Shown: positions 1 to 42,839 of the stretch, one piece after another
Numbering within the stretch: the first letter of the stretch is position 1
How the letters are laid out: the number at the start of each line of letters is the position of its first letter
Virus record (IMG/VR): IMGVR_UViG_2870464427_000004
Span: 1-42,839 of that record
Reading direction: 5' to 3' (one strand)
Length of the DNA stretch: 42,839 nt
Source of the DNA: a virus
Taxonomy: Duplodnaviria; Heunggongvirae; Uroviricota; Caudoviricetes
Notes under the pieces: model-generated
What the model was told of the DNA's origin: nothing
Seen by the model: only the letters and a program-made list of their open reading frames with translations
Databases searched by the model: none
Made by a program: the position numbers and the translations under genes

Positions 1-552
1 ATGCAAGAGGAAAATCAGAAGCTAAAGGAATGTCCTTCGACAAATATGCAAAAATCTATTGGGCAACCAAGTGATAACGAGGAAACTGAGTTCGAGGAAG
101 TTGAGGAAGAGCTAAGTAACGAGATTATCCAAAACCCAGATGCATTTACTCGCGTGCTTGACCGACCAGAAATTCAGGAAATTGTTGTTGCTCATCACGC
201 ATTCCAGGGACCACTTCCACCACCTTATCTTCTTCGTGGGTATCAGGATATTTTACCTGATGCCCCTGAACGGATTTTCCAGTTGACGGAAAAAGAGTTT
301 GCTCACCGCCAAAAAATGGAAGAAAAGGCCCTTGATGGAGCGATAAACCGGGATAAACGAGGACAATTTTATGGTCTTTCTGCGACTCTTTTTACAGTAA
401 CATGTGCAACCATATTGGGGCTAACTGGTCACGAAATTTTGGCAGGAACAGTGATCGGTACTGTTGTCGCAGTTGCGGGTATTTTTGTTCTTCGAAAAAA
501 ACCAAGCACTAAAAGCAAATCTAAAAACGACAATAACCACGATGAAGAATAG
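1..552 (+). CDS. Hypothetical membrane-anchored protein (acidic N-terminal region, hydrophobic C-terminal segments); possibly 5'-truncated by window edge
   Basis: 183-aa ORF with hydrophobic stretch LSATLFTVTCATILGL...VIGTVVAVAGIFVL near C-terminus; followed by intrinsic terminator. Confidence 0.45.
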   Translation: MQEENQKLKECPSTNMQKSIGQPSDNEETEFEEVEEELSNEIIQNPDAFTRVLDRPEIQEIVVAHHAFQGPLPPPYLLRGYQDILPDAPERIFQLTEKEFAHRQKMEEKALDGAINRDKRGQFYGLSATLFTVTCATILGLTGHEILAGTVIGTVVAVAGIFVLRKKPSTKSKSKNDNNHDEE

Positions 553-572
553 CCCGCGCTGCGGGCTTTTTT
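551..572 (+). terminator. Rho-independent terminator after ORF 1..552
   Basis: agcccgc-gct-gcgggct stem-loop followed by TTTTTT. Confidence 0.7.
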
Positions 573-644
573 ATGGACGAAACAAAAGTCAGTGCTACAC
601 TCATTGACGCCACATTGAGGTGGCTTATAGATGGAAATCTCACA

Positions 645-806
645 ATGAAAAAAGCATTTGCTGCACTGTTCGTTTTGTTGTCTCTGGTGGCTTCAACTCA
701 GGCCTCTGCTGGTCGTTGTCAGCACGACAGCGATACTGCCGCTGACGGCTCCCGCTGCGGTGGGCGCTCTGCGGATTCCCGCCCAGGAGGAGGTGGCATT
801 CGTTAA
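645..806 (+). CDS. Possible small secreted peptide (signal-peptide-like N-terminus, Gly/Arg/Ser-rich tail)
   Basis: Internal ATG at 645 gives MKKAFAALFVLLSLVASTQASA... (53 aa); weak RBS; could be spurious. Confidence 0.25.
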   Translation: MKKAFAALFVLLSLVASTQASAGRCQHDSDTAADGSRCGGRSADSRPGGGGIR

Positions 807-858
807 AAACAAGGCCGCAAAAACGGCCTGTGACATGCCACATTAACTTTTCAGTCAA

Positions 859-891
859 CCGTAGCACGTTCTTGCATACGACGTGCTACGG
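859..891. terminator. 11-bp perfect stem-loop at 3' end of invertase gene (bidirectional terminator candidate)
   Basis: ccgtagcacgt / acgtgctacgg inverted repeat with 11-nt loop, T-run on plus side. Confidence 0.5.
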
Positions 892-893
892 TT

Positions 894-1448
894 TCATTTA
901 TCTCCGACCGGAAACTTCTTATACAAAGTCGATACGCCAACATCATAAATGATCGCCACATTCTGGCGATGAACTCCTGATGCAATTAGTCGCCCGGCCT
1001 GCGCCCATTGTTCTGGTGTAAGTTTGGGACGACGTCCACCAATTCGTCCCTGTGCGCGAGCAGCTTCCAGTCCAGCTTTTGTTCGTTCAACAATCAGTTC
1101 TCGTTCCATTTCAGCCAGGGCCCCCATCACATGAAAGAAAAAACGCCCCATCGGTGTGCTGGTATCAATAGCATCCGTCAGGCTGCGAAAATTAACGCCA
1201 CGTTCGCGCAACTCCTCAACCAGAATGACCAGATGCCGCATACTACGCCCCAGCCGATCCAGCTTCCAGACAACCAGAGTGTCACCTGCCGATAATGTCC
1301 TGAGCAGTTTTTTCAGTCCCGGCCTTTCGGACTTTGTACCGCTTATCTTGTCTTCAAAAATCAGCTCGCATCCTGCACAGTTCAGCGCATTACGTTGTAG
1401 ATCTGTGTTCTGGTCATTTGTTGACACACGTACATAGCCAATAAGCAT
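894..1448 (-). CDS. pin: Serine recombinase, Pin/Gin/Hin/Cin-family DNA invertase
   Basis: N-terminus MLIGYVRVSTNDQ (catalytic Ser motif), VVWKLDRLGRS, C-terminal HTH; sits adjacent to inverted-repeat-bounded tail-fibre segment. True start at ATG 1448 (ORF track extends to 1484). Confidence 0.9.
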   Translation of the reverse strand: MLIGYVRVSTNDQNTDLQRNALNCAGCELIFEDKISGTKSERPGLKKLLRTLSAGDTLVVWKLDRLGRSMRHLVILVEELRERGVNFRSLTDAIDTSTPMGRFFFHVMGALAEMERELIVERTKAGLEAARAQGRIGGRRPKLTPEQWAQAGRLIASGVHRQNVAIIYDVGVSTLYKKFPVGDK

Positions 1449-1502
1449 GGTAGATCTCCCTGACAAAAGCAGGAATGATGCCATTTGCTCGTTATTTCTG
1501 CA

Positions 1503-1528
1503 TTTTCATAAACGTTGGTTTGGGGGAA
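1503..1528 (+). promoter_or_regulatory. Left crossover site (hix/gix-like) for DNA inversion
   Basis: TTTTCATAAACG-TT-GGTTTGGGGGAA resembles 26-bp hix/gix sites (two half-sites around a central dinucleotide). Confidence 0.55.
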
Positions 1529-1594
1529 GGCTCTGCATTGCCTGTTGGTGTACCGGTTCCGTGGCCCACCGCCACACCGCCAGCAGGCTGGTTA
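1515..1594. repeat. Left inverted repeat (80 bp, perfect match to reverse complement of 3040..3119)
   Basis: Direct comparison of plus strand 1515..1594 with reverse complement of 3040..3119: identical; partial similarity continues inward. Confidence 0.9.
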
Positions 1595-2032
1595 CAGTGC
1601 AACGGAGCTACGTTCACCAAAGAACAATATCCTGTTCTGGCCAGAGTCTACCCGACCCTCCGTCTTCCCGATTTGCGCGGTGAGTTTATCCGTGGATGGG
1701 ACGACGGGCGCAAAGTTGATACAGGACGTAAGTTGCTGTCCGCACAAGGGGCAACGCTGTTAAGAACAGCAATGCTGGATTATTATAACCAGGACACTAC
1801 GGGAACCTCGGGGATAGTCGGCATGGGATTCAACAATGAAGATTCCATTACAGACCTTCGTGAGGGCAGCTTTAAAATGCCGGACGGGACAACATTCAGC
1901 GATCCTGTCATAGCAATGTCAGACAATGGTATGCAGGCTACTATTCTGACCTCTATCAGAAGCGGGTATGCGAAGGGTATCACTGTCAGACCCCGTAGCA
2001 TTGCACTTAATTACATTGTGAGGGCAGTTTAA
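1517..2032 (+). CDS. Silent alternative tail-fibre C-terminal cassette (no N-terminal constant part in this orientation)
   Basis: Translation [25 protein letters not shown]... shares the junction peptide with the expressed fibre at 2653..3474 and ends NYIVRAV; no plausible own start or promoter. Confidence 0.7.
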   Translation, partial: GLGEGSALPVGVPVPWPTATPPAGWLQCNGATFTKEQYPVLARVYPTLRLPDLRGEFIRGWDDGRKVDTGRKLLSAQGATLLRTAMLDYYNQDTTGTSGIVGMGFNNEDSITDLREGSFKMPDGTTFSDPVIAMSDNGMQATILTSIRSGYAKGITVRPRSIALNYIVRAV

Positions 2033-2646
2033 TGAGTAACACTGCAGTTCTGGATGAAAACGGTATCGCCACTGTAGCGGGCGATATCACTGTATATCAC
2101 TATGACGAGGAAACCCGGGAATACACCTCATCCTCTGTGGAGTATCTCGCCCTTGGGGTGGGTACTCCGGCACATTCGTGCGCCGATGCACCGCCGGAGG
2201 CAATTTCGGGTTACGTGGTTTGCCGGACTGCCACGCTGAACGGGTGGGAGCATGTGCCTGATCACCGCGGCGAGACGGTATACAGCACGGAGAACGGTAA
2301 CCCCGTTCTGATTACCCAACCGGGTGATTACCCGGCGGACACCACCACAAAACAGCCTGCCACACCATGGGATACCTGGAACGGTGAAGCGTGGGTAACT
2401 GATACTGAACGGCATAGAGCCGCAGAGCTGGAGACTGCCAGACTGCAACGCCAGAAACGGGTGGATCAGGCGATGAAGTCCATCGACCTCATCAACCTCA
2501 AACTGCGGGCAGGTCGCAGTCTGAAACCAGAAGAAACGGCAAAACTGAACGCCGTGCTGGATTATATCGACGAGCTGAACGCACTGGATATCAGCAAGGC
2601 ACCTGAAATCAGCTGGCCGGAAGCGCCACTGGCGCTTGCCGGCTGA
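2032..2646 (+). CDS. Tail fibre assembly protein (Tfa / Mu U-like chaperone), coupled to the silent cassette
   Basis: 204 aa, start overlaps cassette stop (TAATG); typical Tfa-like sequence with conserved C-terminal region. Confidence 0.8.
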   Translation: MSNTAVLDENGIATVAGDITVYHYDEETREYTSSSVEYLALGVGTPAHSCADAPPEAISGYVVCRTATLNGWEHVPDHRGETVYSTENGNPVLITQPGDYPADTTTKQPATPWDTWNGEAWVTDTERHRAAELETARLQRQKRVDQAMKSIDLINLKLRAGRSLKPEETAKLNAVLDYIDELNALDISKAPEISWPEAPLALAG

Positions 2647-2652
2647 ACGGTA

Positions 2653-3474
2653 TCACGCCGCCCTCACGATATAGTTAAATGCGATATTGCGGGGGCGAGC
2701 TGATACATAAGCCCACCAGTCATATCTTTGTGCACCTTTAGAGGATGCATCAAATATCCACTTTTTGCCATTTATGACCCCCAGTTGATTAGAGGTTAAA
2801 GCGTCACCAAATCCGTATTGTGTAGAGCCGAGCGAACTGATATCTCCGGTATCATTATCATCAAAACCGGATACGATAGTCCCTTCCTGAAATGAAAGTA
2901 GCGCACGCCCGGTATCAACCTTGCGACCACCGTCCCATCCACGGATAAACTCACCGCGCAAATCGGGAAGACGGAGGGTCGGGTAGACTCTGGCCAGAAC
3001 AGGATATTGTTCTTTTGTAAAGGCGCGCCCGTCGCACTTTAACCAGCCTGCTGGCGGTGTGGCGGTGGGCCACGGAACCGGTACACCAACAGGCAATGCA
3101 GAGCCTTCCCCCAAACCAAGGTTTTCGAGAGCCGTTTCCACCGTGCCATCCGATTTGATATCACCAAACGGATTCTTGCGGCTCAGGTATTCAACAGCAA
3201 ACCCCGATCCCAGCAATTCAACAAAACCGGGCAGATCACCATTATCAAGCACATCCCGTTGCGTTTTATCACTTACAAACTGGGCCAGAGCTGCAGCAAT
3301 AAAGCTGGCCTGCCGAATAACCTTATTGACTTGCGCACTGGAGGCTTTCCCTGCTGTAAATCCAGATAAAAGCGCGGGCAACGCTTCCCATTCCTCCTGC
3401 GATATAACATTGGCATTTCGATCCGTTGCAAACGCTTTAAAGTCATTTTTCGCCATCAGAGTAATACTCCCCAT
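2653..3474 (-). CDS. Tail fibre protein (constant N-terminal part plus currently expressed variable C-terminal part)
   Basis: 273 aa; crosses the right inverted repeat; likely true start at ATG 3456 (ATGA overlap with upstream gene stop). Confidence 0.85.
3040..3119. repeat. Right inverted repeat (partner of 1515..1594) with hix-like site CTCTCGAAAACC-TT-GGTTTGGGGGAA on minus strand (3105..3132)
   Basis: Perfect reverse-complement identity with 1515..1594; left half-site closely matches the Hin hix half-site. Confidence 0.9.
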
Positions 3475-4136
3475 GCTCCTACATCAAAACCACTGATGAA
3501 TTCGTTATCCATATCAAAACCAAAAAATTTTGAGCCTTCCGATGGGGTTTCCACCGAAGGTGTTTCAATGCCACCCGCCCATACCCCGGCGGCTTTTACT
3601 GTGAGATACCCCTGTTTAATTGCCGCAATTAACTCACGCGATACATCTGAAATATCAGTATCAGGAAAGACCCAGACCGATATCGTCATGTCCTGGTTAT
3701 CGACTATCTGCATTCGCAGTCCGGATCCTGCTGTTGCCGCGTCAAGAATTGCCGGAAGCGAATCATTCCGTCCGTCCCAGTTATTAATCGCAATCTTCGC
3801 TTTAAGGATGACACGATAAGTTTCATCGCTGAGGTACATGTGTCCGGAATCAGGATCGTATGGCCCCTGCCATACACCCTGATCATATCCAAGCCCGTCG
3901 GTATCCCAGCTGAAATAGGCACCTGAAATAGGCTGGCTGACAACACGGCTACGTCCGATCCACAATCCCAGAATGTCAAGTTGCACACCAACCGCAGAGT
4001 CAAAATCAAATGCAGTAATCAGCCCTCTGGTGGCAGCCGCAACATCAATAAGCGGCCGGGTCATCAGATCAACATGTGCAAGAAATTTAGGTTTGGTGGC
4101 GTGGTAGTTCGTGATTAGTTCGGTGTATTTGCTCAT
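3456..4136 (-). CDS. Baseplate/tail protein (Mu gp48-like, putative)
   Basis: 226 aa, position between baseplate J-like gene and tail fibre; translationally coupled. Confidence 0.55.
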
Positions 4137-5332
4137 GACTCCACCGTTATAACGATATTTTCCGGGGTACAGGACGCAGATTCGTTGTATCTGATATCAA
4201 TGTTTGATGACGACAAAGCCCCCGGGGATTTCCCAATCGTCAGTTCCTGAATATCGTAATAGCGTGCATTCCCGCCACTCACCACGCCAAGATTCGCCGG
4301 TGAGTAAATGCGACTTAAAAGGACCGAATCACCAATCATCAGACTATTGATATAGTCGGAAATAGCCTGCTGGATCTGCTGCCCTATCTGTGAGGTATAA
4401 CCCGTAAAAACTTTTAATTTAATCCGGGCATAAACAGGCACATCACTGGAACGCGAAAATTTGATTACATGGGGATTGCCGTATTTATCCGGAACCGTAA
4501 CGGATGTTGTACCGTGAGTGGCTGTCCCCGGGCCTTTATTCCCTCTGATAGCCTGAGCAATATCCGTCACATCACCGCCATCCACAATTACAGCAACAGA
4601 GTGTGGCGGTAACCCGTTACCGTCCTCCGAACCATTATCGTTTTCATAGAGTTTGTGGCGGGTTACACCGGTAACATTAGAAACAGCACCATCCAGTGCT
4701 TCAAATGGGGTTATTGATGGCAACGCAACACTTTGCGACTGTCGGATACGTAACTCCGCATCAGTTTCTGCCGGAGTGCCCACAGTAGCCGCAGCAGGAT
4801 TGGTTACCGAAACCCAGCCACGGGTTGGCGTATTAATTTCAGTGATAGTTCCAGCCAGCGCCGCCACTGCACCACTGACGGAACATGTTGCGGTCACCAT
4901 CACTGTACCATCCACGCCGACCACCACTGAAGCAGGCAAACGCCATATCACATTATTACTGTCTTTCACGCTGCCATTAATGATGGTTGTTCCGGCAGTT
5001 CCTGTAAGAAGCAAATCAACCGTAGAGTTCGTCGCGCCTTTACGTGAAATACCATTTATTTTCACGTTACTGGTCAGTGCAGCCCCATAGCCGGTTGCTG
5101 GTGAAAAACAGTTGTAGACAGTTATCGCCATATTATTGGCATCATGAATCGCCAGCGCCATCAGAGCCACCATCTGACCGTCCTTACTGTCCGGTTCGAG
5201 GTAGGCATCACTACCATAAATCTGCTGAAAATAGCTAATCAGGGTGCTGAGTATCGTCTGATAATCAGGCGCACTGATCCCCTCCGCGGTTACCTTTGCA
5301 GATAAACCGAGAGAATCAAGGTTCAGAGCCAT
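4133..5332 (-). CDS. Baseplate J-like protein (Mu gp47-like)
   Basis: 399 aa, size and position typical of baseplate J family; overlapping start/stop with neighbours. Confidence 0.65.
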   Translation of the reverse strand: MALNLDSLGLSAKVTAEGISAPDYQTILSTLISYFQQIYGSDAYLEPDSKDGQMVALMALAIHDANNMAITVYNCFSPATGYGAALTSNVKINGISRKGATNSTVDLLLTGTAGTTIINGSVKDSNNVIWRLPASVVVGVDGTVMVTATCSVSGAVAALAGTITEINTPTRGWVSVTNPAAATVGTPAETDAELRIRQSQSVALPSITPFEALDGAVSNVTGVTRHKLYENDNGSEDGNGLPPHSVAVIVDGGDVTDIAQAIRGNKGPGTATHGTTSVTVPDKYGNPHVIKFSRSSDVPVYARIKLKVFTGYTSQIGQQIQQAISDYINSLMIGDSVLLSRIYSPANLGVVSGGNARYYDIQELTIGKSPGALSSSNIDIRYNESASCTPENIVITVES

Positions 5333-5685
5333 TACGCCTCCGATGTAACAGTCGTTATTCCATAAAGAGTGTCGATTTCAGCGGAAAACATGACACGTCG
5401 GGTCGTGGTATCCACCGTCGTATTGAAAGAGAGGATTGATTTAACGCCCCGCGTTTCGAGAATGCGCTTACGGATCGCCAGGTTGTAGGTTTCAGGCTTC
5501 TGCTTACCGAGTACGGACTGGATCCACGGAGTTCCCTCGGTGGTGTCGAGAAACCATTGCCCATACCACAATTCGAATCGCGTTTTTACCGCCTGCGCCA
5601 CGGCCTCCGGTGAGTTAATCAGCCAGGTGTCATCACCGCTGCCAAAGGTGTAATCGCCATCGGCGTCTTCACGTCTGTATCGCAT
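5332..5685 (-). CDS. Small baseplate protein (Mu gp46-like, putative)
   Basis: 117 aa, conserved position in baseplate cluster. Confidence 0.5.
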   Translation of the reverse strand: MRYRREDADGDYTFGSGDDTWLINSPEAVAQAVKTRFELWYGQWFLDTTEGTPWIQSVLGKQKPETYNLAIRKRILETRGVKSILSFNTTVDTTTRRVMFSAEIDTLYGITTVTSEA

Positions 5686-6437
5686 CAGTTTACTCCGTCG
5701 GTATTGCTTCCACCGCGCTGAACACCACCATGAGTGTGCGTATCATCGATTGGCTTGCCGTTAGCCTTCACGCTACCCAAAAACTCAACAGCACCAGTGA
5801 TTTTTGAAGCCACACCAGAAACAACAGCCCCCACCATGCCACCCATCCAGGTTAACAGTCCATGAATGGTTACTTTCTCAGAAAAATCAGCCAGAGGGGC
5901 AACCACATCAAGACCACCCGGAGCGACAATTTTAATTTTCCTGGTATCAGGATTAAGCTCAAAATAGGTGCTGCCGTCATCACTACGCAACTGTGTGGCA
6001 CTGGTATTAATACCGCTAATCTTCCTTGCCTGCGACTGGGGACCGACAATACAAAACGCATCCGATAAATCATGCATTCTGTCATCGACCGGCTCCTGTA
6101 TCCCGCCGCTCTGCCACCAGAAATCAATACAACGATCGGCAAAAATCACCAAACATTCATCACCGGCTTTAACTGGGAACGTTAGCGTGCATCCTCCGCC
6201 GCGCGGGAATACCACTGGCACATCCACCAGCAATGGGTAATTTTTGGTAATGCGCTTGCCGTCATTATCCTTTTCAACCGAACGGATAGCAGGCTGCACA
6301 ACTGCCGTCACCGCATCAGGATCGAATGACTGAATAATGCCAGGCAAGGCGACACGGATCTGGTTCTTTGTTGTTTCCCTTTCAGATTTGAATGTTTCGG
6401 CAAGGTCGCCGCTGCGGGTCTGGTCAGATACTGCCAT
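5685..6437 (-). CDS. Baseplate assembly protein (Mu gp45 / V-like, putative)
   Basis: 250 aa, within baseplate cluster; coupled to downstream gene. Confidence 0.5.
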   Translation of the reverse strand: MAVSDQTRSGDLAETFKSERETTKNQIRVALPGIIQSFDPDAVTAVVQPAIRSVEKDNDGKRITKNYPLLVDVPVVFPRGGGCTLTFPVKAGDECLVIFADRCIDFWWQSGGIQEPVDDRMHDLSDAFCIVGPQSQARKISGINTSATQLRSDDGSTYFELNPDTRKIKIVAPGGLDVVAPLADFSEKVTIHGLLTWMGGMVGAVVSGVASKITGAVEFLGSVKANGKPIDDTHTHGGVQRGGSNTDGVN

Positions 6438-6453
6438 TTAGTAGGCTCCAGAA

Positions 6454-6480
6454 AGCAAAAAACCCGCCATCCGGCGGGTT
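6454..6480 (-). terminator. Rho-independent terminator downstream of lipoprotein gene
   Basis: Minus strand: acccgcc-ggat-ggcgggt stem-loop followed by TTTTTTG. Confidence 0.65.
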
Positions 6481-6502
6481 TTATGTGACTAATTTGATCT
6501 TT

Positions 6503-7228
6503 TCAGTTTATAAGCCCCATCTTACCGGCGCTTCGATAGTTAATTACATCGCCTGAAGAGCCGCAAGGCACAGCTACAGTCGACATTTTGACAAATCCTT
6601 TACCGCCCTGCTTTTGGCATAAAGTGGCATGCATTTTTGCTAAACGCGCAGCATGACCAAAATCAATTTTGGTTCCGTAAGTTGAATCTCGTAGAGCTGC
6701 TTTTTTTGCAATTCCGGTAATATTTTTGTCTTTAATTACAGATGCAAACAAACTCAAATCATTTCCAATTTGATTGAAGCAAGTACGATTAATATCAACA
6801 TCGGCATACGCTGAAATGCGTTTGCAATCTGCGATCTGAGAAAGCACAGATGTGTTAACCAGTTGCAAATTTAATTTGTAGTCACCGACATAGGTATAAA
6901 CTTTGTTAGGGTCCGTGGTTCCCGGATAACGAGTTACGAATGGAATGCTGTTGTACGCATCTCGCAAAGATTCTGCACCCTTACTTGTAAGCTCGTTCCC
7001 AACACCATCAACGATAACCTCTGGATGTGAAACTTCAAATTGAGACTTTTCTTCGCGCTGTATTTGAAGCCTGCTTTTCTGGCTCTCCTCAACTTGCTTA
7101 TCGTACGCTTGTTTTTCTTCATTTTTTTGGGATAGCCATTTTTCCTGAGCTTTAGCACCATTAGGATCCCAACTACATGAAGTTAAAAAAAGAGAAAATA
7201 CGATTGTGGTTATCGCAAGCCTGCTCAC
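6503..7228 (-). CDS. Lipoprotein (accessory gene inserted in baseplate operon)
   Basis: 241 aa; signal peptide with lipobox LTSC; AT-rich by eye relative to neighbours; own terminator. Confidence 0.75.
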   Translation of the reverse strand: MSRLAITTIVFSLFLTSCSWDPNGAKAQEKWLSQKNEEKQAYDKQVEESQKSRLQIQREEKSQFEVSHPEVIVDGVGNELTSKGAESLRDAYNSIPFVTRYPGTTDPNKVYTYVGDYKLNLQLVNTSVLSQIADCKRISAYADVDINRTCFNQIGNDLSLFASVIKDKNITGIAKKAALRDSTYGTKIDFGHAARLAKMHATLCQKQGGKGFVKMSTVAVPCGSSGDVINYRSAGKMGLIN

Positions 7229-7230
7229 TA

Positions 7231-8295
7231 TTATGCACCTCGATTCATCGCTGACTGGCTAGGAATATCACTAGCACCTCGAGCAAAGCACATCATATCC
7301 ATGTACCACGCCTGGCCCCTTGTGTCGCCAGTGTACATAATCCCGCGCACAATATAAACGCCATCCGTTGCGATGCTGGCAGGCTGCGATATGGTGCCGC
7401 TTAGCGTAATATTTCCGTCCGTGTTCTGGTCGGTGATCTGCCCACCAGCCATAGCGATATCGTTGTTCGACAACGCGGTGCGATATACGGAAGCCTGATC
7501 CAGTTGAATGAGCCCATTAACCCGGATGTTCGGATTAATAAGCGCGCGGACGTTTACGCCGTTGCCGATGGTCTGCTGCGGCATGCCAATAAGCCCGGTA
7601 GCGCTGTTGAGCACAATCGCTTCGTGAACATATTCATTATTCACCACCATCTGGCGCTGACCATCCACGAATTGCCATGTTGCGCCACATTGCCCGGCTA
7701 CGTTATCCATTAGATGTCGCGTCATGCCAAAGAGCACCCGCCCCCGGGGGAATACAGTAGCAGGCATTTCAGGCGTCAGGCCTTCGGTCGCACCTTTGGC
7801 TTCGAAGTCTTTCATCAGCGCACGGTTCACATCAGCGACCGTGTAACCGGCAGCCAGCGTCTGTGAGGTTATACTGGTGGCAAAAGCCAGATCAGTATCT
7901 GCTGCCTGAATCAGGACGTAGGAATCAACCGGGCTGTCTTTTCCTGTGACCGAGTAGCGAATTTCACCGCTGAAAATCAGTCCGTAGTTGCGGCCATCAC
8001 TCTGGCCCACGTCCGCCGCATCAACCTCCCGCACGGTCCCGACATCGCTTGCCGACACCTCCGGCGCGATACCGTCGTAACCCGCAATCAGACGCACTTT
8101 CGAAAACTCCTGCCCGGTAATTCGGTTCACAGTATCTGCCGAGAGGTTATAAATTTTGATAGTCCCTACCCGGGACGCGCTGCTGATGTTGAACCAGTCG
8201 ATCGTAAAGGTGACTTTGAAATCACTTAGCTCAATTCCCTGACCGTACCCGTCCACAAGCTGCAGCTCGAAATGTCTCATCCAGTTCTGTGACAT
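7231..8295 (-). CDS. Baseplate hub / tail protein (Mu gp44-like, putative)
   Basis: 354 aa, upstream of baseplate cluster, downstream of tape measure region. Confidence 0.5.
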   Translation of the reverse strand: MSQNWMRHFELQLVDGYGQGIELSDFKVTFTIDWFNISSASRVGTIKIYNLSADTVNRITGQEFSKVRLIAGYDGIAPEVSASDVGTVREVDAADVGQSDGRNYGLIFSGEIRYSVTGKDSPVDSYVLIQAADTDLAFATSITSQTLAAGYTVADVNRALMKDFEAKGATEGLTPEMPATVFPRGRVLFGMTRHLMDNVAGQCGATWQFVDGQRQMVVNNEYVHEAIVLNSATGLIGMPQQTIGNGVNVRALINPNIRVNGLIQLDQASVYRTALSNNDIAMAGGQITDQNTDGNITLSGTISQPASIATDGVYIVRGIMYTGDTRGQAWYMDMMCFARGASDIPSQSAMNRGA

Positions 8296-8297
8296 GC

Positions 8298-8600
8298 TTA
8301 CTCCGTTGATACCAGTAAATGACTGCGCCCGCCCAGGTCAGTTTTCGTGGGATAATCCTGTGTGTTGTCATCGCAGACCACCAACAGCTTAAAACCAAGT
8401 CCCATACAGGCGTACTGCGCCAGCAGGTCAGCGCCAGTGACGAGAGGTATACCGGAGATTACCGGCTCCCCTCTGTCGTTCTGCAGGTCCATAATCCAGT
8501 ACAGATCGCGCCATATGATGCTAATCCGCCAGGTGACACCACCCAGGACGATGCTGAACTGCTGGTTGTCCGCTGTCAGCGGAATTTCCTGAATTGTCAT
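8298..8600 (-). CDS. Tail protein, hypothetical
   Basis: 100 aa ORF tightly packed in tail operon. Confidence 0.45.
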   Translation of the reverse strand: MTIQEIPLTADNQQFSIVLGGVTWRISIIWRDLYWIMDLQNDRGEPVISGIPLVTGADLLAQYACMGLGFKLLVVCDDNTQDYPTKTDLGGRSHLLVSTE

Positions 8601-9187
8601 TATCCGCCTCCCAGTAATGACACCACGTTACCCGTGATGCTTTTCAGCAGTGAAGTATCTGGAGGCTTTGTGGTTTTGTTGCCGCTGTTCTGTACCGCCG
8701 ACGTGCTGGCCCCTTCCTTCATGTTGGTTTTATCAGCGACGGTGATCTGCTGTGTCCGGGAGATAAGGACCTCCCTCAGGGTGAGGACGGCGGACAGGAC
8801 GTTTTCGGTTGTCTTGTCCGTCGTCACTTCCAGCGCCCGGATCAACATGTTGCTGTACAGCCGTTTACCGGTTACCACATCGAAGGGGATACGGCTTTCC
8901 TGCAGATCCAGTAGCTCCTGATACGTCTGCTGAGGACTCAGGCCGAGCAGGCTGGTAGCCGTCAGGTTACTGGCAAAATCCAGCAATGCGCCGCCACCGG
9001 CGAAACCAACCTCCATCACCACTTCTGACGGTTTTTTATAGGCATGATCAGCGACAGCAGCCCCGACCTCTACCGGATGCTCTGTTATTTCAAGCATATC
9101 TGTATGCTTCTCTGAAATAACAACACTGGGAACAATCATTCCTATTTTTCTGCTCTGCTGATGAAAAAGTGTAGAGAGAATATCCAC
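8600..9187 (-). CDS. Tail protein, hypothetical
   Basis: 195 aa ORF immediately downstream of tape measure gene. Confidence 0.45.
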   Translation of the reverse strand: MDILSTLFHQQSRKIGMIVPSVVISEKHTDMLEITEHPVEVGAAVADHAYKKPSEVVMEVGFAGGGALLDFASNLTATSLLGLSPQQTYQELLDLQESRIPFDVVTGKRLYSNMLIRALEVTTDKTTENVLSAVLTLREVLISRTQQITVADKTNMKEGASTSAVQNSGNKTTKPPDTSLLKSITGNVVSLLGGG

Positions 9188-11175
9188 TAACCCACCCTCA
9201 CCTGATTACTTCGCATGACCTGAGCATTTGCAGACTGTTGCCGACGTGCAACCTCATTACCGACAGCGTGCGGATCTCCGCCACCGTAAATGTGGTAGGT
9301 ATTTTGCTGGTTAACCTCTGTCACTTTGCCACTAATTCCTGCCACGGCAGCCTTATTAATCAGCTCTCGGGAATAGATATTTCTTCCATTTTCATGCTGG
9401 ATAATGCTGCTCATCAATGCTGACATGGTTTGCGGATCGCTCATATTCAGGGCAGCCCGGGGATCCACTCCCAGTCGTTGCGATACAGCCCTGATATACG
9501 CAGTTGTGTTGTTATTATCAGACGCAGGTGCCCAGGTAGAGATAATTTTCTCCACACTGTTTATTCCCCGTCCGGCGTACAGCATTAACTGACGAGCAAG
9601 AGCCCGTAATCCATCAAAAGCAGTTTCAAATCTGGCAAATCGCCCGCCCGGGCGTTCAAGAGAAGCCCCTGCCTGACCAGCAAAATTAAGGTTTCCCGGA
9701 TTGTTATTCCGTTCTCCTCGTTTCGTAGCCTGTGCATATTGTTCCGGCTCATCATCACCAAACCAGCCGCGTACCGTCCGGCCCACACTGCGGGGATCGA
9801 ATCCCCAGTGCTCTTTAATCCAGTCGGCAGTACTGTTAGCGCTGTCTGTAACCATCGGCATCGCTGACGGATTTTCGCTGCCCTGATTAAGTATCTGTTT
9901 GCCGATGCTGACGGCATCAGCCCAGCGGCCATCTTTGATAGCGTTGAGCAGGTCAGCGATCATGTTCAGCATTTTGCTGAATTCGCCCATCTGGTCGATG
10001 AAGTTGCTGAAATCCCACTTCAGGGACCATGATTTGGGGTCAATATTGAGCAGTTTCGCCAGCGCTTTCACCAGGTCGTTAACGGTCGTTTTAAGGTCAC
10101 GAACCATCTTCAGCGCGGCATCGACCTCCGGTTTCCACTTGCCCCAGTCAATCAGGCTGTCGCCGCCTTCCTTCCAGGTCTGATAGTCCTCCCACAGGAG
10201 GGCAATACCCGCCGCCAGCGCGGTAATGAGGCCAATCGGCGACATCCAGAACGTACTGTTCAGAATGCGCAGCGCAATCGTCAGTGCGCCAAACAGCGAG
10301 ATCAACTCCCGCGTTTGCTTATCCAGCGATTGCCACCAGGTGATAAGGCCTGATGTCCCCTCAATCAGTCTGAAGAACAGCCGCCCGATAATATCCCCGA
10401 GCGCCAGAATGCCTTTTATGGCTTTCGTCAGGGTCTGCTCGATACGAGGGAAGTTGTCCAGGATATGGCGGCGCAGGGTGTCCAGCGAACCCGCAAGCCC
10501 CCCCGCAAGATTAGAGCCGATTTTGTCACGGGCCATGCCTGCCATCGCGCCAAACTCACGCAGGGAGGTCATAAATTTGTTGGAGCTTCTGGCCGCCTCG
10601 TCAGCATTGAAGCCGATAGCTTTCGCCATTGCGCTGTACTGCCCGGAGAAGCCACCCACACCCCGGCGCATCGCCATAAGGGTATTTTCGTCAATGCCCA
10701 GCATCTGCGCATACTGGTTAGCCCGGTAATACGGCATGCTGCTGAGTTTCTGTCCAACGCCCGTAAAAATAGCGGCCATGTCACGCATGTTACCGCTGGC
10801 ATCACGGGTCTGTACGCCCAGGCGATTCAGAAAGCCTTCTGCACCGGGATTGTTACGAATAAACCGGGAGAGGCTTTCCAGAGAAGATCGCGCAGCGTCC
10901 ACGCTGCCGCCAACCTGCGAAACCGCATAGCCAATAGACTGAATTCCCTGGACTGTCGCGCCGGTGCGCTGTGACGCCCAGTAAAGATTATCCAGGCCGG
11001 AGGCGATCTTAGCCGTGAAGGCCACCACGGACAGCGCAGCTCCTTCAACAGCCAGCCCCATTTTGATGACATTTGCAGTTGTACCGGCGAGGACAGAACC
11101 GAACTTTTTCGCTCCTGCATCATCCACACTGAAGCCAAGCGAGACGAGGAAATCTTTAATAGTTTCAGCGTTCAT
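9187..11175 (-). CDS. Tail tape measure protein
   Basis: About 660 aa, Ala/Gly-rich, internal hydrophobic segments; ATG at 11175 preceded by GGAGAGAGG RBS (ORF track start 11196 is TTG). Confidence 0.8.
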   Translation of the reverse strand: MNAETIKDFLVSLGFSVDDAGAKKFGSVLAGTTANVIKMGLAVEGAALSVVAFTAKIASGLDNLYWASQRTGATVQGIQSIGYAVSQVGGSVDAARSSLESLSRFIRNNPGAEGFLNRLGVQTRDASGNMRDMAAIFTGVGQKLSSMPYYRANQYAQMLGIDENTLMAMRRGVGGFSGQYSAMAKAIGFNADEAARSSNKFMTSLREFGAMAGMARDKIGSNLAGGLAGSLDTLRRHILDNFPRIEQTLTKAIKGILALGDIIGRLFFRLIEGTSGLITWWQSLDKQTRELISLFGALTIALRILNSTFWMSPIGLITALAAGIALLWEDYQTWKEGGDSLIDWGKWKPEVDAALKMVRDLKTTVNDLVKALAKLLNIDPKSWSLKWDFSNFIDQMGEFSKMLNMIADLLNAIKDGRWADAVSIGKQILNQGSENPSAMPMVTDSANSTADWIKEHWGFDPRSVGRTVRGWFGDDEPEQYAQATKRGERNNNPGNLNFAGQAGASLERPGGRFARFETAFDGLRALARQLMLYAGRGINSVEKIISTWAPASDNNNTTAYIRAVSQRLGVDPRAALNMSDPQTMSALMSSIIQHENGRNIYSRELINKAAVAGISGKVTEVNQQNTYHIYGGGDPHAVGNEVARRQQSANAQVMRSNQVRVG

Positions 11176-11404
11176 TATCCTCTCTCCATTTCTCAATGCG
11201 TCGCTGGTTATCCGCTTTTACCGCCAGATGGTCATTCAAGAGAGCAATGTCATACAAATCGACAGAGCCATCTTTAAGTGCTGTATAAGGAATTAACCCG
11301 GCGTCAACCGGATTGAGAAGGTAGGACAGCCCGTCCGGCAGGCTGTTAAACGTCAGCCCTGTTGCAGGCTCTGCGTCGTGCTGGTAAGGGGTGTAGGCAA
11401 AAAA
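11165..11404 (-). other. Putative -1 programmed frameshift extension of tail assembly chaperone
   Basis: Slippery heptamer T_TTT_TTG (minus strand, 11398..11404) 18 codons before the 0-frame stop; -1 frame stays open for 77 codons to TGA at 11165..11167, overlapping the tape measure start. Confidence 0.55.
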
Positions 11405-11805
11405 TTTCCCAGCGAATCGGCGACCACCCGCGCCACCAGTTGCAGCATGACCAGCAGGTCAATATCATCAAACATCAGTTCACCCTGGGTAAATACCGGC
11501 ACCCAGCCGTCCATATGACGCCGCGATACCACCGCAAGACAGGGATGAATAATCGCATCGGTGTCATCTTCGGTCAGGGAAGACAGTTCCTCAGCGATAC
11601 GCGGGAGCATGGTTTCAAACACCGGTTTTAACTGTTCGAATTTCACGGTGTCGATTTTGCCGTCAGCAGGCAAACGGGAGCGAATACTCCCGAAATCTGA
11701 CATCATTCCTGCCAGCACCGGCAGAAGTTTGCGGGTCACTTTCAGCTGGTCAAAAACGCTGAGTTTTGCCGTGCGATATTTCACGCCTTTAATTTCGAAT
11801 TCCAT
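11353..11805 (-). CDS. Tail assembly chaperone (0-frame product)
   Basis: 150 aa, located between tube and tape measure genes as in G/GT systems. Confidence 0.6.
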   Translation of the reverse strand: MEFEIKGVKYRTAKLSVFDQLKVTRKLLPVLAGMMSDFGSIRSRLPADGKIDTVKFEQLKPVFETMLPRIAEELSSLTEDDTDAIIHPCLAVVSRRHMDGWVPVFTQGELMFDDIDLLVMLQLVARVVADSLGNFLPTPLTSTTQSLQQG

Positions 11806-11808
11806 GTA

Positions 11809-12249
11809 TTAAAACTCCCCGAGAACCTGGTCAATCTTGCCGCAGTCAAACACCCACGGCATCGTATTACCGGTTTTAGCGTTGGCGTTATCCGGTTGTT
11901 TCTGGAACGCAACACTGCGTGCCGTGATGATGTCGCCGCTGACCTTGTTGCGGATCACGATAACGTTATTCCCCCATGTGGCAGAAGACTGGCTCTGTGC
12001 GTTATACGCCAGCGACAATTTTTTATTTGTCGGTGATGTCTTCAGAAGGTTAACGGTTATCGTCCCGCTTTTATCTGCATGGAGGCTGTGCATCACTTCG
12101 CCATCAGCACCGATGGTCATGGTGTTTTTAGGACCGCCCATCGCAACCACAATCCCCTCCTCAGAACTTGCCGAACCGTACCCGAGGTCAATCGAACCGG
12201 TCGGCCCGGTCAGCGTCGCAGTGACATCCATAAAAGAATAGGTAGACAT
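11809..12249 (-). CDS. Tail tube protein (putative)
   Basis: 146 aa, immediately downstream of sheath-like gene. Confidence 0.55.
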   Translation of the reverse strand: MSTYSFMDVTATLTGPTGSIDLGYGSASSEEGIVVAMGGPKNTMTIGADGEVMHSLHADKSGTITVNLLKTSPTNKKLSLAYNAQSQSSATWGNNVIVIRNKVSGDIITARSVAFQKQPDNANAKTGNTMPWVFDCGKIDQVLGEF

Positions 12250-12259
12250 TCACTTCCCC

Positions 12260-13405
12260 TTAGCGAACAACGTTAATCTGTACGTCAGCGTAATGAACCG
12301 CGCCTGCAAGTTTTATTGCAGCCTGAATCACCGGAGCCTTACGGGCTTCACGTTCTGATTGTGCCTGTTCATCCAGCGGCTGGGCGTATACGTAATAACC
12401 TTTGGGCAGCGTGTCACCTGATGACAACTGACCCAGGTCGCCACCGTTCCATACGCCCGGAGCAATCAGTCCATTCTGAACGGCCTGATCCAGTGATTTT
12501 TCAACATTTGATAACAGTCGGGTAATACCGGCTTCAGTCTGGGGAACTTTCGTGGTGCTGGTATAAAGCAGGTTATAGAGGCTGGTCTGCACATAATTCT
12601 GTAACCAGTCCAGGCCGTGGCGTTCATCAAAGAAATCGCCGTTAGCCATCACTCCCTGCTGGAGGATAGCTGTATCATTCTGGTAGTACACGAACACATT
12701 GCAGTTTTTTGCATCAAGTGCCGATGCCTGGCTGACTGTCAGTGTTTCATACCCGACCCCCGGCTCCTGCTTAAACTTGAGCGTAATCGCGGTATTACTG
12801 CCATTGAAATTAACCGTGAATGCCCGGCCAAATGCAGATAACGCAGCGTATTTATTACCCGATGAATACTGAATAAAACTGCGTGAATATCCGGCGGTTT
12901 TCAGTTTTGATGCCAAATCATCTCTGGATGCAGTCTGCAGGCATTTCTCATCGCTTGTCGTAATCGCCAGAATACGGCTTACAGAAGAGGATTCGATCGC
13001 CGCAGCCACTTTCAGCCAGTCTGCATCCGGAATATCTTCATCGTCTGCAATCCCCAGTCCATACCATGAAGTATAATCAAGCATGGCATTCACAGCCTGC
13101 TCCAGCGTCTCAGGCGTGGCCTGTTCGCTGTCTCCCTTCGTTTTCACCCAACGACCGACAAAAACCTCCTGAGGTTTCGGTGATTGTGAGAAAAACACCT
13201 GCGCAGCTTTATATTCTGGTGATTCCACGCCAAAATCTTTTCCAATATCTTCCGCGGCAGAATAACGACGAATGCGCTCACTTACCGGAATGATTGTGGA
13301 CGGGCCGAGAATGAGTAATGCACCAAAATTTCGCCCTGATGCTGCACGCGGCGACATGATCACATCAACATTAACAACGTTTGATACAGGCAAGCCCTGT
13401 GCCAT
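12260..13405 (-). CDS. Tail sheath-like protein (putative)
   Basis: 381 aa, conserved position upstream of tube, chaperone and tape measure. Confidence 0.55.
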
Positions 13406-13408
13406 AGC

Positions 13409-14017
13409 TTAATCTCCGAAAAAGATGACTGGTGCTTCCACCAGCGATTTAATACCGTACTCGCGCACAACCTTCCGGCGCAGGCGCACCGTCATATCGT
13501 AGCGGCGGACCCATTGCTGATTAATAAGTTCAGGGAAGGGAGTCAGACCTGTGTAATCGCCAAGAGACAGCCCCAGCGCATTCAGTGCTGCGTTGTTCTG
13601 CGGTACAGATATACCGTCACGAAACCGGGACGCATACACCATCCCCGCCGGACCATAAAACGAAGCCATACACTCAATCGTTTCATGCCGCCAGAGCTGA
13701 GAGCCATCATCGGTCTGTCTGGTGAATGCCGGACTGTCATCACCTGACCATCCGATAACCCCAAACGCACACCAGTTCGTTTCAGCCGGTAGCAGTGGCG
13801 GTTGCTCTTTCTGCCAGCGCGGACGAACCATCCCGGCAGACAGACCGGAAACGTTACGCATCCACTGGCTTAACAGCCTGTCGAGCGCTTCGTCATAATC
13901 CGGATCGCCACTGGTTGGTATCAGCCATCCGCGCTCTGTGCTGGTGTTATTGCTCAACCGAAATTCCCCCATCAAACGGCAGCAACTCACAATGCGCCTG
14001 AACGAATCCGGCACCAT
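13409..14017 (-). CDS. Tail/neck structural protein, hypothetical
   Basis: 202 aa ORF in structural operon; start uncertain. Confidence 0.45.
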   Translation of the reverse strand: MVPDSFRRIVSCCRLMGEFRLSNNTSTERGWLIPTSGDPDYDEALDRLLSQWMRNVSGLSAGMVRPRWQKEQPPLLPAETNWCAFGVIGWSGDDSPAFTRQTDDGSQLWRHETIECMASFYGPAGMVYASRFRDGISVPQNNAALNALGLSLGDYTGLTPFPELINQQWVRRYDMTVRLRRKVVREYGIKSLVEAPVIFFGD

Positions 14018-14336
14018 ACGCTGTATACGGGTCGACGAAAGTCACACGATAATCACGGCCCTGATACGTCACGATATCGGCATCACGGCCAGTCTGTCCC
14101 TGCGTCAGTCGCTCAGTCGTCACAATCAGAATTGCACCACTGATTACCTGCCCGGCCTGCATACGACGGTTTTCCAGAGAGCGATCAACAGTTACGACTC
14201 CGGCAAACTGCTTTTTAACTTCGCTGTCGCTGCCGATCCCGTCCTCATCCACCGTTTGCACACGGCGTGTTACCCACAAATTGAAGTCGCAAAAATCGGG
14301 GTCAAAAAGCACATCTGTTACATCAAGAGTCGGCAT
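13947..14336 (-). CDS. Head-tail joining protein, hypothetical
   Basis: 129 aa ORF in structural operon. Confidence 0.45.
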   Translation of the reverse strand: MPTLDVTDVLFDPDFCDFNLWVTRRVQTVDEDGIGSDSEVKKQFAGVVTVDRSLENRRMQAGQVISGAILIVTTERLTQGQTGRDADIVTYQGRDYRVTFVDPYTAYGAGFVQAHCELLPFDGGISVEQ

Positions 14337-14877
14337 TTTTATCCCTCACAACATGGGTAATCGCTCTGCGATATTGCCCGGTGTCAATTAATGGTTTCGC
14401 CAGTTCGGTTCCCGGGGATTCGCCAGCAGCACGCCGGGCAAGTTCCAGTGTTGCCCCCTTGCGCCCCCGACGAGCCCGGGCTTCAACAGTACTGTCAGCA
14501 AGCGGCGTAAAGCCGGTAATGGTCATGTAACGCCTGACGCCATTAACGGCCAGCGTTCCGGCACGGTTGAGTGCGCTTTCTGCTCCCGCAGCATTACCAT
14601 CAAGTGCAGCCTGCGCCGCGGTTTTGAGCTGCGGCACCGTCAGCTCTTCTGCCGATTTAACGCCGGGGACCAGGTGAGGTCGTGGCGGGATGTTCTGCTC
14701 TGGTGAGCCGTATTCGTTGAGGTAACCGATGCCCGCATTACCAAACGGAACATCATCCCGCCCGCTGTCTTCCGAAGGGATGCCGACCAGCACATCTTTT
14801 TTGGTTAACGACCTGAGCGCATCCAGAATGGCCTTAGCGTTATCCACCCTCGTTGTTACACCGCTTTTGAAACTCAT
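14323..14877 (-). CDS. Virion morphogenesis / tail completion protein (putative)
   Basis: 184 aa; motif [12 protein letters not shown] resembles phage virion morphogenesis family; position between head and tail genes. Confidence 0.45.
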
Positions 14878-15281
14878 AGCTGGCGACCGCCTGCACCGAA
14901 CACCGTGATCAACTGATAAAATTCAGCGCCATATCGGGTGTTATTCCAGAAACCTGCGTCAGGGTTTAGCGTCGCGCTGGTGTCATAGCTGACGCTTACC
15001 TTGTCAACGGACTTGGAGGACTGAACACCATTGGTTGAGCCACCCGGGCCGCCGACGAGCATTGCCCGGCTATCTGCCGCCCAGAGCGTCATGTAGTGAG
15101 CCACGAACAACTCGACAAAGTACGGAAACAACTCTTTGCCGGTGACGTTTTCGCTCAGCAGCGCATCAGCCAGATTCAGACGAAACTGGATTTGTGCTTC
15201 GGGATATTTGGCAGGGTCAGCAAACTGTGGAAAGTCGCGCCGAAAATCACTTACTGTTGGCAGGCTTTGATTCTTTGGCAT
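14874..15281 (-). CDS. Head-tail connector protein, hypothetical
   Basis: ORF 14874..15365 with likely internal start MPKNQSL at 15281. Confidence 0.45.
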
Positions 15282-15615
15282 CTTTCGCCCCATTACCGCC
15301 AGTCTGGGCGGCAGCAATCTGCGCTTGCAGGCTGTCGTTCTGCTCCTGCAGTTTGAGCAATGCATCTTTCAGATCGGCAATCAGCTTATCTTTGTCGGCA
15401 ATCTGCGCTTGCAGGCCGTCGATAATGGGTTGCAGATCATCGGTGTCGCTAATCACGCTTTCGGAAAGCTCAGAGTGCGCCTGGGTGAACCAGTGCGACG
15501 CGACCTCTTCCGGTACGTTATGCCGTCCCCGGCCAAACTCCTGTTTTGACTGATCGCCGAGCGTCAGCGTAAACGGGGTGTGAACATGGATGGTAACCAG
15601 CTTTTCTTTCGCCAT
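15247..15615 (-). CDS. Hypothetical head-associated protein with coiled-coil C-terminus
   Basis: Internal start [11 protein letters not shown] at 15615 with AAGGAA RBS. Confidence 0.5.
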
Positions 15616-15628
15616 TTCAGTTTCCTTC

Positions 15629-15644
15629 AGGCCCCTTTCGGGGC
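15629..15644 (-). promoter_or_regulatory. GNRA-tetraloop hairpin just 3' of major capsid gene (transcript attenuator/stabiliser candidate)
   Basis: Minus strand GGCCCC-GAAA-GGGGCC, 12 nt after capsid stop; no U-tract. Confidence 0.35.
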
Positions 15645-15655
15645 CATTCTGGTTA

Positions 15656-16597
15656 TCAGATACCGTCCACATAGGACAGAGTTTCTTTATACACTGGCTC
15701 GACTGCACCCAGCTTGCCGTAGTAAGTGACGATCTGATACAGACCGCGATACTGCACCGGCACGCTCTGAAGCGGAACCAGCGGGTAGCGGACGTATTTT
15801 TTATCGTTGGTGTACGCAACCATGCGATCCTTACCCCCCACACCACGGCCTTTCAGCCATTTAACCGCGCGGATATTCAGCGGAACACCGTTCTGGTGAT
15901 AGCTGATGGTGTTGGTCTGAAGGTACGTCAACAGGGACTGGTTACCCGCAGATGAAACGATGATGCTGGACAACAGAGCAAACTGCTCAGGCGGGATCAG
16001 CAAATCACACGGAACCACAGAGTAACCGGAAGCGGCCCACGCATCAGACAGCACCTGGTTAATGCTTGCGCGGATTTCGTCCGGTGTTGAGGTTGCCCAC
16101 TTTTTGGCAGCGTTGTTGACAGGCACGCCGTCCAGGGTAACAAGGCCTTTCAGGTTTAATGCGGAATCGCCAACATACACCTGTTCATCGTTATCCATCT
16201 GCCATTTCAGTTGCATCCCGTCATACTTCTGCGTATCAATCGGGCGTCCGGCCTGCTGAGCAGCCTGCAATTCTATGACCGTCCAGCCAAGTTCCATCCC
16301 CCACAGGTTCAGCGGGTTACCGGATTTGCTGATATCCACGTTCACGCCAGCAATAGCGGTTGAGTCTTTGCCTACCCAGTTTTTGCCATTCGGATTTGCA
16401 CCAGTACCCGCAGCGGCGAAGCTGGTATTCGTCCAGCTGGAAATGTCATCTGCGATAGACACGTCTTCACGCAGTTGAATATCTCGGGTCCAGGTGTACC
16501 CCACCAGAGGCAGGTTCAGCGTCTGGTCGAGTCGCTCCAGCTCCCCGATGAGAAAGGCACCGGAGCTATCTACGGTTGCCTGATCAAAAGTAATCAT
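15656..16597 (-). CDS. Major capsid protein (Mu-like head subunit family, putative)
   Basis: 313 aa, position after decoration/scaffold genes; followed by strong hairpin. Confidence 0.75.
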   Translation of the reverse strand: MITFDQATVDSSGAFLIGELERLDQTLNLPLVGYTWTRDIQLREDVSIADDISSWTNTSFAAAGTGANPNGKNWVGKDSTAIAGVNVDISKSGNPLNLWGMELGWTVIELQAAQQAGRPIDTQKYDGMQLKWQMDNDEQVYVGDSALNLKGLVTLDGVPVNNAAKKWATSTPDEIRASINQVLSDAWAASGYSVVPCDLLIPPEQFALLSSIIVSSAGNQSLLTYLQTNTISYHQNGVPLNIRAVKWLKGRGVGGKDRMVAYTNDKKYVRYPLVPLQSVPVQYRGLYQIVTYYGKLGAVEPVYKETLSYVDGI

Positions 16598-16608
16598 TTG
16601 TCTGTTCC

Positions 16609-17112
16609 TTAAATCTTCCAGGAGATTTCTGCATTACCGTTAGCGTCACCGGCACCAGTAAATTCAGCATTCGCGAGTACGACAGTTTTCCCTTCCACGC
16701 TTGAAGAGCAGAAACCACCCAGCGGCACTTTAATAGATTCATCAGTGGAGACGACAACGTATACCGGGTCGCCTTTTTTGATGGTGCTGGCATCAAAATC
16801 AGAACCGAGATTAACGGTCACGTAGCCACGTTTCATGGCGTCGCCCGGGAAGTTCTTGCCACTCCCCACCTGGCGAACCATGTCCGGCTGTGATGTGGTC
16901 GGATACGGACGAACGTAGATCCCCTTCACTTTGTCGGAGGTGTCACCGTCCGCCAGCGGCACAAAAAAGCCGTCAGCGTCGTATTTGCCAGCCAGACCAT
17001 AGGCAGCGAAGGCGTTAGCGGATTTAAGGATCACCGGCTCGACGGTTAAATCCTGCGGGCGAGAGATAGCCCCGGCAATGCCAACAGGCATCCGGTACAA
17101 ATATGCAGTCAT
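16609..17112 (-). CDS. Head protein (decoration/structural, putative)
   Basis: 167 aa ORF between scaffold/protease and capsid genes. Confidence 0.45.
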   Translation of the reverse strand: MTAYLYRMPVGIAGAISRPQDLTVEPVILKSANAFAAYGLAGKYDADGFFVPLADGDTSDKVKGIYVRPYPTTSQPDMVRQVGSGKNFPGDAMKRGYVTVNLGSDFDASTIKKGDPVYVVVSTDESIKVPLGGFCSSSVEGKTVVLANAEFTGAGDANGNAEISWKI

Positions 17113-17116
17113 TGGA

Positions 17117-18349
17117 TTATCCTTTGCGGTTAGACCAGAAGTCGGCGTTTTGTTTGTTCAGGGAAGCGATGCTGGTCATGCCCATATTTGGACGTTGTGC
17201 ATCGCCCGTGGTGCTGCGGGTGTTTCGCCCTTTGGCAATCTCAGACACGGCGTTAAACGCCATATCGACCGATTGCTTGGGCAATTTGCGGATATCCGCA
17301 TCACCGACAACCTGGCGAACCAGTGTTTTGTCAGCGGCGGACAGCACATCACGTTTGAACGCGGTCGGTTTCACCTTACGGCTCAGATCGATACCCGGAA
17401 CGATAACTTCGGCACGATAAGCAGCGTCACCGGTAATCGTGGTTTCCTCTTCGTCGTCCTCACCGTCGCCGGTAGGGTCTTTGTTATCTTTGCCGTCAGG
17501 CTTATCGTCGTTATCGCCCGTTGCAGTACCTTCCAGCTTAGCCAGCAGGGCTTTGAGCAAGGTTTTGATATCGTCCTCGCCGTCGCCGGTTGGCTCTCCG
17601 CCCATTTCCGGCTTTTTGTCCGGCAATGGTTGTTGCGGTGAAAGATTAATGTTGAGGTTAACGCCGCTCGGCAGATCCCCTTCATCGCCCGTTACCGCCG
17701 CTGGCGCAGAGTCCAGCAGTTCGTTCATGGTGTCAGCATCACCCGTTTTGATGGCCGTGCGCATGCGGGTCCACCAGCTTTTCTTTTGATTTGCCATTGT
17801 GTCTCTGTCTCCAATTGCACAACGATTTCCGGCTCTGCCTTTAGGGACAAGAGCCACATGGTTTCCGGTAATATCGACCTGCTCGGCTTTTCCGGGTTCG
17901 GTCTGCTCGTACTCAGCGTCATAGCCGCACGACACTTCGCGCAGACCATCTTCGATCAGCTGAATGGCGTTTTCGTCTTTGACGATAAGGTCAGCCAGCA
18001 TCAAATCAGACTGCACACCCGTCCCGCGCCGGACATTCTGGAGGTGCCCGACAGCAAGCTCTTTCCAGTTCTCGGGATTTACCAGCCGCACATTCCCGTT
18101 TTCATCTTCAGGATGCAGGATCGTGATGCTCACCCCTTCGAATGAGGCGAGCGTGGCCGGATGGAATACCTGCTCAGGAGAACGTGTGACGACTATTTCA
18201 CCGAACTTATCGGGTTTCAGTTTTGGCAGGTCATCAGCACCATAGAGCTGCTTACCTGTTCGTCCTATCGGCACGTCTTTGCACAGCAACGAGCCGTCAG
18301 CCAGCTGGTAGCGGGTTTCTCCCAGCCGGGTATTGAAAAAATATTTCAT
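17117..18349 (-). CDS. Head scaffold / prohead protease-like protein
   Basis: 410 aa with long acidic low-complexity linker (DGEDD repeats) typical of scaffolds; position between F-like and capsid genes. Confidence 0.55.
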   Translation of the reverse strand: MKYFFNTRLGETRYQLADGSLLCKDVPIGRTGKQLYGADDLPKLKPDKFGEIVVTRSPEQVFHPATLASFEGVSITILHPEDENGNVRLVNPENWKELAVGHLQNVRRGTGVQSDLMLADLIVKDENAIQLIEDGLREVSCGYDAEYEQTEPGKAEQVDITGNHVALVPKGRAGNRCAIGDRDTMANQKKSWWTRMRTAIKTGDADTMNELLDSAPAAVTGDEGDLPSGVNLNINLSPQQPLPDKKPEMGGEPTGDGEDDIKTLLKALLAKLEGTATGDNDDKPDGKDNKDPTGDGEDDEEETTITGDAAYRAEVIVPGIDLSRKVKPTAFKRDVLSAADKTLVRQVVGDADIRKLPKQSVDMAFNAVSEIAKGRNTRSTTGDAQRPNMGMTSIASLNKQNADFWSNRKG

Positions 18350-18363
18350 GGGTTACCTGCGAT

Positions 18364-19137
18364 TCAGGCGGGATAAGATTGGGAGGTGGGAAAAACGATT
18401 TCTTTATAACAGCGACAATTCGGGAGCTCGCCAGCATGACCTGTCATGCCGTCAAGCGTTGGAGGTTTACCCCATTCGACAAATTTACCTTCCATTTCCT
18501 GATGAGAATGCCTGACGTCACCATCTTCGGCTGTACGCCAGATATAACCATTCGAACCAATTGACAGCGCACGCGCCTGATCCAGCGCTCCGGTTGCACG
18601 TCCAAGTTCAGTACGGGCAATCAGGTCAGCTCTGGACTTTGCTATATCACCCGATGCGGCTATTTCTTTAGCAAAATGTTCCGCTCTCCCACCGGTAACA
18701 ACAGCTTCTGTCGCCCGATTCTGGATGTCGTACACCCTGTTAGCCGCCTCGAGGGGTAGCGATTTGATGTACTTAACCTGTTCAGCAACGATGGATTTCA
18801 TAACCTGCCCTGGAGGGGCACTGTTTACCAGATTGCGTAGCTCACGGCTGATGGTTTTGCTGTGTTTACGCCACTGCTCATCATTCTTGCGCACAATGTC
18901 GGCGGTAAAGTTTTCCGCGACCTTTGTCGCCCAGGGGGTGATGATTTCACTGTAGCGTTCCAGCGCCTCAATAATTTCCGTGATACTGTCATTTGAACCA
19001 TCGTAGTGACCATTTACGATGTCCCCGACCGCCCGCGCTATCCTGCGTAGGCTGGTTCGATAGCGGATTTCCGCCTGACGGTTCCTGCGGTTCGTCATCA
19101 GGTTCGCCGATGCCGGGCGGCGCTTCGTCTTCGGCAT
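18364..19137 (-). CDS. Head morphogenesis protein (Mu F-like / SPP1 gp7 family)
   Basis: C-terminal motif WRTAEDGDVRHSHQEMEGKF...PNCRCY typical of Mu F-like domain; start uncertain (overlaps portal 3' end). Confidence 0.75.
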   Translation of the reverse strand: MPKTKRRPASANLMTNRRNRQAEIRYRTSLRRIARAVGDIVNGHYDGSNDSITEIIEALERYSEIITPWATKVAENFTADIVRKNDEQWRKHSKTISRELRNLVNSAPPGQVMKSIVAEQVKYIKSLPLEAANRVYDIQNRATEAVVTGGRAEHFAKEIAASGDIAKSRADLIARTELGRATGALDQARALSIGSNGYIWRTAEDGDVRHSHQEMEGKFVEWGKPPTLDGMTGHAGELPNCRCYKEIVFPTSQSYPA

Positions 19138-20455
19138 TCTCGATGTCCTCGTCGGTAATGGATGCCCCGATGCCGGTTACGTCAGAATTTTCGCGCAAAT
19201 CGGTCATAGCGGCTTTCAGTGTCATCAGACCATCACCCAGCGCTGTACTGATTGCGTTGGTGGTGTTTAACGCCACCGTTGAGCGATCGACATCAGACAT
19301 TTGCCAGAGCGGGTTAAACTCAAACGTGAAATCGTCCGGCAGCGGCTTGCCAAGTTCCGAGCGATGCATGATGTCCAGTATCCGCCGCACCGGAAGACGT
19401 AAACGCCTCTCCTGCAGCGAACTGATGCGGTCGTAATAGTTGGCAAGGTCTGCATCACCGGTAGAAAATCCTTTCGGGGACTGTCCGAACAACCGCACCA
19501 GTGGGATACCAACAGCGCCACTAATCTGTTCTGCAAACTGCGATAGGATGTCATCCAGACCACTGAAGCTGTACTGATGCGTTTCAAACTTATCCCGCGA
19601 GTCCATGAGCGTCATACCTTCATTGCTCTGGAACTGTCGAATCAGGTCGATATTCTTCAGCAACGCTTCATACGCAGGACCACCAAGTGCGATAAGCTCG
19701 CGTAGCTTCTCCACGCTGTAGGTGCGCAGATGCGCCTTGTAGACCAACTGCGCCGCACCGACAGTAGCGCTGTCGAACGCGGTAAGACGATCCCAGATAC
19801 GCTCTACAACCGACATTCCCCATTCGTTCTCGGTCATCTTCTGCTGAAATGGCAGCGTGACGCCATCAAAGCGAATCAGGCGACTGTGATGAATGCGCCA
19901 GGCTGGAATTCCCGTTGCTGTGGTCACCACATCGTAAAACTCAGGTTTACCCAGGTCCGGCCCCATATCTTTAATGCGGCGGGTCAGTACCGGGTCGATC
20001 ATCCAGCGGTCGAGCGGGAGAATACCCTTAAACTTGCCCTTACCGATGGTTTCGGGTCGCAGCGGGGTCATTGGTGCCTGCCCCTCAATCATGATGAAAC
20101 CCACCGCGCCGCCGTAGAGGCGCGACCATTTCAGCACGTCATTCAGCGCATCCCAGATTTGCAACTCATCCAGTTGTGATTCGAGAATGCCGCGATCTTT
20201 TGCATCAATTTCCGACGTGATGCGAATGCCTTTGCGGGTCATATCATCCGGGATAGCATCGACCGCTTCGCCGATAATCCAGGACGAACGATAGGACCAT
20301 TCCACCAGCATGCGGTTACGACTGGTGAAATTAGCCCGGTAGGTGGATGCTGAGTGCTGGTTAGGTGTCTGCATCCCTACGCGGGCAATAAAATTCTCAT
20401 AACCATCAGCTGTGGCCTGCGCAGTTCGCCGCAGGGCTTGTTTGTTTCGTGCCAT
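18989..20455 (-). CDS. Portal protein
   Basis: 488 aa, immediately downstream of large terminase with ATGA overlap. Confidence 0.75.
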   Translation of the reverse strand: MARNKQALRRTAQATADGYENFIARVGMQTPNQHSASTYRANFTSRNRMLVEWSYRSSWIIGEAVDAIPDDMTRKGIRITSEIDAKDRGILESQLDELQIWDALNDVLKWSRLYGGAVGFIMIEGQAPMTPLRPETIGKGKFKGILPLDRWMIDPVLTRRIKDMGPDLGKPEFYDVVTTATGIPAWRIHHSRLIRFDGVTLPFQQKMTENEWGMSVVERIWDRLTAFDSATVGAAQLVYKAHLRTYSVEKLRELIALGGPAYEALLKNIDLIRQFQSNEGMTLMDSRDKFETHQYSFSGLDDILSQFAEQISGAVGIPLVRLFGQSPKGFSTGDADLANYYDRISSLQERRLRLPVRRILDIMHRSELGKPLPDDFTFEFNPLWQMSDVDRSTVALNTTNAISTALGDGLMTLKAAMTDLRENSDVTGIGASITDEDIENAEDEAPPGIGEPDDEPQEPSGGNPLSNQPTQDSAGGRGHRKWSLRWFK

Positions 20456-22077
20456 CAGGCCTGTCTCCCTAGCAGCTCCCAGATGTTCAGGGCTGAATTC
20501 ATTGGGGCATAGTTGATCATCACCGAGTCGGCAAGGTTTGGCGATCGGGTTCCATCAGGCTGTTTATCAATAACGATTTTTCCCACACCATTAATGGAAT
20601 AGGTCGGCTGCGAAAGCTCGATGATGAGTTTATCTTTGAGTGCCATGCTACTGCTGATTGAGATGATTTCGTCCGGGTTGTAAGCCATACCTTCAACCAC
20701 GGCGCGCCAGGTATTCTGAAAAAGTTTACGTAACCGCCACCAGCTCTGGGCTTTGGCGTTAGCGAAGAAGTCCTTGTTCAGACGTGCGGCTTGCCCGTTG
20801 TCCCCGCGAACAGCTTCATCATCCGGATCAAATACCGCGCCGCTACCACGAAACGGTGTGGCGAGTATTGACGGTCGGCGCGCTGCGTAACGCAGTTCGT
20901 TGATGGCGCGCGCATCGCCGCGAACGCCAGCACCCAGGCCGTCCTCGTCGAAGCGAAACTCTTCGAGGTTGTCCTGTTCGCAAAAGCCGAAGACCTTCTC
21001 AACAGACTGGTAAATGTCGCTGCCAACGCCGGACCATTCACGCACGTTCTCCAGAAGGAAGCCGTGACGGGTCGAAAAGGCATTTTTGTCCCGGCCTTCG
21101 TCGGCGACGTCCATCGCGCCCAGTCGCTTGCCCGTTGGCTGAATACCAAGTTTGATATGCGCGTCGACGGCAGCCTGTACCCAGTCGGACGGGATCAGGA
21201 CGCCTTCCGCAGATGCGCTGTAGTTCAGGTCAAGTTCCTGCGCCACCACCACCGGATTGTCGATTTTCTCGCACTCCCTGCGATACCACTCTTCATCCTT
21301 GCGCGGGTCATCTCGCCAGTGGAACGTGAATACTGGTATTTTTCCGCCGTGGCGCTTCTGCGCGAACGGGTTCGCCATGCCATTAACCGAGCTCAGGTCA
21401 ATACGGCAACGGGTGGTTTGCGACAGCGCCGCATCAATCAACAGAGGACGCTGGAGGAATGCAGCTTCATCCACCAGGTAGAGCGTGGTACGGTCACCAC
21501 GTCCGATATTGTCGCCAGCCTCTCCTTTGATAACCGCGCCAGTATCTGGAAACTCAACGCGCATATACGGCGCATGCTTCTTCTCGTCCCACGAACCACG
21601 AAACTCGATGGGCAGTGTTTCCACGAACTTTCGCGCCTTCCAGAACAGCGCCTTCGGGTCACCGGTGCTGTCGACGTATTCCTCTTTACGGGAGCCGAAA
21701 CCGATAACCATTTCTTTGTTGAAGAGACAAAGCGAGCAGGCCAGCCCGATCGCGGTCCAACTGAGCCCCATTTCGCGGCTCTTTTCGGTGATGCCGTTCT
21801 CCAGTCGTTCGCGCCGCTCCATGATCCAGTGAATCCACTCTTCCTGTTTCGGGAACAGCAGAAAAGGGATGGTGACCGGCAGGCCATAATCGATGTTACG
21901 CGGGTCAGTAGTCATACCCCAGTCGATGATGAACTGTGCCGGGTTGGTGCGATAAAACTGTTTTAGTGCAGGCAATATTTCAGGGTTCTGGCGAATGCGC
22001 TGTAAGCGTTCCATCCGCCATTCAAAAACCATCTGGTAATCAGGATGTTTAAAATCGAAGTGAAATGGTAACGGCAT
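20455..22077 (-). CDS. Terminase large subunit
   Basis: 540 aa, downstream of small terminase; acidic motifs consistent with ATPase/nuclease. Confidence 0.8.
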
Positions 22078-22079
22078 AC

Positions 22080-22631
22080 TTAGCCCATCATTTTTTTATA
22101 CGCTTCTGCAGCCTGCTCCGGCGTTAAGTTGGTAATTTCTGTTCTGACTGGTCCTCCGTCAGCACCAGTCACTTCATTTTTGACGTTGTCTTTAAACGCC
22201 TGAACAGAAATATGGCGCCCAAGCAACTCAAGGTTTTTAACCTTATCAGGCCATTTGATTTTCTTCAGAAGTGCGGCGCTATCTGCGGATACCATCTCCA
22301 CGACATCCATTCCTGATAGCGTTGTGCGCCATACCTTAGGCCAGTCTTTAATGGGTTTTAGCTCACCGTTTTGCAGGAGAATGTCAAGCACATCCATCTG
22401 GTCGATTTCAATAAGGCGATTAAGTACATATTCTGCATTAATACCAACAAGATCATTGCGTTGCGCTTTCAGTTCGGCGATTCTTAACTTGATGTCAGGT
22501 TTTGACAGGTTTTCGGATGCGGTACGGTTAGCTGTCTTAGCGCTGTACCCCGCCCGAATAGCCGCTTGCGTGGCGTTTAAATCGATGAGGTACTCGCGAC
22601 AGAACATCTCTTGTTTGTCGGTGAGCGCCAT
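22080..22631 (-). CDS. Terminase small subunit
   Basis: 183 aa; N-terminal [13 protein letters not shown]...[12 protein letters not shown] motif typical of small terminase family. Confidence 0.8.
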
Positions 22632-22647
22632 TTAGTTACCTCGGGGA

Positions 22648-23109
22648 ATGATAATGAATTTATTAGATTTTTGTGTTGAAAAATATGAATCTGGAGAGCG
22701 GTCCTTCAGAAATGGAGTAGAACCAAACAAAGATAAAGTTGCTGAAATGCTGAACTTTGTGTTTACAACTCTTAAGAATGGCATTCAGGATGATGTAAGC
22801 AATTATCCCTCCATCAAAGCCCTGTTGAATCTCGAGTTGACCCCAAATGGCGGATTTAACATGAACTATCTCCCAGATCTTATCGCGCTTGTATTTGACG
22901 TTGTAACCGACCGGAATCGTAACCCGGAACTTTGGTTTCAAAAGATAGGCGGCATTTCTGATGAAATATCATTCACAATCTCTATACTTCTGTACGGTCC
23001 TATTGGGCATGTAACCCATTCAGGTAAAGGGGCCGCATATGGGAAAAATTATGAATCAGTTAGGTCTAATCTCATAGATGATTTGGATGCAAATATTTTC
23101 CACGGATAG
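22648..23109 (+). CDS. Hypothetical protein, opposite-strand accessory gene between terminase and lysis modules
   Basis: 153 aa ORF, AT-rich by eye, opposite strand to the whole late operon. Confidence 0.6.
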   Translation: MIMNLLDFCVEKYESGERSFRNGVEPNKDKVAEMLNFVFTTLKNGIQDDVSNYPSIKALLNLELTPNGGFNMNYLPDLIALVFDVVTDRNRNPELWFQKIGGISDEISFTISILLYGPIGHVTHSGKGAAYGKNYESVRSNLIDDLDANIFHG

Positions 23110-23246
23110 GATTTTGAGTTCTGATTTAACGGAGAGAGCAATCTGGCCCGGGGCACCGATTCGATGGCCTCCCAGTCCGGTTTTGCCATGAATTTTTCCT
23201 CTTAGTGACATTATCGAAGCTCCTTATCAAAGGAGCTTCTGTAATG

Positions 23247-23459
23247 TCAGTCCCGAACAAACGTAACCTTCGTGTTTGTCGCTCGCCTTACAAGGCGCGC
23301 CGCTTCGCGTTGCATTTCATCGATAACTTTTGGCGTCATCGGCTGATGCGCATATTTACGTTCAATCTCTGCAAAAATCCCGTTCATCGTTTCGCTGTCT
23401 GGTGGGATAACTTCAACGTTTAATCGTGCCATTAGTTTGTGCTGCCCTGTTTTTCTCAA
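23247..23459 (-). CDS. Small hypothetical protein downstream of spanins
   Basis: 70 aa ORF, basic, last gene of lysis cluster. Confidence 0.4.
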   Translation of the reverse strand: MRKTGQHKLMARLNVEVIPPDSETMNGIFAEIERKYAHQPMTPKVIDEMQREAARLVRRATNTKVTFVRD

Positions 23460-23691
23460 AAGTCCTGATATCAGCCTTATCCCTGTTGCACTGTGCTAAC
23501 GCTGACAACAACGCAACATTCAGGTTAAGGCTGGCTCCCCACGTAAACGGGTCGGGTAAATCTGGCTGGGGTGTTTCATCCGTCAGACTGGCTGGTAACG
23601 GAACGACCGGCACCGACACGTATACCGTTCGCGTATTCGTGCAACCGCTTAACTGCGCCAGAAGGAACGATACGAACAGCGCAATCATCAT
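23413..23691 (-). CDS. o-spanin (Rz1-like outer-membrane lipoprotein), overlapping Rz
   Basis: Internal start MMIALFVSFLLAQLSGC (lipobox) followed by Pro-rich region; overlaps i-spanin gene in another frame. Confidence 0.6.
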   Translation of the reverse strand: MMIALFVSFLLAQLSGCTNTRTVYVSVPVVPLPASLTDETPQPDLPDPFTWGASLNLNVALLSALAQCNRDKADIRTFEKNRAAQTNGTIKR

Positions 23692-23968
23692 CCGCAACAG
23701 CCACTTTGATATCTTCCTGGGTTCTCTGTGACTCCAGTGCGATCTGCTGTTTTGCATGCTGGTTAGCCTCTATAACTGTATTGATGATTTGCAGTGATTG
23801 CAGGACGTTACTGGTAATAGCTGTTGCAGATTCAGCATTTCGTACAGCCTCATCAGCACGCTCCTTTTCGTGTTGATATTTGCTGTAGTAATGCCCGGCA
23901 GACCAGATAAAAGAACCGATGACGGTAACAAAGAAGGCAACAATAACCAGCTTATATCTCAGCTTCAT
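23576..23968 (-). CDS. i-spanin (Rz-like)
   Basis: 130 aa, N-terminal TM helix plus coiled-coil; follows endolysin. Confidence 0.65.
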   Translation of the reverse strand: MKLRYKLVIVAFFVTVIGSFIWSAGHYYSKYQHEKERADEAVRNAESATAITSNVLQSLQIINTVIEANQHAKQQIALESQRTQEDIKVAVADDDCAVRIVPSGAVKRLHEYANGIRVGAGRSVTSQSDG

Positions 23969-24428
23969 TTACCACCCCACCAGCTTCTTTAAATCGGGAA
24001 ATCAGGTCACCGATTCTATGTTCATACTGACCGTAACCTGCACCAGGTAACGACGCCCAGATATTGCTACAACGGTTGATTGCCTGACGAATATCGCCGC
24101 GGTCAATCATCGGTAAAGCGCCACGCTCTTTAATCTGCTGCAGCGCCACAGCGTCCTGACTTTCTGGCGAAAAATCTTTCAGGCCAAGCTGCTTACGGTA
24201 GGCATCCCACCAGCGTGAAAGAAGCTGATACCGTCCTGCGGCTGTTGATTTAAGCTTCGGGTTTAGCGTGACAAGTTTGCGAGGGTGATCGGAGTAATCA
24301 GTGAACAACTCACCTCCGACGATAACGTCATAACCGTGATTACGTGTCGGTTGTCGCCCGTTATCCGTTCCTTCTGACCATGCCACCATATCCAGGAAAG
24401 CTTTACGTTGGGAATTTAGTGTCTGCAT
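23952..24428 (-). CDS. R: Endolysin, lambda R-like lytic transglycosylase
   Basis: 158 aa; near-identity to the lambda R sequence pattern NSQRKAFLDMVAWSEGTDNGRQ...DVIVGGELFTDYSDHPR. Confidence 0.9.
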   Translation of the reverse strand: MQTLNSQRKAFLDMVAWSEGTDNGRQPTRNHGYDVIVGGELFTDYSDHPRKLVTLNPKLKSTAAGRYQLLSRWWDAYRKQLGLKDFSPESQDAVALQQIKERGALPMIDRGDIRQAINRCSNIWASLPGAGYGQYEHRIGDLISRFKEAGGVVNEAEI

Positions 24429-24431
24429 GAA

Positions 24432-24791
24432 TTACTCCTTAGAGCCACCAAACTTGTTACCGATTACTCGCATTGCAGCCCCACGAATAGCATCGACACC
24501 GATCAGCCCAACACCACCACCAATGGCAACAGAAAGTGATTTAGGCCATCCGACATACTCAAGCGCGGATGCAAAGGTCAGCGTCAGAGCACCACAGAGC
24601 AAAATCTCAAGCGTTTTTCGTTTCCAGCCGCCGCCACCGCCAAAATAGGCAATGCGCAAGCCAGCCATAACAATTGACATAACCACTGCGCCCAACGGCG
24701 TATCTCCACGCCACCAACTTTGTAAGAGTTCCAGTAAGTCAGGCCAGGAATGAGGAGCATTGTGCATTTTCATACTTCCCACCTCCGCCAT
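24432..24791 (-). CDS. Holin (dual-start motif)
   Basis: 119 aa, hydrophobic helices, N-terminus MAEVGSMKMH with several in-frame Mets; immediately upstream of endolysin. Confidence 0.65.
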   Translation of the reverse strand: MAEVGSMKMHNAPHSWPDLLELLQSWWRGDTPLGAVVMSIVMAGLRIAYFGGGGGWKRKTLEILLCGALTLTFASALEYVGWPKSLSVAIGGGVGLIGVDAIRGAAMRVIGNKFGGSKE

Positions 24792-24872
24792 TACGGGGTG
24801 TTGTTGAAAGGCGGGCCCTGCGTATACGCCCGTAGGATTGGGTTATGAGCCGTCCTTCGGTGGGCCCTGAAT

Positions 24873-24898
24873 ACAAAAAAAGTTCGCCATAGCGAACC
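24873..24898 (-). terminator. Rho-independent terminator upstream of holin (tR'-like)
   Basis: Minus strand gttcgc-tatg-gcgaac stem followed by TTTTTTT. Confidence 0.55.
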
Positions 24899-25125
24899 TT
24901 GTTAAATTTGTTAAAAAAGGAAGTTATTTAACATAATGTACGTTATAGGAACCACACGATCACCGCTCGCAATAGATTTGCGATGAAAGGCCTATTTAAT
25001 CAACTTAAGTGGTCCAGAATGGCGAAATTCGAGTGAATAAAAGGTGCATAAAAAAGGGCAAAAACTGCATAGCGTTTTTTCACGACGAAAACCCTGTTTT
25101 ATTAACTTTTCCCCAGAATGGGGTA

Positions 25126-25154
25126 AGAAAAAAGGCTCCGGGGTTAGCGGAGCC
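25126..25154 (-). terminator. Rho-independent terminator 30 nt downstream of Q-like gene
   Basis: Minus strand ggctccg-ctaaccc-cggagcc followed by TTTTTTCTT. Confidence 0.55.
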
Positions 25155-25183
25155 TTTCAGGGCGTAGAATACAATTCTAGATG

Positions 25184-25606
25184 CTACAACCATAGCACAT
25201 GTTTTTGTGCGCACACAACCTTTTCAGGTAAAGCAACTTCAGGGTCCATATCCAGTCGAATTCCCTGGAGCACCAGCGCTCCCTCAAGAAATGCCTCTGA
25301 CGCTCTAAGCGATGTTCTGACGCTAAGGTGGCTACGATTCACAGATTCAGCGATTGAGCGCGTAGAAAAGCCGCCGATGAAACGTAGGCCAAGAACCAGC
25401 AAGTCGTCATGCGGACACACCATGCTCATGTGGACGATGCAGGTGTCAATTGCGGCTCCGTCCTCGTCGGAGCAACCGGGTTTGCCACTGGCGGTTACGC
25501 GTTGAGGAATCACCGACATCGAAGGCCAGTCAACCATTGAACAGTATTCCTCGCTCGCGGCCCATCGCCCCCACCGCTCCAGAACAAGTTGCATATCTCT
25601 GCGCAT
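25184..25606 (-). CDS. Late-gene antiterminator (Q-like)
   Basis: 140 aa; N-terminus MRRDMQLVLERWGRWAA resembles Q-family antiterminators; position between replication and lysis genes. Confidence 0.55.
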   Translation of the reverse strand: MRRDMQLVLERWGRWAASEEYCSMVDWPSMSVIPQRVTASGKPGCSDEDGAAIDTCIVHMSMVCPHDDLLVLGLRFIGGFSTRSIAESVNRSHLSVRTSLRASEAFLEGALVLQGIRLDMDPEVALPEKVVCAQKHVLWL

Positions 25607-25654
25607 AGTTATCTGCTCTCTACGTTTTGTTACGGAAAAACTTTTCTAAGATTA

Positions 25655-26074
25655 TCACCCAACAGGGAAGAAGAACTCGTTTACCGCAAGGTCTAACGAC
25701 ATCTCTAACCCATCAGGCAGTTTGCGAGATGCTATTTTCTCCGGGGAGGTGTGTGTCGCGCCCTTTGGAATATCTTCCAGCTCAACAACGTTGCCGTGGG
25801 AAACCTCCAATTGACCCAGATCGCTATCCAGAGCAAGCGGACGTACCGCAGAAACCGGTGAGAAACCCTCCAGTTGCTCAAGAACAACAGCCCAGGCAAT
25901 CACCCTGCGAAACCAAAAAACCTCACCTGCAGGAGTCTGGTCCCTGTCAATAATGGGCTCTACGACCCAAAACCTTCGGGTTGTCTCGGCTTCCACTGAA
26001 CGTATGGCCGTGGATGCTTCTCCCGGTTCCGCTGTTTCATTTTCTATCATTTTTGAAACTTGTATTTTTTGCAC
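25655..26074 (-). CDS. Hypothetical protein
   Basis: 139 aa ORF between iteron region and Q-like gene. Confidence 0.4.
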   Translation of the reverse strand: MQKIQVSKMIENETAEPGEASTAIRSVEAETTRRFWVVEPIIDRDQTPAGEVFWFRRVIAWAVVLEQLEGFSPVSAVRPLALDSDLGQLEVSHGNVVELEDIPKGATHTSPEKIASRKLPDGLEMSLDLAVNEFFFPVG

Positions 26075-26125
26075 GTTTGTTTACTCCACTTAGCTATTTG
26101 CAGTTTTCTGCAAGTTTATTGTTGA

Positions 26126-26386
26126 AGTAACAGTAAGGTAACAGATAAATAGCTAACTGTTACCTCCTGTAGGGAGCGCCACATAAGGCTTAACCCCGTT
26201 TTGGGTAACAGGTAACAGTTACTTTTAGTTCTATATACGTATGCGCAGGTATAGTACGTATAATATAAAGTCTCGCGTATATAAACTAAATACTACTGTT
26301 ACCTGTTACCTTTTTTAGTTATCCATGTGAATTTATTGATATTTTCAAGGTAACAGTTAGTCGTTTTACTGTTACCTTACTGTTAC
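26126..26386. repeat. Iteron array: 10 copies of GGTAACAG (5 direct, 5 inverted) flanking an AT-rich core; putative replication origin
   Basis: Direct copies at 26126, 26136, 26203, 26210, 26348; CTGTTACC copies at 26156, 26295, 26302, 26368, 26379; AT-rich stretch 26221..26290 between inner blocks. Confidence 0.75.
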
Positions 26387-26390
26387 CTTT

Positions 26391-28655
26391 TTACAATCCA
26401 GATTGCAAAATTTCGCAAGTTTTATATATTTCGCGCAATTCCTCATTATTGAAGTCGCAATTTTTTGCAAGTATCCAGAAGCGATAACCCATTCCGTCAA
26501 TTTTTACTAAATCTGTTGGCTGCCTTTTTGTTTTTTCTCGCAATAGCTTTGTTATGTGCTTCTGGTTAATTTCTACATCCATTCCTGCTTCTGCCAGTAT
26601 TGCGTTAACAATTTGTTGATAAGTCATTGCTGGTACAGGCGGATTATCCAGGATTTCAGTAAGAGCAGCCTCCACATCGCTCTTATTGCTTTCAATCATC
26701 AGAAGGCGTTCTTTCGTCTCGGGGGCGCGCTGCCAGTTAAAGCGAGACAGGTCAACGCCCATCAGATACCAGTACACCTGGGCGATAAAGTCGCTGTCGC
26801 TTAGCGCACCGTACAGGCTGGCGTAATGCTCTTCAGTTGCGGCGAAGTCAGGGCCCCCCAGCACAGCGATACGTCGGTCTTCCTCTGGCAGCGCCAGCGC
26901 ATCAAAGTGGTTGGTGTAGAACAGAAAGCCGGTGTATATATCCATCGTTTTTTTGCTGCCATATTTGCGGTTCACTTCAAACCGTGGTTCTGTCAGCACA
27001 TCGCGGATCTTATCGTTCACCTCATACCGCTTATCGTTTTCGCGCACCTCGTCAATGGTGCATAGAAGCGTATTGTACAGATAGTCATGGAACTGGTTAT
27101 CGCACAGGATCTTCATGCGAGTACGAGCACAGTTCCACGGGCCAAGCACGCGCTCCATTAACTGGCTGACCCATCCTCTGCCCGTACCGTGTGCGGTAGC
27201 CACATGCAGAATAGAAATCGGGCATCGACGCTCCGGACGCTGAACCATCCACCCCAGACGGGCGATGAAAAACTCGCGCTGCCATACATCAGGTACCAGA
27301 TACGCCATATGATTAAGGAACGTGGACACCTTACTTGTATCCGCTGTACGTGGATGCTCAGGCATATAAAATTCGTTTATCTCAAACCGCCCGTCGAAAC
27401 GCTCGATAATACGTCCCGCACCGGGCTTATAGCCTGTCGTCTCAGCAATCTTCTTATGCCGATGCTCTATCCACCGTTTGGTTGCGGGAGTTGGTTGCCC
27501 TTTCCCTTCTGGCGGGAACTGGTAAGGCGCCATCAGGTTTTTGAACGACTTCATATCCATCATGCACTGATATGGCGGTCGGCTAAGATCACATACCTGG
27601 TCACCCTCGATGACGTAGATAAAGCGTTCCAGAAAATGAGCTGTCATATCTGTATTAATATCGGTAAATTCAGGCTTATCGCCATCTTCAGCCACCGTGA
27701 GATCTTCGAACAGGGATTGCGTATAGCCGTAGCCTTCCAGCCAGTCGGCATCAGTAAGCCCCGCATCGGTGTTGTGCATGCTTTTAAAATGTCCCTGTTC
27801 AAATCCCCCCGTCCCTTTTGGGAAATACTTAATGGATGTTTCGCTGCAACCGTTGCTGTATTCTGACTCATCCCGAAACGGTTTCAGATTGCGGGAACCA
27901 TCAGAGCTGACTGACAGAGTCCACCCGTTCGCGTCAAGCCAGTCGGCGACATCATCTGTCGCGGAAGGATCAACACAGGAAAGATCACGCTGACGTCCTG
28001 CACCTGCGGTATAGCTGTCTTTCACGGGTAAGTTATCCGCCAGACGCTGCCACAGGCTTTCGAGCTGTTCAGATGTAATTTTCAGAGGTTCGCCGGGCAA
28101 ACCGCAGTCCCACTGAATACGTTCGCCTGCCGGATGGGTACCACAAGCCACAAACTGCTGGCCCTTAGCGAGCAGCTCTATTTGTTTGTTTTCGCCTTCC
28201 AGGCGGTGACCACGTTTACGGTAGTCGCCATCAACAGCAATCAGGTACAGGCATTTATGACTGTCAGCCCGCCAGCGACGTGGCGGAAGTTCCCCCAGGC
28301 ATGACAGGATAATATTGCGTACGATCTCCTGCATCCCGGCGTCATTGATATCGCAGTCCAGAGCCACCACCCCGTCGCCAGTACGAACGCAAATACCGTA
28401 ATCGGGTTCGTTCGACCACCGGGCAAAATCGTTTTCCGTAACAACATAGTTAGCCCAGTCGGGGATACCAACAACCTTACGTTGGCCATTGTAGCGACTG
28501 GGTGTTTTGCCGAAATTATGAGACAGCTTGCTATTAGGCGACAATTCTGCACAGGGATTGGACACCACAGGTAAAAGCCTGTCTGTCATCCCCAACACCA
28601 GATCGAAGTGGAACCACTCATCAGGCGTAGCTCCCCATGGTTTGTTATCAGACAT
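26391..28655 (-). CDS. Replication protein: N-terminal archaeo-eukaryotic-type primase-polymerase domain with P4 alpha/D5-like C-terminal region
   Basis: 754 aa; VVALDCDINDAG (DxD primase motif) near N-terminus; follows cro-like gene; iterons immediately 3'. Confidence 0.75.
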   Translation of the reverse strand: MSDNKPWGATPDEWFHFDLVLGMTDRLLPVVSNPCAELSPNSKLSHNFGKTPSRYNGQRKVVGIPDWANYVVTENDFARWSNEPDYGICVRTGDGVVALDCDINDAGMQEIVRNIILSCLGELPPRRWRADSHKCLYLIAVDGDYRKRGHRLEGENKQIELLAKGQQFVACGTHPAGERIQWDCGLPGEPLKITSEQLESLWQRLADNLPVKDSYTAGAGRQRDLSCVDPSATDDVADWLDANGWTLSVSSDGSRNLKPFRDESEYSNGCSETSIKYFPKGTGGFEQGHFKSMHNTDAGLTDADWLEGYGYTQSLFEDLTVAEDGDKPEFTDINTDMTAHFLERFIYVIEGDQVCDLSRPPYQCMMDMKSFKNLMAPYQFPPEGKGQPTPATKRWIEHRHKKIAETTGYKPGAGRIIERFDGRFEINEFYMPEHPRTADTSKVSTFLNHMAYLVPDVWQREFFIARLGWMVQRPERRCPISILHVATAHGTGRGWVSQLMERVLGPWNCARTRMKILCDNQFHDYLYNTLLCTIDEVRENDKRYEVNDKIRDVLTEPRFEVNRKYGSKKTMDIYTGFLFYTNHFDALALPEEDRRIAVLGGPDFAATEEHYASLYGALSDSDFIAQVYWYLMGVDLSRFNWQRAPETKERLLMIESNKSDVEAALTEILDNPPVPAMTYQQIVNAILAEAGMDVEINQKHITKLLREKTKRQPTDLVKIDGMGYRFWILAKNCDFNNEELREIYKTCEILQSGL

Positions 28656-28658
28656 GGG

Positions 28659-28883
28659 TTACACCTTTTGCTGCTCTGAATTTTCGCCGTTTAATAGCCA
28701 GTCAGGATCGCATTTCAGAACTTTTGCCAATTCAAGGATGAAACCGGTACGGGTAGCGCGTCCGGACTCAAGGTATTGAACAGACTGCTGGCGCATGCCA
28801 ACACTTTTAGCCAATGAAGTTTGGGTTATACCTAAGGCTTTGCGGCGCTCCTTTATACGTGAAGCAAGGGTAGAACTGGTCAT
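28659..28883 (-). CDS. Cro-like HTH transcriptional regulator (XRE family)
   Basis: HTH segment LGITQTSLAKSVGMRQQSVQYLESG; divergent from CI-like repressor; start ATG 28883 with GAGGG RBS (ORF track extends to 28946). Confidence 0.7.
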   Translation of the reverse strand: MTSSTLASRIKERRKALGITQTSLAKSVGMRQQSVQYLESGRATRTGFILELAKVLKCDPDWLLNGENSEQQKV

Positions 28884-28900
28884 TGAGTAAGCCCTCATTA

Positions 28901-28963
28901 TTACAGGTTTACTTGTAATTACCTCACAGGCAACCTTGTTTGTCAAATACAGAAGTATCTGTA
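28901..28963. promoter_or_regulatory. Operator palindromes in cI/cro intergenic region
   Basis: TTACAGGTTTACTTGTAA (28901..28918) and TACAGAAGTATCTGTA (28948..28963); candidate -35 TTGTCA / -10 TAATCA for the cI side. Confidence 0.5.
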
Positions 28964-28990
28964 ATCATCAATGACAGAAAAGGAGTCAAC

Positions 28991-29620
28991 ATGAATCTTG
29001 CCAACCGAGCTAAAAAACGCAGAACAGAACTAAACTTAACTCAGGTCGAAGTTGCGAAACGAGCAGGCATTAGCCAGCAGTCGATTGAAGCTATAGAGAA
29101 TGGGAAAACACTTAAACCACGCAATCTTCTTGCTTTAGCGTCAGCTCTTGAATGCGATCCTAAATGGCTACTTCTTGGGGGCGATGTTGTTACAGATTTC
29201 AACTACGGAGCTCGAAGGGTGCCTGTTCTAAGCTACGTACAAGCCGGGGCTTTCACAAGCGCTGAGCTACTTCGTGAAGAAGGTGATTTCGAATACATTC
29301 TCACCACGGCTGAGCTATCAGAAAGTTCATTTGCGCTACGTATACGTGGGGATTCAATGGAACCTGAATTTAAAGAGGGGGACATCGTTATAATTGACAC
29401 TGACGTATACCCTACTCCTGGTGAATTCGTTGCGGCATGTAACGGTAGCCACGAAGCAACGTTCAAAAAATACCGCCCGGTAGGGATTGGCGCTAAAGGT
29501 GAGGAAGACTTTGAACTTGTTCCATTGAATAGTGATTACCCTATTTGTCGCTCCTGGGAAAAACCAATTAAGATCATAGGGACAATGGTAGAACATCGCA
29601 TATTCCGCAGAAAAAGATAA
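28991..29620 (+). CDS. CI-like repressor (HTH plus LexA/S24 peptidase-like autocleavage domain)
   Basis: HTH LNLTQVEVAKRAGISQQSIEAIENG; C-terminal GDSMEP and FKKY Ser-Lys dyad context; start ATG 28991 with AAAGGAG RBS. Confidence 0.85.
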   Translation: MNLANRAKKRRTELNLTQVEVAKRAGISQQSIEAIENGKTLKPRNLLALASALECDPKWLLLGGDVVTDFNYGARRVPVLSYVQAGAFTSAELLREEGDFEYILTTAELSESSFALRIRGDSMEPEFKEGDIVIIDTDVYPTPGEFVAACNGSHEATFKKYRPVGIGAKGEEDFELVPLNSDYPICRSWEKPIKIIGTMVEHRIFRRKR

Positions 29621-29642
29621 TCGCATCCTGACTACTAAACAA

Positions 29643-29666
29643 AGAGGGCTTAGGCCCTCTTTTTTA
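29643..29666 (+). terminator. Rho-independent terminator after cI
   Basis: agagggc-ttag-gccctct stem followed by TTTTTT. Confidence 0.75.
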
Positions 29667-29722
29667 TTACCCGTAAAAACAAGTAATTAGGTTAATAATG
29701 CATTTTATTACCAAAATACCTG

Positions 29723-29752
29723 TTGACGCATTTACAGGTTTGCTTGTATTTT
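29723..29752 (+). promoter_or_regulatory. Candidate repressor-controlled promoter (-35 TTGACG) overlapping a second operator copy
   Basis: TTACAGGTTTGCTTGTA at 29732..29748 matches the operator at 28901..28918 at 16 of 17 positions. Confidence 0.45.
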
Positions 29753-29996
29753 TAATCGCAATAAGTAATCGCTCTTTAACAAACTGAACCGCGTGACAGG
29801 TAAGCCGCAGTACTCCTGGCAAAATGAAATGGCACCCGATGGGATCGAGGTAAGCGCCGAGTCCGTATGCGTACGGTAAGCGTAGAGGACAACACCGCGA
29901 CGAACTGATAAGTCACGCAAGTTGAAACGCCCCGACGATGGGGCGCTTAGTTCCTTTAACTCTGGGTGGCCGGAAGGGTACCCATGCTTAAAGAAA

Positions 29997-30566
29997 TTAC
30001 TGGTTGTAAGGATCGTAATCCGTGATTGCCTTCCCCGGATTTTCATCTTCAGAAGGCAGTCGGGCCTCTAAAGCATTTCGGTTGAACAGATAGGAAGCCC
30101 TACAGTACGAACAAACCATATTAACGGCTCGCCCAAGGCCTGGCTTAGTAACCAGACCTTCCGCTTGCAATATAGATTTTCTCTTTTGCTCGTAGCAATT
30201 GGGACAAATATAAACCGGAGATTGGTCAGCATCTGCAGAAAGCTTGCTGCGATAGACCAGAGTACCCCGCATAGGCTGGTAAAGTTCATAGCTCGCCGCT
30301 TCAGCGGCCCAGTTCTCTTGCTTTACTTTCTCATTTTCCAGTTCAACAATTTTCTCCTTAGCCGCAATCAGCAGCTCCTGAAGCGACATTTGCTGCATCT
30401 GAACATCCATTAGCTTATCGAGTAAGATGTGCGTCTTCTCTTTAACTGCATAGTCGACAGTCAGATTCTGAATCTCTCTTGCTGCTCCAACCGCGCTTTT
30501 AATTGCTCCTCCCACGCCGGATAACGATTCAGTTATCCGGGAAAGAATTCCTTTTTCTTCAGACAT
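29997..30566 (-). CDS. Hypothetical zinc-ribbon protein (CPNC ... CSYC) adjacent to immunity region
   Basis: 189 aa, coiled-coil N-terminal half, two CxxC pairs; convergent with cI; GAGAGAGA RBS. Confidence 0.6.
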   Translation of the reverse strand: MSEEKGILSRITESLSGVGGAIKSAVGAAREIQNLTVDYAVKEKTHILLDKLMDVQMQQMSLQELLIAAKEKIVELENEKVKQENWAAEAASYELYQPMRGTLVYRSKLSADADQSPVYICPNCYEQKRKSILQAEGLVTKPGLGRAVNMVCSYCRASYLFNRNALEARLPSEDENPGKAITDYDPYNQ

Positions 30567-30705
30567 ATCTAATCTCTCTCAAACTGTAGGGGTGAAGAGA
30601 TATTAGACGATTTCTCACTGTAGGGGTACAAGGAGAACCACCTCGCCTGATGTGGTTAAAAGCAGGCACTCGATGATATCCATGTAATTGCTGTATGTAG
30701 TCTTT

Positions 30706-30731
30706 GCCCGCCTCAAGTGACGGGCTTTTTT
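30706..30731 (+). terminator. Possible intrinsic terminator upstream of early operon
   Basis: gcccg...cgggc stem followed by TTTTTT; short stem, moderate confidence. Confidence 0.4.
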
Positions 30732-30790
30732 ATGTCTGAAAGCGCACTCGCAACAGCGTGCTCCCCGATATGAAAAAAGGAATACAACCG

Positions 30791-30940
30791 ATGAAACCTG
30801 AACACATCCATCGACTGACGGGGCGCGATGTTCTCCGTTATCGCCGTAAAAACTTCGATTTGATGACCGGTCTGGCCGTTGCCACTGCGCTCGGTCTGAT
30901 CATCACTTTCATTCTCCTTGTGGCGAGGACCACAGTATGA
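30791..30940 (+). CDS. Small membrane protein (49 aa) at head of early operon
   Basis: AGGA RBS 10 nt upstream of ATG 30791; C-terminal TM helix LAVATALGLIITFILLV; ORF track start 30758 is GTG. Confidence 0.5.
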   Translation: MKPEHIHRLTGRDVLRYRRKNFDLMTGLAVATALGLIITFILLVARTTV

Positions 30941-31839
30941 GTTTAGAAACCAGTCTCGAACTTAATAATCAACTTCTAGCACAACATAATGCGCTGCTTG
31001 AACGTCTTATCCGCACAATGGCATCAGGTATTGTTATGCATCCTGACACGATTTCACGAGTGCAGGAATGTCGGGATACAGCAACTGAAGCTGAAAACAT
31101 GTCAGCGGCAATGACACTGGATGATCTGGAGTTCAGCGACGTTATCGCACTGGCTGTTTTCTACCCGGTAGCCACCCCTATCACAGAAGACATGCTGCAA
31201 CGTGCTGTTGCCTACCGTGATGCTGAAGGCGATAAACGAGTAGTTCAGATTGATGCTCTCGACAGCGCATTACAGGGCGTCAAACGAGCCAGGGCGCTGC
31301 TTAAACCTGCTCTCCTGGACCTGTCCCGTAACATTCTTAAGTTCTGGGACGACCTGCCAACCATCGGCGAGCGACGTGCTTTTGCCGAGCAGCTACTTGA
31401 TGCACCTGCAGATGGGCGTGATGAAGTTAAGCCGAAAAAGGCCAGTAACAAAGATGGAGAACGCACGGGGCCGTTTTACGTCAAAAATGTATCCGGCACA
31501 GCAGCCAGTGAACTCCACACCTTACGCAAGTTGAACGAGATGCTTAAAAAAGGCCATATCGAGATCAACCGTGTTGAGTACCTTCAGCTGCAGGAAGAAT
31601 TTGCACGCAGAGACGCAGCAAATTCCAGCCAGAATAATGACGCCAAAGATGACCATACAATTGATTTCGCGGCACTACGCAAACAAGCTGAAGGGTTGAT
31701 CCTCCAGTTAGCAAAAGGGGGTTACCGGGCAGAAGCTATTGCAATTCTGGAAAAACAGGGAGCCAGGAAACTTGGTGAAGTAACGGATGAAAATCTCGCT
31801 GAAGTAATCACCCTGGCTGAAAAAGCACTGGAGGGTTAA
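30937..31839 (+). CDS. Hypothetical early protein
   Basis: 300 aa, translationally coupled to flanking genes. Confidence 0.55.
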
Positions 31840-31841
31840 TC

Positions 31842-33143
31842 ATGCCAGACGTTCATGCACAACTTTCTCCATCATCAGCGCATCGATGGATGCGCTGCCC
31901 AGGAAGTCTGGCGCTGGAGGCCACACAACCGGATAAAGAAACAACTTTTGCAATCGAGGGCACTGCAGCGCACGCGCTTGCTGAAAAAGTTCTACGAAAC
32001 AGGCAAAGCCACCCGGAACACTACGCCGGATGCAATGTTTCTATGTTTCTCGGCTCATACCCCCTTCGCGAAAATCCTGATGATACATCTGGCCCACAGG
32101 TGGATGATGAAATGGTCGAAGCCGTTGGCCGGTATGTTGATACGGTCTGGACTCTTGCACAGAATAATGAACTATTGGTTGAACAACGTGTTGATTTCTC
32201 ACATATAACGGGTGTGGAAGAATCTTTCGGAACTGCCGACAGCATAATCATTGCTGGTAGCGAATTACAAATCCACGACCTGAAATATGGCAAAGGCGTC
32301 CGCATTGATGCAGAACAAAATGAGCAACTACAACTGTATGCTCTGGGTGCGCTCGAACAATTCAGCATGCTGTATGACTTTGAGACTGTAAGATTATTTA
32401 TTCACCAGCCGCGGCTTAACCACGTTTCAGAGTGGGCTCTGACGGTGGAAGAGCTCCAGGCGTTCGGTGAACGGGCACAGGAGGCCGCAACCAGTGCGAT
32501 CCTTGTTCTCAATATTGCTGAATGCGAAGGCATTGAGACACTACCGCTGGAAAACTTCATACCTGGAGAAAAACAGTGCCGCTTCTGTAAAGCAAAAGCT
32601 ATTTGCACTGCCCAGAAAATGCAGCATTTACAAACAGCGGCCAGCGACTTTGAAGATCTGACAAAGCCTGTCAGCGAAATAATCACCAATGCCAGCGCAC
32701 GTGTACCTCTGTTAACCATTGAGCAGCTTGCGGAGATCTATAGCCAGGCCGACTTTATTGAGTCCTGGCTAAAGGCAGTACGGGACCGGGTTCACAATGA
32801 ACTCAATGCCGGACATCCGGTACCGGGGTTTAAACTGGTAACAGGAAAACAAGGTAACCGGGCCTGGAGTGATGAAGAGGCAGCTCGCGCACTTCTGAAG
32901 GACCAGTTCAGGTACAAAACTGAAGAAGTATTCGACTTTAAACTTATTAGTCCCACAAAAGCCGAAAAACTTATCAAAAAGGCCAGTCCACGCCGTTGGT
33001 CAAAAGTCGAGGCACTGATAACACGAGCTGATGGTAAACCAACCGTCGTTCCCGAGTCAGACCCACGCCCCGCACTCAATATCAACCCTGTAAATGATTT
33101 CGACGACGTATCCGACGATACGCTAACCGCAGACCTCATCTGA
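31842..33143 (+). CDS. PD-(D/E)XK nuclease, Cas4-like (DUF2800-type phage exonuclease)
   Basis: N-terminal [22 protein letters not shown] nuclease motif, C-terminal Cys cluster [10 protein letters not shown]. Confidence 0.7.
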
Positions 33144-33158
33144 TTTAAGGAAATACCC

Positions 33159-33707
33159 ATGAAACTGAAGCTGAACAATGTTCGTCTGGCCTTCCCGTCT
33201 CTGTTTGAAGCTAAAACTGTAAACGGCGAAGGCGATCCGCGTTTCTCCGCAGTATTTTTAATGTCTCCCAAACACCCACAACTGGAAGAAATCCGTAAAG
33301 CTATGAAGCAGGTAGCGAAGGAAAAATGGGGAGAGAAGTGGGAGCCCATTTATAACCAGCTGGAGAAAAAACTCAATCTGTGCCTGCATGATGGTGATGA
33401 AAAAGCAGAGTATGAAGGCTTCCCCGGTAATTTCTTCCTGAATGCTGCTAACAAAGCGCGCCCAGCTGTTCTTGATCGCGATCGTTCGCCACTTATTCAG
33501 GCTGACGGACGTCCCTATGCAGGGTGCTATGTAAACGCCGTTATCGATATCTGGGCACAGGACAATAATTTCGGTAAACGCATTAATGCCTCACTCGGCG
33601 GAGTCCAGTTCCTGCGAGACGGCGATGCATTTGCTGGCGGCGGAGTGGCAAGCGCTGACGATTTCGACGATATCAGCGAAGGTGCTGATGCTGAAGCACT
33701 AATTTAA
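33159..33707 (+). CDS. DUF2815-like phage protein (putative ssDNA-binding)
   Basis: 182 aa, acidic C-terminal tail DDFDDISEGADAEALI typical of SSB-like proteins; conserved position after the nuclease. Confidence 0.55.
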   Translation: MKLKLNNVRLAFPSLFEAKTVNGEGDPRFSAVFLMSPKHPQLEEIRKAMKQVAKEKWGEKWEPIYNQLEKKLNLCLHDGDEKAEYEGFPGNFFLNAANKARPAVLDRDRSPLIQADGRPYAGCYVNAVIDIWAQDNNFGKRINASLGGVQFLRDGDAFAGGGVASADDFDDISEGADAEALI

Positions 33708-33728
33708 AAATATTCATCCCCCAGCTAC

Positions 33729-34397
33729 GTGCTGGGGTATCTCATGAGGGAAAGAATAATGTCACAGCCCGTATTAACTAATCACCTTAAAACTCAAATC
33801 ATCAATAACGCACTTGAGAAAGCGGGTATCCCCAAACGTAAATCAGCACTACGAGCTGCTCGTGTTGAATGGGCCGAACGTGTTCGGCTTGCAGCTATCG
33901 GGGGCGTAGAGAAAGAAGCTGAAATATTAAAAATTATAAAAAAAATAGAAATACTGGTATCAAAAGTCCCCGAAGCATTAAAAACCGCCAATAATATTAT
34001 CAGGAAAGAGTGTTACATGTGTCTGAATCTGGCAGGTTCTCGGGTTACCGTCTATTTCAACGGTAACTATCGAGGATATGAATCAGGGTCACCAGACCAT
34101 ATTCACAAAATCGCGCCGGGGGAATTTACCCTTCTGGCAAATGACCCTCTAGTTACAGAGTTTTACGGGTTTGATGCACTTTATGAGCAGATACAGAGCG
34201 ATGAGTCAGACATTCGACAGAATGTCAGCGCTGCACTCAGTAAAGTGCGCACAGTTAAGCGCCTGCTGGAAGAGTGGCCTGAAGCTAAAGAACTTCTGCC
34301 AGCCGATGCACCATCTGCTCCGCTTCCGCCAGCTATACGACGCGAAACTCTCAACGAAATGATCGGCCTCCCTTCTGACGAAGGGGTAGATGCTTAA
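33729..34397 (+). CDS. Hypothetical early protein
   Basis: 222 aa ORF; start uncertain. Confidence 0.5.
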   Translation: MLGYLMRERIMSQPVLTNHLKTQIINNALEKAGIPKRKSALRAARVEWAERVRLAAIGGVEKEAEILKIIKKIEILVSKVPEALKTANNIIRKECYMCLNLAGSRVTVYFNGNYRGYESGSPDHIHKIAPGEFTLLANDPLVTEFYGFDALYEQIQSDESDIRQNVSAALSKVRTVKRLLEEWPEAKELLPADAPSAPLPPAIRRETLNEMIGLPSDEGVDA

Positions 34398-34464
34398 TAT
34401 TTCTTATAACAAAGGCTGGCTTAAGAAAATAGTTATCCAAACCAGCCTACCGCAATACTAAAAA

Positions 34465-34734
34465 TTAAAATTCATTGAATTTAAAAAGACATTTCCCTAT
34501 TGGATTGCCATAGTCTCTACATGCCGAAATGCTGTCCCATACAGGCTGAGCCAAACACCCAAGAAAGAACCCAATAAGCGCAAAAATTATAATTTTGGGA
34601 AGAACACGATCCTTAGGACCTTCTTCACGTTCGAGCCATGCGCCACCAGCCCGAACTATTCTCCCTAAAATATAAAGAATGGGGAAAGCAATAATACCTA
34701 TCAATGAAAGTATTCCGATACCAAAGCTAAACAC
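34465..34734 (-). CDS. Small membrane protein (two predicted TM helices), opposite-strand accessory gene
   Basis: 89 aa, hydrophobic segments GIGILSLIGIIAFPILYIL and IIIFALIGFFLGCL; AT-rich by eye. Confidence 0.55.
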   Translation of the reverse strand: MFSFGIGILSLIGIIAFPILYILGRIVRAGGAWLEREEGPKDRVLPKIIIFALIGFFLGCLAQPVWDSISACRDYGNPIGKCLFKFNEF

Positions 34735-34790
34735 CGCCGTCTCCTTGTTTATTTACACCTACATAACCATATATCACACAAGGTTATTTT

Positions 34791-36854
34791 ATGTCCAATA
34801 TACTATGGGGTGACCTAGAAACCTATTGCGAAATCCCTATTACGAACGGTACCCATGCGTATGCCGAAGGCGTTGAAGTGATGCTGTTCGCATGGGCTAT
34901 CAACGACGGGCCCGTAAACGTGTGGGATATCACTGCCGGTAGTGGTATTCCACACGGCTTATACGAAGCAATCGCAGCCCCTGAAACCCTGCTTTATTTT
35001 CATAACTCTCACTTCGACCGCACCGTCCTGCGTTATGCAATGCCGCGACTGGCACCGCCAGTCGAACGTTGGCGCGACACGATGGTGCAGGCGCTGGCGC
35101 ACGGTCTCCCGGGGTCTCTGGGGGAACTCTGCGAAGTACTAGGCGTCCCGCAAGACAAAGCGAAGGACAAAGAAGGTAAAGCGCTGATCCAGCTGTTCTG
35201 TAAGCCACGCCCAAAAAACAGCAAACTGCGTCGGGCCACCAGTAAAACCCACCCGGAAGAATGGCGGCGCTTTGTTGCTTACGCCGGACTGGATATCGAG
35301 GCAATGCGCGAAGTCTGTAAACGTCTGCCGAAGTGGAATTATCAAGGGACAGAGCTGGCGCTCTGGCATCGTGATCAGCAGATCAACGACCGGGGCGTCT
35401 GCATGGACATGCAACTCGCGCGCGCTGCGATCGAAGCGGTAGACCAGGAGCAAAAGCGCCTGGCAAAGCGTACACAGGAAATGACTGATGGCGAAGTGCA
35501 GGCAGCCACACAACGGGACGCGTTGATTAAGCACATTGTTGAATCCTACGGTGTGGAGCTACCGGACATGCAACGCAGTACTCTGGAACGTCGTATTGCC
35601 GACCCCGATTTACCATCTGCCGTGAAAGAACTGCTGGCTATCCGCCTGCAGGCCAGTACTACCAGCACCAGTAAATACAAGGCACTGATGAAAGGCGTAA
35701 GCCACGACGGGCGCTTACGCGGTACGCTACAGTTCTGCGGGGCGTCACGTACCGGTCGTTGGGCCGGACGGCTATTCCAGCCCCAGAACCTTCCCCGCCC
35801 TTCACTAAAACAGGAACAAATAGACGAAGGCATCGAAGCACTGAAAGCCGGATGTGCAGACCTGCTGTTTGACAATATCATGGAACTAACCAGTTCAGCG
35901 TTACGTGGCTGCATTATCGCGCCAACAGGCAAAAAGCTGGTGGTAAGTGACTTGTCGAACATTGAAGGCCGTATGCTGGCATGGCTGGCGGGAGAAGAAT
36001 GGAAACTGAATGCATTCAGAGAGTACGACGCCGGAACGGGTCCGGACTTATATAAACTGGCGTATGCAAAAGCTTTCGATATTGCACCAGATGATGTTGA
36101 TAAACACATGCGTCAGATCGGTAAAGTCATGGAACTCGGTCTGGGTTATGGTGGTGGTGTGTCGGCCTTCATCACTTTTGCACTGGTTTACGGTCTCGAT
36201 CTCGACGAGCTGGCGAACGCCGCACTACCAAACATTCCCCGCGATGTTATCCGCGAGGCGAAAAGCTGGTACGACGAATCGGTTAAACGCAAGTCAACCT
36301 ACGGGCTTTCTGAACGGGTATTTATCGCCTGCGACTCACTTAAACGTCTCTGGCGCCGGGCGCATCCCGCGACCTGTGATTTCTGGTACGAACTGGAGCG
36401 CACCGTCCGCACTGCAATCGCCACACCGCAAAAAACATTGTATTGCGGTTATCTTAAAATCCGCCGCGATGGCGCGTGGCTGCGCATACAGCTACCATCC
36501 GGACGCGCTGTATGCTACCCGTCTCCGGTTATCGAAAAAGGGAATATCACCTACATGGGGGTTAACTCTTATTCGCGTAAATGGCAACGACTCAAAACCT
36601 ACGGCGGAAAGCTGGTGGAGAACATCACCCAGGCGGCCGCCCGCGACATTCTGGCCGGAAACATGCCGCTTATCGAAGATGCCGGTTACAGCATTGTGCT
36701 GACGGTACACGACGAGGTGATCACCGAAGCACCTGACACAGAAGATTTCAACGATAAAGCGCTTTCCGCGCTTCTCTCCACTGACCCCGAATGGGCGCCC
36801 GATATCCCACTGAACGCTGGCGGTTTTGAGGCGTACCACTACCGTAAGGATTAA
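34791..36854 (+). CDS. DNA polymerase, family A (T7-like) with 3'-5' exonuclease domain
   Basis: Exo motif GDLETY; Pol motif A DLSNIE (DxSxxE), motif [12 protein letters not shown], motif C VHDEV. Confidence 0.9.
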
Positions 36855-36859
36855 CTCCT

Positions 36860-37075
36860 ATGTCATTTAAATACCGGGACAATCCACTTTATTACAGGGC
36901 TGCAAGGGAGGCTTTGCGACTTGAACAATCCGGCGAATATGACCGGGCAGCGAAGGTCTGGGCAAAAGCCAACCGCGAATCACATCACGAACTGAATCAG
37001 GAATGGAGTGAACGCAGATCTGATTTTTGCCTGATGCAGAATATGCGTGAAAAGCGTAAGGCGGTCGAAGAATGA
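36860..37075 (+). CDS. Small hypothetical protein
   Basis: 71 aa, coupled to the next gene by ATGA overlap. Confidence 0.45.
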   Translation: MSFKYRDNPLYYRAAREALRLEQSGEYDRAAKVWAKANRESHHELNQEWSERRSDFCLMQNMREKRKAVEE

Positions 37076-37371
37076 TCGTTTACGTTGCCGGGCCGATGAG
37101 CGGTTACGAGCAATTTAACCGCCCGGCTTTTCATTCCGCAGCAAAGAGGCTAACGGACAAGGGATATGTTGTGCTTAACCCCGCAACTTTACCCAATGGT
37201 TTGACACAGGCTCAGTATATGGACATCTGCCTCGCAATGCTTCGCTGTGCCGATACGATTTATATGCTCAAAGAGTGGGAGTACTCTGCTGGCGCACGTG
37301 CAGAAAACGCGTTGGCAGAGAAACTGGAATTGAATGTGCTTTTTGAAGAGTGGGATTCAGATGGCCTATGA
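37072..37371 (+). CDS. DUF4406-like protein (nucleoside 2-deoxyribosyltransferase-like fold, putative)
   Basis: N-terminus MIVYVAGPMSG...VLNPA resembles DUF4406; tentative. Confidence 0.45.
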   Translation: MIVYVAGPMSGYEQFNRPAFHSAAKRLTDKGYVVLNPATLPNGLTQAQYMDICLAMLRCADTIYMLKEWEYSAGARAENALAEKLELNVLFEEWDSDGL

Positions 37372-37630
37372 ACGTGAAAGCCTTATCGAAAAGCACCTCG
37401 TCGCTGAAGTGAAAAAAGCTGGCGGAGTGGCCTTTAAGTTTGTATCTCCCGGTCACCGCTCGGTACCGGATCGCATTGTCCTGCTACCAGGTGGTCGTAT
37501 CGTTTTCGTTGAATGTAAATCTCCCGGCAAGCCACCACGGCCTGACCAATTGCGCGAACATGAACGTCTGCGAAAACTGGGCTTTACCGTAGTGGTGCTG
37601 GATAGCAAGAACCTAGAGAGGATATTATAA
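37361..37630 (+). CDS. VRR-NUC domain nuclease
   Basis: GHRSVPDRIVLLPGGRIVFVECKSPGK matches VRR-NUC catalytic pattern (PD...ExK); start ATG 37361 overlapping upstream stop. Confidence 0.8.
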   Translation: MAYERESLIEKHLVAEVKKAGGVAFKFVSPGHRSVPDRIVLLPGGRIVFVECKSPGKPPRPDQLREHERLRKLGFTVVVLDSKNLERIL

Positions 37631-37634
37631 AAAT

Positions 37635-38204
37635 TTAGTCAATGCCTTTTTGATTGAACTTCTGATTCTCCAGTATGCTTTGCAGCTCAATATTATCATT
37701 TGCAGCGGTTTGTTTATGCTCATGATATTTTTCTTGCGTATAATTTCTTTCTCTTAGTTTCTGTGCGTAATTATTAGAAATAATATCATGACGATCTTGT
37801 AATACTTGTTCAAGTTGACTTTTAAAGTCCTCTATCTTTTCATTAGAAATAACATTTTTGTACTTTTCAATATCACGGCGAAGTTCTTTTTCTTTCTTCT
37901 TATTAATGCTTAATAACTGTCGATTAACGCTACCTAAGGACCATTTAAACCCAATCGACTTTATCCAATGCGCCAGAAACATAGCGCAACTGGGAAGCAT
38001 TAATAAAAGAAATGGCTTTATTGTATTTAAATCAGAACCAATATACGGAAAACGACCGTCCCACGAGGACACCAGTAATGTTAAAAAACCAGTGATGCCA
38101 CCAGCAGCAACATTAGAAATCAGAGGGACTTTTTCGTAGCTATCAGGTTTAGAAGCGCTACTCAAACGTCCCTCCTTTGACTGATCTTCCAGCACGAATG
38201 GCAT
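37635..38204 (-). CDS. Membrane protein with C-terminal coiled-coil (cassette gene 3)
   Basis: 189 aa; two hydrophobic helices then Lys/Glu-rich coiled-coil; very AT-rich; may start at internal Met (38000). Confidence 0.5.
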   Translation of the reverse strand: MPFVLEDQSKEGRLSSASKPDSYEKVPLISNVAAGGITGFLTLLVSSWDGRFPYIGSDLNTIKPFLLLMLPSCAMFLAHWIKSIGFKWSLGSVNRQLLSINKKKEKELRRDIEKYKNVISNEKIEDFKSQLEQVLQDRHDIISNNYAQKLRERNYTQEKYHEHKQTAANDNIELQSILENQKFNQKGID

Positions 38205-38406
38205 TCATTGCAATTTTGTAAAATTCATCATCAGAAGAGACATCAACGACATCGCGACGGACAACTCCTTCTGAGTCAACACATTCAAGAACAAGATGAT
38301 GTTTAGGCATAAGCGCAAAGCGTAACCGGTCAAACCCCATCTTAAGAACCCAATATAGTACGGGAAGCAGGCTAAAAAAAGCCAGCCAAAAAGCAAAAGC
38401 AATCAT
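38158..38406 (-). CDS. Small membrane protein (cassette gene 2)
   Basis: 82 aa; N-terminal TM helix MIAFAFWLAFFSLLPVLYWVL. Confidence 0.5.
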   Translation of the reverse strand: MIAFAFWLAFFSLLPVLYWVLKMGFDRLRFALMPKHHLVLECVDSEGVVRRDVVDVSSDDEFYKIAMNAIRAGRSVKGGTFE

Positions 38407-38429
38407 AGCCCCCTCCCCATGTGAATCTA

Positions 38430-39308
38430 CTATAAGATGCCGTGTACTTTAACAACTATGTACGTTTTGTCCAGCGAATTCAAGTTCTCACGGACGAGCA
38501 AATCAACGCAGTAAGCATCACTAAAAACACCAGGTTCTCTTCCCGTACTAACACGTTGTAAGAACTCAGTATCTTCTATAGACACGCTGATTGTGTCATC
38601 GCCATAGTTGACTCGCCAGCCTGTGTTTTTATCCTTATGAATAGTCAAAAATGTGATTAGAGCCTCTTCAATCACCCTTTCAGACAAGGACTGCACTACA
38701 GGAACGCGCCTATATCTGAACGGTTCAATATTATCTTCGTGCACCTTAATCAGCTCAACCCCCTGTTGAGTTGAAATTTTAAGCGATTCGTATCCTTCCT
38801 TTTGCAAAGGATTATGAATTAACTTCGATAAGGATTTGCGTATGCTTGGTGAGGCAAGTAAAGGCCGGAAATATGACGGGGCTATAATTTCCTCACCATC
38901 ATCCATAACTATTTTACAGTCTCCTTCCGCTGTTAAAGTCAACCGTTTTATTTGCCTACCATTGATCTGACGAATTAAGTCAATGAGAGTATTTCCTGCT
39001 GCGAGTGCAGTTGTACCTCCAAGCCCAATAATGCTTAATATATTCAAATGGTCAAGTGGATTTTGAATAACATCAATCAAATACTCAAATGAGCCTTCCT
39101 TAAAAGGCTCAACCTCAACATTAATACACTCACTAGTGCCATTGACAACCAAATTAACTTCTTTAAGCAAGTTGTTTAGTCCATTCAATGACTCAGTTAA
39201 AACATCCAAATCTATTTTATGATCTGCTAGTGCGGGACCATCATATTTAACAACTAATTTATCAGTAATATTTTCTTCTTGCTGGACATCTGTATAAGCT
39301 GAGGTCAT
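38430..39308 (-). CDS. Hypothetical soluble protein (cassette gene 1), unknown family
   Basis: 292 aa ORF, AT-rich, divergent from SNF2 helicase gene across a 67-bp spacer. Confidence 0.65.
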   Translation of the reverse strand: MTSAYTDVQQEENITDKLVVKYDGPALADHKIDLDVLTESLNGLNNLLKEVNLVVNGTSECINVEVEPFKEGSFEYLIDVIQNPLDHLNILSIIGLGGTTALAAGNTLIDLIRQINGRQIKRLTLTAEGDCKIVMDDGEEIIAPSYFRPLLASPSIRKSLSKLIHNPLQKEGYESLKISTQQGVELIKVHEDNIEPFRYRRVPVVQSLSERVIEEALITFLTIHKDKNTGWRVNYGDDTISVSIEDTEFLQRVSTGREPGVFSDAYCVDLLVRENLNSLDKTYIVVKVHGIL

Positions 39309-39375
39309 AACTGTTCCTTTCGAAATAAATAATTAAGCTATTACTACATAAGTTCATTCATGGAGATACAATACC

Positions 39376-40773
39376 ATGGACTATGCTATATTTTCACCTC
39401 ACCCCTACCAAGATCTCATCATCAATCATCAAATCGACATTATGCGCTGCAACATCTGGGCAGGTATGGGAATGGGTAAAACCGTGGCAACGCTCACTGC
39501 GCTGGAAGATCTTTTTATGGCAGGGGCAGAAACACGCCCCGCACTGGTCCTCGCGCCGCTACGTGTTGCAGCAAACACCTGGCCGGATGAAGCAGTGAAG
39601 TGGGGGCATTTGCGCAATATCGAGGTGCAGCCGATTGTTGGTAACGCCAAAGCGCGCTCTACGGCGCTGGCGAACAGCAACGCGAGCGTGTTCACCATCA
39701 ACTACGATAACCTTGTCTGGCTGGTTGAGGAATTGGGAGAACGATGGCCGTTCGGTATTGTCATTCCAGATGAAAGCACCCGGCTAAAATCCTTCCGGCT
39801 GCGAGGTGGTGGTAAGCGCGCGGCGGCGCTGGGCAAAGTGGCGCATAAGTATGTCCGGCGCTGGATAAATCTCACCGGTACGCCAGCACCGAACGGCCTG
39901 GTAGATTTGTGGGGACAATCGTGGTTTGTGGACCAGGGGCAACGTCTCGGGCGCACTTACGGCGCGTTTACCTCACGCTGGTTCAACTCGATACAGTTTC
40001 CGGGGCAGAGCTGGACCAAACTGGAGCCTTTTGCTCACTCACAGGGTGAAATACAGCGAGCGTTAGCCGATGTAACCCTCTCGCTGGATGCGGCCGACTG
40101 GTTCGATATCAAAGACCCCATCCATAACGTAATCCGCGTGGATATGCCACCGAAGGCCCGTCAGCAGTATCGTGAAATGGAAAAGGAAATGTTCCTCGAG
40201 CTGAATGGCGAAGGCATCGAAGCACCGAACGCCGCGGCAAAGACACTGAAGTGTCTGCAAATCGCCAGCGGCGCAGTATACACAGATGACACCGGAAGTT
40301 GGTCAGAACTGCATGACACCAAACTACAGGCGCTGGACAGCATACTGACCGAAGCAGCTGGCGCACCTGTGCTGGTTGCTTATCACTGGAAACACGATCT
40401 TGAACGCTTGCTTAAAGCATTCCCTCGCGGTCGTCACCTCGACCAGGATCCACAGACACTGCGCGACTGGAATTCCGGAAAGATTCCTGTTCTCTTTGCA
40501 CACCCAGCCAGCGCGGGCCACGGCCTGAACATGCAGGACGGCGGAAATATACTGGTATTTTTCTCACACTGGTGGGACCTGGAGCAATATCAGCAAATTA
40601 TTGAACGTATCGGCCCCACCAGGCAGATACAGGCCGGACACAATCGTCCGGTATTTATTCACCACATTATTGCTGCCGACACTATGGATGAAATGGTGAT
40701 GGAGCGGCGCAACTCAAAACGAACAGTGCAGGACATCCTGCTCGATGCCATGAAAAAGAGAGGTATAGCATGA
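39376..40773 (+). CDS. SNF2-family helicase
   Basis: Walker A GMGMGKT, DExx box IPDEST, C-terminal helicase motifs. Confidence 0.85.
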   Translation: MDYAIFSPHPYQDLIINHQIDIMRCNIWAGMGMGKTVATLTALEDLFMAGAETRPALVLAPLRVAANTWPDEAVKWGHLRNIEVQPIVGNAKARSTALANSNASVFTINYDNLVWLVEELGERWPFGIVIPDESTRLKSFRLRGGGKRAAALGKVAHKYVRRWINLTGTPAPNGLVDLWGQSWFVDQGQRLGRTYGAFTSRWFNSIQFPGQSWTKLEPFAHSQGEIQRALADVTLSLDAADWFDIKDPIHNVIRVDMPPKARQQYREMEKEMFLELNGEGIEAPNAAAKTLKCLQIASGAVYTDDTGSWSELHDTKLQALDSILTEAAGAPVLVAYHWKHDLERLLKAFPRGRHLDQDPQTLRDWNSGKIPVLFAHPASAGHGLNMQDGGNILVFFSHWWDLEQYQQIIERIGPTRQIQAGHNRPVFIHHIIAADTMDEMVMERRNSKRTVQDILLDAMKKRGIA

Positions 40774-40970
40774 GCGAGAAACCCGACGATTTACTCACCC
40801 CGGATGAAGTATGCCAAAAGTTAGGTATTACACAGAAAACGCTATGTGAGTGGAATATTAAGCATCGTCATCGGGCTATCCTGGCACCAATTCGTTTCAG
40901 TGCAAAAGTAGTTCGTTATGAGCGCCGAAATATCGACGCTTTTATTCAAAAATGTCGCAGCCAGTATTAA
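40770..40970 (+). CDS. AlpA/excisionase-like small DNA-binding protein
   Basis: 66 aa, LTPDEVCQKLGITQKTLCEW HTH-like; adjacent and convergent to integrase. Confidence 0.6.
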   Translation: MSEKPDDLLTPDEVCQKLGITQKTLCEWNIKHRHRAILAPIRFSAKVVRYERRNIDAFIQKCRSQY

Positions 40971-42259
40971 CCTCGCCGCCGTAGCAATGCCACCTGCGCA
41001 AGTATGCTCCGCTCGTGAGCCTCGAAAGCTTCGCGCTTCAACGCAATCTCTTCCTGTAAAATCTCATCAGAAAAGTCGTAATGTTCTGCCATCGGGTCAT
41101 CTGACTTGCTGGAGTGGTGAAGGCAAAGGAGGCTGATTTCCCTTCGGTCTGATCGGGAATAGCCTCTTTCCTTCATCAAGGCAATAACATTGCTCTTAAG
41201 GAATTTACGGCACATCGTATTAAATGCACCGTCTTTCCCTTTAACAGTCCCATCATGTTTTATTCCTTTTACAGCCCCGTCCGGGCTGTATGTTTTCACC
41301 AGCTTATCCAGTGATCGTTTTGAAAATGGCTGCATTGGATCACGTGGCTGCAAAAATACATAATCCCTGTTGCACTCAGGAACTGAATCACGCCAGGCTT
41401 TCTGCTCGTCGATAATCCGCCGGATCTCAGGCGTTATCGGCAGGCGGAAAGCCTTTTGTGTTTTCATAGCCCCTCGCATGCCGATAACCCCTTCCGGATA
41501 AACAATTTCACCAGCCTCCTCGTGAACGTAGTCCCAGCGCAGGTTATGGACATTAATCGGACGAACACCAGTGATGATCATGAAGCGAACAGCATTCTTC
41601 TGGTGTACAGAGGTGCAGGCGGCAACATTGAGCCAGAGCCGGGCGATTGATTCAATATCGGTAAAAAGCCGTGTGGGGGTAGGTTTCTGTACGCGGGAGG
41701 AAACATAATCATCTGGCAGACTGGCGGCAACATTGCGGCCGTTGCAAAGAGTAGGTGCGCAGAACTTCCAGAACCGACGGAGCTCGGCAAACAACTCCAG
41801 GGCGTTATTGTTCGAGCGAGTAGCGATCCACTCGTCCAGCACTTCCACCAGCCGATTGTATGTTACGTCGCTGAACACCTCGCGCTCGCCGAACGTTGCT
41901 TTAATCCGGTCGATACGCACCCCGTAGGTTGTGAAACTGTCCGGGCTCAGCTTCTGCCGGGCGACTTTGGCTTTGAGGTCATCCCGGTACATTTCCAGCG
42001 CTGCATGTACGGACTCTGCCCGCAGGCCACCGTCAGCCATACCTAGCGCTTTTTCGCGCGCCAGCTGGATAGCGAGCTCCGGCCACTCGCCGAGCTTTTT
42101 ACCTTTGAGGCCCATCTTTTTTGGAAACTCGGCGTAAAATGTAACCTTACCGGCTTTGCTGAAATCGATACGGAGATAGTTCTCTTTTTCGTATTTGGAA
42201 CGGCGAGCCACGCCGGAAGCAGCGAGGATGATTTTGGCGGCAGCAACACAGATTTTCAT
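40967..42259 (-). CDS. Tyrosine integrase
   Basis: C-terminal catalytic region with conserved Arg/His/Tyr context (ITGVRP, LHHSSK, EHYDF); start ambiguous (ATG 42259 or 42364). Confidence 0.8.
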   Translation of the reverse strand: MKICVAAAKIILAASGVARRSKYEKENYLRIDFSKAGKVTFYAEFPKKMGLKGKKLGEWPELAIQLAREKALGMADGGLRAESVHAALEMYRDDLKAKVARQKLSPDSFTTYGVRIDRIKATFGEREVFSDVTYNRLVEVLDEWIATRSNNNALELFAELRRFWKFCAPTLCNGRNVAASLPDDYVSSRVQKPTPTRLFTDIESIARLWLNVAACTSVHQKNAVRFMIITGVRPINVHNLRWDYVHEEAGEIVYPEGVIGMRGAMKTQKAFRLPITPEIRRIIDEQKAWRDSVPECNRDYVFLQPRDPMQPFSKRSLDKLVKTYSPDGAVKGIKHDGTVKGKDGAFNTMCRKFLKSNVIALMKERGYSRSDRREISLLCLHHSSKSDDPMAEHYDFSDEILQEEIALKREAFEAHERSILAQVALLRRRG

Positions 42260-42569
42260 GTGTGCGCTAGTATAGGGGGGTTTACAGGCGTCCCATTTTT
42301 CAGAAGCGGCTAAAACATCGTCATTATTGGGGCTATCCGGATTATGTGTTACAGTGCGCGGCATTCTCAATCCTTATCTGCGTAGGCGCAGAAAACAAGC
42401 TCACACATACAAGTCTTTTCTACGGGACAAAATGCAATGTGTTGCGGTTTTGTGTTGCTGGACTGAGTTTATCAAGGTTAAATACACTGGATCAACATAC
42501 AGTAAGTTAATGACAGTAAAGCATACAAACTCGATACAACTTACTGATTTTAAAATGATTTAACGGTAA

Positions 42570-42839
<270 letters not shown>

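Follow-up and report, generated by a model that had tools for sequence, protein, structure and literature searches.

Where the late tail operon of a vB_EcoM-606R2/SEN34-like myovirus prophage ends, the 42.8-kb window (the whole stretch of DNA that was analysed) carries a fibre gene, two alternative fibre tips, a single Tfa chaperone gene and a DNA invertase. The late tail genes at 3456..5332, which encode a DUF2612 protein (3456..4136) and a Baseplate_J protein (4133..5332), both recognized by Pfam and both on the minus strand, set the direction of late transcription into this region. The expressed fibre gene continues the operon (2653..3456, minus strand) and encodes 267 aa from the start annotated by PGAP in L002; an in-frame ATG upstream at 3474 would yield a 273-aa ORF. 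Its first 113 codons, counted from the ATG at 3456 that overlaps the stop of the upstream gene, form a constant N-terminal part (3118..3456, minus strand) that shares 97% identity with the N-terminus of the vB_EcoM-606R2 fibre. Joined to it at present is tip A (2653..3117, minus strand; 154 codons and a stop), while tip B (1517..2032, plus strand; 171 codons and a stop) is unjoined in this orientation.

Both tips contain the tail collar domain PF07484 (Pfam Collar, 1.6e-15 for tip A and 1.5e-15 for tip B). Their collars are almost identical and the C-terminal strand NYIVRA is common to both, but the head of approximately 70-90 residues differs, being variable in tip B and of a conserved 'GFDDNDTGD...GKKWI...YDWWAY' type in tip A. 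The head presumably binds the receptor, and it is there that receptor specificity would reside. Comparison of tip A with the T4 gp37 tip 2XGF gives an E-value of 7e-13, with residues 6-72 and the last 13 residues matching. An AlphaFold2 model of the tip A monomer, computed from an alignment of eight sequences, reached a pLDDT of 35 and a pTM of 0.22, too low to be of use. The phiTE short tail fibre 9CUY was discarded as a reference for the head, since only its residues 3-92 have been built experimentally and the collar region is left uninformed.

The chaperone gene, tfa, lies between the tips (2032..2646, plus strand) and encodes a TfaE-like protein of 204 aa (Pfam Caudo_TAP, PF02413, 2e-26, 93 bits against a cut-off of 22) that is 59% identical to TfaE of e14. 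Its start overlaps the stop of tip B (TAATG) and is provided with its own Shine-Dalgarno sequence and ATG. Towards the other side, tfa and tip A are convergent, their stops 6 bp apart, with no Tfa remnant between them. A tblastn search of the window with 12 long and short Tfa proteins returned 2032..2646 and no second Tfa. The single chaperone described in the initial annotation is therefore genuine, this being the one Caudo_TAP gene in the window and situated after tip B only. An antisense ORF (2128..2448, minus strand) and other small ORFs in the segment were judged spurious, by composition only.

The 1.6-kb segment that contains both tips and tfa (1517..3117) is flanked by an inverted repeat of 231 nt, 90% complementary, whose arms were located by repeat search at 1510..1740 and 2894..3124 (no strand) and encode the collar domains of tip B and tip A, respectively. 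Within it, the 80-bp perfect blocks reported earlier were recovered exactly (1515-1594 / 3040-3119), together with a second perfect block of 85 bp (1619-1703); the whole repeat is thus nearly three times as long as the 80 bp first given. Two imperfectly palindromic 26-bp crossover sites of the Gin/Hin type, inverted relative to each other, are present as had been proposed under the name of hix/gix-like sites. The left one (1503..1528, plus strand) reads TTTTCATAAACG-TT-GGTTTGGGGGAA, with its core dinucleotide at 1515-1516, and the right one (3106..3131, plus strand) reads TTCCCCCAAACC-AA-GGTTTTCGAGAG, with its core at 3118-3119. Of a 16-bp core, TTGGTTTGGGGGAAGG, the window has exactly two copies, where 0.02 would be expected by chance, and these copies are also inverted relative to each other (1515-1530, plus strand; 3104-3119, minus strand). 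Both 26-bp sites agree with the consensus quoted in Table 3 of PMC4134206, and over its last 21 nt the left site shows no difference from the Phi2_3prime site of EC958, which is listed in the same table and was used experimentally. The crossover point falls within the fibre ORF, at Gly-Leu-Gly-Glu-Gly codons. The P2-like and P1-like elements that carry the cassette are homologous as far as window position 3122, at the right crossover site, where the similarity ends.

The serine DNA invertase, of the Pin/Gin family as first annotated, occupies 894..1448 on the minus strand, and its start codon lies 54 bp from the left site. The protein (184 aa; Pfam Resolvase 8e-52 and HTH_7 1e-12) is approximately 80% identical to Gin, matches the Mu Gin structure 3UJ3 over residues 1-181 (E 3e-92) and aligns end to end with Gin in 3UJ3/4M6F, the catalytic Ser9 being present in MLIGYVRVSTNDQ. 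Near-identical genomes annotate the gene as pinE, and its 5' 430 nt are approximately 89% identical to e14 pinE and 91% to Min-type genes. It is this enzyme that would catalyse strand exchange, probably with dependence on Fis and on a recombinational enhancer in cis, within the 5' part of the gene. From the start of the invertase gene to the left site there is a spacer (1449..1502, no strand) that contains the ribosome-binding site for the invertase and, presumably, the promoter as well; it aligns with the e14 pinE-stfE spacer. The spacer also permits another reading of the tip B cassette, predicted only, as a free ORF (1475..2032, plus strand) that would begin at an ATG outside the invertible segment. 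Its leader, MMPFARYFCIFINV, is homologous to MPFACYFFIFINV of e14 stfE and would be fused to whichever tip adjoins pin. Expression of the equivalent ORF in e14 has been claimed, and a phenotype from the native locus reported (PMC12529663). Silent cassettes are routinely annotated as pseudogenes.

Inversion of the segment in silico produces an uninterrupted fibre ORF of 284 aa, in which tip B joins the constant fibre part in frame with tfa directly after it, so that the exchange of fibre C-termini put forward in the initial annotation is upheld. The cassette of tip B is neither decayed nor out of frame, the 284-aa fusion CDS being annotated as intact in L094 and L095; the 267-aa fibre is likewise annotated as intact in relatives. 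Inverted forms also exist in other genomes: our in-silico product matches Escherichia coli CUVET16-465 at 100% over 2,111 bp, within a prophage whose identity to the window is 99.1-99.9%. In a set of 5,426 complete genomes, the unit of tip B, tfa and tip A is found in the orientation of the window in 283 and in the opposite one in 293. Both states also occur in the UPEC 26-1 record, within an apparent untrimmed end overlap; where orientations are mixed, a genome labelled 'complete' can be left with duplicated ends. For a near-identical module in prophage Phi2 of EC958, both orientations were seen in PacBio reads (PMC4134206). Since the anatomy fits and both orientations occur in nature, the locus is almost certainly a real and working tail-fibre switch of the Gin/Pin type. 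It is hardly credible that the repeat is a relic, frozen in its present state, and that inversion of the segment has ceased in this prophage, for although some related invertases are truncated (EC958 Phi4, PMC4134206), nothing of the kind is specific to the window, where an intact invertase retains the catalytic serine, the sites are perfect and near-identical prophages are found in both orientations.

The rarity implied for the one-chaperone arrangement did not survive comparison with other genomes. The one-Tfa cassette is present in about 10% of complete E. coli genomes (approximately 576 genomes), on three phage backbones, and there are versions with three and four tips that still have a single Tfa. 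In some states of these multi-tip versions, Tfa lies downstream of several stacked cassettes. P1-like phage-plasmids carry the cassette in three- and four-tip forms, again with one Tfa, and the closest relatives of the cassette possess three or four crossover sites, compared with two in the window. Tip A is joined intact to three different fibre shafts. Inversion, too, had already been documented for Phi2 of EC958 (PMC4134206). The element is an ordinary member of a textbook invertible tail-fibre system.

In outline, the invertase would pair the inverted 26-bp sites, exchange strands at the central TT/AA and flip 1517..3117. Because the crossover lies inside the fibre ORF, the 113-residue N-terminus would be joined either to tip A (154 aa), as at present, or to tip B (171 aa), both apparently small collar tips like that of T4 gp37. 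In the B state, the TfaE-like gene would stand directly downstream of the fibre gene and be co-transcribed with it; in the A state, tfa would be antisense to late transcription. The reading that we prefer, with a probability of roughly 55%, is that tip A needs no phage-encoded Tfa made in cis, so that the switch would exchange a fibre assisted by Tfa for one that does without it. Several observations argue for this: the conserved head of tip A, its intact fusions to three shafts, the lack of a second Tfa in the window and the lack of a consensus promoter for tfa in the A state. A wider proposition, which we hold only tentatively, is that collar tips with the A head in general fold and trimerise without a chaperone of the Tfa class, that tip B needs or carries Tfa, and that dependence is set by the head of about 70 residues.

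Relatives of tip A bear on the question. A protein database search with its head returned nine clusters, and the family is under purifying selection (dN/dS 0.08-0.2). All five tips with A-like heads in other genera (Rahnella, three Xenorhabdus and Sodalis) are without a downstream Tfa. In Sodalis the A-like tip again faces the Tfa of the other cassette, while the P2-like cluster of Rahnella has the order J-I-H(collar tip)-sheath and lacks gene G altogether, and no Tfa was found within 6 kb of that tail cluster. There are also P2-like tail clusters, complete in other respects, whose one fibre tip is A-like. These relatives, including the chaperone-less P2-like cluster, favour chaperone independence, as do the 27 of 84 collar tips from species-representative Enterobacterales genomes that are not directly followed by a Tfa, although the lack of a Tfa in cis does not imply that none exists elsewhere in those genomes.

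Other evidence points the opposite way. The collar and C-terminal strand are nearly the same in A and B, and it is this part of the tip that the Tfa N-domain is, reportedly from the work of North et al. in 2019, expected to bind. T4 gp37, a structural relative of the tips, requires gp38/gp57A, which argues against chaperone independence, as does the presence of a Tfa with the other two thirds of the collar tips surveyed. A head like that of tip C, the third tip of the EC958 module, likewise has its own Tfa in phage 606R2.

The principal alternative, unlikely in our estimation, is that tip A does need Tfa and obtains it in trans, either from the same tfa, read in the A state from the invertase side by way of the pin-proximal cassette, or from another resident prophage, one generic collar chaperone serving every tip of a module. 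Among 47 tip-Tfa pairs, the Tfa N-domain co-varied with the collar (rho 0.42) and not with the tip head (rho -0.01), and one head type is paired with different Tfa types. We consequently abandoned the idea that Tfa is specific to the head of tip B, and specificity cannot serve to rule out the supply of Tfa in trans; a protein whose N-domain tracks the collar appears to be generic and, if made, could serve tip A as well. The retention of a single Tfa by three- and four-tip versions, sometimes behind stacked cassettes, is in keeping with such a role, as are the Shine-Dalgarno sequence and ATG of tfa itself, the conservation of the pin-proximal ATG leader with e14 stfE and the phenotype reported for its e14 counterpart (PMC12529663). 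Against this alternative, a consensus scan found no sigma-70 consensus on the plus strand of the window spacer, and no right-strand promoter for tfa above shuffle expectation in the window, the Min-type locus or e14. An extended -10-like element, TGAGATAAT, noticed by eye in the Min-type spacer, was dropped as it is absent from that of the window. The pin-side spacer is, moreover, wholly different between the phage backbones that carry the cassette. The window has no second Tfa to offer, A-like tips elsewhere stand without a nearby one, and reliance on unrelated prophages would be unreliable. The comparative data lean towards chaperone independence over provision in trans.

A further possibility is that the A state is defective, an 'off' position left by the loss of a second chaperone gene, in which tip A fibres fold poorly through decay rather than design. 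Related switches do normally have two Tfa genes, and decay is known in this family: tip A is truncated in strain 85.0412, an A-like tip is internally deleted in L097 and tfa is fragmented at one Xenorhabdus locus. The compact 6-bp junction without a Tfa remnant, the identical arrangement on three backbones in some 576 genomes, the conservation of the A head across genera at the dN/dS values given above and the service of A-like tips as sole fibre tip of complete tail clusters make this explanation improbable. More doubtful still is the suggestion that Tfa is not chiefly a folding chaperone here but remains attached to tip B, as its cap or adhesin, so that the switch would exchange a bare tip for a Tfa-decorated one with no chaperone 'missing' at all. 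Tfa of Mu is reported to be in a stable complex with the fibre tip and T2-type gp38 is itself the adhesin, both of which favour this suggestion, and variation in the N-domain is independent of the head, as might be the case for a separate determinant of specificity. Yet the N-domains of TfaE-like proteins are 55-65% identical, a moderate divergence that is less than expected of an adhesin under diversifying selection.

As such switches are textbook material and inversion of a near-identical module is on record, little is added by this element on its own. Any use would lie in the pattern, that is, in one generic TfaE-like chaperone for modules of two to four collar tips and in a family of tip-A heads unaccompanied by a downstream chaperone. 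Were tip A independent of Tfa, tips A and B would form a natural matched experiment on the chaperone dependence of phage fibres and offer a straightforward way to ask why a fibre depends on Tfa. Tip A would also be convenient for host-range engineering, as a chaperone-free scaffold with which to retarget phages or tailocins, and half of the lysogens in a common E. coli prophage family would use a different route of fibre assembly.

Among known systems, T4 gp37 shares with both tips the collar domain and returning C-terminal strand (NIAFNYIVR in the tip), but it has a long needle, in place of which the tips here, some 150 aa in length, have a short head. In function the Tfa family is related to T4 gp38; T4 employs the chaperones gp38/gp57A, while the window has no homologue of either and leaves one tip without an adjacent chaperone gene. 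Mu G/Gin and P1 C/Cin resemble the window in having an invertase outside the segment and a crossover within the fibre ORF, which yields a constant N-terminus with alternative C-termini. Their segments are of 3-4.2 kb, unlike ours, and their tips are not of the collar type. In Mu and P1 each orientation has its own chaperone, the pairs being Sv-U and Sv'-U'; in the window a chaperone gene of its own follows only one of the two alternative 3' parts, that of tip B. The Min system of p15B reportedly has six alternative 3' ends for a single fibre gene in 3.5 kb (Sandmeier, Iida and Arber, 1990-1992). These several short ends leave no room for a chaperone per tip, in which the multi-tip forms of the cassette are alike, although Min has multiple sites and tips and the window only two of each. 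The invertase of a P1-like plasmid has been reported as 98.5% identical to that of Min (PMC6906374).

The P segment of e14 in K-12 has the same type of invertase (PinE), with 88.9% nucleotide identity over the repeat and the 5' portion of pin, the same site core, TTGGTTTGGGRGAAGG, and the same pin-proximal ATG leader. It also has a collar-type tip, StfE, followed by TfaE, in the manner of tip B and tfa. It differs in its second tip, which is of another fold (gp53-like), in its length (1,797 bp, PMC12529663, against 1.6 kb) and in possessing two chaperones, tfaE and tfaP; P2-like switches, too, have two Tfa genes against the one of the window. Nearest of all is Phi2 of EC958 (ST131; Forde et al. 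2014, PMC4134206), in which the switches are presented as mirror-image pairs of a tip and a minor gene, and the single Tfa passes without remark. Phi2 belongs to the P2-like prophages. It has a longer fibre shaft, an invertase of 190 aa that is unlike that of the window in its C-terminal domain and spacer, and a third tip (C) and third crossover site in a segment of 2,067 bp, where the window has two of each. It nevertheless has the same unit of tip B, tfa and tip A, with Tfa 96.6% and tip A 96% identical to ours, the same inner half-site, GGTTTGGGGGAA, and a pin-side site that is nearly the same.

With a probability of about 95%, we consider the region an active switch of the Gin/Pin type that equips one fibre shaft with either of two presumed receptor-binding tips. 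The arms of its inverted repeat (1510-1740 and 2894-3124; 231 nt, 90% complementary) are longer than the 80-bp perfect block described in the initial annotation (1515-1594 and 3040-3119), which was recovered within them together with a second perfect block of 85 bp (1619-1703). At the outer ends of the repeat lie two 26-bp crossover sites of the Gin/Hin type, one at 1503-1528 (TTTTCATAAACG-TT-GGTTTGGGGGAA) and one at 3106-3131 (TTCCCCCAAACC-AA-GGTTTTCGAGAG), whose common 16-bp core has exactly two copies in the whole 42.8 kb, inverted relative to each other, where 0.02 would be expected by chance. The proposed pairing of these sites with a nearby Pin-family invertase also stands: pin (894..1448, minus strand) starts 54 bp left of the left site and encodes a serine recombinase of 184 aa with Resolvase and HTH_7 domains, whose alignment with Mu Gin (PDB 3UJ3; E 3e-92, ~80% identity) runs from end to end and includes the catalytic serine.

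Late tail genes, including those for Baseplate_J (4133..5332) and a DUF2612 protein (3456..4136), both on the minus strand, run leftwards into a short fibre gene. Its most likely start is an ATG (3456) that overlaps the preceding stop, which would yield a product of 267 aa. Fibre residues 1-113 lie outside the invertible segment and the last 154 (3117..2656), tip A, lie inside it, joined to the fibre gene in the present orientation. The silent cassette, tip B (1517..2032, plus strand, 171 codons), begins exactly at the left crossover without a proper start of its own and ends in a TAATG overlap with tfa (2032..2646, plus strand), which encodes a Caudo_TAP protein of 204 aa. Flipping 1517..3117 in silico places the constant part of the fibre in frame with tip B, with tfa directly downstream. 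The accompanying claim, that only the silent cassette has a downstream tfa, was borne out as well: tblastn with 12 Tfa proteins, of the long TfaE-like and short gpG/TfaP-like kinds, detected no further Tfa gene in the window, and the 6 bp between the stops of tfa and tip A leave neither room for, nor a remnant of, a second chaperone gene.

Both tips contain a Phage Tail Collar domain, and the T4 gp37 tip structure (2XGF) matches both at the collar and at the last 13 residues (NIAFNYIVR). The predicted topology is one in which the chain exits the collar, builds a distal head and returns. An AlphaFold2 model of tip A was too poor to use (pLDDT 35), and the phiTE fibre structure was set aside as a reference because the homologous part is missing from it. 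At 2536-2555 (minus strand), antisense to tfa and ~100 nt downstream of the tip-A stop, lies a weak terminator-like hairpin (ACGGCGTTCAGTTTTGCCGT plus a T-rich tail), which could end the late transcript in the A state and recurs at 5454-5473 of another cassette carrier (L005); as it falls within conserved Tfa coding sequence, its conservation proves nothing.

E. coli CUVET16-465 contains the inverted form (invertase 5' part, tip A, reversed tfa, tip B), identical at all 2,111 bp (100%), in a prophage that otherwise shares 99.1-99.9% identity with the window. Both there and in the second copy in UPEC 26-1, annotation gives the tip-B fusion as an intact protein of 284 aa, followed by tfa. Of 5,426 complete E. 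coli genomes, 283 have the unit beside the invertase oriented as in the window and 293 have it the other way round. Two copies of the locus (L002, NZ_CP016497.1 2155-9805; L094, 5160231-5172341 of the same record) are present in the 'complete' chromosome of E. coli UPEC 26-1, where the first ~18.5 kb appear to recur at the end. Their flanks share 99.8% identity and carry the same protein accessions between yfhH and the baseplate; only the tail-fibre segment is flipped. This terminal repeat is probably an untrimmed circular overlap from a culture with both segment states, in which case it is an assembly artefact in RefSeq. Prophage Phi2 of EC958 carries the B-tfa-A unit as in the window, its published site (...ATAAACGTT-GGTTTGGGGGAA) equals the left site of the window over 21 nt, and both orientations are present in PacBio reads of that strain (PMC4134206). 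The inverted form, the intact fusion and these reads together exclude the two refutations named in the initial annotation, namely that populations show no inversion and that tip B is decayed or not joined in frame. The switch is correct as found but common, a near-identical form having already been seen inverting.

In related switches a collar tip is accompanied by a ~200-aa TfaE-like gene and a different tip by a short gpG/TfaP-like gene, a two-Tfa pairing found in pro483, P2 of O157:H43 T22, 500465-1, SKA5 and e14. Taking one genome per species, we surveyed 79 Enterobacterales loci with purpose-built HMMs for tips, Tfa genes and invertases. Full-length collar tips for which 700 nt or more of the sequence beyond them was present numbered 84; a Tfa lies immediately downstream of 57 and is absent there in 27. 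All five A-like heads (Rahnella 80%, three Xenorhabdus 67-72%, Sodalis 62%; each over ~78 residues) are without one. In Rahnella the A-like tip ends gene H of a P2-like cluster J-I-H-sheath in which gene G is absent, while in Sodalis it opposes a Tfa belonging to a gp37_trimer-type cassette beside an invertase, the same asymmetry as in the window with a different partner cassette. Other two-tip/one-Tfa layouts occur on an Escherichia sp. contig and in a Klebsiella record. The A-head family, for which a protein-database search returned nine clusters, has strongly conserved motifs and dN/dS of 0.08-0.2 where dS is unsaturated. This conservation, with the absence of Tfa in relatives, argues that the head type of tip A is functional and maintained, and that it consistently occurs with no chaperone gene of its own. 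Our favoured and somewhat probable reading of the asymmetry is that tip A is chaperone-independent; it ranks above Tfa in trans, a defective A state and a cap or adhesin role for Tfa, in that order.

One record (L099), Klebsiella phage KP12 clone KP12_2 (OM835952.1; filed as Vequintavirinae), combines a P2-like baseplate-fibre block, an invertase and a two-tip/one-Tfa switch; this 'clone' may not belong to Klebsiella phage KP12 at all and may instead be a prophage assembled along with it. The A-head family also has an invariant GFDDNDTGD (window 2830-2860, tip A residues ~86-94; compared loci L013-L017) resembling the DxDxDG calcium-binding loop, where several Tfa-associated heads have HxH motifs instead (HAHG in e14 StfE, HNH in pro483), like the metal sites of T4 gp37/gp12. 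More speculatively, a metal-stabilised head might bear on the chaperone independence of tip A.

That tip A is served by Tfa supplied in trans is possible but doubtful. A covariation test on 47 non-redundant tip-Tfa pairs (N-terminal 95 residues of Tfa; Spearman and Mantel) gave no correlation of Tfa similarity with head similarity (Spearman -0.01, Mantel p 0.58), which rules out a Tfa tailored to the head of tip B, an arrangement that would make trans action unlikely; with collar similarity it did correlate (Spearman 0.42, p 0.001). Closely related heads occur with different Tfa types (SKA5 versus 500465-1), and a head like tip C, the third tip of larger cassettes, has its own Tfa in 606R2. 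From the collar-only correlation and these mixed pairings, the TfaE-like protein looks like a generic collar-tip helper, and since the collar and C-terminal strand are common to tips A and B, nothing in their sequence would prevent tip A from being a client of Tfa. What stands in the way is expression: late transcription in the A state runs antisense to tfa, and consensus scans of the window, a Min-type locus and e14 found no promoter on the side of the invertase that reads into the segment. The spacers there are unrelated among different backbones. An ATG at 1475, outside the segment, opens a candidate ORF (1475-2032, plus strand) with poor Shine-Dalgarno spacing, in which a 14-residue leader (MMPFARYFCIFINV) is fused to the pin-proximal tip; the leader is common to e14 stfE (MPFACYFFIFINV) and partly retained in pro483. 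Phage exclusion by the inverted e14 locus (a T2 adsorption block) has been credited to the corresponding chimeric protein, largely from plasmid expression (PMC12529663, 2025). Were the pin-proximal cassette transcribed in the window prophage, its transcript would take in tfa when the segment is in the A state.

A defective A state is unlikely; against it stand the conserved motifs and low dN/dS of the A heads. Less likely still is that Tfa is a cap or adhesin of tip B and not a chaperone. That the repeat is a frozen relic is very unlikely, both orientations being found in nature. One generic chaperone for several collar tips, with one head family never accompanied by one, is a previously unremarked, modest and testable pattern.

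The closest backbones are those of vB_EcoM-606R2, 689R2, 611R5 and 683R1, which share 95.5% identity with ~80% of the tail/head region of the window (3500-27000, 23.5 kb); Salmonella phage SEN34 is more distant. In 606R2 the fibre N-terminus is that of the window, but the segment is e14-like and includes two chaperone genes. The window cassette is also found on P2-like prophages and P1-like phage-plasmids (~93 kb). In these carriers (L004, L005, L011) homology spans window 1021-3122, from about codon 143 of the invertase, the boundary of its catalytic and DNA-binding domains, to the right crossover site, and the HTH domain and outer half-sites vary. These limits delineate a portable unit of invertase catalytic half, spacer and invertible segment, and it is as 'invertase catalytic half + segment' that the cassette seems to pass between phage backbones. 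Larger versions have a third tip and third site (EC958 Phi2 and pF374-2, one Tfa each), four tips and one Tfa (pCUVET20-PYO4.3, pKY1497_2), or at least four tips and one Tfa (a Salmonella P2-like prophage). In all of them the unit of tip B, tfa and convergent tip A is invariant, so that tfa is antisense in every state expressing tip A. Decayed modules include a truncated tip A in strain 85.0412 (L003, NZ_CP122448.1), an A-like cassette with a 41-residue internal collar deletion (L097) and a Xenorhabdus two-tip locus whose sole tfa is in fragments (L058); PGAP calls even intact silent cassettes 'incomplete; missing N-terminus' pseudogenes.

Elsewhere the prophage has its own replication and modification-type module (26391-40773), encoding a Prim-Pol/DUF5906 protein (754 aa), a DUF2800 PD-(D/E)XK nuclease, an Enc34-type ssDNA-binding protein, Nmad5 (nucleotide modification associated domain 5), a family A DNA polymerase and an SNF2-like helicase; the combination of Nmad5 and PolA hints at modified DNA bases. 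An integrase gene follows (40967-42370, minus strand). Between the invertase and the prophage end (1-893) lie two apparent cargo genes. One (1-552) encodes a DUF2335 membrane protein; the other, with its ATG at 645, encodes a small protein whose N-terminus resembles a signal peptide (MKKAFAALFVLLSLVASTQASA..., 53 aa as annotated in relatives). A GC-rich hairpin (~861-893) separates them from the convergent invertase gene. The host gene beside the prophage in related genomes is yfhH (MurR/RpiR).

On sequence evidence, the element operates in the manner of Mu G/Gin, P1 C/Cin and e14 P/PinE, and has the defining features examined for the invertase family, namely the small serine recombinase, the paired inverted sites and both orientations in nature; unlike it, the classical fibre segments have a chaperone gene for each orientation. 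Its multi-tip relatives resemble the p15B Min region, where six alternative 3' ends fit into 3.5 kb, a length that could not also hold a chaperone gene for every end. The likeness draws on a second-hand report of 98.5% identity between Min and the invertase of a P1-like plasmid (PMC6906374). The EC958 switches were drawn as mirror-image pairs, the single Tfa going unmentioned (PMC4134206); the Phi2 region of that strain is the nearest described relative of the window element.

Follow-up and report, generated by a model that had tools for sequence, protein, structure and literature searches.

Phage proteins that work in the cell envelope and are encoded among tail genes, such as Cor, Llp and gp15 of HK97, make up a small class with important anti-phage and host-modifying activities, and few families of this class are known. 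The Llp protein of phage T5 is a lytic conversion protein; it resides in the periplasm and blocks the receptor (PMC9586334). In HK97, the tail operon codes for gp15, a protein that prevents the entry of DNA but leaves the receptor unblocked (PMC3594210). Genes of the latter kind are discussed as morons, the definition of which includes a promoter and a terminator of their own (Juhala/Hendrix; PMC3594210). In phage T4, the periplasmic protein Spackle (Sp) attaches to the muralytic domain in the tail tip of an incoming phage and thereby shields the infected cell (PMC7677548).

Here we consider a gene from a 42,839-nt phage sequence (IMG/VR record IMGVR_UViG_2870464427_000004; this whole stretch is called below the window). 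The gene codes for a lipoprotein and lies in the tail module between the genes for the baseplate hub and the spike. Like T5 Llp and Cor (of phages T1, phi80 and N15), its product is a phage lipoprotein that has a type II signal peptide and whose gene adjoins genes for the tail or for receptor binding. Llp and Cor carry an intramolecular disulfide, which would be a further likeness, and Llp sits at the outer membrane on its periplasmic side (PMC9586334). In N15, likewise, an annotated terminator follows cor inside the tail gene block. There are differences, too. The Llp and Cor precursors have 77-78 aa, whereas the window protein reaches 241 aa and contains a helix of 46 residues and a domain of 174. 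The llp gene is transcribed divergently, from a promoter of its own. For the window lipoprotein a link to a FhuA-type receptor is not known, and its allele shows no linkage to that of the fibre. We also compared the sequences directly. For Cor (N15 gp24; ~60 aa in mature form) BLASTP and hhalign aligned residues 5-21 only, that is, the signal peptide and the lipobox; for Llp (61 aa in mature form) hhalign gave a probability of 9% over 9 columns, and the BLASTP E-value was 35. The first-pass annotation, made from the sequence without database searches, had suggested either a family different from Cor or a virulence factor; since only the signal peptide and lipobox align, the part about a different family holds for both Cor and Llp.

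We classified the gene product as best filed as a prophage accessory envelope protein encoded in a tail operon, from an uncharacterized family. With it, the class described above gains a candidate that is an orphan both in sequence and in predicted fold.

The protein and its family

In the list of open reading frames the gene occupies positions 6503..7228 of the minus strand; it starts with GTG and encodes a 241-aa precursor beginning with MSRLAITTIVFSLFLTSC. Residues 1-17 (7175..7228, minus strand), as read from the sequence, form a signal peptide with the lipobox L15-T16-S17 followed by Cys18 (codon 7175-7177). The bacterial lipoprotein rule that we applied, which we take to be the PROSITE PS51257 pattern, asks for a positive n-region, a hydrophobic core and the motif [LVI][ASTVI][GAS]C with the Cys some 15-35 residues from the start; the window protein agrees with it, having the charge of R3 in the n-region, a hydrophobic core and L-T-S-C18. 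Cys18 is invariant in an alignment of 15 homologues, and 43 of the 69 distinct sequences satisfy the rule, the remainder being mostly fragments or sequences with a lipobox visible by eye. Given the fit to the rule, the invariance of Cys18 and the recurrence of the signal across the family, the lipobox is no chance match. The identification of the product as a 241-aa lipoprotein with the lipobox LTSC is confirmed.

We infer that the product is exported and lipidated at Cys18; the mature lipoprotein has 224 aa. It is established for E. coli that Asp at position +2 makes a lipoprotein avoid the Lol system. The window protein has Ser at this position, while Asp at +2 occurs in no member of the family, and by the +2 rule the lipoprotein would be sorted to the outer membrane.

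In the full-length AlphaFold2 model (pLDDT 85.9) the helix of residues 22-67 is followed by a mostly helical domain with small hairpins. The helix (7028..7165, minus strand; pLDDT 88-95) is long and charged and may act as a tether or spacer. Residues 68-241 (6506..7027, minus strand) make up the globular, mostly helical domain with conserved C135, C150, C204 and C222; these cysteines probably form two disulfides. A model of the domain alone, built with 37 sequences, had pLDDT 94.2 and pTM 0.88. No counterpart of the predicted fold was found at a meaningful score among solved structures, and the Foldseek search against BFVD produced one borderline match, to an unnamed viral protein of 324 aa (E 0.0099, TM 0.51).

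The conserved unit of the family is the C-terminal domain. In the 37-sequence alignment C135 and C150 are invariant and C204 and C222 are nearly so, with the other near-invariant positions being hydrophobic, Gly or Tyr. Since the wider family keeps only the Cys pair and the hydrophobic residues of the core, the domain probably acts by binding rather than by catalysis. An enzymatic role could be read from a set of residues that are invariant in close homologues (H68-P-E70, R100, S139 and Y141); we rejected this reading, as the set is not kept in the wider family, where H68 and E70, as well as H192 (also invariant among close homologues), are variable.

A word-indexed search of 5.8 billion proteins produced 15 homologue clusters, down to 41% identity, and an exhaustive profile search of 1.84 billion representatives produced 36 representatives at E <= 1e-3. 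For the lipoprotein there was no Pfam-A family at E <= 0.01, no NCBIfam match below E 0.2 and no PADLOC match; the only PHROGs match was phrog_3727, a weak one (E 0.0047) that covers the signal peptide and the helix. With tblastn no match was found in 50,697 phage records or in 72,556 plasmids. We conclude that the family is uncharacterized and very rare. Sequence matches in PDB (a designed helical filament and the 'ChiB complement-inhibiting protein') were judged to be non-homologous, ChiB being aligned over the signal peptide and the charged helix only; a literature search on ChiB returned nothing relevant. Also, the PGAP label 'HMG-box domain-containing protein', present in some genomes, was taken as a spurious match to the charged helix.

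Nearly all members of the family have the lipobox, while the tether takes different forms: it could be a long charged helix, a Pro-rich linker or an extra N-terminal domain of ~150 aa, or it could be absent. One member located in the same slot (P0025) has an ordinary signal peptide in place of the lipobox, i.e. it is a soluble periplasmic variant.

The junction between the hub and spike genes

The upstream neighbour of the lipoprotein gene is the baseplate hub gene (7231..8295, minus strand; phrog_196 with 5.4e-87 and a weak match to PF22759). The downstream neighbour is the gene of the membrane-puncturing spike (5685..6437, minus strand; PF18352 with 1.5e-44 and the Apex motif PF18946), whose counterpart in an identical E. 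coli locus (L010) was labeled by PGAP as a spike protein. Thus, the location between two baseplate genes proposed at the start was correct. The order of the tail module is tape measure, Dit-like, plug, hub, lipoprotein gene, spike, sheath initiator, baseplate J, wedge and fibre. Prophages of five complete E. coli genomes, strains 85.0412 and NCTC9022 among them, match the region with 100% identity. A lambda-type Q antiterminator (25184..25606, minus strand; PF06530 with 1.4e-29, also annotated by PGAP in L010) stands at the head of the late operon; it is followed, all on the minus strand, by the holin, lysozyme, terminase and head genes and the tail module. We characterized the source phage as a Q-regulated temperate myovirus of E. 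coli with a tail of the SEN34/Brunovirus-like type.

Composition sets the gene apart. Its GC content is 0.409 (GC3 0.339) versus 0.539 (0.606) in the hub gene and 0.501 (0.478) in the spike gene, and equally low values are seen in 3.8% of 726-nt segments of the 42.8-kb sequence. At every homologous locus both GC and GC3 of the lipoprotein gene are below those of the hub gene. The gene had been called AT-rich by eye in comparison with its neighbours, and the calculation bears this out (40.9% versus 50-54%).

All 34 homologues with readable context adjoin the hub gene of the same tail type. With the window excluded, 33 homologues, 36-99% identical, are situated between hub and spike; they come from genomes of E. 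coli, Serratia and Limnobaculum, a Hafnia phage, and IMG/VR, ENA and Logan contigs. A distant long form (P0043, two contigs) lies between plug and hub and has a GC content of 0.28-0.32 versus 0.50 in the flanks. Among 5426 complete E. coli genomes the flank was found in 218 and the lipoprotein gene in 11, in addition to two partial, distant matches. The carriers include urinary and other clinical isolates of E. coli, as well as isolates from cattle, cat and other sources.

In deposited relatives (vB_EcoM-689R2, 606R2, 611R5, 683R1, Yersinia phage YP3 and Salmonella phage SEN34 of Brunovirus), with hub proteins 82-97% and spike proteins 68-98% identical, other genes are present between hub and spike; other slot genes were also observed in close relatives with baseplate proteins 97-99% identical. 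When the lipoprotein is absent, the gene right after the hub gene codes for a protein of 111-117 aa that carries an ordinary signal peptide. This alternative occupant is phrog_3443, with the NCBI name 'STY1065/STY2022 family phage-derived protein'. It takes the same place as the lipoprotein, immediately after the hub and before the terminator of the slot, and is exported as well. It differs in being unrelated in sequence, in having ~95 aa in mature form with an ordinary signal peptide, and in being much more frequent in E. coli, with matches to its gene region in ~100-140 complete genomes as against 11 for the lipoprotein. The two seem to be mutually exclusive except for 3' remnants of the STY1065-family gene, seen directly behind the lipoprotein homologue at three loci (L039-41) and in Hafnia phage yong1; these remnants are a scar of replacement. 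A literature search on STY1065 returned nothing relevant. At some loci the downstream part of the slot also contains a YafO toxin-antitoxin pair and further unassigned ORFs.

The hub-spike junction is, therefore, a lineage-wide cargo slot, and at least two exported proteins, among them the lipoprotein, alternate at its first position. The first-pass annotation had described the gene as inserted into the baseplate operon; this wording is not supported, as the junction is a standing slot which in most E. coli relatives holds the STY1065-family protein. This slot is the only roomy junction of the baseplate operon. We searched for homology of the lipoprotein to a known baseplate protein in Pfam, PHROGs and solved folds and found none, and relatives with baseplate proteins 97-99% identical lack the gene; it is thus accessory and not structural, as had been supposed.

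The strong intrinsic terminator of the slot (6449..6482, minus strand) consists of a 10-bp stem, a GGAT loop and a T-run and is located 19 nt before the spike ATG. The hairpin AAAACCCGCC-GGAT-GGCGGGTTTT spans 6482 to 6459 on the minus strand and continues into a T-rich tail, with the spike ATG at 6437; ranked by stem pairs, it is the top terminator-like site of the late region (2600-22500). A GC hairpin, a T-run and a Shine-Dalgarno sequence are present in all 29 distinct regions upstream of spike genes, 11-21 nt before the ATG, and the stems show compensatory changes (CCCGCC/GGCGGG, CCCACC/GGTGGG, CCTCGCC/GGCGAGG, CCCGTC/GACGGG and CCCTTG/CAAGGG). The hairpin is retained even at the L045 locus, where the hub-spike junction has no cargo (62 nt). 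Because the same hairpin accompanies different cargo and is found at the empty junction, the terminator is a constant of the phage lineage and does not belong to the lipoprotein gene. Of the earlier statement that the gene is followed by its own intrinsic terminator, the terminator stands, while the ownership is rejected. The distant homologue P0043, at the other junction, has a terminator directly 3' of it.

Transcription modified by Q passes through terminators, so a strong terminator can be tolerated inside the late operon. Its presence makes this junction the sole non-overlapping one in a tightly packed operon, with the cargo placed just upstream. A slot of this kind, marked by one strong terminator within a Q-dependent late operon, is a reproducible place in which to seek accessory and defence genes in a widespread prophage type.

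The start of the gene is closely tied to the end of the hub gene. As read from the sequence, a Shine-Dalgarno motif GAGGTG (7236..7241, minus strand) precedes the GTG start by 7 nt and falls within the hub gene, at its 3' end; the gap between the hub stop codon and this GTG is 2 nt. In 34 of 35 homologue loci the start codon is found from -8 to +11 nt relative to the stop codon of the hub gene; the one exception (L038) is a probable mis-pick of the start codon. A consensus scan, which weak or non-sigma-70 promoters could escape, did not find a promoter of the gene's own: the nearest sigma-70-like site on the minus strand is ~400 nt upstream (9/12), and the count of such sites does not exceed the shuffle expectation. 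Because of the 2-nt gap, the Shine-Dalgarno sequence inside the hub gene and the absence of a promoter-like site nearby, the lipoprotein gene is most likely transcribed and translated as part of the Q-antiterminated late transcript. Expression in a lysogen is possible. That no promoter was found counts against the classical logic of a moron expressed from a prophage.

Comparison with morons gives a mixed picture. As with the HK97 gp15 gene (Cumby et al. 2012), we see an extra gene of the tail operon with deviant GC content, missing in close relatives, encoding an envelope protein and followed by a terminator; gp15 itself is no lipoprotein but a small relative of YebO located in the inner membrane. 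The presence of the gene is sporadic (218 flanks versus 11 genes) and its GC content deviates, as expected of a moron. In contrast to the moron definition, no promoter of its own was found and the start abuts the hub stop codon. The terminator is ambiguous in this respect: a strong one does follow the gene, yet it is common to all cargo types and to the empty junction, and the distant homologue P0043 has one directly behind it.

A recombinationally exchanged accessory cassette

We compared synonymous divergence (dS) of the lipoprotein gene and its flanking genes between loci. Versus L022, dS was 0.055 in the lipoprotein gene and 0.5-1.0 in the flanking genes; versus L015 and L016, it was 0.013 in the gene and 0.03-0.19 in the flanks. 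Versus L025, with dS of 0.5-0.9 in the flanks, the lipoprotein gene was saturated (48% amino-acid identity). The contrast in dS between gene and flanks indicates that the cassette moves between diverged phages by recombination. Furthermore, the L024 homologue is a mosaic within the gene, being 57% identical in the helix and 86% in the domain. The values of omega in the lipoprotein gene are 0.1-0.4; the gene is under purifying selection. The gene is thus an optional accessory cassette, exchanged by recombination and having its own history. Its comparative signature is clean: a fixed address beside the hub gene, a recombination history of its own, and a commoner exported family as the alternative occupant.

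We also asked which other alleles travel with the lipoprotein allele. At one locus (L014) a 99% identical lipoprotein is accompanied by a spike that is 69% identical. One and the same lipoprotein allele was found together with fibres that are 48-99% identical. The tape-measure protein bears a C-terminal endolysin-like domain; L001 has this lysin identical and lacks the lipoprotein, while L022 has a 98% identical lipoprotein and a different C-terminus of the tape measure. The lipoprotein allele is, therefore, not coupled to the alleles of the fibre, the spike or the tape-measure lysin.

Candidate functions

The most likely function, which we propose tentatively and with a confidence a little short of even, is protection of the infected or lysogenic cell at the envelope level against incoming phages. 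The protein would be anchored in the outer membrane, and the helix of ~46 residues would hang the disulfide-stabilized helical domain into the periplasm, where the domain would bind its target. The candidate targets are a host envelope component needed by phages, in the way that T5 Llp jams FhuA from the periplasmic side, and a penetrating tail tip. That the protein works in the periplasm is suggested by its soluble variant, by the probable disulfides and by comparison with Llp (PMC9586334). The role in exclusion is suggested by defence-type neighbours in the slot, by the parallel exported family and by the precedents of HK97 gp15, Llp/Cor and T4 Spackle; for the latter, the analogous target here would be the C-terminal endolysin-like domain of the tape measure.

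The first-pass annotation cited Cor and Llp, which block the receptor of their own phage, as the precedent. If an exclusion protein is matched to the phage that encodes it, as in the case of Llp and pb5, coupling of alleles is expected; none is observed here, which counts against such matching. Thus, a block of the Cor/Llp type on the phage's own receptor appears somewhat disfavoured, since the alleles of fibre, spike and tape-measure lysin do not follow that of the lipoprotein. Masking of a receptor matched to the phage's own fibre is weakened by one allele occurring with fibres 48-99% identical, and the idea that the lipoprotein, in the manner of Spackle, inhibits the cognate lysin of the phage's own tape measure is weakened by the uncoupled alleles. 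The lack of coupling would favour a target in the host envelope, or a step of penetration that is conserved, over a strictly self-matched blocker.

One could speculate further, though we consider it quite unlikely, that the position next to the hub gene is a locus of periplasmic guards, at which both the lipoprotein and the STY1065 family block incoming tails of the same architecture. The lipoprotein would then be an outer-membrane-tethered inhibitor with a new fold, its rigid helix setting the depth at which the tail tip (hub, spike or tape measure), and not the receptor, is intercepted; if true, this would add a new class to the mechanisms of superinfection exclusion. More generally, if the lipoprotein excludes phages, it would point to a periplasmic target, or a stage of myovirus entry, that is new, and it would be relevant to predicting the phage susceptibility of clinical E. 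coli. If it is phenotypically silent, it is another ordinary hypothetical moron-like gene.

Protection against incoming phages has to be weighed against explanations that require no such protection of a lysogen. The persistent linkage to the hub gene could mean a role in the phage's own cycle. The lipoprotein might be a helper of the lytic cycle only, made late, which masks or alters an envelope component and so saves new virions from being lost to debris, vesicles and infected cells, with no benefit to the lysogen. T5 Llp, a lytic conversion protein blocking a receptor (PMC9586334), would be a precedent for such 'lytic conversion', and it would agree with the Q dependence of the late operon, the tight coupling to the hub gene with no promoter-like site close by, and the constant location of the gene within the block of tail-tip genes. 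Still, the gene is missing from vB_EcoM-689R2 and other close relatives that were deposited as phage genomes, no linkage to fibre alleles and hence to receptor specificity was observed, and the expression timing is itself deduced from the sequence; we regard this explanation as unlikely. A tail or baseplate assembly factor, or an accessory of lysis or envelope penetration, would also explain the strict hub linkage, which extends over 36-99% identity and to either side of the hub gene, as well as the translational coupling to the hub gene and the presence of some exported protein at the first position after the hub in nearly all relatives. Phage tails assemble in the cytoplasm, whereas the lipoprotein would be exported and lipidated; relatives with baseplate proteins 97-99% identical lack the gene, the L045 junction is empty, the phage has a separate holin/lysozyme cassette with one more ORF behind its lysozyme gene, and the GC content and evolutionary history of the gene differ from those of structural genes. 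Such a role is, in our view, very improbable.

Envelope-level protection also competes with a function in host fitness or virulence that is unrelated to phages, such as serum resistance of the Bor/TraT kind, adhesion or stress tolerance. Bor of phage lambda is a prophage lipoprotein with a role in host fitness, giving this explanation a precedent; TraT is similar in size to the 241-aa protein, and urinary and clinical E. coli are among the carriers. Yet Pfam-A, which presumably contains models of both Bor and TraT, gave no match at E <= 0.01, and the soluble periplasmic variant speaks against a surface-exposed function. Homologues are found in Limnobaculum, Serratia and a Hafnia phage, carriers come from cattle, cat and other sources, and the family was never found outside this tail module. 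This explanation is improbable, and the suggestion of a virulence factor made at the outset finds no support in the missing Pfam match, the soluble variant and the homologues from outside E. coli.

Terminator and occupants of the hub–spike junction

Immediately 5′ of the spike gene the Q-dependent late operon carries its single strong intrinsic terminator (window 6449-6482, minus strand). Counterpart terminators are located 5′ of the spike genes in the related loci L001-L048, with lineage-wide conservation and compensatory changes in the stem; in L045 the terminator is still there at a junction with no cargo. The terminator divides the late operon into a portion for lysis, head, tail and hub and a portion for spike, wedge and fibre.

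The slot’s first position, directly after the hub gene, is usually taken by a family of secreted proteins of ∼95 aa in mature form (phrog_3443), which NCBI names ‘STY1065/STY2022 family’; e.g. genes at L001:2908-3243, L003:3436-3777, L004:2390-2731 and L011:4740-5093, all on the minus strand. This family and the lipoprotein appear to be mutually exclusive in the hub–spike slot. The annotation of SEN34_20 from Salmonella phage SEN34 looks too short, because the tblastn match runs on upstream. At four loci, L039-L041 (6553-6630) and L042 of Hafnia phage yong1 (5303-5371), we observed that 21-26 codons of the 3′ end of an STY1065-family gene remain immediately 3′ of the lipoprotein homologue; these remnants look like scars of cassette replacement.

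Some relatives carry additional cargo between the gene of the exported protein and the slot terminator (L009:6782-7396, L011:3581-4571, L026:6842-7913, L028:6880-8068 and L039:6794-7790). Such cargo includes the toxin YafO together with its partner, a protein of 197 aa that contains an HEAGH motif, a membrane protein of 204 aa whose N-terminus is charged, and two paired genes for products of 273 and 127 aa. The extra genes look like candidate defence or toxin-antitoxin modules.

Variants and labels of the lipoprotein family

The lipoprotein gene is a mosaic when L024 is compared with window 6503-7228: identity is 57% in the helix segment and 86% in the globular domain, a difference in sequence which suggests that tether and domain have been swapped independently of each other. 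A distant member of the family, P0043 (335 aa, L045:5001-6008), is encoded in the plug–hub interval and not at the hub–spike junction; its gene has a GC content of ∼0.30 against a background of 0.50 and a terminator of its own. In some E. coli genomes (NZ_CM136170, NZ_AP042480 and NZ_AP042548) the lipoprotein is labeled by PGAP as ‘HMG-box domain-containing protein’, a label that most likely reflects a false match to the charged helix.

Tape measure, low-GC stretches and fibre region

At its C-terminus the tape-measure protein has 177 aa (window 9187-9720, minus strand) that match the endolysin structure 7q47_A (E-value 2.8e-13) as well as Gp29 of 9vvp. Judging from the endolysin match, the phage tail probably delivers a muralytic domain to the periplasm. 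A different domain replaces this endolysin-like one in some close relatives (L022 and L023).

The lowest GC content in the window (0.36-0.38) was observed at 37550-38800 and at about 25976-26750. Among ORFs of the low-GC stretches, the one at 37635-38204 (minus strand) has no Pfam match and the one at 38430-39308 (minus strand) has a weak match to DUF7946; these stretches may represent additional accessory genes.

In the near-identical E. coli locus L010 (14483-16235, counterpart of window 894-2646) a pinE-type recombinase gene adjoins partial tail-fibre genes and an oppositely oriented fibre assembly gene. This arrangement is suggestive of an invertible segment for the fibre, of the Mu G / P1 C type. 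Alleles of the fibre diverge widely among prophages that are near-identical elsewhere.

Follow-up and report, generated by a model that had tools for sequence, protein, structure and literature searches.

Among the described systems, the one closest to the locus studied here is the pid gene of phages P22 and BTP1, which lies on the opposite strand in the late operon, between the lysis/rha and the packaging genes (Cenens et al. 2013, PMC3573128). The pid promoter, Ppid, was mapped by Wolput et al. 2022 (PMC8835761), who gave its -10 element, its transcription start site (TSS) and an "exceptionally long 5'UTR"; the same work describes Ppid activity as weak and independent of the repressor, and reports two up-mutations of the -10 element. 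Prophage defence genes that are antisense in lytic operons form a second group, represented by Tab of the Pseudomonas phage JBD26, TerI of the Listeria phage phi10403S and Tha/Ith of the S. aureus phage 80alpha. Tab, TerI and Tha have their own promoter, are expressed from the prophage and are switched off either by lytic transcription or by a partner encoded in the lytic operon. In phage lambda the accessory gene bor is found between Rz/Rz1 and the terminase genes, directed against the late operon, and is expressed in the lysogen; its product is a lipoprotein with a signal sequence. Finally, the P2/P4 phages have hotspots of antiviral systems, which are fixed sites of temperate phage genomes, bounded by core genes, in which many AT-rich cargoes are exchanged (Rousset et al. 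2022, PMC9122126).

In the present work the opposite-strand gene ORF151 was analysed in a stretch of viral DNA of 42,839 nucleotides, called the window throughout. Our main reading, to which we assign as a whole a probability of about 0.5, is that ORF151 is an accessory ("moron") cassette exchanged horizontally between prophages, placed in a slot that abuts the start of terS, the gene of the small terminase subunit, and that it is probably expressed from a promoter inside terS and may act against competing phages.

The ORF151 locus

A first-pass annotation of the window had reported an AT-rich orphan ORF of 153 aa on the plus strand (22648..23109), amid a minus-strand operon and with the terminase and the lysis cassette as its neighbours. 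An ORF is indeed present at this place, and the locus is composed as follows.

22080..22631, minus strand: terS, Terminase_2 small terminase subunit (Pfam E 6e-40), the conserved left anchor of the slot
22632..23155, no strand assigned: extent of the swappable cassette, from the alignment with sibling E. coli prophages
22643..22647, plus strand: Shine-Dalgarno (SD) sequence GGGGA for the start at 22654, read from the sequence
22654..23109, plus strand: ORF151 coding sequence (151 aa, 16.9 kDa, pI 4.84, eight helices predicted)
23130..23189, minus strand: 5'-terminal fossil (MAKPDWEAIES...) of another terS type, which is unrelated to the first, recognised by translation
23206..23249, no strand assigned: inverted repeat with 20-nt arms, 90% complementary, and a 4-nt loop (z = -3.49 for the region)
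23247..23459, minus strand: small late-operon gene, phrog_12811 (61 aa in RefSeq), in the fixed right flank

The reading frame given by the first-pass annotation was right, while its start and length have to be revised: the ATG at 22654 yields 151 aa, and the true start of ORF151 is 22654, not 22648. This assignment follows from the RefSeq entry WP_001050348.1 ("hypothetical protein"), which starts at ATG 22654, from the spacing of the SD sequence, since GGGGA is only about 1 nt away from ATG 22648, and from the Klebsiella homologues, in which the upstream ATG is missing. The SD sequence of ORF151 abuts the complement of the terS SD sequence (GAGGT, 22638-22642, minus strand) inside the 22-bp divergent gap. 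The literature search found no paper in which WP_001050348 is named. Composition statistics bore out the AT-richness, as the GC content of the ORF is 38.7% versus 50.0% for the window, which corresponds to the 2.8th percentile of 462-bp windows.

On the lysis side the minus strand carries the phrog_12811 gene, Rz1/LysC, Rz, a GH24 endolysin and a lambda-type holin, and the Q antiterminator gene is located farther along, beyond the lysis cassette. The phrog_12811 gene is not specific to ORF151 loci. The inverted repeat lies between the convergent ORF151 and this small lysis-side gene, starts 97 nt past the ORF151 stop codon and belongs to the fixed flank, outside the cassette. It has no U-tract and therefore is not a canonical intrinsic terminator; the terminator scan detected no canonical terminator 3' of ORF151 and did not flag the repeat. 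It is possible that the repeat acts as a 3'-end or stabilising hairpin.

ORF151 codes for a conserved helical protein

Spurious ORFs of 100-300 aa are common antisense to genes in the window, thus the length of ORF151 alone is no evidence for a gene. Nevertheless, ORF151 is a protein-coding gene under purifying selection. In a large protein database full-length 151-aa homologues of 55-91% identity were found in Klebsiella aerogenes, K. oxytoca and Serratia fonticola, and codon-level comparison of ORF151 with two Klebsiella copies gave dN/dS values of 0.20 and 0.33. The reverse-strand frames are not kept open (69-101 codons). An exhaustive profile search among 1.84 billion cluster representatives retrieved 26 family members, all of them about 150 aa long. 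From a 29-sequence alignment AlphaFold2 predicted an eight-helix domain with a pLDDT of 91.1 and a pTM of 0.87, while the pLDDT was merely 69.6 when an 8-sequence alignment was used.

The conserved residues of the family are concentrated in the motif D-L-I-A-L-V-F-D-V-V-T-D/E-x-N-R-N-P-x-L-W. Among the members F68, D75 and F81 never vary, and N88, W94 and G115 almost never do; D75, D/E82, D/E86 and N88 make up a conserved acidic face of a helix. ORF151 has no transmembrane segment, hydrophobic segment or signal peptide, and it is predicted to be a soluble, acidic, all-helical single-domain protein without recognisable relatives in sequence or fold. The predicted eight-helix domain had no fold relative in the PDB and BFVD, no member of the family matched anything in Pfam, PHROGs, NCBIfam or PADLOC, and the PADLOC-DB v2 HMMs gave 0 matches for ORF151 even at E <= 10. 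There was no homology to the core structural, packaging or lysis families of PHROG, Pfam and PDB either. The statement of the first-pass annotation that the ORF has no recognisable motifs agrees with the 0 matches in Pfam, PHROGs, PADLOC and NCBIfam. The term "orphan", which it had also used, has to be qualified: ORF151 is a member of a small family that has diverged deeply while keeping its synteny, and that extends from Enterobacterales to Pseudomonas and Castellaniella. Both the protein family and its fold appear to have no earlier description.

Position of the family in distant prophages

Across very distant lambdoid prophages the family keeps its position, with the lysis genes on one side, terS on the other and the gene itself on the opposite strand; in Enterobacterales usually no other gene separates the homologue from terS, from which it diverges. 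In the E. coli and Klebsiella loci the gene diverges from terS at a distance of exactly 22 bp from the start codon; this constant gap was seen in ten loci (L003-L010, L012, L014), in prophages that differ in their large terminases and lysis cassettes. Homologues of 62% to 38% identity are divergent from a Terminase_2 terS in L015, L017, L018 and L019, with extra cargo between the homologue and terS in L017 and L018. In L011, L020 and L109 the homologues are divergent from an unrelated terS type, the product of which starts with M-[AT]-K-P-D-W-E-A-I-E. The cultured Pseudomonas phage PseuP_222, the sole match among 50,697 phage records, carries a homologue of 25% identity beside this "MAKPDWEAIE" terS type, with side and strand kept. 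In L110 the homologue is near a DUF2280 terS, in a Castellaniella prophage it adjoins the lysis cassette, and two metagenomic phages also carry a homologue in the kept arrangement. In each of the 17 contexts compared the GC content of the homologue was 4-21 points below that of its own locus, and this deficit argues for a foreign origin of ORF151.

The small genes of 62-71 aa that precede the homologues in L105, L107 and PseuP_222 were considered as conserved partners or relatives of Pid, but they proved to be unrelated to Pid; the genes of L105 and L107 are mutually related, and neither is related to the small gene of PseuP_222. Similarly, the 86-aa gene of L020, a candidate for the same role, is related neither to Pid nor to the PseuP_222 gene. 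No conserved co-directional "anti" partner accompanies ORF151, unlike in the case of Tab, TerI and Tha. As a separate observation, the conservation of the position in hosts as far apart as E. coli and Pseudomonas also fits a role in the late functions of the phage itself.

An islet of Aeromonas is the exception to the position at the terS/lysis junction. The homologue of Aeromonas hydrophila closes an islet of 32% GC, surrounded by a genome region of 63-66% GC, and it is located 50 nt downstream of, and co-directional with, genes matching PDC-M43A (E 1.3e-10) and PDC-M43B (E 2.9e-19) of the PADLOC candidate defence system PDC-M43. The islet is repeated on a second contig (99% identity for M43B), yet the two islets are near-identical and consequently they represent a single observation. 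The Aeromonas subtype comprised only two clusters in 5.8 billion proteins. PADLOC gave no match for the Aeromonas homologue, and PDC-M43 was named in no paper found in the literature search. The adjacency to PDC-M43 is the only direct defence link of the ORF151 family, and it is circumstantial.

Gene exchange at the start of terS

In the sibling E. coli prophages, which are identical to the window to the left of about 22635 and to the right of about 23156, an unrelated gene of 182 aa replaces ORF151 between the identical flanks; one of these siblings resides in a BL21-derived laboratory strain. The fossil terS, which corresponds to the first approximately 20 codons of the second terS type and has intact homologues in L011 and L020, is common to the loci carrying ORF151 and to those carrying the 182-aa gene, and it serves as the anchor for recombination on the right of the cassette.

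The first-pass annotation had regarded the terminase-lysis junction as a common site for accessory genes, and a wider comparison strongly supports this view; the roles it named for such genes (defence, anti-defence or conversion) are candidate ones for ORF151. Eighty viral contigs encoding close relatives of the terS were collected and joined with the earlier loci; among the 79 loci counted, 75 have a divergent gene that starts within 130 nt of the terS start, and these genes belong to at least 19 unrelated families. The pid moron of P22 is found in the homologous position. The distance between terS and the divergent gene is mostly 12-30 nt among the cluster representatives, and the first divergent genes code for 49-192 aa and are nearly all ORFans. 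Within this terS lineage the flanks of the slot are fixed, while its occupant is one of many mutually unrelated genes. Of 5,426 complete E. coli genomes, 207 contained the terS 5' end and 5 contained ORF151, therefore ORF151 is a rare occupant of a common slot. E. coli CUVET16-465, EC0585, A41, CFS3292 and TB06053 are natural lysogens.

No cryptic homology of ORF151 with 18 other slot cargoes could be detected (hhalign probability below 1%). Several functions suggested by eye for the cargoes found no confirmation: for the 182-aa protein as an ADP-ribosyltransferase and for a 144-aa protein as a PD-(D/E)xK nuclease there was nothing in Pfam or PADLOC, and the 190- and 204-aa proteins gave only sub-threshold values as HEPN proteins (E 0.009 and 0.006, respectively). 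The latter protein is encoded elsewhere in L019, and its hint came from the PADLOC CARF_HEPN model (E 0.006). The Pfam search of the slot cargoes likewise returned sub-threshold hints only (HEPN_RiboL-PSP, DUF2441, CxxCxxCC). PADLOC had no match for the nine alternative cargo proteins scanned; taken together with the same result for ORF151, this makes guilt by association a weak argument. An opposite-strand moron at the lysis-terminase junction is already known, while the extent of the hotspot abutting terS appears to be without earlier description.

A putative promoter within terS and its relation to pid

The 22-bp gap is too small to accommodate a promoter, so any ORF151 transcript must begin inside terS. 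Two elements of the plus strand are of importance here.

22456..22484, plus strand: putative weak sigma-70 promoter (-35 TTGCGT at 22456-61, 17-nt spacer, -10 GATTCT at 22479-84)
22491..22653, plus strand: inferred 163-nt 5'UTR, antisense to the ribosome binding site and codons 1-47 of terS, homologous to the 174-nt pid 5'UTR

When the region was compared with phage genomes by megablast, the match to P22/BTP1 was confined to 22387-22633, that is, the 5' end of terS (75.7% identity), and in BTP1 the matching stretch adjoins a gene annotated as "Pid regulatory protein". P22 and BTP1 contain at this place a pseudogenised N-terminal remnant of a Terminase_2 terS, which later goes out of frame, and pid diverges from this remnant; the DNA homology with the window ends at the terS start codon. 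All the mapped elements of the pid promoter are inside the terS remnant. The putative promoter of the window, which lies antisense inside the terS coding sequence with a TSS-equivalent at about 22491, aligns column for column with Ppid (TTGCTT / 17 nt / AATCCT) and matches the consensus at 6 of 12 positions, the same as Ppid. The consensus promoter scan did not flag it. Judging from this homology, the sigma-70 promoter would be the best candidate for driving the expression of ORF151. The fold of the leader RNA was not significant (z = -1.45) and Rfam had no match in the leader or in the flank.

The codon usage of terS is suggestive in the same respect. Arg50 is encoded by AGA or AGG in 62 of 62 distinct sequences, supplying the essential T6 of the antisense -10 element, and Arg58 is CGC in all the 62, from which the G of the -35 TTG derives; the five Arg positions other than Arg50, Arg58 included, use CGN, and two of them vary among the CGN codons. 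This pattern may support the antisense promoter, although it is confounded by the coding constraint on terS and by the shared ancestry of the sequences, and the lineage offers hardly any terS without a divergent neighbour for comparison. Codons 9-30 of terS are nearly frozen at synonymous sites, and the same stretch is the best conserved one in the non-coding fossil of P22.

The ORF151 protein itself is not a homologue of Pid, as BLASTP produced no alignment at E <= 100 and the hhalign comparison of the family profile with Pid gave a probability of 0.1%. In K. oxytoca prophages a true Pid homologue (36% identity, E 1e-12) comes after the ORF151 homologue in the same orientation; this side-by-side pair indicates that ORF151 and pid are neighbours in one locus and not alternatives to each other. 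The Results and Discussion of Wolput et al. 2022 (PMC8835761) contain no mention of the pid promoter and leader being inside a decayed terS. On the basis of the alignment, this location of the pid promoter and its long leader appears to be without earlier description.

Proposed role of ORF151 and the alternative explanations

The following model of the cassette and its expression seems likely to us. ORF151 would be transcribed weakly and constitutively from the terS-embedded promoter in lysogens and in incoming or carrier-state genomes, and a 163-nt leader antisense to the terS start would be made in the process. Upon prophage induction the late transcription, antiterminated by Q, would run head-on through ORF151 and silence the gene, according to the "noncontiguous operon" logic. 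As regards the protein, it may be a binding or inhibitor protein that helps the lysogen and the resident prophage by interfering with competing phages. This anti-phage role in phage-phage conflict is put forward tentatively, at clearly less than even odds; it is preferred because the slot turns over, the composition is AT-rich and foreign, the hosts are diverse, similar architectures serve as precedents and a homologue adjoins PDC-M43 in a single case. The wider proposal, according to which ORF151 is a new single-protein anti-phage or anti-defence effector with a helical fold not seen before, and the weak terS-embedded promoter is the shared platform of dozens of interchangeable conflict genes, pid included, in an unrecognised hotspot of lambdoid phages, is rather doubtful at present.

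Besides this reading, other functions have to be weighed. ORF151 might be a modulator of host physiology of the Pid type, which would bind a host regulator or enzyme in the lysogenic or carrier state and rewire metabolism (lysogenic conversion). The slot, the strand and the upstream DNA are the same as those of pid, a true Pid homologue follows the ORF151 homologue in K. oxytoca prophages, and a small acidic helical protein without a catalytic motif would suit such a task. The two proteins are unrelated, however, and the high turnover of the slot is more typical of conflict genes. In addition, the family spans Enterobacterales, Pseudomonas, Aeromonas and Castellaniella, and this wide host range argues against a host-specific target such as DgoR. 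We consider this explanation improbable.

An equally improbable explanation is that ORF151 is an anti-defence protein, produced constitutively from the moment of genome entry, which neutralises a host immune system by binding. Temperate lambdoid phages usually carry their anti-defence genes in early operons, which counts against this possibility, and fast, high-level expression would be poorly served by a weak promoter directed against the late operon, although a repressor-independent promoter, as Ppid is, would fire early from the incoming DNA. The protein is small, acidic, single-domain and without detectable homologues, its gene has a low GC content and its slot turns over rapidly, all of which would be in line with an anti-defence function, but no known anti-defence fold was matched in the PDB and BFVD. 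The Aeromonas homologue adjoins a candidate defence system, as an inhibitor or immunity-type gene might.

It could also be supposed that ORF151 serves the late programme of its own phage, i.e. that the protein or the antisense leader tunes the translation of terS, packaging or the timing of lysis. The linkage to the terS start is strict and ancient, as it persists with at least three families of terS that are unrelated to one another, the proposed leader has complete complementarity to the ribosome binding site and codons 1-47 of terS, and terS codons 9-30, near-frozen at synonymous sites, are also the best-conserved part of the P22 fossil. On the other hand, ORF151 is present in only about 2.4% (5/207) of the E. 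coli genomes having this terS 5' end, and since it is replaced by many unrelated genes, packaging cannot depend on it. If the role were antisense, there would be no need for a conserved 151-aa protein under purifying selection, and the leader has no significant structure. The chances of this explanation are low.

It is very unlikely that ORF151 is a third gene, stranded alone in the prophage, of a multi-gene defence system akin to PDC-M43. The Aeromonas homologue is co-directional with M43A and M43B in one islet of 32% GC and the arrangement is repeated on a second contig; nevertheless, the near-identical islets count once, the subtype consists of two clusters only, and genes resembling M43A or M43B are absent from the window and from about 20 prophage contexts. 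The reading as a spurious ORF, a chance frame antisense to read-through late transcription, is effectively refuted by the family search, the structure prediction and the dN/dS values: long chance ORFs are frequent in the window and the database annotation never goes beyond "hypothetical", but the full-length protein is conserved down to 25% identity, dN/dS is 0.20-0.33 while the antisense frames are not conserved as open ones, the SD sequence is properly placed for the start at 22654, and the 29-sequence alignment yields a pLDDT of 91.

Returning to the moron cassette and its possible anti-phage role, if ORF151 is a conflict gene, it would represent a new protein family and fold in prophage immunity or counter-immunity; if it turns out to be inert in phage challenge, it would be an ordinary moron. 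In either case the hotspot is defined precisely and can easily be searched, since in lambdoid prophages it is the place of the first gene that diverges from terS, and the sibling cargo in the BL21-derived strain makes it experimentally accessible. Moreover, the odd transcription layout of P22 pid would receive an evolutionary explanation, namely that the promoter and the long leader lie in a decayed terS.

Comparison with known systems

ORF151 resembles lambda bor in its location and orientation, but it is a predicted cytoplasmic protein and is not known to be homologous to Bor. With Tab, TerI and Tha it shares the layout of a small opposite-strand gene in a lytic or late operon, and Tab adjoins terS as well. 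There is no sequence or fold relationship between these proteins and ORF151, and no conserved self-immunity gene on the lytic strand accompanies ORF151; its right-hand neighbours vary and its only constant neighbour on that strand is terS, of at least three unrelated families. The antisense nesting typical of the Tab, TerI and Tha genes is plainly seen in the ORF151 locus, while the own promoter is a putative one, proposed from the homology with Ppid.

The similarity is the closest to pid of P22 and BTP1. Both genes are on the opposite strand in the late operon, the order being terS <- ORF151 -> <- lysis in the window and terS fossil <- pid -> <- rha <- lysis in BTP1, and their upstream DNA is homologous, including the -35 and -10 elements of Ppid, the TSS and the long 5'UTR, as far as the aligned sequences tell. 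Pid and ORF151 are both small, soluble helical ORFan proteins; they are unrelated and differ in length (86 aa for Pid and 151 aa for ORF151), and a dgo phenotype is known for Pid. P22 retains only a dead fossil piece of terS, whereas terS of the window is a working gene. The pid gene has a functional Rho-independent terminator, while 3' of ORF151 only the U-less 20-bp hairpin in the flank was detected.

Like the P2/P4 hotspots (Rousset et al. 2022, PMC9122126), the slot of ORF151 is a fixed site of temperate phages, bounded by core genes and open to many AT-rich exchangeable cargoes. It differs from them in belonging to the lambdoid group, at the junction of the lysis genes and terS, and in that its cargoes are mostly single small ORFans without PADLOC matches, which appear to share a promoter embedded in the neighbouring core gene.

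Cargo slot next to the small-terminase gene

The site immediately upstream of, and divergent from, this type of small-terminase gene (terS) was compared in a series of viral contigs (L022-L101), in which at least 19 unrelated gene families, encoding products of 49-192 aa, were found to fill it.

~1850-2000 of each contig L022-L101, and 22632-23155 of the window, divergent from terS: cargo slot

In the cluster representatives the gap between the terS start and the cargo gene was mostly 12-30 nt, and 69 nt in one case. Nearly all of the slot genes are ORFans and had no match in Pfam, and PADLOC gave no match among the nine slot cargo proteins scanned. The terS-divergent slot looks like an unmined cargo hotspot.

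Two elements lie on the right-hand side of the cassette.

23130-23189, minus strand: fossil of another terS family, unrelated to the first (5' end only, MAKPDWEAIES...)
23206-23249: inverted repeat with 20-nt arms, 90% complementary, and a 4-nt loop

The second terS family is intact in L011, L020, L109 and the cultured Pseudomonas phage PseuP_222, and its fossil end in the window shows where recombination bounds the cargo cassette on the right. The inverted repeat overlaps the stop codon of the small late-operon gene (phrog_12811), lacks a U-tract and belongs to the fixed flank, which the window has in common with the prophages carrying a 182-aa cargo protein; it may be a 3'-end hairpin or a palindrome (TGACATTA...TAATGTCA) to which a protein binds.

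Among 62 distinct terS sequences the synonymous sites of codons 9-30 (window 22540-22605) were almost invariant, and the neighbouring codons varied freely. This conserved stretch could act as a linker in recombination, or else be a leader element or a site related to pac.

Other islands and prophage copies

Two further low-GC regions were found, one of them in the window itself.

37635-39308 of the window, minus strand: second low-GC island (33-43% GC) in the early region, opposite-strand
3549-5420 of L104 (Aeromonas hydrophila), also in L108: islet with 32% GC in a genome region of 63-66% GC

The island of the window encodes a 292-aa protein matching PDC-S42, a candidate defence family of PADLOC (E 6e-40), and, weakly, DUF7946; it is preceded by proteins of 82 and 189 aa, which we read as putative membrane proteins, judged from their hydrophobic stretches. 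The Aeromonas islet contains a co-directional trio, namely a PDC-M43A-like gene (REC-like), a PDC-M43B-like gene (HATPase_c) and a relative of the 151-aa accessory protein gene. An ABC/AAA ATPase encoded nearby gave strong PADLOC matches to mad3 (6e-39) and AriA (4e-19).

The prophage of E. coli CUVET16-465 (L001) is otherwise near-identical to the window, but its DUF2213 head gene (region 12511-15702) is split by an IS100 (istA/istB) element, so the copy is probably defective. A defective prophage of E. coli NEBExpress_Iq, a BL21 derivative (L102, 818-4320), carries the same terS with a 182-aa sibling cargo (WP_000762846.1), and a pseudogene annotated as 'anti-CBASS protein Acb1 family' adjoins its large terminase gene. 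Viral contig L013 (IMGVR_UViG_2690315994_000029; 44-4267 and 9856-10739) repeats the terS-terL segment several times, in tandem or in part, which reflects either an assembly artefact or local amplification.

Comparison with pid of P22 and BTP1

455-717 of BTP1 (NC_042346.1), minus strand: pseudogenised N-terminal remnant of a Terminase_2 small terminase
~40741-40984 of P22 (NC_002371.2): equivalent of the BTP1 remnant
6600-6854 of L007-L010 (Klebsiella oxytoca prophages), plus strand: homologue of P22 Pid, 84 aa (36% identity, E 1e-12)

The 174-nt pid 5'UTR has been termed 'exceptionally long' (Wolput et al. 2022, PMC8835761); a terS origin of the promoter or 5'UTR is absent from the Results and Discussion of that paper. 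The mapped pid promoter, the TSS and this 5'UTR lie within the pseudogenised Terminase_2 remnant, and within the non-coding fossil of P22 conservation is highest in the stretch matching terS codons 9-30. In the K. oxytoca prophages the Pid homologue lies directly downstream of the homologue of the 151-aa accessory protein gene, on the same strand. Relatives of Pid therefore exist beyond the Salmonella phages.

What the first reader, a model, noticed from the sequence alone, without database searches (positions are those of the whole stretch)
26100..26480. Symmetric iteron array with AT-rich core downstream of the primase gene: candidate origin (P4 ori/crr-like logic)
Seen directly: ten 8-bp GGTAACAG / CTGTTACC repeats in mirrored blocks around a 70-bp AT-rich tract (26221..26290). 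A second motif family (GCAAGT at 26109, 26414 and 26466, inside the primase 3' coding end) lies nearby. Established analogy: satellite phage P4 alpha primase-helicase binds repeated octamers at ori and at crr just 3' of the alpha gene. Inference: these are binding sites for the C-terminal domain of the 754-aa replication protein.
Basis: partly seen in the sequence, partly recalled or inferred. Interest (0 to 1): 0.6.

Follow-up and report, generated by a model that had tools for sequence, protein, structure and literature searches.

The report
Prophage replication origin with matched iterons
The repeats are real and are very probably the prophage's replication origin, read by the tail end of its own primase-helicase; this origin type is already known from phage satellites, but has not been described for this phage family, which includes some Shiga-toxin phages.

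Summary
The array is real. Nine exact GGTAACAG/CTGTTACC octamers plus one 7/8 copy lie in 26126-26387, against 0.71 expected in the whole window. They sit as (+,+,-)(+,+) | 77-bp core of 29% GC | (-,-)(+,-,-). The array starts 4 nt after the stop codon of the 754-aa PrimPol + SF3-helicase gene.

The GCAAGT "second family" is not above chance.

Relatives in E. coli, Salmonella, Serratia, Erwinia and Xenorhabdus keep the same ten positions and orientations. The word itself changes in concert at all ten sites (GGTNNCRG).

The word tracks only the last ~50 residues of the primase-helicase. E. coli proteins 97% identical to this one, but with another word, have 15-19 of their 18-24 differences at residues 703-746. 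DNA identity falls from 97-100% to 63-89% across one ~500-bp cassette made of the gene's 3' end plus the array. CI, Cro and the downstream ORF do not covary with the word.

The tail is modelled as a winged helix, at moderate confidence.

Best explanation: a self-loading initiator-helicase origin of the SaPI/PICI type. It works like P4 alpha/ori but is not homologous to it. It is a new member of a known kind. Replication itself is untested.

The parts
26391..28655 (-). Gene for the 754-aa replication protein: N-terminal PrimPol (AEP primase-polymerase), central SF3 helicase (DUF5906) and a C-terminal predicted winged-helix domain.
   Evidence: Pfam Prim-Pol E = 3e-7 and DUF5906 E = 1.2e-13. The helicase domain of the NrS-1 phage polymerase, 6k9c, is matched at E = 6e-8 with the single sequence and 1e-19 with the profile. 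PHROG 1156 'DNA primase' E = 6e-84.
26472..26630 (-). Coding region of the predicted winged-helix domain (residues ~676-728): strand, helix, recognition helix 698-709, beta-hairpin wing 717-728.
26418..26549 (-). Specificity patch (residues 703-746). It holds 15-19 of the 18-24 amino-acid differences from E. coli relatives that use another iteron word; all but residue 746 fall within 703-736.
   Evidence: The relative with the same word (L006) has 3 differences, none of them here.
26100..26599 (.). Exchangeable 'specificity cassette': the 3' end of the gene plus the iteron array, inherited as one unit.
   Evidence: DNA identity of the window to L001, L002 and L003 is 97-100% over 26600-28599 but 63-89% over 26100-26599. 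Identity to L006, which has the same word, is 96-100% over 26100-26599.
26126..26387 (.). The whole ten-site, dyad-symmetric iteron array: the candidate origin.
   Evidence: Positions and orientations are conserved in relatives.
26126..26133 (+). Iteron 1, AGTAACAG (7/8). It is the outermost site, farthest from the gene.
   Evidence: The relative L006 has an exact GGTAACAG here.
26137..26144 (+). Iteron 2, GGTAACAG, 11 bp from iteron 1.
26157..26164 (-). Iteron 3 (CTGTTACC on the + strand), the inverted partner of iteron 2, 20 bp away.
26204..26211 (+). Iteron 4, first of the inner doublet.
26211..26218 (+). Iteron 5, second of the inner doublet. It overlaps iteron 4 by one base (7-bp register) and abuts the core.
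26219..26295 (.). AT-rich core (77 bp, 28.6% GC), the presumed melting and priming region. It carries words that are conserved whatever the iteron class: TTATATACGCGAGA (26271-26284) and GCGCATACGTATATAG (26231-26246), both read on the - strand.
   Evidence: for composition. for alignment A3, where the core words are conserved in E. coli, Salmonella, Serratia, Izhakiella and Erwinia.
26296..26303 (-). Iteron 6, inner doublet, mirror of iteron 5.
26303..26310 (-). Iteron 7, inner doublet, mirror of iteron 4.
26349..26356 (+). Iteron 8, mirror of iteron 3.
26369..26376 (-). Iteron 9, mirror of iteron 2.
26380..26387 (-). Iteron 10, mirror of iteron 1. It ends 3 nt before the stop codon of the primase-helicase gene (26391-26393).
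26098..26117 (.). Conserved non-coding word TTGCAGTTTTCTGCAAGTTT just outside the array, upstream of the 139-aa ORF. Whether it belongs to the origin is uncertain.
   Evidence: It is conserved as CTTGCAGAAAAnnGCAAATA in enterobacterial relatives (columns 296-320). No function is assigned.

Best explanation
Region 26126-26387 is the prophage's origin of replication, of the kind used by self-loading initiator-helicases.

Proposed mechanism: the 754-aa protein (PrimPol primase-polymerase + SF3 helicase + C-terminal winged helix) reads the ten GGTAACAG sites with its C-terminal domain. The mirror-image layout places protein on both sides of the 77-bp AT-rich core. The core melts, two helicase rings load in opposite directions, and the PrimPol domain makes the first primers. 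Elongation would use the phage's own family-A polymerase and SSB, which lie elsewhere in the window. Host DnaA is not needed.

Shown here:
- the array, its symmetry and its position;
- conservation of the ten-site layout;
- concerted change of the word;
- exclusive covariation and physical linkage with the protein's C-terminal ~50 residues;
- the domain content of the protein.

Inferred:
- actual binding;
- melting at the core;
- double-ring loading;
- bidirectional firing.
For: 1. Nine exact and one 7/8 octamer lie in 262 bp, against 0.71 expected in 42.8 kb. They are arranged in dyad symmetry around a core of 28.6% GC.

2. In gene orientation, the site positions after the stop codon are 4+, 15+, 35-, 81+, 88+ | core | ~175-, ~182-, ~228+, ~248-, ~259-.
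- They recur in the window plus 14 relatives from complete genomes: E. coli, Salmonella, Serratia, Izhakiella, Erwinia and Xenorhabdus.
- They recur in about 24 of 31 full-length IMG/VR loci.
- Six different words are used in this layout: GGTAACAG, GGTGACGG, GGTGACAG, GGTGGCAG, GGTGTCAG and GGTTGCAG.
- Each word change has been made at all ten sites of a locus.

3. Looser versions with other words follow homologous genes in Pasteurellaceae, Algicola, Rhodobacteraceae, Hyphomicrobiaceae and a Blastopirellula MAG.

4. E. coli proteins 97% identical to the window's, but with another word, differ at 18-24 residues, of which 15-19 lie at 703-746. The relative with the same word differs at 3 residues, none in that stretch.

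5. A Salmonella protein only 70% identical overall, with a divergent PrimPol domain, has the window-type C-terminus and GGTAACAG sites.

6. The residues that track the GGTAACAG class across six genetic backgrounds are T714, L716 and F726.

7. DNA identity shows a sharp cassette boundary near 26600.

8. The C-terminal domain is modelled as strand-helix-helix-hairpin, and its fold matches are mostly winged helices. The variable residues fall on the putative recognition helix, the following loop and the wing.

9. CI is 100% identical and Cro 99% identical between the window and L003, which uses GGTGGCAG. The same downstream ORF (WP_000034494) occurs with two different words.

10. The window contains no DnaA box (TTWTNCACA: 0 matches). 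There is no excess of promoters or terminators and no Rfam hit.

11. The same logic has been shown experimentally for SaPI/PICI Rep-ori (PMC9371898, PMC6092414) and for P4 alpha (annotated in the P4 record).
Against: - No experiment here shows binding or replication.
- GC skew shows no extremum at the array. It is confounded by gene orientation.
- The winged-helix model has only moderate confidence (pLDDT 68.8). Foldseek gives no significant match (best E = 0.024).
- There is no sequence similarity to the characterised iteron-binding domains of P4 alpha or the SaPI Reps.
- The same wing sequence is not required for the same word: GGTGGCAG is paired with several different wings. The recognition code is therefore not simple.
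- Many IMG/VR loci may be copies of the same prophages, so the counts are not independent.
- The array could be a protein-binding control element rather than the start site itself.
Confidence: 0.77

Rival explanations
1. The array is bound by the primase-helicase C-terminus but is a cis control element, used for copy control, handcuffing or as a loading enhancer like P4 crr. The real start site would lie elsewhere in the phage.
For: In P4 the repeats just 3' of alpha are crr, not ori. The covariation seen here proves only a cognate protein-DNA pair, not initiation. GC skew gives no origin signal at the site.
Against: Only one cluster of the word exists in the window; the single extra copy at 32837 is within chance. 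The array contains its own conserved AT-rich core with mirror-image doublets abutting it. That is the layout of the proven SaPI/PICI origins (PMC9371898, PMC6092414). P4 crr, by contrast, is two direct 120-bp repeats.
Confidence: 0.12
2. The octamers are operators for another DNA-binding protein (CI, Cro, the 139-aa downstream ORF or a host factor). They would regulate transcription between the replication gene and Q.
For: The array lies in an intergenic region upstream of the 139-aa ORF and Q. The cI/cro operators contain a partly similar half-site, TACAG.
Against: CI is 100% identical and Cro 99% identical between the window (GGTAACAG) and L003 (GGTGGCAG). The same Cro accession occurs with different words in L003/L004 and in L005/L006. 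The same downstream ORF occurs with GGTGACGG and with GGTGGCAG. A host factor cannot explain six different words within one host species. No sigma-70 promoter is found on the gene strand.
Confidence: 0.03
3. The array is a partition (centromere-like) site or a packaging site.
For: Clustered inverted and direct short repeats are also typical of parS and pac sites.
Against: No ParA/ParB-like hit was found among the proteins scanned by Pfam. The terminase genes lie about 4 kb away, and the array is linked to the primase-helicase gene, not to the terminase genes, across mosaic relatives. Its word covaries with the helicase C-terminus.
Confidence: 0.02
4. The repeats are a chance cluster or a decaying relic with no function.
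For: None beyond the general caution that short repeats do occur by chance.
Against: No shuffle out of 100 reaches the observed count. Position is conserved to the base, and all ten sites are rewritten in concert across genera.
Confidence: 0.01

Closest known systems
SaPI / PICI replicons (Rep1, PriRep5 and the E. coli PICI EcCICFT073 pri-rep-ori)
   Same: - The origin lies immediately 3' of the initiator gene.
- Two sets of short iterons flank a central AT-rich region, with at least two on each side pointing in opposite directions.
- The initiator is itself an SF3 helicase, in PriRep5 fused to a primase.
- A C-terminal winged helix reads the iterons.
- Initiator and origin form specificity pairs.
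- For PriRep5, the helicase domain of the NrS-1 phage polymerase is reported as the closest structural homologue, and the same domain is this protein's best PDB sequence hit (PMC9371898, PMC6092414).
   Different: - The carrier here is a complete temperate phage with terminase, portal, tail, lysis, Q and cI/cro genes, not a satellite.
- There is no detectable sequence similarity to the solved Rep1/PriRep5 chains.
- The iterons are octamers rather than penta- or hexamers.
- The ten-site layout is fixed almost to the base across genera.
[quoted passage not shown]
Satellite phage P4 alpha protein with ori and crr
   Same: - One polypeptide combines a primase, an SF3 helicase and a C-terminal winged helix.
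- It binds 8-bp repeats present in both orientations.
- One repeat cluster (crr) lies just 3' of the alpha gene (PMC2777425).
- The P4 repeat read in alpha orientation, GGTGAACA, resembles GGTGACAG and GGTAACAG.
   Different: - The P4 primase is DnaG-type, whereas this one is PrimPol/AEP (PMC2777425).
- There is no sequence similarity: BLASTP E = 0.36, and hhalign gives 0.1% for the C-terminal domain.
- P4 needs two elements about 4.7 kb apart, and crr is a pair of direct 120-bp repeats. Here there is one dyad-symmetric element.
Archaeal plasmid pRN1 ORF904
   Same: PrimPol + SF3 helicase + C-terminal winged helix in one protein. The essential cis region lies downstream of the gene (PMC2777425, PMC4234260).
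   Different: No iteron array or specific binding has been demonstrated for pRN1 (PMC2777425). It is an archaeal plasmid. Homology beyond the shared Pfam PrimPol family was not tested here.
Lambda-type O protein and ori-lambda iterons
   Same: Both occur in lambdoid regulatory settings. In both, an initiator domain and its iterons diverge together into specificity types (established knowledge of lambda, 434, phi80, 82 and P22; not tested here).
   Different: Lambda iterons are direct repeats inside the O gene, read by the N-terminal domain, and the host DnaB is recruited through P. Here the sites lie outside the gene, are mirror-symmetric, are read by a C-terminal domain, and the initiator is itself the helicase and primase.
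SV40 large T antigen and papillomavirus E1 core origins
   Same: These are SF3 helicase-initiators that assemble as two hexamers on closely spaced inverted short repeats next to AT-rich DNA (established knowledge). The inner overlapping doublets that face each other across the core recall that design.
   Different: This is an analogy only. The origin-binding domains are of a different type, and nothing was tested here.

Membership tests
SaPI/PICI-type origin (self-loading Rep helicase with 3' iteron ori) | Origin immediately 3' of the initiator gene | tested here: met
   The first iteron starts 4 nt after the stop codon in the window and in nearly all relatives.
SaPI/PICI-type origin (self-loading Rep helicase with 3' iteron ori) | Two sets of iterons flanking a central AT-rich region, with at least two per side in opposite orientation | tested here: met
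   Five sites lie on each side of a 77-bp core of 28.6% GC, and the inner doublets are mirror images.
SaPI/PICI-type origin (self-loading Rep helicase with 3' iteron ori) | The initiator contains an SF3 (or SF6) helicase domain | tested here: met
   DUF5906 E = 1.2e-13. The helicase domain of the NrS-1 phage polymerase is matched at E = 1e-19 with the profile.
SaPI/PICI-type origin (self-loading Rep helicase with 3' iteron ori) | C-terminal winged-helix domain that recognises the iterons | tested here: inconclusive
SaPI/PICI-type origin (self-loading Rep helicase with 3' iteron ori) | Cognate initiator-origin specificity | tested here: met
   Computational only. Six words in the conserved layout each pair with particular C-terminal variants. 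There is a cassette boundary near 26600. CI, Cro and the downstream ORF are excluded.
SaPI/PICI-type origin (self-loading Rep helicase with 3' iteron ori) | Gene plus origin drive autonomous replication | not testable with these tools
   Needs a plasmid assay like the one done for EcCICFT073 (PMC6092414).
PICI / phage satellite (the element, not the origin) | The element lacks phage structural and lysis genes and depends on a helper phage | tested here: not met
   The window and its isolated relative vB_EcoM-606R2 encode terminase, lysis proteins, Q and a long block of ORFs on the same strand as the late genes.
SaPI Rep1 / PriRep5 protein family | Detectable sequence homology to the solved Rep proteins | tested here: not met
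   A profile search of the PDB returned only the NrS-1 chains at E of 1 or below, plus two chance hits.
P4 alpha / ori-crr system | DnaG-type primase domain fused to the helicase | tested here: not met
   The N-terminal domain here is Prim-Pol, PF09250. That P4 alpha is DnaG-type is taken from PMC2777425.
P4 alpha / ori-crr system | Sequence homology to alpha, including its C-terminal DNA-binding domain | tested here: not met
   BLASTP E = 0.36 for the full length. hhalign gives 0.1% probability for the C-terminal domain. The profile search of the PDB for the C-terminal domain does not return 1KA8.
P4 alpha / ori-crr system | Two separated cis elements (ori and crr) carrying the same repeat | tested here: not met
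   The window has one cluster only. The P4 layout was confirmed from record X51522.
Iteron plasmids / DnaA-dependent origins | DnaA box(es) next to tandem direct iterons and an AT-rich unwinding element at one end | tested here: not met
   TTWTNCACA has no match anywhere in the window. The sites are mirror-symmetric around the AT-rich core.
Lambda O/P origin | Iterons inside the initiator gene, plus a separate helicase loader | tested here: not met
   The array is intergenic. Only one small HTH gene lies between cI and the primase-helicase gene, and no O- or P-like hit appears among the flanking proteins scanned.

The most novel reading that the evidence does not exclude
The 'PICI-type' origin is not a hallmark of satellites.

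- It would be the native origin design of a large family of PrimPol-SF3-winged-helix replicons in complete temperate phages, including some Shiga-toxin (Eru10-type) prophages.
- Recognisable forms extend from Enterobacterales to Alphaproteobacteria and possibly Planctomycetes. A degenerate form may exist in Chi-like phages.
- Its fixed ten-site layout would position two helicase rings head to head.
- A ~500-bp cassette (winged helix plus array) would be swapped under diversifying selection. This would create mutually orthogonal replicons, for example to escape cross-activation or hijacking by co-resident prophages and satellites.
- The natural wing-to-word pairs would then amount to a readable recognition code for a winged-helix domain.
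Probability: 0.35. Interest if true: 0.62.

Novelty: new member of a known kind. Interest (0 to 1): 0.5.

Why it matters
- It assigns an origin and an initiator-specificity domain to a phage replication module that is so far annotated only as 'DUF5906 / hypothetical protein'. The module occurs in E. coli, Salmonella and other enterobacterial prophages, including an Stx2b prophage (the Eru10 type of PMC8951638, where no origin is described).

- It shows that an origin organisation thought to be exclusive to PICI satellites also occurs in complete phages. This bears on where satellite replicons came from.

- The natural series of near-identical proteins with different words offers a clean system to test three things: how a winged helix chooses its DNA word, how a self-loading SF3 helicase is placed on an origin, and whether replicon specificity classes act as incompatibility or anti-hijacking groups.

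- Practically, it gives a compact, DnaA-independent gene-plus-origin unit, with several probably orthogonal versions, that could be used as vectors.

Tried and rejected
- **GCAAGT as a second motif family.** Not enriched: 19 found against 24.3 expected. The longer look-alike pattern YYGCN6YYGCAAGT gives 3 matches against 0.1 expected, but it was derived from those same three sites, so the test is circular. Relaxed palindrome and CII-like patterns are not enriched. The copy at 26403 encodes C-E-I-L-Q, and relatives vary its synonymous sites.
- **GC skew, fine and coarse.** No extremum at the array; the skew follows gene orientation.
- **Promoter and terminator scan.** No excess, and nothing on the gene strand.
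- **Rfam.** No hit in the window.
- **DnaA boxes.** None in the window.
- **CI, Cro and the downstream ORF as readers.** Rejected, because identical proteins occur with different words.
- **Homology to P4 alpha and to solved SaPI Reps.** Not detected.
- **Pfam on the C-terminal 128 residues.** Nothing meaningful.
- **Literature searches.** Searches for the doublet strings, and for DUF5906 together with origin or iteron, found no description of this origin. The library covers open-access papers only.
- **Isolated phages.** Only four deposited phages carry a related array, and none annotates an origin.
Full report
**1. What is in the sequence**

GGTAACAG occurs ten times in the 42.8-kb window when both strands are counted. 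Nine of these copies lie in 26137-26387. Chance expectation is 0.71, and the largest count in 100 shuffles is 4. A tenth site, aGTAACAG at 26126, matches 7/8.

The order on the + strand is (+,+,-)(+,+), then a 77-bp core (26219-26295, 28.6% GC in a window of 50% GC), then (-,-)(+,-,-).
- The dyad centre is near 26257.
- The 39-nt outer arms are 87% complementary and the 27-nt inner arms 85%.
- The outer direct pairs are 11 bp apart.
- Their inverted partner is 20 bp away.
- The inner doublets overlap by one base.

**2. Setting**

All genes from about 2.6 to 28.9 kb run on the - strand. The order is: a Cro-like HTH gene (28659-28883), the 754-aa gene (26391-28655), the array, a 139-aa ORF (25655-26074), Q (25184-25606), then lysis and terminase genes.

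cI is divergent, at 28991-29620.

The 754-aa protein has a Prim-Pol domain and a DUF5906 SF3-helicase domain. Its only relatives in the PDB are chains of the NrS-1 phage polymerase, matched over its helicase domain.

The window is a complete temperate phage. Its closest isolated relative is Escherichia phage vB_EcoM-606R2. Its array region (25950-26520) is 100% identical to prophages in two complete E. coli genomes.

On the other side of cI the phage encodes a DUF2800 nuclease, an Enc34-type SSB, an Nmad5 protein and a family-A DNA polymerase.

**3. The decisive comparison**

In vB_EcoM-606R2 and in five E. coli prophages, the intergenic region after the homologous gene has the same ten sites in the same places and orientations. 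The word differs: GGTGACGG in three, GGTGGCAG in two and GGTAACAG in one.

The same holds in Salmonella, Serratia, Izhakiella, Erwinia and Xenorhabdus, and in about 24 of 31 full-length IMG/VR loci.
- In gene orientation the sites lie at 4+, 15+, 35-, 81+, 88+, core, ~175-, ~182-, ~228+, ~248-, ~259- after the stop codon.
- Six words are used: GGTAACAG, GGTGACGG, GGTGACAG, GGTGGCAG, GGTGTCAG and GGTTGCAG.

The alignment shows GGT..C.G and the spacing held fixed, while positions 4, 5 and 7 change at all ten sites of a locus at once.

Looser arrays with other words follow more distant homologues (32-46% identity) in Limnobaculum, Pasteurellaceae, Algicola, an unclassified gammaproteobacterium, a Cardiobacteriaceae MAG (partial), Rhodobacteraceae and Hyphomicrobiaceae MAGs and a Blastopirellula MAG. 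One homologue, in Devosia, has none.

Ten sites rewritten in concert, with their layout preserved, imply one trans-acting reader per locus.

**4. Who reads them**

The E. coli proteins are 97% identical to the window's.
- Those paired with another word differ at 18-24 residues, of which 15-19 lie at 703-746.
- The one paired with the same word differs at 3 residues, none in that stretch.
- A Salmonella protein only 70% identical overall, with a divergent PrimPol domain, has the window-type tail and GGTAACAG sites.
- Across six backgrounds that use GGTAACAG, the only columns separating them from the other E. coli proteins are T714, L716 and F726.

At the DNA level, identity of the window to the other-word relatives is 97-100% over 26600-28599 and drops to 63-89% over 26100-26599. 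Identity to the same-word relative stays at 96-100%. The 3' ~200 nt of the gene and the array therefore travel as one ~500-bp cassette.

The alternatives fail.
- CI is 100% identical (173 aa compared) between the window and L003, which uses GGTGGCAG, and Cro is 99% identical.
- The same Cro accessions occur with different words, as does the same downstream ORF.

**5. The reading domain**

An AlphaFold2 model of residues 627-754 (12-sequence alignment, mean pLDDT 68.8) gives a strand, two helices, a beta-hairpin and a terminal helix.

The variable residues map to the second half of the putative recognition helix (703-708), the following loop (712-716) and the wing (717-728).

This fits a winged helix. 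It is a prediction of moderate confidence, not a demonstration.

**6. Mechanism proposed**

The C-terminal domains dock on the ten sites. The mirror symmetry places protein on both flanks of the AT-rich core. The core melts, two SF3 rings load facing opposite ways, and the PrimPol domain primes. Elongation would use the phage's own polymerase and SSB.

The core carries words that are conserved whatever the iteron class: TATATACGCGAGA and GCGCATACGTATATAG in gene orientation. This suggests recognition by the invariant part of the protein, possibly as a melting or priming site. That is inference only.

No DnaA box exists in the window.

**7. Comparison with known systems**

The closest is the SaPI/PICI replicon.
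- Its origin lies immediately 3' of rep.
- Its iterons flank an AT-rich centre, with at least two per side in opposite orientation.
- Rep is an SF3 helicase, fused to a primase in PriRep5, with a C-terminal winged helix that reads the iterons (PMC9371898).
- An E. coli PICI gene-plus-origin unit drives plasmid replication (PMC6092414).

All the anatomical criteria are met here. However, the element is a complete phage rather than a satellite, and the protein shows no detectable sequence similarity to the solved Reps.

It is not homologous, though: the primase type differs and BLASTP gives E = 0.36. P4 also uses two separate elements.

pRN1 ORF904 shares the PrimPol-SF3-winged-helix design and a cis region downstream of the gene (PMC2777425).

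**8. Novelty**

The replication module is listed as Eru10 among Stx phages, with no origin described (PMC8951638).

No paper in the searchable library mentions these repeats. No deposited phage record annotates them.

The kind of system is known. This is a new and widespread member with an unusually rigid layout and a clear specificity cassette.

**9. Limits**

- Nothing here measures binding or replication.
- GC skew is uninformative.
- IMG/VR and genome loci overlap, so they are not independent samples.
- The relation between wing sequence and word is many-to-one.
- The conserved word at 26098-26117 and the core motifs remain unexplained.

Noticed in passing
window 31842-36854 (+ strand): The phage encodes a DUF2800/PD-(D/E)XK nuclease (31842-33143), an Enc34-type ssDNA-binding protein (33159-33707), an Nmad5 'nucleotide modification associated' protein (33729-34397) and a family-A DNA polymerase (34791-36854). 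Phages of the Chi and Enc34 groups have primases that are distant homologues of this one. The Nmad5 gene hints at possible DNA modification.
   Followed up: partly
L108 (Salmonella phage Chi, KM458633) 3950-4235: About 430 bp 3' of the Chi primase gene gp2, beyond a small opposite-strand HTH gene, lies a cluster of GGTTACA/TGTAACC repeats with an AT-rich tract. Its right half has the same layout as here: (-,-) then (+,-,-). There are 17 matches with one mismatch allowed, against 9 expected. It may be a degenerate relative of this origin in Chi-like phages.
   Followed up: partly
window 26098-26117, 26403-26422, 26455-26474: Three look-alike words, TTGCRA-N4-TYGCAA followed by GT. Those at 26098 and 26403 flank the array, about 150 and 156 bp from the dyad centre; the one at 26455 lies about 208 bp out. 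The non-coding one (26098) is conserved in enterobacterial relatives. The two coding ones are explained by protein sequence. No function is assigned.
   Followed up: partly
window 26231-26246 and 26271-26284: Words in the AT-rich core are conserved irrespective of iteron class: GCGCATACGTATATAG and TTATATACGCGAGA in gene orientation. They form an imperfect inverted pair, CTATATACG...CGTATATAA. This is a candidate melting or priming site.
   Followed up: no
window 28898-28965: The cI/cro intergenic region has palindromic operator-like words, ATTACAGGTTTACTTGTAAT and ATACAGAAGTATCTGTAAT. They are unrelated to the iteron classes, since CI and Cro are the same in loci with different iteron words.
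   Followed up: partly
L004 (E. coli CFIAFB20190157) 590-1825: A relative of this replication module sits in an Stx2b-converting prophage. The gene order there is cI, cro, primase-helicase, array, 96-aa ORF, Q, tRNA-Arg, stxA2b and stxB2b. This matches the 'Eru10' layout of PMC8951638.
   Followed up: partly
proteins P0046, P0050, P0057-P0120; loci L057-L106: The PrimPol N-terminal ~330 residues of this protein (up to 98% identity) are also found fused to a different helicase half, VapE (PF05272), in many enterobacterial prophages. Conversely, the helicase plus tail is found with other N-termini (P0040-P0045, P0054). The protein is therefore a mosaic of at least three exchangeable modules.
   Followed up: no
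L107 (phage P4) 4291-4590: In alpha-gene orientation the P4 crr type-1 repeat reads GGTGAACA(G). That is one base longer than GGTGACAG and GGTAACAG, and it also occurs as a closely spaced doublet preceded by AAAGGT. The proteins show no sequence similarity. It is unknown whether this is convergence or deep ancestry.
   Followed up: partly
L016 (Erwinia tracheiphila) and L021 (Arsenophonus endosymbiont): The primase-helicase gene looks disrupted or truncated in these genomes. The Erwinia array is still intact, while the Arsenophonus one is partly eroded. This fits decaying prophages in host-restricted bacteria.
   Followed up: no

Follow-up and report, generated by a model that had tools for sequence, protein, structure and literature searches.

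The non-coding leader that opens the early rightward transcript of this Escherichia coli prophage most likely represents an undescribed class of structured RNA, and comparison with its relatives favors, at a probability of roughly two in three, the reading that it belongs to a new structural class of cis-acting RNAs for processive antitermination and is a functional analogue of the put RNAs. The window, by which we mean the whole stretch of 42,839 nucleotides that was analyzed, is an E. coli prophage sequence; a 501-base query spanning 29600-30100 is 100% identical to CP150994. The complete module lies on the plus strand at 29769-29945, is about 175 nt long, and consists of a boxA, a domain of about 130 nt comprising helices P1, P2, P2b, P3, P4 and P5, and a GC-rich hairpin, P6. 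A covariance model built in this analysis (R1) recognizes the core of the element, from boxA through the 3′ strand of P1 (29769-29918, plus strand), with 182 bits and an E-value of 5e-47, and finds a single copy in the window. An earlier sequence-only reading had named a cis-acting antitermination RNA and a small regulatory RNA as candidates for the region; comparison lends strong support to the former, through the mutual exclusion of the element and put in two phage groups and the position of the element upstream of intrinsic terminators. Antitermination itself, action in cis, the use of Nus factors and the dispensability of a phage protein are the properties that we infer for it.

The surroundings are those of an early control region. 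The phage group to which the window belongs is characterized by genes for DUF2800, DUF2815, a DNA polymerase and a DUF5906/VapE primase. A LexA-like, cI-type repressor with HTH and S24 peptidase domains is encoded on the plus strand at 28991-29620, and a cro-like HTH gene on the minus strand at 28659-28883. The cI transcript ends at an intrinsic terminator (29641-29662, plus strand; a 9-bp stem and then a T-run) that shields the early promoter from upstream transcription. This rightward promoter (29723-29752, plus strand) has a −35 hexamer TTGACG, an 18-nt spacer and a −10 hexamer TATTTT. The 16-nt operator TACAGGTTTNCTTGTA (TACAGGTTTGCTTGTA) at 29733-29748 overlaps the spacer and the −10 hexamer, and occurs in exactly two identical copies in the window, the other lying between cI and cro at 28902-28917. 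Because an exact second operator copy overlaps it, the early promoter can be regarded as repressor-controlled, as had been proposed from the sequence.

Between the element and the early operon lie a variable insert and a terminator. In the window the insert is a zinc-ribbon gene (phrog_1244) on the minus strand at 29997-30566, which early transcription must cross antisense; it is missing from CP027366 and from many IMG/VR relatives, and elsewhere an HNH endonuclease and other genes take its place. The leader had been described as antisense to the 3′ end of this gene, and the gene is indeed on the minus strand, but since it is a variable insert absent from many relatives the antisense relation is incidental. 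An intrinsic terminator of the form GCCCG-loop-CGGGC-UUUUUU (30706-30731, plus strand; read directly, predicted ΔG −9.8) follows just 5′ of the first conserved early gene, and relatives carry a stronger conserved form, GCCCCUCGCAAGAGGGGCUCUUUUUU. Immediately 5′ of this terminator is a conserved GU-rich stretch (30684-30705, plus strand; CATTGCATTGCTGTGTGTAGTCTTTG in relatives) that resembles boxC (GGUGUGUG). The rightward operon then begins with a 49-aa gene (30791-30940, plus strand) and continues with a 300-aa gene at 30937, DUF2800 and further genes including DUF2815 and the DNA polymerase. The 49-aa protein (phrog_11981) is without a Pfam match and has an arginine-rich N-terminus (HRLTGRDVLRYRRK) and a C-terminal transmembrane helix; in all relatives its gene opens the conserved part of the rightward operon, each time directly 3′ of a strong terminator. 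Beside DUF2815 and the DNA polymerase, the annotation of the identical CP150994 region places a putative nucleotide-modification protein of the Nmad5 family (33759-34397), which hints at modified DNA in this phage group.

The element opens with a boxA that was missed in the sequence-only reading. The sequence GCTCTTTAACAA (GCUCUUUAACAA; 29771-29782, plus strand) is identical to the core of the rrn boxA, matches the nut boxA consensus CGCUCUUUA exactly, and is the sole exact copy in the window, for which we estimate a chance expectation of about 0.005. It is always attached to sequence types 1-3 of the element and is degenerate in type 4 (GCUCAUUAAGAA). The transcript is predicted to start about 10-14 nt 5′ of boxA, which would thus lie about 11-14 nt into it. 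Of 37 good promoter contexts, representing at least five unrelated promoter/operator types, 32 have the end of the −10 hexamer placed 17-21 nt before boxA. On the other side, 67 of 83 distinct contexts have a predicted intrinsic terminator on the same strand no more than 1 kb downstream, and the relatives with the simplest arrangement have a strong terminator directly adjoining the ribosome-binding site of their first early gene. Homology to other genomes breaks off on the left exactly at the 5′ edge of boxA (in phages with other immunity regions, for example ON470579) and on the right just after the P6 hairpin (for example in CP027366, which has no zinc-ribbon gene), a pattern that marks the element as a discrete mosaic module.

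The four sequence types are predicted to share one architecture, a three-way junction formed by a P1-P2-P2b stalk, P3 and P4/P5. A spacer of about 8 nt separates boxA from the 5′ strand of P1 (GCGUGAC, 29791-29797), which pairs with GUCACGC at 29912-29918, both on the plus strand; this long-range complementarity had been recognized from the sequence with its left arm misplaced by one position, at 29790. Six of the seven P1 pairs covary over the four types, as in GAGUGAC/GUCACUC and GCAUGAC/GUCAUGC, and in type 4 the helix is completely rewritten as GCAGCAAAUCA/UGGUUUGCUGC. P2 pairs 29805-29812 with the 3′ strand CACCGCGA at 29893-29900 (plus strand) and has six covarying pairs and a conserved 1x1 mismatch, and the adjoining P2b (UCCU/AGGA, 29814-29817 with 29886-29889, plus strand) is invariant. 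The stalk leads into a single-stranded A-rich junction, GGCAAAAUGAAAUGGCA (29818-29834, plus strand), that is kept in all four types with the consensus GGCAAAAYGAAAURGC. P3 follows as the hairpin CC-CGA-UGGGA-UCG-A-GG (29835-29850, plus strand), with GGA in its apical loop and a bulged A; its inner stem covaries fully and occurs in four complementary forms (CGA/UCG, GCGA/UCGC, GGUA/UACC and CAA/UUG), paired in 100% of cases. P4 (29854-29858 with 29879-29883, plus strand) encloses the P5 hairpin CCGUA-UGCG-UACGG (29863-29876), which had been noted as a local hairpin. The outer pair of P4 is G·U in 34 rows of the alignment, and G·U pairs of this kind identify the plus strand as the RNA strand. 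The terminal GC hairpin of the earlier reading is P6 (CGCCCC-GACGAU-GGGGCG, 29928-29945, plus strand); it marks the right-hand mosaic limit of types 1 and 2, shows compensatory variants in loci L005 and L140, and is replaced or absent in type 3. The compensatory changes in relatives make P1, P5 and P6 more than chance complementarities.

Several alignments of different origin support this structure. With all four types aligned by the covariance model, covariation is seen in 22 of 34 pairs, 171 cells are changed on both sides versus 57 in shuffles, and 91.4% of cells are paired versus 28-42% in slid controls; none of 500 shuffles reaches the observed covariation score or the paired percentage, and although this alignment is biased towards the R1 model, its controls are far off nonetheless. 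A MAFFT alignment of 22 type-1 sequences, which is not structure-guided, likewise has 91.4% of cells paired (slid controls 22-43%), with 19 cells in seven pairs changed on both sides, a number that none of 500 shuffles reaches. When three types are aligned by hand according to structure, 16 of the 36 pairs covary, and minimum-free-energy folding of the majority and Rac-type sequences independently yields the same helices. P2 contains two mismatches in the window copy, whose modeled structure (−26.8 kcal/mol) is weaker than its minimum-free-energy fold (−35.6). Single-sequence folding is no more stable than that of shuffles on either strand (z = +1.19 for the plus strand) and is uninformative; only comparison reveals the structure. 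The covariation and pairing across the types indicate that the RNA structure is under selection.

Two further sequence features of the leader proved to be of less consequence. The three GGTAAGC repeats reported from the sequence are present at 29799, 29849 and 29875, three of the seven copies in the window falling within 83 nt. As a functional motif they were rejected: type 4 is without the first copy, types 2 and 3 have altered ones, and the repeats are deletion endpoints. In three deletion derivatives (L075, L143 and L132) the endpoints lie in these direct repeats and P4a-P5 or P2a-P3 is gone; these are probably inactive copies. A pairing of boxA with the linker between the 3′ strand of P1 and P6 (UUUAAC/GUUGAA) was also dropped, as linker variants, compared by eye, break it without compensation.

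The element is widespread among enterobacterial prophages. Of 5426 complete E. coli genomes, 103 (about 2%) contain it, that of strain IAI1 among them, and it is present in more than 200 IMG/VR loci and falls into four sequence types. More than 100 IMG/VR contigs carry it, and type 4 is found in 79 further loci. Type 1 is that of the window, and a variant about 85% identical to it resides in Rac/HK639-like lambdoid prophages. A scan of species representatives gave only four true matches, all in Enterobacteriaceae, with the element in Pseudocitrobacter and Citrobacter (the Rac-type variant) and Trabulsiella (type 1); a Pluralibacter contig also matched the search pattern. Among isolated phages it is carried by four E. 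coli phages (vB_EcoM-606R2 and relatives), and type 4 is found in three Enterobacter phages, BHUENT6 among them. Directly 3′ of the element some loci have mini-ORFs with strong Shine-Dalgarno sequences (L004 and L005, both at about 3190-3215; L002, about 4360-4385; L150, about 10120-10140), in the forms GGAG..ATG AAG AAC TAA and GGAGG..ATG CAC AAG TAA or, in type 3, as the start-stops ATG TAA and ATG TAG. They may load ribosomes on the leader.

The relationship to put bears most directly on function. put is a conserved sequence with a two-stem fold of about 70 nt (AGACGAACGGCGCG..AAACCAUGCGUCGG..GGCAAU..) whose action is in cis, on the polymerase by which it was transcribed, via the zinc-binding domain of the β′ subunit. 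It needs no dedicated protein factors to suppress termination, be it intrinsic or Rho-dependent (PMC9378689). In the GenBank record of HK639 a 'putL-like antiterminator RNA' is annotated just downstream of pL, and in other HK639-like leaders the element replaces the put core between identical flanks (...GTTAGCCAGCGGCG on the left and TTTACCAGCAGCTCTTTGCGAGGGGCTGACGG...ATGGCAGATAAA on the right), as the type-1 variant in Rac/HK639-like prophages such as L005 and as type 4 in the HK639-like leader of Enterobacter phage BHUENT6. The same exchange is seen in the window's own phage group, from which 53 related loci with the 300-aa early protein were collected. Loci with the same promoter and operator carry either the element, which R1 finds in 26 of the 49 loci searched, or a true homologue of put, which shares more than 50 invariant columns with putL of HK022 and HK639. 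The census of the 53 loci counts put only in 21, the element only in 27, both in none and neither in five, three or four of the last being loci with truncated upstream flanks. Judging from these loci, put and the element behave as alternative, mutually exclusive cassettes in two unrelated phage groups, equivalent in the sense of the same position and not of the same activity. Since the exchange takes place at the same position in two unrelated groups and the two are never found together, the simplest account is that they would do the same job.

The put homologues in this group occur in non-lambdoid prophages of the DUF2800/PolA type (L278, 2381-2462; L276; L311, 1829-1910; and 18 further loci), so that the put family appears to be wider than HK022/HK639-type lambdoid phages, a distribution of which we found no earlier mention in the literature searched.

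The suggestion from the sequence that the leader is a put-like RNA as in HK022 fails in both sequence and structure. R1 gives no match in the HK022 and HK639 genomes, local alignment of the element to put does not rise above shuffles, and the element, unlike put, starts with a boxA. True homologues of put are readily told apart from it in the relatives. Homology by way of the strings GAACSGCGYGACAG-UAARCC and GGCAA..UGGC, noticed by eye, was rejected as not significant; such shared strings may be recombination microhomology. The element is not a member of the put family, given that R1 is blank in HK022 and HK639 and the shared string is not significant. Other described families were not matched either. 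No Rfam 15 family matches the window, or the element in any of its four types, at gathering thresholds, a permissive scan (E up to 10) finds nothing on the element region of the window, its only weak matches being the cI terminator, no tRNA or tmRNA was found, and the sequence of the element does not appear in the literature searched. Gathering-level Rfam matches unrelated to the element were seen elsewhere, to isrB in a Rac/HK639-like prophage (L005, 5216-5313, minus strand) and to STnc100 in HK639 (L190, 19781-19986, plus strand).

A sequence of events for processive antitermination by the element can be outlined as follows. On removal of the cI-like repressor, transcription would start about 10-14 nt upstream of boxA, and the nascent RNA would expose boxA first, where binding of host NusB and NusE (S10) is expected. 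NusB-NusE-boxA complexes are known to nucleate antitermination complexes (PMC3177189). The three-way-junction domain of about 130 nt, with its conserved A-rich junction, would then fold, and the element RNA would stay on the polymerase that made it and render it resistant to termination, like put. The polymerase could thereby read through the variable insert, here the antisense zinc-ribbon gene, and the terminator at 30706-30731, and would reach the replication operon with the 49-aa gene, the 300-aa gene, DUF2800, DUF2815 and the DNA polymerase. Because the boxA of type 4 is degenerate, the domain and not boxA is the invariant part of the element; boxA may therefore not be essential to the shared function and may have an auxiliary role, for example against Rho. 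Complexes on rrn-type boxA are best known for opposing Rho and not intrinsic terminators. A more specific version of the mechanism, which we advance tentatively and with clearly less confidence than antitermination itself, is that the element substitutes for lambda N in a protein-independent way, in which a boxA-NusB-NusE(-NusG) tether holds the RNA and the junction domain contacts RNA polymerase or NusA, so that both intrinsic and Rho-dependent terminators are ignored. If this is true, the element would combine the strategy of rrn/nut with that of put, and would add to the antiterminator RNAs a third class that is structurally unrelated to the others and widespread among the temperate phages of enterobacteria.

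The alternative that survives best, although it is unlikely, is that the leader is a nut-like site, in which boxA and the large RNA domain bind a phage or host protein that antiterminates as an analogue of N, the RNA alone being insufficient. boxA is the hallmark of nut sites, but it is followed in the element by no boxB-type local hairpin: the 8-nt spacer leads into the 5′ strand of P1, whose partner is 115 nt away, and no conserved local hairpin is found. The conserved unpaired nucleotides in the A-rich junction and the GGA of the P3 loop resemble a protein-binding surface; however, a search for proteins common to the carrier phage groups found none except generic HTH repressors. The arginine-rich N-terminus of the 49-aa protein encoded by the window's group recalls N, but this candidate for an N-like protein was rejected, having a transmembrane helix, lying beyond the terminator and being absent from HK639-like contexts. 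Proteins encoded in the N position near the element are acidic or neutral and not arginine-rich, which agrees with the sequence-only reading that no N-like antiterminator gene is evident. Consideration of the alternative cassette also argues against a protein requirement, as put is protein-independent (PMC9378689). A small trans factor may be encoded outside the stretches examined.

Somewhat less likely again is that only boxA matters, providing rrn-like anti-Rho protection to a long untranslated leader, while the domain is a 5′ stabilizer, a processing site or a riboswitch-like sensor. The boxA is a perfect rrn-type one and the leader is long, untranslated and antisense to inserted genes. Type 4, though, keeps the domain and degrades boxA, so that the domain is the more conserved of the two, and the downstream terminators are intrinsic, the kind that put, the alternative cassette, overrides. 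With its invariant junction nucleotides the three-way junction looks like an aptamer, yet neither a conserved expression platform nor an alternative pairing is present.

The other candidate of the sequence-only reading, a small RNA, must be considered improbable. Such an RNA would be a stable trans-acting transcript of about 190 nt, from the transcription start to P6, directed for example at host mRNAs or a defense system. The discrete module does end in the P6 GC hairpin, in the window with a T-rich tail (CTTAGTTCCTTT), its structure is conserved, and it would be expressed only on induction. Most relatives, though, have no U-tract after P6 (TGCAGTGAATTAATC...) and P6 is absent or replaced in type 3, so that the Rho-independent terminator with a 3′ U-tail typical of Hfq-type small RNAs is missing in most relatives. 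A trans-acting RNA would leave the either/or relation with put unexplained, no Rfam small RNA matches, and we know of no role for boxA in any small RNA.

A small protein or a DNA-level element (iterons or an origin) in place of an RNA is effectively excluded, despite open frames on the minus strand (29776-29916, 46 aa; 29732-30046, 104 aa), one relative with a hypothetical protein annotated over the element and the three direct GGTAAGC repeats, as there is no coding signal in any of the six frames (synonymous changes 17-29% in all, no third-position bias), amino-acid identity between types is lower than nucleotide identity, lengths between types differ by non-multiples of three, the covariation with its G·U pairs is strand-specific and the repeats are not conserved in type 4; the earlier statement that there is no credible plus-strand ORF is thereby borne out.

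The preferred reading, a cis-acting antitermination RNA, places the element among a small number of known systems with which it shares some features and not others. The nut sites of lambda consist of boxA and boxB, the N-binding hairpin a few nucleotides 3′ of boxA, and act with N and Nus factors. Like nut, the element carries boxA shortly after the start of an early transcript, with terminators further downstream, and use of NusB and NusE is expected; unlike nut, it lacks a boxB hairpin (GNRA-like loop, 5-10 nt 3′ of boxA) and has a covarying domain of about 130 nt instead, and no N-like arginine-rich protein was found near it. Antitermination in rrn operons relies on the order boxB-boxA-boxC with NusA, NusB, NusE, NusG, S4 and SuhB, needs no phage protein and mainly opposes Rho. 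The element shares with the rrn leader the identical boxA core, and in HK639-like leaders a hairpin 5′ of boxA gives an rrn-like order boxB-boxA; however, there is no similarity beyond boxA, no boxC is adjacent, and the obstacles here are intrinsic terminators. This 5′ hairpin is found only in the HK639-like leaders and is absent from the window, where the GU-rich stretch described above is far downstream. In those leaders it is a covarying hairpin 3 nt 5′ of boxA (L191, 2945-2965; L004 and L005, about 2975-2995) with the sequence GGCGGAC-AGCAA-GUCGCC or the variant GCCAGAC..GUCAGGC. The eps-associated RNA (EAR) of Bacillus, a cis-acting processive antitermination RNA, is likewise structured, lies within or upstream of an operon and is proposed to render polymerase resistant to termination, but its sequence, host and context are unrelated, and the EAR family of Rfam gives no match.

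To our knowledge few RNAs act directly on RNA polymerase to reprogram it, and among those of phages put has stood nearly alone for decades. The presence of a canonical boxA means that the element could show an RNA domain replacing N within a Nus-factor complex, and would link the rrn, nut and put mechanisms. It can also serve to mark the early operon in temperate phages that lack N and is a candidate for a new Rfam family, and the natural swaps of put and the element are ready-made isogenic comparisons. Like put in HK022 and HK639, the element is the first structured element of a repressor-controlled early transcript, lies upstream of terminators and has no evident cognate antiterminator protein; unlike put, it is about 150-175 nt long, forms a three-way junction and starts with a boxA. 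It appears to be a second, unrelated solution to the task that put performs.

What the first reader, a model, noticed from the sequence alone, without database searches (positions are those of the whole stretch)
29997..30640. Zinc-ribbon protein gene in the immunity region with duplicated upstream CCCCTACAGT-type repeats
A 189-aa protein with a coiled-coil half and two CxxC pairs lies convergent to cI, in the position where lambdoid phages carry exclusion genes (rexAB, sieB). Its upstream region has two direct repeats of ACTGTAGGGGT (30585..30595 and 30618..30628) flanking a TAATAT -10-like element, containing the TACAG half-site seen in the CI operators, which suggests repressor-linked control.
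Basis: partly seen in the sequence, partly recalled or inferred. Interest (0 to 1): 0.55.

Follow-up and report, generated by a model that had tools for sequence, protein, structure and literature searches.

The report
Rip1 antiphage pore gene, sieB slot
The 189-residue zinc-ribbon protein is a close relative of Rip1, a recently described prophage defence protein that forms membrane pores when it meets ring-shaped phage assembly proteins, and its "upstream repeats" belong to the long-known sieB promoter/antisense-RNA cassette of lambda and P22, so the locus is a new example of known things.

Summary
ORF 29997..30566 (-) encodes 189 aa with a long helix and two CxxC pairs, convergent with cI.

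The upstream ~115 nt is homologous to the sieB promoter and sas antisense-RNA region of P22 and lambda. Both ACCCCTACAG repeats are invariant in lambda, P22, HK620, HK446 and this phage. They are also identical in a heteroimmune sibling phage whose CI is 26% identical. They are therefore not CI operators. The true operators (TTACAG-N6-CTGTAA) lie at 28901, 28947 and 29732.

Among 119 loci carrying the cassette, 90 have SieB, 28 have Rip1 and 1 has another ORF.

What the repeats do remains unresolved.

Side finding: the antisense strand ends in an RprA-like 3' module.

Verdict: new member of a known kind, modest interest.

The parts
29997..30566 (-). rip1 homologue CDS (189 aa). It has an N-terminal amphipathic Gly/Ala-rich helix, a long coiled-coil helix, and a beta-rich C-terminal domain with a CxxC...CxxC zinc ribbon. 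A 25-residue tail ends in TDYDPY.
30583..30593 (-). Proximal repeat (ACCCCTACAGT on the gene strand), starting 7 nt downstream of the -10-like hexamer. By homology with the annotated P22 P_sieB, this is at or near the transcription start.
   Evidence: In Rip1 loci found by protein it sits at about -26 from the ATG.
30600..30605 (-). -10-like hexamer TAATAT of the P_sieB-like promoter. It corresponds to TAAACT in P22 and TAAAAT in HK446/HK620.
   Evidence: Alignment A1. The P22-pbi feature 'P sieB' covers the homologous stretch.
30617..30627 (-). Distal repeat (ACCCCTACAGT), overlapping the -35 region of the P_sieB-like promoter. On the + strand it lies between the arms UUCUC (30612-16) and GAGAA (30633-37) of a conserved hairpin.
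   Evidence: The helix is 95% paired in 34 distinct sequences, with U-G wobbles and 3 double changes.
30555..30669 (+). sas-like antisense RNA region. It is the homologue of the P22 sas RNA and covers the rip1 start codon, the SD, both repeats and the hairpin region (AACCAC 30636-41 / GTGGTT 30652-57; GCCTG 30645-49 / CAGGC 30663-67).
   Evidence: The P22 sas sequence from RNA-seq (PMC13397905 Table 2) aligns with 92 of 118 columns identical. The GCCUG/CAGGC helix is 100% paired with 3 compensatory changes.
30686..30735 (+). RprA-like 3' module plus intrinsic terminator (stem GCCCG 30706-10 / CGGGC 30721-25, T-run 30726-31). It occupies the position of the HK620 terminator tL2A, at the end of the antisense stretch.
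   Evidence: Rfam RF00034 RprA at 42.3 bits, below gathering (70), E=0.0015. blastn hits the annotated rprA in 5,419 of 5,426 E. coli genomes. Alignment A4.
29928..29945 (.). GC-rich hairpin (CGCCCCGACGATGGGGCG) 52 nt past the rip1 stop codon. It is a probable bidirectional terminator, for rip1 on the - strand and for pL transcripts on the + strand.
   Evidence: Read directly from the sequence. Also seen in the MFE fold. The consensus terminator scan did not call it.
29723..29752 (+). pL-like promoter (TTGACG-18-TATTTT), overlapped by a third CI operator copy (29732-29749). It would drive antisense transcription across rip1.
   Evidence: Promoter scan. Operator repeat 90% identical to the cI/cro intergenic copy (D2). 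Operator pattern search.
29771..29782 (+). boxA-like GCTCTTTAACAA at the start of the leader. Homology with the heteroimmune sibling phage starts at about this point.
   Evidence: It is the only exact copy in the window. Searches show the homology boundary.
28991..29620 (+). cI-type repressor (HTH_3 + Peptidase_S24), followed by a terminator at 29641-29662. It is convergent with rip1.
   Evidence: Pfam. Terminator scan. RefSeq annotation as 'LexA family protein'.

Best explanation
The gene encodes a Rip1-family ('ring interacting pore 1') abortive-infection protein carried as a moron by an E. coli prophage.

Inferred from the characterised homologues: the protein is made in the lysogen and is harmless on its own. 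When a superinfecting phage produces oligomeric ring proteins (small terminase or portal), the C-terminal zinc-ribbon domain binds the ring. About 12 Rip1 copies assemble around it. The N-terminal amphipathic helices then form a membrane pore, killing the cell before progeny mature.

Shown here: the gene is embedded, antisense, in the CI-repressed early-left operon, as sieB is in lambda and P22. It is preceded by the same conserved cassette that precedes sieB, namely the P_sieB promoter overlapped by the sas antisense-RNA region.

The two ACCCCTACAGT repeats are invariant parts of that cassette, one over the -35 region and one at the transcription start. They are not operators of this phage's CI.

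Inferred: lytic transcription from pL yields an antisense RNA over the rip1 5' end that may damp rip1 expression during the phage's own lytic growth.
For: Protein identity:
- phmmer against PDB gives a single hit, 9oox_L 'ring interacting pore 1 (Rip1)' of phage HK446, at E=3.5e-47 over residues 3-166.
- HK446_037 translates to that chain's sequence.
- tblastn identity is 53% to HK446, about 29% to HK620 HkaP and about 32% to D3112 orf25.
- D3112 orf25 lies on the opposite strand between orf24 (a DNA-binding-protein homologue) and orf26, just upstream of the portal gene. This fits the review's 'between the small and large terminase genes' for the Pseudomonas prophage Rip1.
- The mechanism summary is from review PMC13434031, section 5, with supporting mentions in PMC12908700 and PMC13601566.
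- The CxxC pairs are invariant. The most amphipathic segment is residues 7-36, with muH 0.36-0.44.
- The family has 3,430 50%-identity clusters, nearly all 150-215 aa.

Cassette:
- 159 phage records match the upstream 134 nt, including the annotated 'P sieB' of P22-pbi and the region just upstream of lambda sieB.
- Both repeats are invariant in alignment A1.
- The P22 sas RNA aligns to 30555-30669.
- Of 119 loci with the cassette, 90 carry SieB, 28 carry Rip1 and 1 carries another ORF.
- About 20 of 29 distinct upstream sequences of Rip1 loci found by protein keep both repeats.

Not CI-controlled.

Context: pL-like promoter with operator.
Against: - No experiment on this particular protein exists. 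It is 53% identical to HK446 Rip1 and has an extra 25-residue C-terminal tail, so its trigger range is unknown.
- The primary Rip1 paper could not be read. The mechanism is taken from a review and from the PDB entry title.
- AF2 confidence is only moderate (pLDDT 68.7).
- No sigma-70-like promoter for the antisense RNA was found inside rip1.
- Read-through of the 29928-45 hairpin is assumed, not shown.
- The predicted folds of the antisense RNA are not more stable than shuffles (z=-0.84).
- The -35 region of the promoter is poor, so expression in the lysogen is inferred from sieB, not demonstrated.
Confidence: 0.85

Rival explanations
1. One reading: the repeats are CI-related half-sites, so the exclusion gene is switched by the prophage repressor.
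For: The motif contains TACAG, which is also the half-site of the real operators TTACAG-N6-CTGTAA. The gene lies next to the immunity region.
Against: - No dyad with 3 or fewer mismatches exists in 30000-31000.
- The repeats are invariant in lambda, P22, HK620 and HK446, which are annotated with different repressors and operators.
- They are unchanged in vB_EcoM-606R2, whose CI is 26% identical and whose pL region differs.
- The cassette also accompanies rip1 next to terminase genes in Photorhabdus, far from any immunity region.
Confidence: 0.04
2. The repeats are DNA sites for a conserved host (or widely shared phage) transcription factor. It would bind once over the -35 region and once at +1 of P_sieB, setting the low constitutive level or a stress response of the exclusion gene.
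For: - The two copies are about 34-35 nt apart at fixed positions relative to the -10.
- The -35 hexamer is poor, which suits an activator-dependent promoter.
- The core ACCCCTACA is unchanged in nearly all cassettes recovered from diverse Enterobacterales prophages, whatever the cargo.
- In Photorhabdus loci and in L183, both copies carry the same G-to-A change.
Against: - No factor is known.
- The concerted change is not universal: L182, L178 and L185 differ between their two copies.
- Conservation is equally explained by the overlapping antisense RNA.
- No paper mentioning the motif in this context was found.
Confidence: 0.25
3. The repeats act at the RNA level. In the sas-like antisense RNA, CUGUAGGGGU is presented twice, with at least the distal copy in a hairpin loop. 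These copies would serve as nucleation sites for pairing with the 5' end of the rip1 (or sieB) mRNA, which begins with ACCCCUACAG. This would shut off translation during the phage's own lytic growth.
For: - The P22 sas RNA detected by RNA-seq contains both copies.
- The stem flanking the distal copy is 95% paired, with U-A to U-G changes that remain pairs only on the antisense strand, plus 3 double changes.
- The 3' hairpin GCCUG/CAGGC shows 3 compensatory changes.
- sas is reported to switch sieB translation.
Against: - The stem around the proximal copy is no better than with flanks swapped between sequences (native -3.05 vs swapped -2.82 kcal/mol, p=0.23). It is absent in lambda.
- RNAalifold gives only a weak consensus (-7.5 kcal/mol).
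- The fold z-score is not significant.
- Sequence divergence is low, so covariation counts are small.
- No antisense promoter is identified in this window.
Confidence: 0.3
4. The protein is an ordinary regulatory or nucleic-acid-binding zinc-ribbon protein (for example a transcription factor or an anti-repressor), not a defence effector.
For: Zinc ribbons are common in DNA- and RNA-binding proteins. There is no Pfam, NCBIfam or PADLOC hit.
Against: - There is full-length, high-significance homology to structurally and functionally characterised Rip1.
- The gene has a moron arrangement (opposite strand, own promoter and terminator) in every context examined.
- PADLOC-DB (2023) predates the description of Rip1.
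Confidence: 0.03

Closest known systems
Rip1 of Escherichia phage HK446 (HK446_037; PDB 9OOX) and Rip1 of a Pseudomonas aeruginosa prophage (Patel et al. 2026, Nature 651:1060, as summarised in PMC13434031)
   Same: - It has the same family and architecture: an amphipathic N-terminal helix, a long helix, and a C-terminal domain with two CxxC pairs.
- It is prophage-encoded on the strand opposite to its neighbours.
- HK446 Rip1 has the same upstream cassette with both repeats.
   Different: - It has 25 extra C-terminal residues ending in TDYDPY, shared with P0004 and P0011 but absent from HK446 Rip1.
- The host phage is not lambdoid in its replication module (PrimPol/DUF5906 primase, gp2.5-like SSB, DNA polymerase).
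- There is no N gene between pL and rip1.
- Trigger and activity are untested.
sieB / esc / sas superinfection-exclusion module of P22 and lambda (Ranade & Poteete 1993, as cited in PMC12197685 and 10.1101/787010)
   Same: - It occupies the same genomic slot, antisense within the pL operon.
- The promoter / antisense-RNA cassette is homologous, at 83-87% identity over about 90 nt.
- Repeats, hairpins and -10 position are the same.
- The gene is likewise expected to be expressed from the prophage.
   Different: - The cargo protein is unrelated to SieB: BLASTP E=0.74, no match to a Pfam SieB family, and no membrane-spanning segments.
- There is no conserved internal start that could give an Esc-like product.
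- In this lineage the antisense stretch ends in an RprA-like terminator module not seen in lambda, P22, HK620 or HK446.
HkaP of phage HK620 (annotated 'putative superinfection exclusion protein')
   Same: It is a distant member of the same protein family (about 29% identity). It sits in the same slot between N/hkaQ and cIII and has the same upstream cassette.
   Different: It is much more divergent in sequence and has never been tested. Its annotation was by position only.

Membership tests
Rip1 (ring interacting pore 1) antiphage proteins | Significant full-length sequence similarity to an experimentally characterised Rip1 | tested here: met
   phmmer against PDB hits 9oox_L at E=3.5e-47, query 3-166 vs chain 3-162 of 164. 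tblastn gives 53% identity to HK446.
Rip1 (ring interacting pore 1) antiphage proteins | Fold: N-terminal helical part plus a C-terminal ring-contacting domain | tested here: met
Rip1 (ring interacting pore 1) antiphage proteins | Amphipathic N-terminal helix able to form the pore | tested here: met
   A helix is predicted at residues 6-34. The highest helical hydrophobic moment of the protein is in residues 7-36 (0.36-0.44), with a small-residue Gly/Ala face. Pore formation itself was not tested.
Rip1 (ring interacting pore 1) antiphage proteins | Prophage-encoded single gene, separately transcribed from the surrounding phage operon | tested here: met
   It lies on the opposite strand inside the early-left operon of an E. 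coli prophage integrated next to yfhL, with its own promoter-like region and a downstream hairpin. The same arrangement is seen in HK446, HK620, D3112, Yersinia, Photorhabdus and Mu-like contigs.
Rip1 (ring interacting pore 1) antiphage proteins | Activation by oligomeric small terminase or portal rings, a roughly 12-mer assembly, membrane permeabilisation and abortive infection | not testable with these tools
   Known only from the review summary of Patel et al. 2026 and the PDB entry.
sieB-type exclusion module (P_sieB / sas / SieB / Esc) | Homologous P_sieB promoter region immediately upstream of the gene | tested here: met
   There is 86% identity over 86 nt to the stretch annotated 'P sieB' in P22-pbi. 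It aligns column by column with lambda, P22, HK620 and HK446.
sieB-type exclusion module (P_sieB / sas / SieB / Esc) | sas antisense RNA overlapping the start of the gene | tested here: inconclusive
   A sequence homologue of the P22 sas RNA is present (92 of 118 columns). Two helices are supported modestly. Neither its transcription in this phage nor its promoter could be established.
sieB-type exclusion module (P_sieB / sas / SieB / Esc) | SieB protein as the effector | tested here: not met
   No Pfam hit to a SieB family. BLASTP against P22 SieB gives E=0.74. In all-against-all clustering it falls in a separate component from the 90 SieB proteins.
sieB-type exclusion module (P_sieB / sas / SieB / Esc) | In-frame internal start giving an Esc-like antidote | tested here: not met
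   Internal Met53, Met57 and Met60 are not conserved across homologues. By eye they have no convincing Shine-Dalgarno sequence.
CI operator of this phage | Dyad TTACAG-N6-CTGTAA | tested here: not met
   In the immunity region, sites with 2 or fewer mismatches occur only at 28901, 28947 and 29732. None lies in 30000-31000, even at 3 mismatches.

The most novel reading that the evidence does not exclude
The conserved sieB-type cassette may be a portable self-immunity switch that phages attach to different abortive-infection effectors (SieB, Rip1 and others).

Whichever lytic operon the moron is embedded in, transcription of that operon would produce a sas-like antisense RNA. Its two CUGUAGGGGU motifs would capture the 5' end of the effector mRNA, silencing Rip1 synthesis while the resident phage builds its own terminase and portal rings.

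In this lineage the antisense RNA has additionally acquired an RprA-like Hfq-type 3' module. It could therefore also act in trans on host RprA targets.
Probability: 0.2. Interest if true: 0.55.

Novelty: new member of a known kind. Interest (0 to 1): 0.3.

Why it matters
The result assigns a probable function (Rip1-type abortive infection) to a gene that RefSeq and GenBank still call 'hypothetical protein' in E. coli prophages and phage isolates.

It shows that the classical sieB promoter/antisense cassette is shared by at least two unrelated exclusion effectors. The cassette also travels with rip1 to other genomic positions. That makes it a useful marker for finding further prophage defence cargo.

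It leaves one concrete open question, namely what the invariant ACCCCTACA repeats do. If the antisense cassette controls Rip1, it would explain how a prophage avoids triggering its own ring-sensing suicide protein.

Tried and rejected
- Pfam, NCBIfam and PADLOC gave no meaningful hit for the protein. PHROGs gave only an unnamed family.
- Rfam at gathering thresholds found nothing in the window.
- I suspected a covarying stem around the proximal repeat, with the -10 region pairing with the SD region. Per-sequence folding showed native flanks are no better than flanks swapped between sequences (p=0.23), and lambda has no stem. The idea is dropped; the pairing reflects pyrimidine/purine composition.
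- RNAalifold gave only a weak consensus. Folds of 29760-29960 and 30555-30737 are not more stable than shuffles.
- The AACCAC/GTGGTT hairpin is 92% paired but has little covariation and overlaps the better-supported GCCUG/CAGGC helix.
- An Esc-like internal start was considered and rejected.
- The repeats as a CI operator were rejected.
- The primary Rip1 paper and the 1993 sieB paper are not held. Searches for 'hkaP', for 'Rip1'+'HK446' and for the motif itself were unproductive.
- The genome-contig scan failed with alignment A2 and returned only two loci with A5.
- No sigma-70-like promoter for the antisense RNA was found inside rip1 (and inspection).

Full report
**Observation.** The ORF at 29997..30566 on the minus strand encodes 189 aa. 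It is convergent with a repressor gene that carries HTH_3 and Peptidase_S24 domains. RefSeq places that gene's start at window 28991.

The protein has two CxxC pairs (C121/C124 and C152/C155), which are invariant in homologues. An AlphaFold2 model (mean pLDDT 68.7) predicts helices at 6-34 and 39-90, followed by a beta-rich C-terminal half.

The exact 11-mer ACTGTAGGGGT occurs twice in the window and nowhere else, at 30583-30593 and 30617-30627. On the gene strand the copies read ACCCCTACAGT and flank TAATAT (30600-30605).

**Local context.** The repressor's operators are dyads of the type TTACAG-N6-CTGTAA.
- Two lie in the cI/cro intergenic region, at 28901-28918 and 28947-28964.
- A third, at 29732-29749, overlaps a promoter-like TTGACG-18-TATTTT at 29723-29752 on the plus strand, just after the cI terminator at 29641-29662.

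This third site looks like the pL equivalent. Transcripts from it would:
- pass an exact boxA-like GCTCTTTAACAA at 29771-29782, the only copy in the window;
- pass a GC hairpin at 29928-29945;
- run antisense through the 189-aa gene;
- pass a plus-strand terminator at 30706-30731;
- enter an operon encoding an exonuclease, a gp2.5-like SSB and a DNA polymerase.

The gene is thus an opposite-strand insert in the early-left operon, the arrangement of sieB in lambda and P22.

**The upstream region is the sieB promoter / sas cassette.**
- The 134 nt upstream of the gene match 159 phage records at 83-87% identity over about 90 nt. These include lambda, P22, HK620, HK446 and many Salmonella and E. 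coli phages.
- In P22-pbi the matching stretch is annotated 'P sieB' and lies just upstream of sieB/esc. In lambda it lies between ral and N, where sieB is.
- In a five-way alignment, both ACCCCTACAG copies, the intervening -10 position and an upstream hairpin region are invariant, while the coding sequences differ.
- A 2026 RNA-seq study lists the P22 sas antisense RNA as a 127-nt species. Its sequence runs from the complement of the sieB start codon through both repeats and the hairpins (PMC13397905). It aligns to window 30555-30669 on the plus strand with 92 of 118 columns identical.
- sas is described as an antisense RNA that switches sieB translation between SieB and Esc (PMC12197685; 10.1101/787010).

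**The repeats are not CI operators.**
- The region has no operator dyad, even at three mismatches.
- The repeats are identical in phages annotated with different repressors and operators.
- They are identical in the sibling phage vB_EcoM-606R2 (upstream region 99.3% identical). Its repressor is only 26% identical, and its pL region is unrelated up to about boxA.
- In Photorhabdus prophages the same cassette precedes a Rip1-family gene located beside the small-terminase gene, far from any immunity region.

**The protein is Rip1.**
- Pfam, NCBIfam and PADLOC gave nothing. PHROGs gave phrog_1244, of unknown function.
- tblastn found about 97% identity in four vB_EcoM-6xxR phages, 53% in HK446 and ev099, about 29% in HK620 HkaP, and about 32% in D3112-like Pseudomonas phages. 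HkaP is annotated by position as a 'putative superinfection exclusion protein'.
- phmmer against all PDB sequences gave the same single hit at E=3.5e-47 over essentially the full length. HK446_037 translates to that chain's sequence.
- A 2026 review summarises the primary work (Patel et al., Nature 651:1060), as follows (PMC13434031):
  - Rip1 is a prophage protein that is not toxic alone.
  - Escapers map to portal (Pseudomonas phages) or small terminase (E. coli phages).
  - Twelve Rip1 copies encircle an 11-mer small-terminase ring.
  - The N-terminal amphipathic helix and the C-terminal ring-contacting half create a pore that permeabilises membranes.
  - The family is widespread in proteobacterial prophages.
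- D3112 orf25 lies on the opposite strand in the packaging-gene region, just upstream of the portal gene, consistent with that description.
- An exhaustive profile search found 3,430 clusters at 50% identity, nearly all 150-215 aa.
- The protein is unrelated to SieB.

I could not read the primary paper.

**One cassette, several cargoes.** A DNA-pattern scan of IMG/VR for the distal repeat plus flank returned 120 loci. With the reference phages, 119 of these loci have a downstream ORF. Of those, 90 are SieB-family, 28 are Rip1-family and 1 is an unrelated 80-aa ORF.

Conversely, I looked at Rip1 loci found by protein similarity. About 20 of 29 distinct upstream sequences keep both repeats, at about -61 and -26 from the ATG. 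Mu-like and Erwinia loci lack the cassette. Two long-variant loci keep only its distal part.

**What the repeats do.** This is unresolved.
- By homology with the annotated P22 promoter, the distal copy overlaps the poor -35 region and the proximal copy lies at the transcription start.
- On the antisense strand, the distal copy sits between arms of a hairpin that is 95% paired in 34 distinct sequences. That hairpin has U-G wobbles that would be mismatches on the sense strand, plus three double changes. A 3' hairpin, GCCUG/CAGGC, is 100% paired with three compensatory changes.
- This is modest support for RNA structure, because divergence is low.
- My by-eye stem around the proximal copy failed a swap control. 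Thermodynamic z-scores are not significant.
- In Photorhabdus loci and in one other locus, both copies carry the same G-to-A change, but other loci differ between copies.
- A DNA-binding factor and an RNA role both remain possible.

**Comparison and novelty.** The locus is a new member of the Rip1 family.
- It differs from HK446 Rip1 by a 25-residue tail ending in TDYDPY, shared with two other long homologues.
- It sits in the sieB slot of a non-lambdoid-replication prophage of E. coli integrated next to yfhL, where RefSeq still calls it hypothetical.
- Neither the protein family nor the cassette is new.
- I could not find a description of the sharing of one cassette by SieB and Rip1, or of its movement with rip1 to other positions. 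This is of moderate interest.

**Side observations.**
- The plus strand at 30686-30735 closely resembles the 3' part of the E. coli sRNA RprA, including its terminator (Rfam 42.3 bits, below gathering, E=0.0015). Nearly identical sequence runs over AATTGCTGTnTGTAGTCTTTGCCC, and blastn hits the annotated rprA in 5,419 of 5,426 E. coli genomes. Lambda, P22, HK620 and HK446 do not show this.
- A 292-aa opposite-strand gene at 38430-39308 matches the PADLOC candidate defence system PDC-S42 at E=6e-40.

Noticed in passing
window 30686-30735 (+): An RprA-like 3' module ends the antisense (sas-like) stretch. The sequence AATTGCTGTATGTAGTCTTTGCCC plus a terminator differs from the matching 3' part of E. 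coli rprA at one position in that 24-nt run. Rfam RF00034 scores 42.3 bits, below gathering (70). It is present in the 606R2-type phages and in 145 E. coli genomes, but is not detected in lambda, P22, HK620 or HK446. It could be a phage mimic of a host sRNA or only a shared terminator.
   Followed up: partly
window 29723-29996 (+): A pL-like promoter with an overlapping CI operator is followed by an exact boxA-like GCTCTTTAACAA (29771-82). After that comes a roughly 215-nt non-coding leader ending in a GC hairpin. No N-like ORF lies between the promoter and rip1. Homology with a heteroimmune sibling phage begins at about boxA. This suggests a nut-like or RNA-based antitermination leader. The fold is not more stable than shuffles, and GenBank annotates a dubious 47-aa ORF there.
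   Followed up: partly
window 38430-39308 (-), with 38158-38406 (-) and 37635-38204 (-): A second opposite-strand gene cluster sits inside the early-left operon. The 292-aa product matches the PADLOC candidate defence system PDC-S42 (E=6e-40) and weakly matches Pfam DUF7946. Its two neighbours have no hits. This is probably another prophage defence moron.
   Followed up: partly
window 28600-29770 vs L001 (ON470579.1): The immunity region (cI, cro, operators, pL) has been swapped relative to the otherwise ~99%-identical phages vB_EcoM-606R2, 611R5 and 689R2. The repressors are only 26% identical. One boundary lies at about the boxA-like site.
   Followed up: partly
L012, L024, L076, L107 (IMG/VR loci): In these cassette variants the proximal repeat and the cargo gene are replaced, right after the -10 region, by a hairpin-like CCCCCTTATTTTGTCAGGGGG. 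They look like cassettes that have lost their cargo.
   Followed up: no
L014 (IMG/VR): One cassette copy is followed by an unrelated 80-aa ORF (MSDIPTMTFPIGL...) instead of SieB or Rip1. This may be a third kind of cargo.
   Followed up: no
window 29997-30071 (protein residues 165-189): The C-terminal tail, predicted to be disordered, ends in a conserved TDYDPY motif. It is shared by the 188-189-aa homologues P0004 and P0011 but is absent from HK446 Rip1 and most of the family.
   Followed up: no
L144, L145 (IMG/VR): These long-variant Rip1 loci (about 50% identity) keep the distal hairpin and the RprA-like piece upstream. They lack both ACCCCTACAG repeats and the -10, so the promoter-proximal half of the cassette has been replaced there.
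   Followed up: no

Follow-up and report, generated by a model that had tools for sequence, protein, structure and literature searches.

A mobile three-gene prophage cassette in Escherichia coli with a homologue of mycobacteriophage MichelleMyBell gp29 and a possible role in phage defence

Gene content, composition and insertion site

We analyzed a stretch of 42,839 nt of tailed-phage DNA (hereafter the window) and focused on a cassette of three genes, for which a prophage location was confirmed with E. coli as the host. The genes, here called A, B and C, lie on the minus strand between a VRR-NUC gene (37334-37630) and a SNF2 gene (39376-40773), both encoded on the plus strand, and the ORF coordinates agree with this arrangement as an earlier note on the sequence had given it. 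Gene A (39308..38430) encodes 292 aa and is the core protein, a member of the gp29/NF053583 (‘LAPAL’)/PDC-S42 family. Gene B (38406..38158) encodes 82 aa with a single N-terminal transmembrane (TM) helix and matches phrog_15510 (2.4e-55). For gene C (38165..37635) the longest ORF comprises 189 aa from an ATG at 38204. However, the start is probably the TTG at 38165, giving a protein of 176 aa, since AAGGAGG is located 5 nt upstream, PGAP calls the 176-aa form, the phrog_15878 profile aligns from residue 14 onwards and homologues have an ATG at exactly this position. With this start the overlap between B and C shrinks from the 47 nt described earlier to 8 nt; overlaps of 4-20 nt are kept in homologues. 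Compared with a copy that is 85-89% identical, the dN/dS values were 0.07 for A, 0.12 for B and 0.07 for C. From these low values we conclude that A, B and C are real genes, and they are under purifying selection.

No 1,745-bp window has a lower GC content than the cassette (0.379; mean over the windows 0.502, sd 0.034), and the GC3 of its genes ranges from 0.31 to 0.35 compared to 0.49-0.59 in the flanking genes. GC content and GC3 thus bear out the earlier impression that the cassette is more AT-rich than the backbone (0.379 versus 0.50). Upstream of gene A, an AT-rich spacer of 67 bp (39309..39375) reaches to the start codon of SNF2 and is the presumed promoter region. The size of the spacer is as previously described. 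However, a consensus scan for sigma-70 found no site scoring at least 9/12 within it, and for this reason divergent promotion from the spacer shared with SNF2 is presumed here. The upstream regions were not conserved between genomic contexts and had no promoter in common, and an Rfam search returned no family.

The VRR-NUC and SNF2 flanks are common to 158 E. coli genomes, 17 of which carry the cassette in this slot while the remaining 141 do not. Since only 17 of the 158 sibling prophages carry it, the cassette is dispensable. Homology to the sibling prophages ends at 37633 and picks up again at 39390-39396. The variable segment in between (37634..39389; 1,756 bp, cassette plus upstream spacer) is the place of other cargo in sibling prophages, and we found no repeats bounding it. 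One sibling E. coli prophage has the gene for BstA, a prophage-encoded abortive-infection protein, in this slot and on the minus strand like the cassette (match 1.4e-115). BstA is an unrelated single protein, and neither A, B nor C matches it in PADLOC. In this prophage group, the junction between VRR-NUC and SNF2 stands out as a hotspot for cargo and as a place to look for more defence genes.

Gene A and the gp29 family

The earlier note had found no sequence evidence tying the cassette to any known family. This no longer holds, since gene A belongs by full-length sequence homology to the family of gp29 from mycobacteriophage MichelleMyBell. In BLASTP, A and gp29 align end to end with 26% identity over 307 columns (E 6e-12), and hhalign gave a probability of 98.8% (E 4.8e-17, 268 columns), with 97.2% in another hhalign comparison. 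Both proteins exceed the curated 60-bit cut-off of NF053583 (193.7 bits for A and 181.4 bits for gp29), where residues 19-290 of A cover positions 2-289 of the 292 profile positions. Both also match the PADLOC model PDC-S42 (PDLC05015), for A with an E of 6.1e-40 over residues 17-288; the same PADLOC check, which had been suggested for all three proteins, returned nothing credible for B and C. Additionally, a Vibrio homologue of A carries the depositor's label ‘MMB_gp29_gp30__gp29’. As sequence evidence ties A to a known family, the cassette is not an entirely novel system.

The family is very large: at E <= 1e-3 we counted 4,423 clusters at 50% identity. In NCBIfam it is named ‘LAPAL motif-containing putative phage structural protein’, although the ‘structural’ part of the name is not borne out by the contexts we observed. 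The literal LAPAL motif occurs in distant members and in the family consensus, while the aligned residues of A read LTESL. PDC-S42 is a single-gene PADLOC candidate chosen by guilt-by-embedding in defence systems; the match to A is full-length, but here A comes with two obligate neighbours. A literature search on PDC-S42, DUF7946 and the LAPAL motif found no report, nor did the accessible literature yield one on the mechanism of the family. The term ‘S42’ is absent from the supplements of the PDC paper, and the main text of the DefensePredictor paper contained no recognisable match. By the homology described above, this PADLOC candidate family is now linked to a defence validated in mycobacteria.

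That defence consists of gp29 and the small membrane partner gp30 (67 aa, two TM segments, overlapping the end of gp29) and is described as an abortive-type prophage system, with the phenotype taken from secondary sources (PMC8549241, PMC6426606, PMC11856565). According to these sources, the MichelleMyBell prophage cuts the plating of phage Tweety by 4-5 logs (PMC8549241), phage adsorption and DNA injection still go ahead (PMC6426606), and gp29 is called toxic and gp30 a membrane protein, with the mechanism stated as unknown in 2025 (PMC11856565). The two systems have several features in common: the homology of A and gp29 extends over the full length of these ~300-aa proteins, each is encoded by an accessory gene on a prophage, and in both cases a gene for a small membrane protein lies directly downstream and overlaps the end of the preceding gene. 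In contrast, the cassette encodes two membrane partners (82 aa with one TM segment; 176 aa with two TM segments and a helical tail) instead of a single gp30, and hhalign of gp30 against the profiles of B and C reached a probability of just 0.3%, so that the likeness of the partners is architectural. The hosts differ as well (Gammaproteobacteria versus Actinobacteria), and the defence phenotype comes from MichelleMyBell alone. We dropped a statement that gp29-gp30 is confined to Actinobacteria, as the name may there mean the Phrann ppGpp system and not MichelleMyBell. Since neither B nor C is related to gp30, the A-B-C cassette would probably go unnoticed by a rule requiring the two genes of MMB_gp29_gp30.

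In the predicted structure of A, an N-terminal alpha/beta domain is followed by a hydrophobic segment rich in Gly (~88-112) and then by two beta-barrels of OB-like fold (~118-192 and ~205-292). The barrels have moderate similarity to the OB-folds of RPA, SSB and PriB. Searching the PDB returned no match, either with the model (Foldseek, E <= 1e-3) or with the sequence profile, and a structure search in BFVD found uncharacterised phage proteins only. Enzyme-like conserved residues are absent. The size of 292 aa fits the soluble protein proposed before, with the caveat that the segment around residues 88-112 is conserved, Gly/Leu-rich and hydrophobic, though its Kyte-Doolittle value of 1.37 is under the TM threshold.

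Genes B and C and the distribution of the trio

The proposal of small membrane proteins was upheld for both partners, apart from the length of C. In B, a single clear TM segment lies at the N-terminus (Kyte-Doolittle 2.06), and the positive-inside rule predicts that its conserved C-terminal domain of ~55 aa is cytoplasmic. The two hydrophobic segments of C are moderate (1.65 and 1.55); they are followed by a juxtamembrane motif that is highly conserved, GFKWSLGSVNRQLLSINK, and by a tail of ~100 aa with long predicted helices. AlphaFold places the helices at residues 16-36, 50-103, 108-152 and 159-172, with a pTM of only 0.28. Both proteins match only PHROGs of no known function (phrog_15510 and phrog_15878), and searches of PADLOC, Pfam and NCBIfam gave no credible match for either. 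One homologue of C resembled HlyE, a weak match (E 0.0018) that we set aside.

Wherever the identity in A reached at least 43%, the three genes were found together in the order A-B-C. The contexts are diverse: the trio occupies the VRR-NUC|SNF2 slot in E. coli and Enterobacter prophages, adjoins an integrase in E. coli and Klebsiella, directly follows a co-oriented CI-like S24 repressor in Serratia, lies within the tail module in Pantoea and is located on a non-phage island adjoining a type I restriction system in Aeromonas. In Vibrio it is found in a PM2-like virus, which belongs to another viral realm. The cassette is thus a horizontally mobile insert that moves between unrelated elements. 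In one copy gene C is truncated by IS66, with A and B intact. A profile search of genomes with a close alignment detected 2 loci. In six other lineages that we sampled, members of the A family occur without membrane partners, and we infer that A is the conserved core while B and C are lineage-specific partners.

Possible function of the cassette

The reading that we favour, with moderate confidence, is that the cassette is a prophage moron guarding the lysogen against other phages, as a three-gene gammaproteobacterial variant of the abortive-type gp29-gp30 defence. A defence or abortive-infection role had been proposed in the earlier note, and it is supported indirectly by the homology of A to gp29, the PDC-S42 match, the presence of BstA in the same slot and the position behind the repressor in Serratia. 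The roles assigned there, a cytoplasmic sensor plus membrane effectors, were not established: A lacks partners in six lineages, and gp29 itself is called toxic in PMC11856565. Likewise, the parallel to RexA/RexB or Kiwa found no sequence link in PADLOC or Pfam. For A, B and C there was no DUF4747 match in Pfam and no Rex model in PADLOC, and no PADLOC or Pfam match to KwaA or KwaB (DUF4868) at E <= 1. The layout is nevertheless similar to lambda RexA/RexB and Sbash gp30/gp31, which also combine a cytoplasmic protein of ~280-300 aa with one or more membrane proteins on a prophage, and the membrane-depolarising abortive logic proposed for these would by analogy be similar. The Serratia trio, directly downstream of its repressor, also corresponds to the lambda layout, in which rexAB is directly downstream of the CI repressor (PMC6426596). 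B and C differ from the four-TM RexB by having one and two hydrophobic segments, respectively. A phage lysis cassette (holin/spanin) was considered and rejected: the genes run opposite to the replication genes that flank them, neither PHROGs nor Pfam annotates them as lysis genes, and elsewhere the trio adjoins integrase, repressor or restriction genes.

Several other functions have to be weighed against a defence role. The two small inner-membrane proteins, together with the prophage location next to a repressor or integrase in several contexts, would fit superinfection exclusion, in which B and C with A block DNA entry at the inner membrane and the cell survives, as for P22 SieA, T4 Imm or Charlie gp32. 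We consider this unlikely, as adsorption and injection are reported to go ahead for MichelleMyBell (PMC6426606), B and C are predicted to expose their conserved parts to the cytoplasm and the core protein A is no clear membrane protein. A toxin-antitoxin-like addiction module, with A as a toxin restrained by its membrane partners and retention of the element as the payoff, is given an equally small chance. It would agree with the toxicity ascribed to gp29 (PMC11856565), with the tightly coupled, overlapping genes and with a cassette that is always on mobile elements. However, the MichelleMyBell prophage has a real defence phenotype, A is often partnerless in distant lineages and would there have no candidate antitoxin, and the copy with the IS-truncated gene C retains an intact A; the latter disfavours a simple model in which C neutralises a toxic A. 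Toxin-antitoxin and defence roles can coexist.

Morons are known to carry host-fitness genes of many kinds, and the cassette might serve another lysogenic-conversion function unrelated to phages, for instance an envelope-stress or competition trait. The homology of A to a defence protein, the defence-type neighbourhood and the selection of the PADLOC candidate by its embedding in defence systems make this improbable. We regard a function in the phage's own life cycle, as an OB-fold replication accessory, a virion protein or a lysis accessory, as more improbable still. The resemblance to RPA, SSB and PriB, the position between replication genes, the ‘structural’ family name and the Pantoea cassette within tail genes could all be read in this way. 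Against it stand the 141 of 158 sibling prophages that have the same replication module and no cassette, the opposite strand and foreign composition, the occurrence of the trio at non-homologous positions (including the PM2-like virus and the non-phage island beside restriction genes) and the lack of lysis or structural PHROG annotations for the cassette proteins.

For the favoured defence role we propose the following mechanism. The cassette would be expressed in the lysogen, antisense to the lytic replication operon. B and C, inserted in the inner membrane with their conserved parts on the cytoplasmic side, would hold A at the membrane. After entry of the DNA, the OB-like barrels of A may bind nucleic acid or a protein produced by the invading phage, and this binding would activate A. 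Its hydrophobic Gly-rich segment and/or B and C could then compromise the membrane or arrest growth, so that the infection is aborted. A would in this way act as both sensor and effector, which B and C gate or amplify. As most of the distant members of the A family have no membrane partners, the membrane step may be confined to part of the family. We further suggest, tentatively and as something possible rather than probable, that the gp29/LAPAL/PDC-S42 family forms a distinct mechanistic class of abortive defence, in which a phage replication product would be sensed by tandem OB-like barrels, with release of a latent Gly-rich membrane-inserting segment. The enterobacterial A-B-C trio would then be a separate subtype, with B and C as dedicated inner-membrane proteins that gate or amplify this step. 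The version with three genes is compact and, being carried by E. coli prophages, offers a tractable host and phage panel in which the sensing step and the roles of the membrane partners can be studied.

Genomic setting and gene structure of the cassette

The window is an E. coli prophage with its integration site adjoining yfhL, and the chromosome of strain CREC-544 is 100% identical to it across the region. Structural proteins are encoded on the minus strand; a CI-like repressor (28940-29620) is followed on the plus strand by a replication module with DUF2800, DUF2815, Nmad5, PolA, ANR, DUF4406, VRR-NUC and SNF2 genes, and a tyrosine integrase is located after the SNF2 end of this module. Between the VRR-NUC stop (37630) and the SNF2 start (39376) we observed three minus-strand genes: A (39308..38430, 292 aa), B (38406..38158, 82 aa) and C, whose longest ORF (38204..37635) encodes 189 aa from the first ATG. 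This arrangement agrees exactly with the earlier note, which had also described the segment as far more AT-rich than the backbone. This was borne out by calculation: the GC content of the cassette is 0.379 compared to a mean of 0.502 (sd 0.034) for equal-size windows, which makes it the most AT-rich stretch of the window, and its GC3 is 0.31-0.35 compared to 0.49-0.59 in the flanking genes. Judged from their sequences, A, B and C are all genuine genes; each matches its own PHROG family, and dN/dS values of 0.07 (A), 0.12 (B) and 0.07 (C) were obtained against a copy of 85-89% identity. Further AT-rich patches were observed at 22001-23500 (GC 0.43-0.45), within the minus-strand structural block, where an orphan plus-strand ORF (22648-23109) was without a family match, and at 26001-26500 (GC 0.358), at the end of the primase-polymerase gene (26391-28655). 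At the other end of the window, a Hin-like serine invertase gene (894-1484, minus strand) adjoins tail-collar and tail-fibre assembly protein genes (1475-2646), and the region 894-2646 probably serves as an invertible switch of the tail fibre (host range).

The start of gene C is very probably TTG 38165: the motif AAGGAGG lies 5 nt upstream, PGAP annotates a protein of 176 aa, the PHROG profile begins at residue 14 of the long ORF, and in homologues of 165-171 aa the exact aligned position is occupied by an ATG. With this start B and C do overlap, as had been noted, but by 8 nt and not by 47 nt. An overlap of 4-20 nt is kept in other copies of the cassette, which suggests translational coupling of the two genes. 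The 67-bp spacer from which divergent promotion had been proposed exists as well, but a consensus scan of it gave no sigma-70-like site, and the DNA upstream of the cassette differs between genomic contexts and is not conserved. For this reason we speak only of a putative promoter.

A variable slot and the spread of the trio

The flanks of the slot, i.e. of the VRR-NUC|SNF2 junction, are present in 158 of 5,426 complete E. coli genomes, and 17 of the 158 carry the cassette there; two further E. coli genomes contain a 70%-identical version elsewhere, outside the slot. Homology to sibling prophages, which share these flanks, ends at 37633 and restarts at 39390-39396, and no repeats bounding the variable segment were found. 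By this comparison the cassette is an insert that is both mobile and dispensable, and its slot is a hotspot for cargo. The cargo of the siblings differs and is mostly on the minus strand: we found a full-length BstA (E. coli UPEC957C, locus L018 2766-3698, minus strand, PADLOC 1.4e-115), a DUF6338 protein with an 86-aa protein, single hypothetical proteins of 236 or 265 aa, a Dcm methyltransferase, and Rha and Arc regulators. Phage vB_EcoM-606R2, which has the same module, encodes a CAP12/Pycsar-type TIR protein (locus L002 1310-2071; PADLOC defence candidate PDC-S35, 1.2e-108) between PolA and VRR-NUC, one junction upstream of the slot. From BstA in the slot and the TIR gene at this position it follows that the replication module has several defence-cargo junctions; the neighbourhood of the cassette is of a defence type. 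A second variable slot of the module lies between DUF2815 and PolA, as the Nmad5 gene found there (33729-34397, plus strand, Pfam 2.6e-56) is replaced in one sibling prophage (L001) by a minus-strand gene for a 209-aa hypothetical protein.

The linkage of the three genes is obligate in every retrieved locus with an A at least 43% identical: B and C are located downstream of A in the same order, in settings that are mutually unrelated. The trio occupies the same slot in an Enterobacter prophage, lies just after the integrase in E. coli and Klebsiella prophages, directly follows, in a Serratia lambdoid prophage, a CI-like S24 repressor of the same strand, is placed beside a type I restriction system, Fic and an Mrr_N protein in an Aeromonas integrative element, adjoins metH in Photobacterium, and occurs in 17 IMG/VR prophage contigs. 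In Pantoea it sits in the middle of a tail/baseplate module, which is the probable source of the NCBI name 'putative phage structural protein'. It also adjoins the integrase of the PM2-like Vibrio phage 10N.286.45.F8_PE001 (PQ189332.1, locus L016 5989-7593), a 14-kb Vinavirales virus from another viral realm, and makes up about 11% of that genome. Within the trio conservation is highest for A and lowest for C. In E. coli O157:H16 Res13-Lact-PEA12-26 (locus L007 7142-8974) an IS66 cuts C after about 93 codons with A and B intact, a natural partial knockout that could inform on toxicity.

Protein A belongs to the gp29 family

The earlier note had seen no sequence evidence tying the proteins to a known family, which no longer holds for A. 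We found matches of A to PDC-S42 (6e-40), one of the PADLOC PDC systems, which are untested candidates picked as embedded within known defence systems, and to NCBIfam NF053583 (193.7 bits, cut-off 60 bits), and a weak match of Pfam DUF7946 to its N-terminus. The depositor's note 'MMB_gp29_gp30__gp29' on a Vibrio homologue was a pointer to mycobacteriophage MichelleMyBell, on whose genome the link was then tested. Its gp29 (310 aa) aligns with A end to end at 26% identity (BLASTP, E 6e-12), gave hhalign values of 98.8% (E 4.8e-17, 268 columns) and 97.2% against family profiles, and matches NF053583 (181 bits) and PDC-S42 (1.6e-16). A profile search (E <= 1e-3) yielded 4,423 family clusters at 50% identity, nearly all of 280-330 aa. 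Residues G24, G172, W231, D246 and F249 are invariant across the family, and no catalytic-like motif was found among its conserved residues. The AlphaFold model of A (pLDDT 77.9, pTM 0.60) has a beta-alpha-beta-beta unit at its N-terminus, a hydrophobic stretch modelled at low confidence, and two beta-barrels; in our reading of the predicted secondary structure, both barrels would follow the order strand-strand-strand-helix-strand-strand, as OB folds typically do. The 19-mer of highest hydropathy falls at residues ~88-112 in 40 of 46 diverse members, a segment rich in Leu, Gly, Ile and Ala with a median Kyte-Doolittle hydropathy (KD) of 1.58; 19 of the 40 reach 1.6, and the A of the window has 1.37.

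The MichelleMyBell partner gp30, a 67-aa protein with two segments of strong hydrophobicity, is encoded by a gene that shares 41 nt with the end of gp29. Neither B nor C showed similarity to gp30 (hhalign 0.3%). In B, a single TM helix at the N-terminus (KD 2.06) precedes a C-terminal domain of about 55 aa that is conserved. The two hydrophobic helices of C are of moderate hydropathy, and the protein also has a juxtamembrane motif that hardly varies and a tail of about 100 aa, which is helical. Each of these helices of B and C has basic residues after it, and by the positive-inside rule the conserved parts of both proteins are therefore predicted to be cytoplasmic. Among those with a named source organism, detectable C homologues are almost all from Enterobacterales; the proteins at the C position in Aeromonas and Vibrio have the same architecture and are diverged beyond tblastn detection. 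Among more distant relatives, A is alone or beside non-membrane genes in six lineages, namely two environmental assemblies, Ewingella, Mesorhizobium, a Pseudomonadota MAG and a further metagenome contig; a Rhodococcus prophage locus is ambiguous. We therefore regard A as the conserved core and the membrane partners as lineage-specific additions.

Function and relation to known systems

We consider defence the probable function of the cassette. A more specific model, in which OB sensing leads to membrane damage, is offered only tentatively: the lysogen would express the cassette in antisense orientation to the lytic operon, B and C would hold A at the inner face of the membrane, the OB-like barrels may recognise a nucleic acid or a protein that an incoming phage makes after its DNA has entered, and activated A would arrest or kill the cell via its own hydrophobic segment and/or B and C. 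Competing with defence are an addiction module, a block to DNA entry, some other conversion trait, and a role in the phage's own life cycle. The last is the weakest, because the cassette is missing from 141 of the 158 sibling prophages and turns up as well in an element that is not a phage and in a virus belonging to another realm.

The closest system in likely working is MichelleMyBell gp29-gp30, with A a member of the gp29 family, although neither B nor C is recognisable as a gp30-family protein. According to PMC8549241, phage Tweety plates four to five logs lower in the presence of the MichelleMyBell prophage; PMC6426606 describes the system as abortive-infection-like, with adsorption and injection still proceeding, and PMC11856565 describes it as a toxic gp29 with a putative membrane protein gp30, mechanism unknown. 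The parallel drawn earlier to RexA/RexB or Kiwa survives only as a likeness in layout to lambda RexAB (the Serratia trio, after its CI-like repressor, is in the rexAB position), since the cassette has neither a DUF4747 domain nor a four-TM partner; Sbash gp30/31 is likewise similar in layout only. With PADLOC, both Kiwa and BstA were ruled out as identities of the cassette, and the only outcome was the single-gene candidate PDC-S42; a two-gene MMB_gp29_gp30 rule would probably miss it. We rate the cassette as a three-gene gammaproteobacterial subtype and not as a new kind of system. It connects a family that is very large, carries a wrong label and is mechanistically blank with a validated defence, and provides an E. 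coli model for studying it. In several papers 'gp29-gp30' denotes the (p)ppGpp-synthetase system of Phrann, not that of MichelleMyBell, and the published statement that gp29-gp30 occurs only in Actinobacteria could refer to either.
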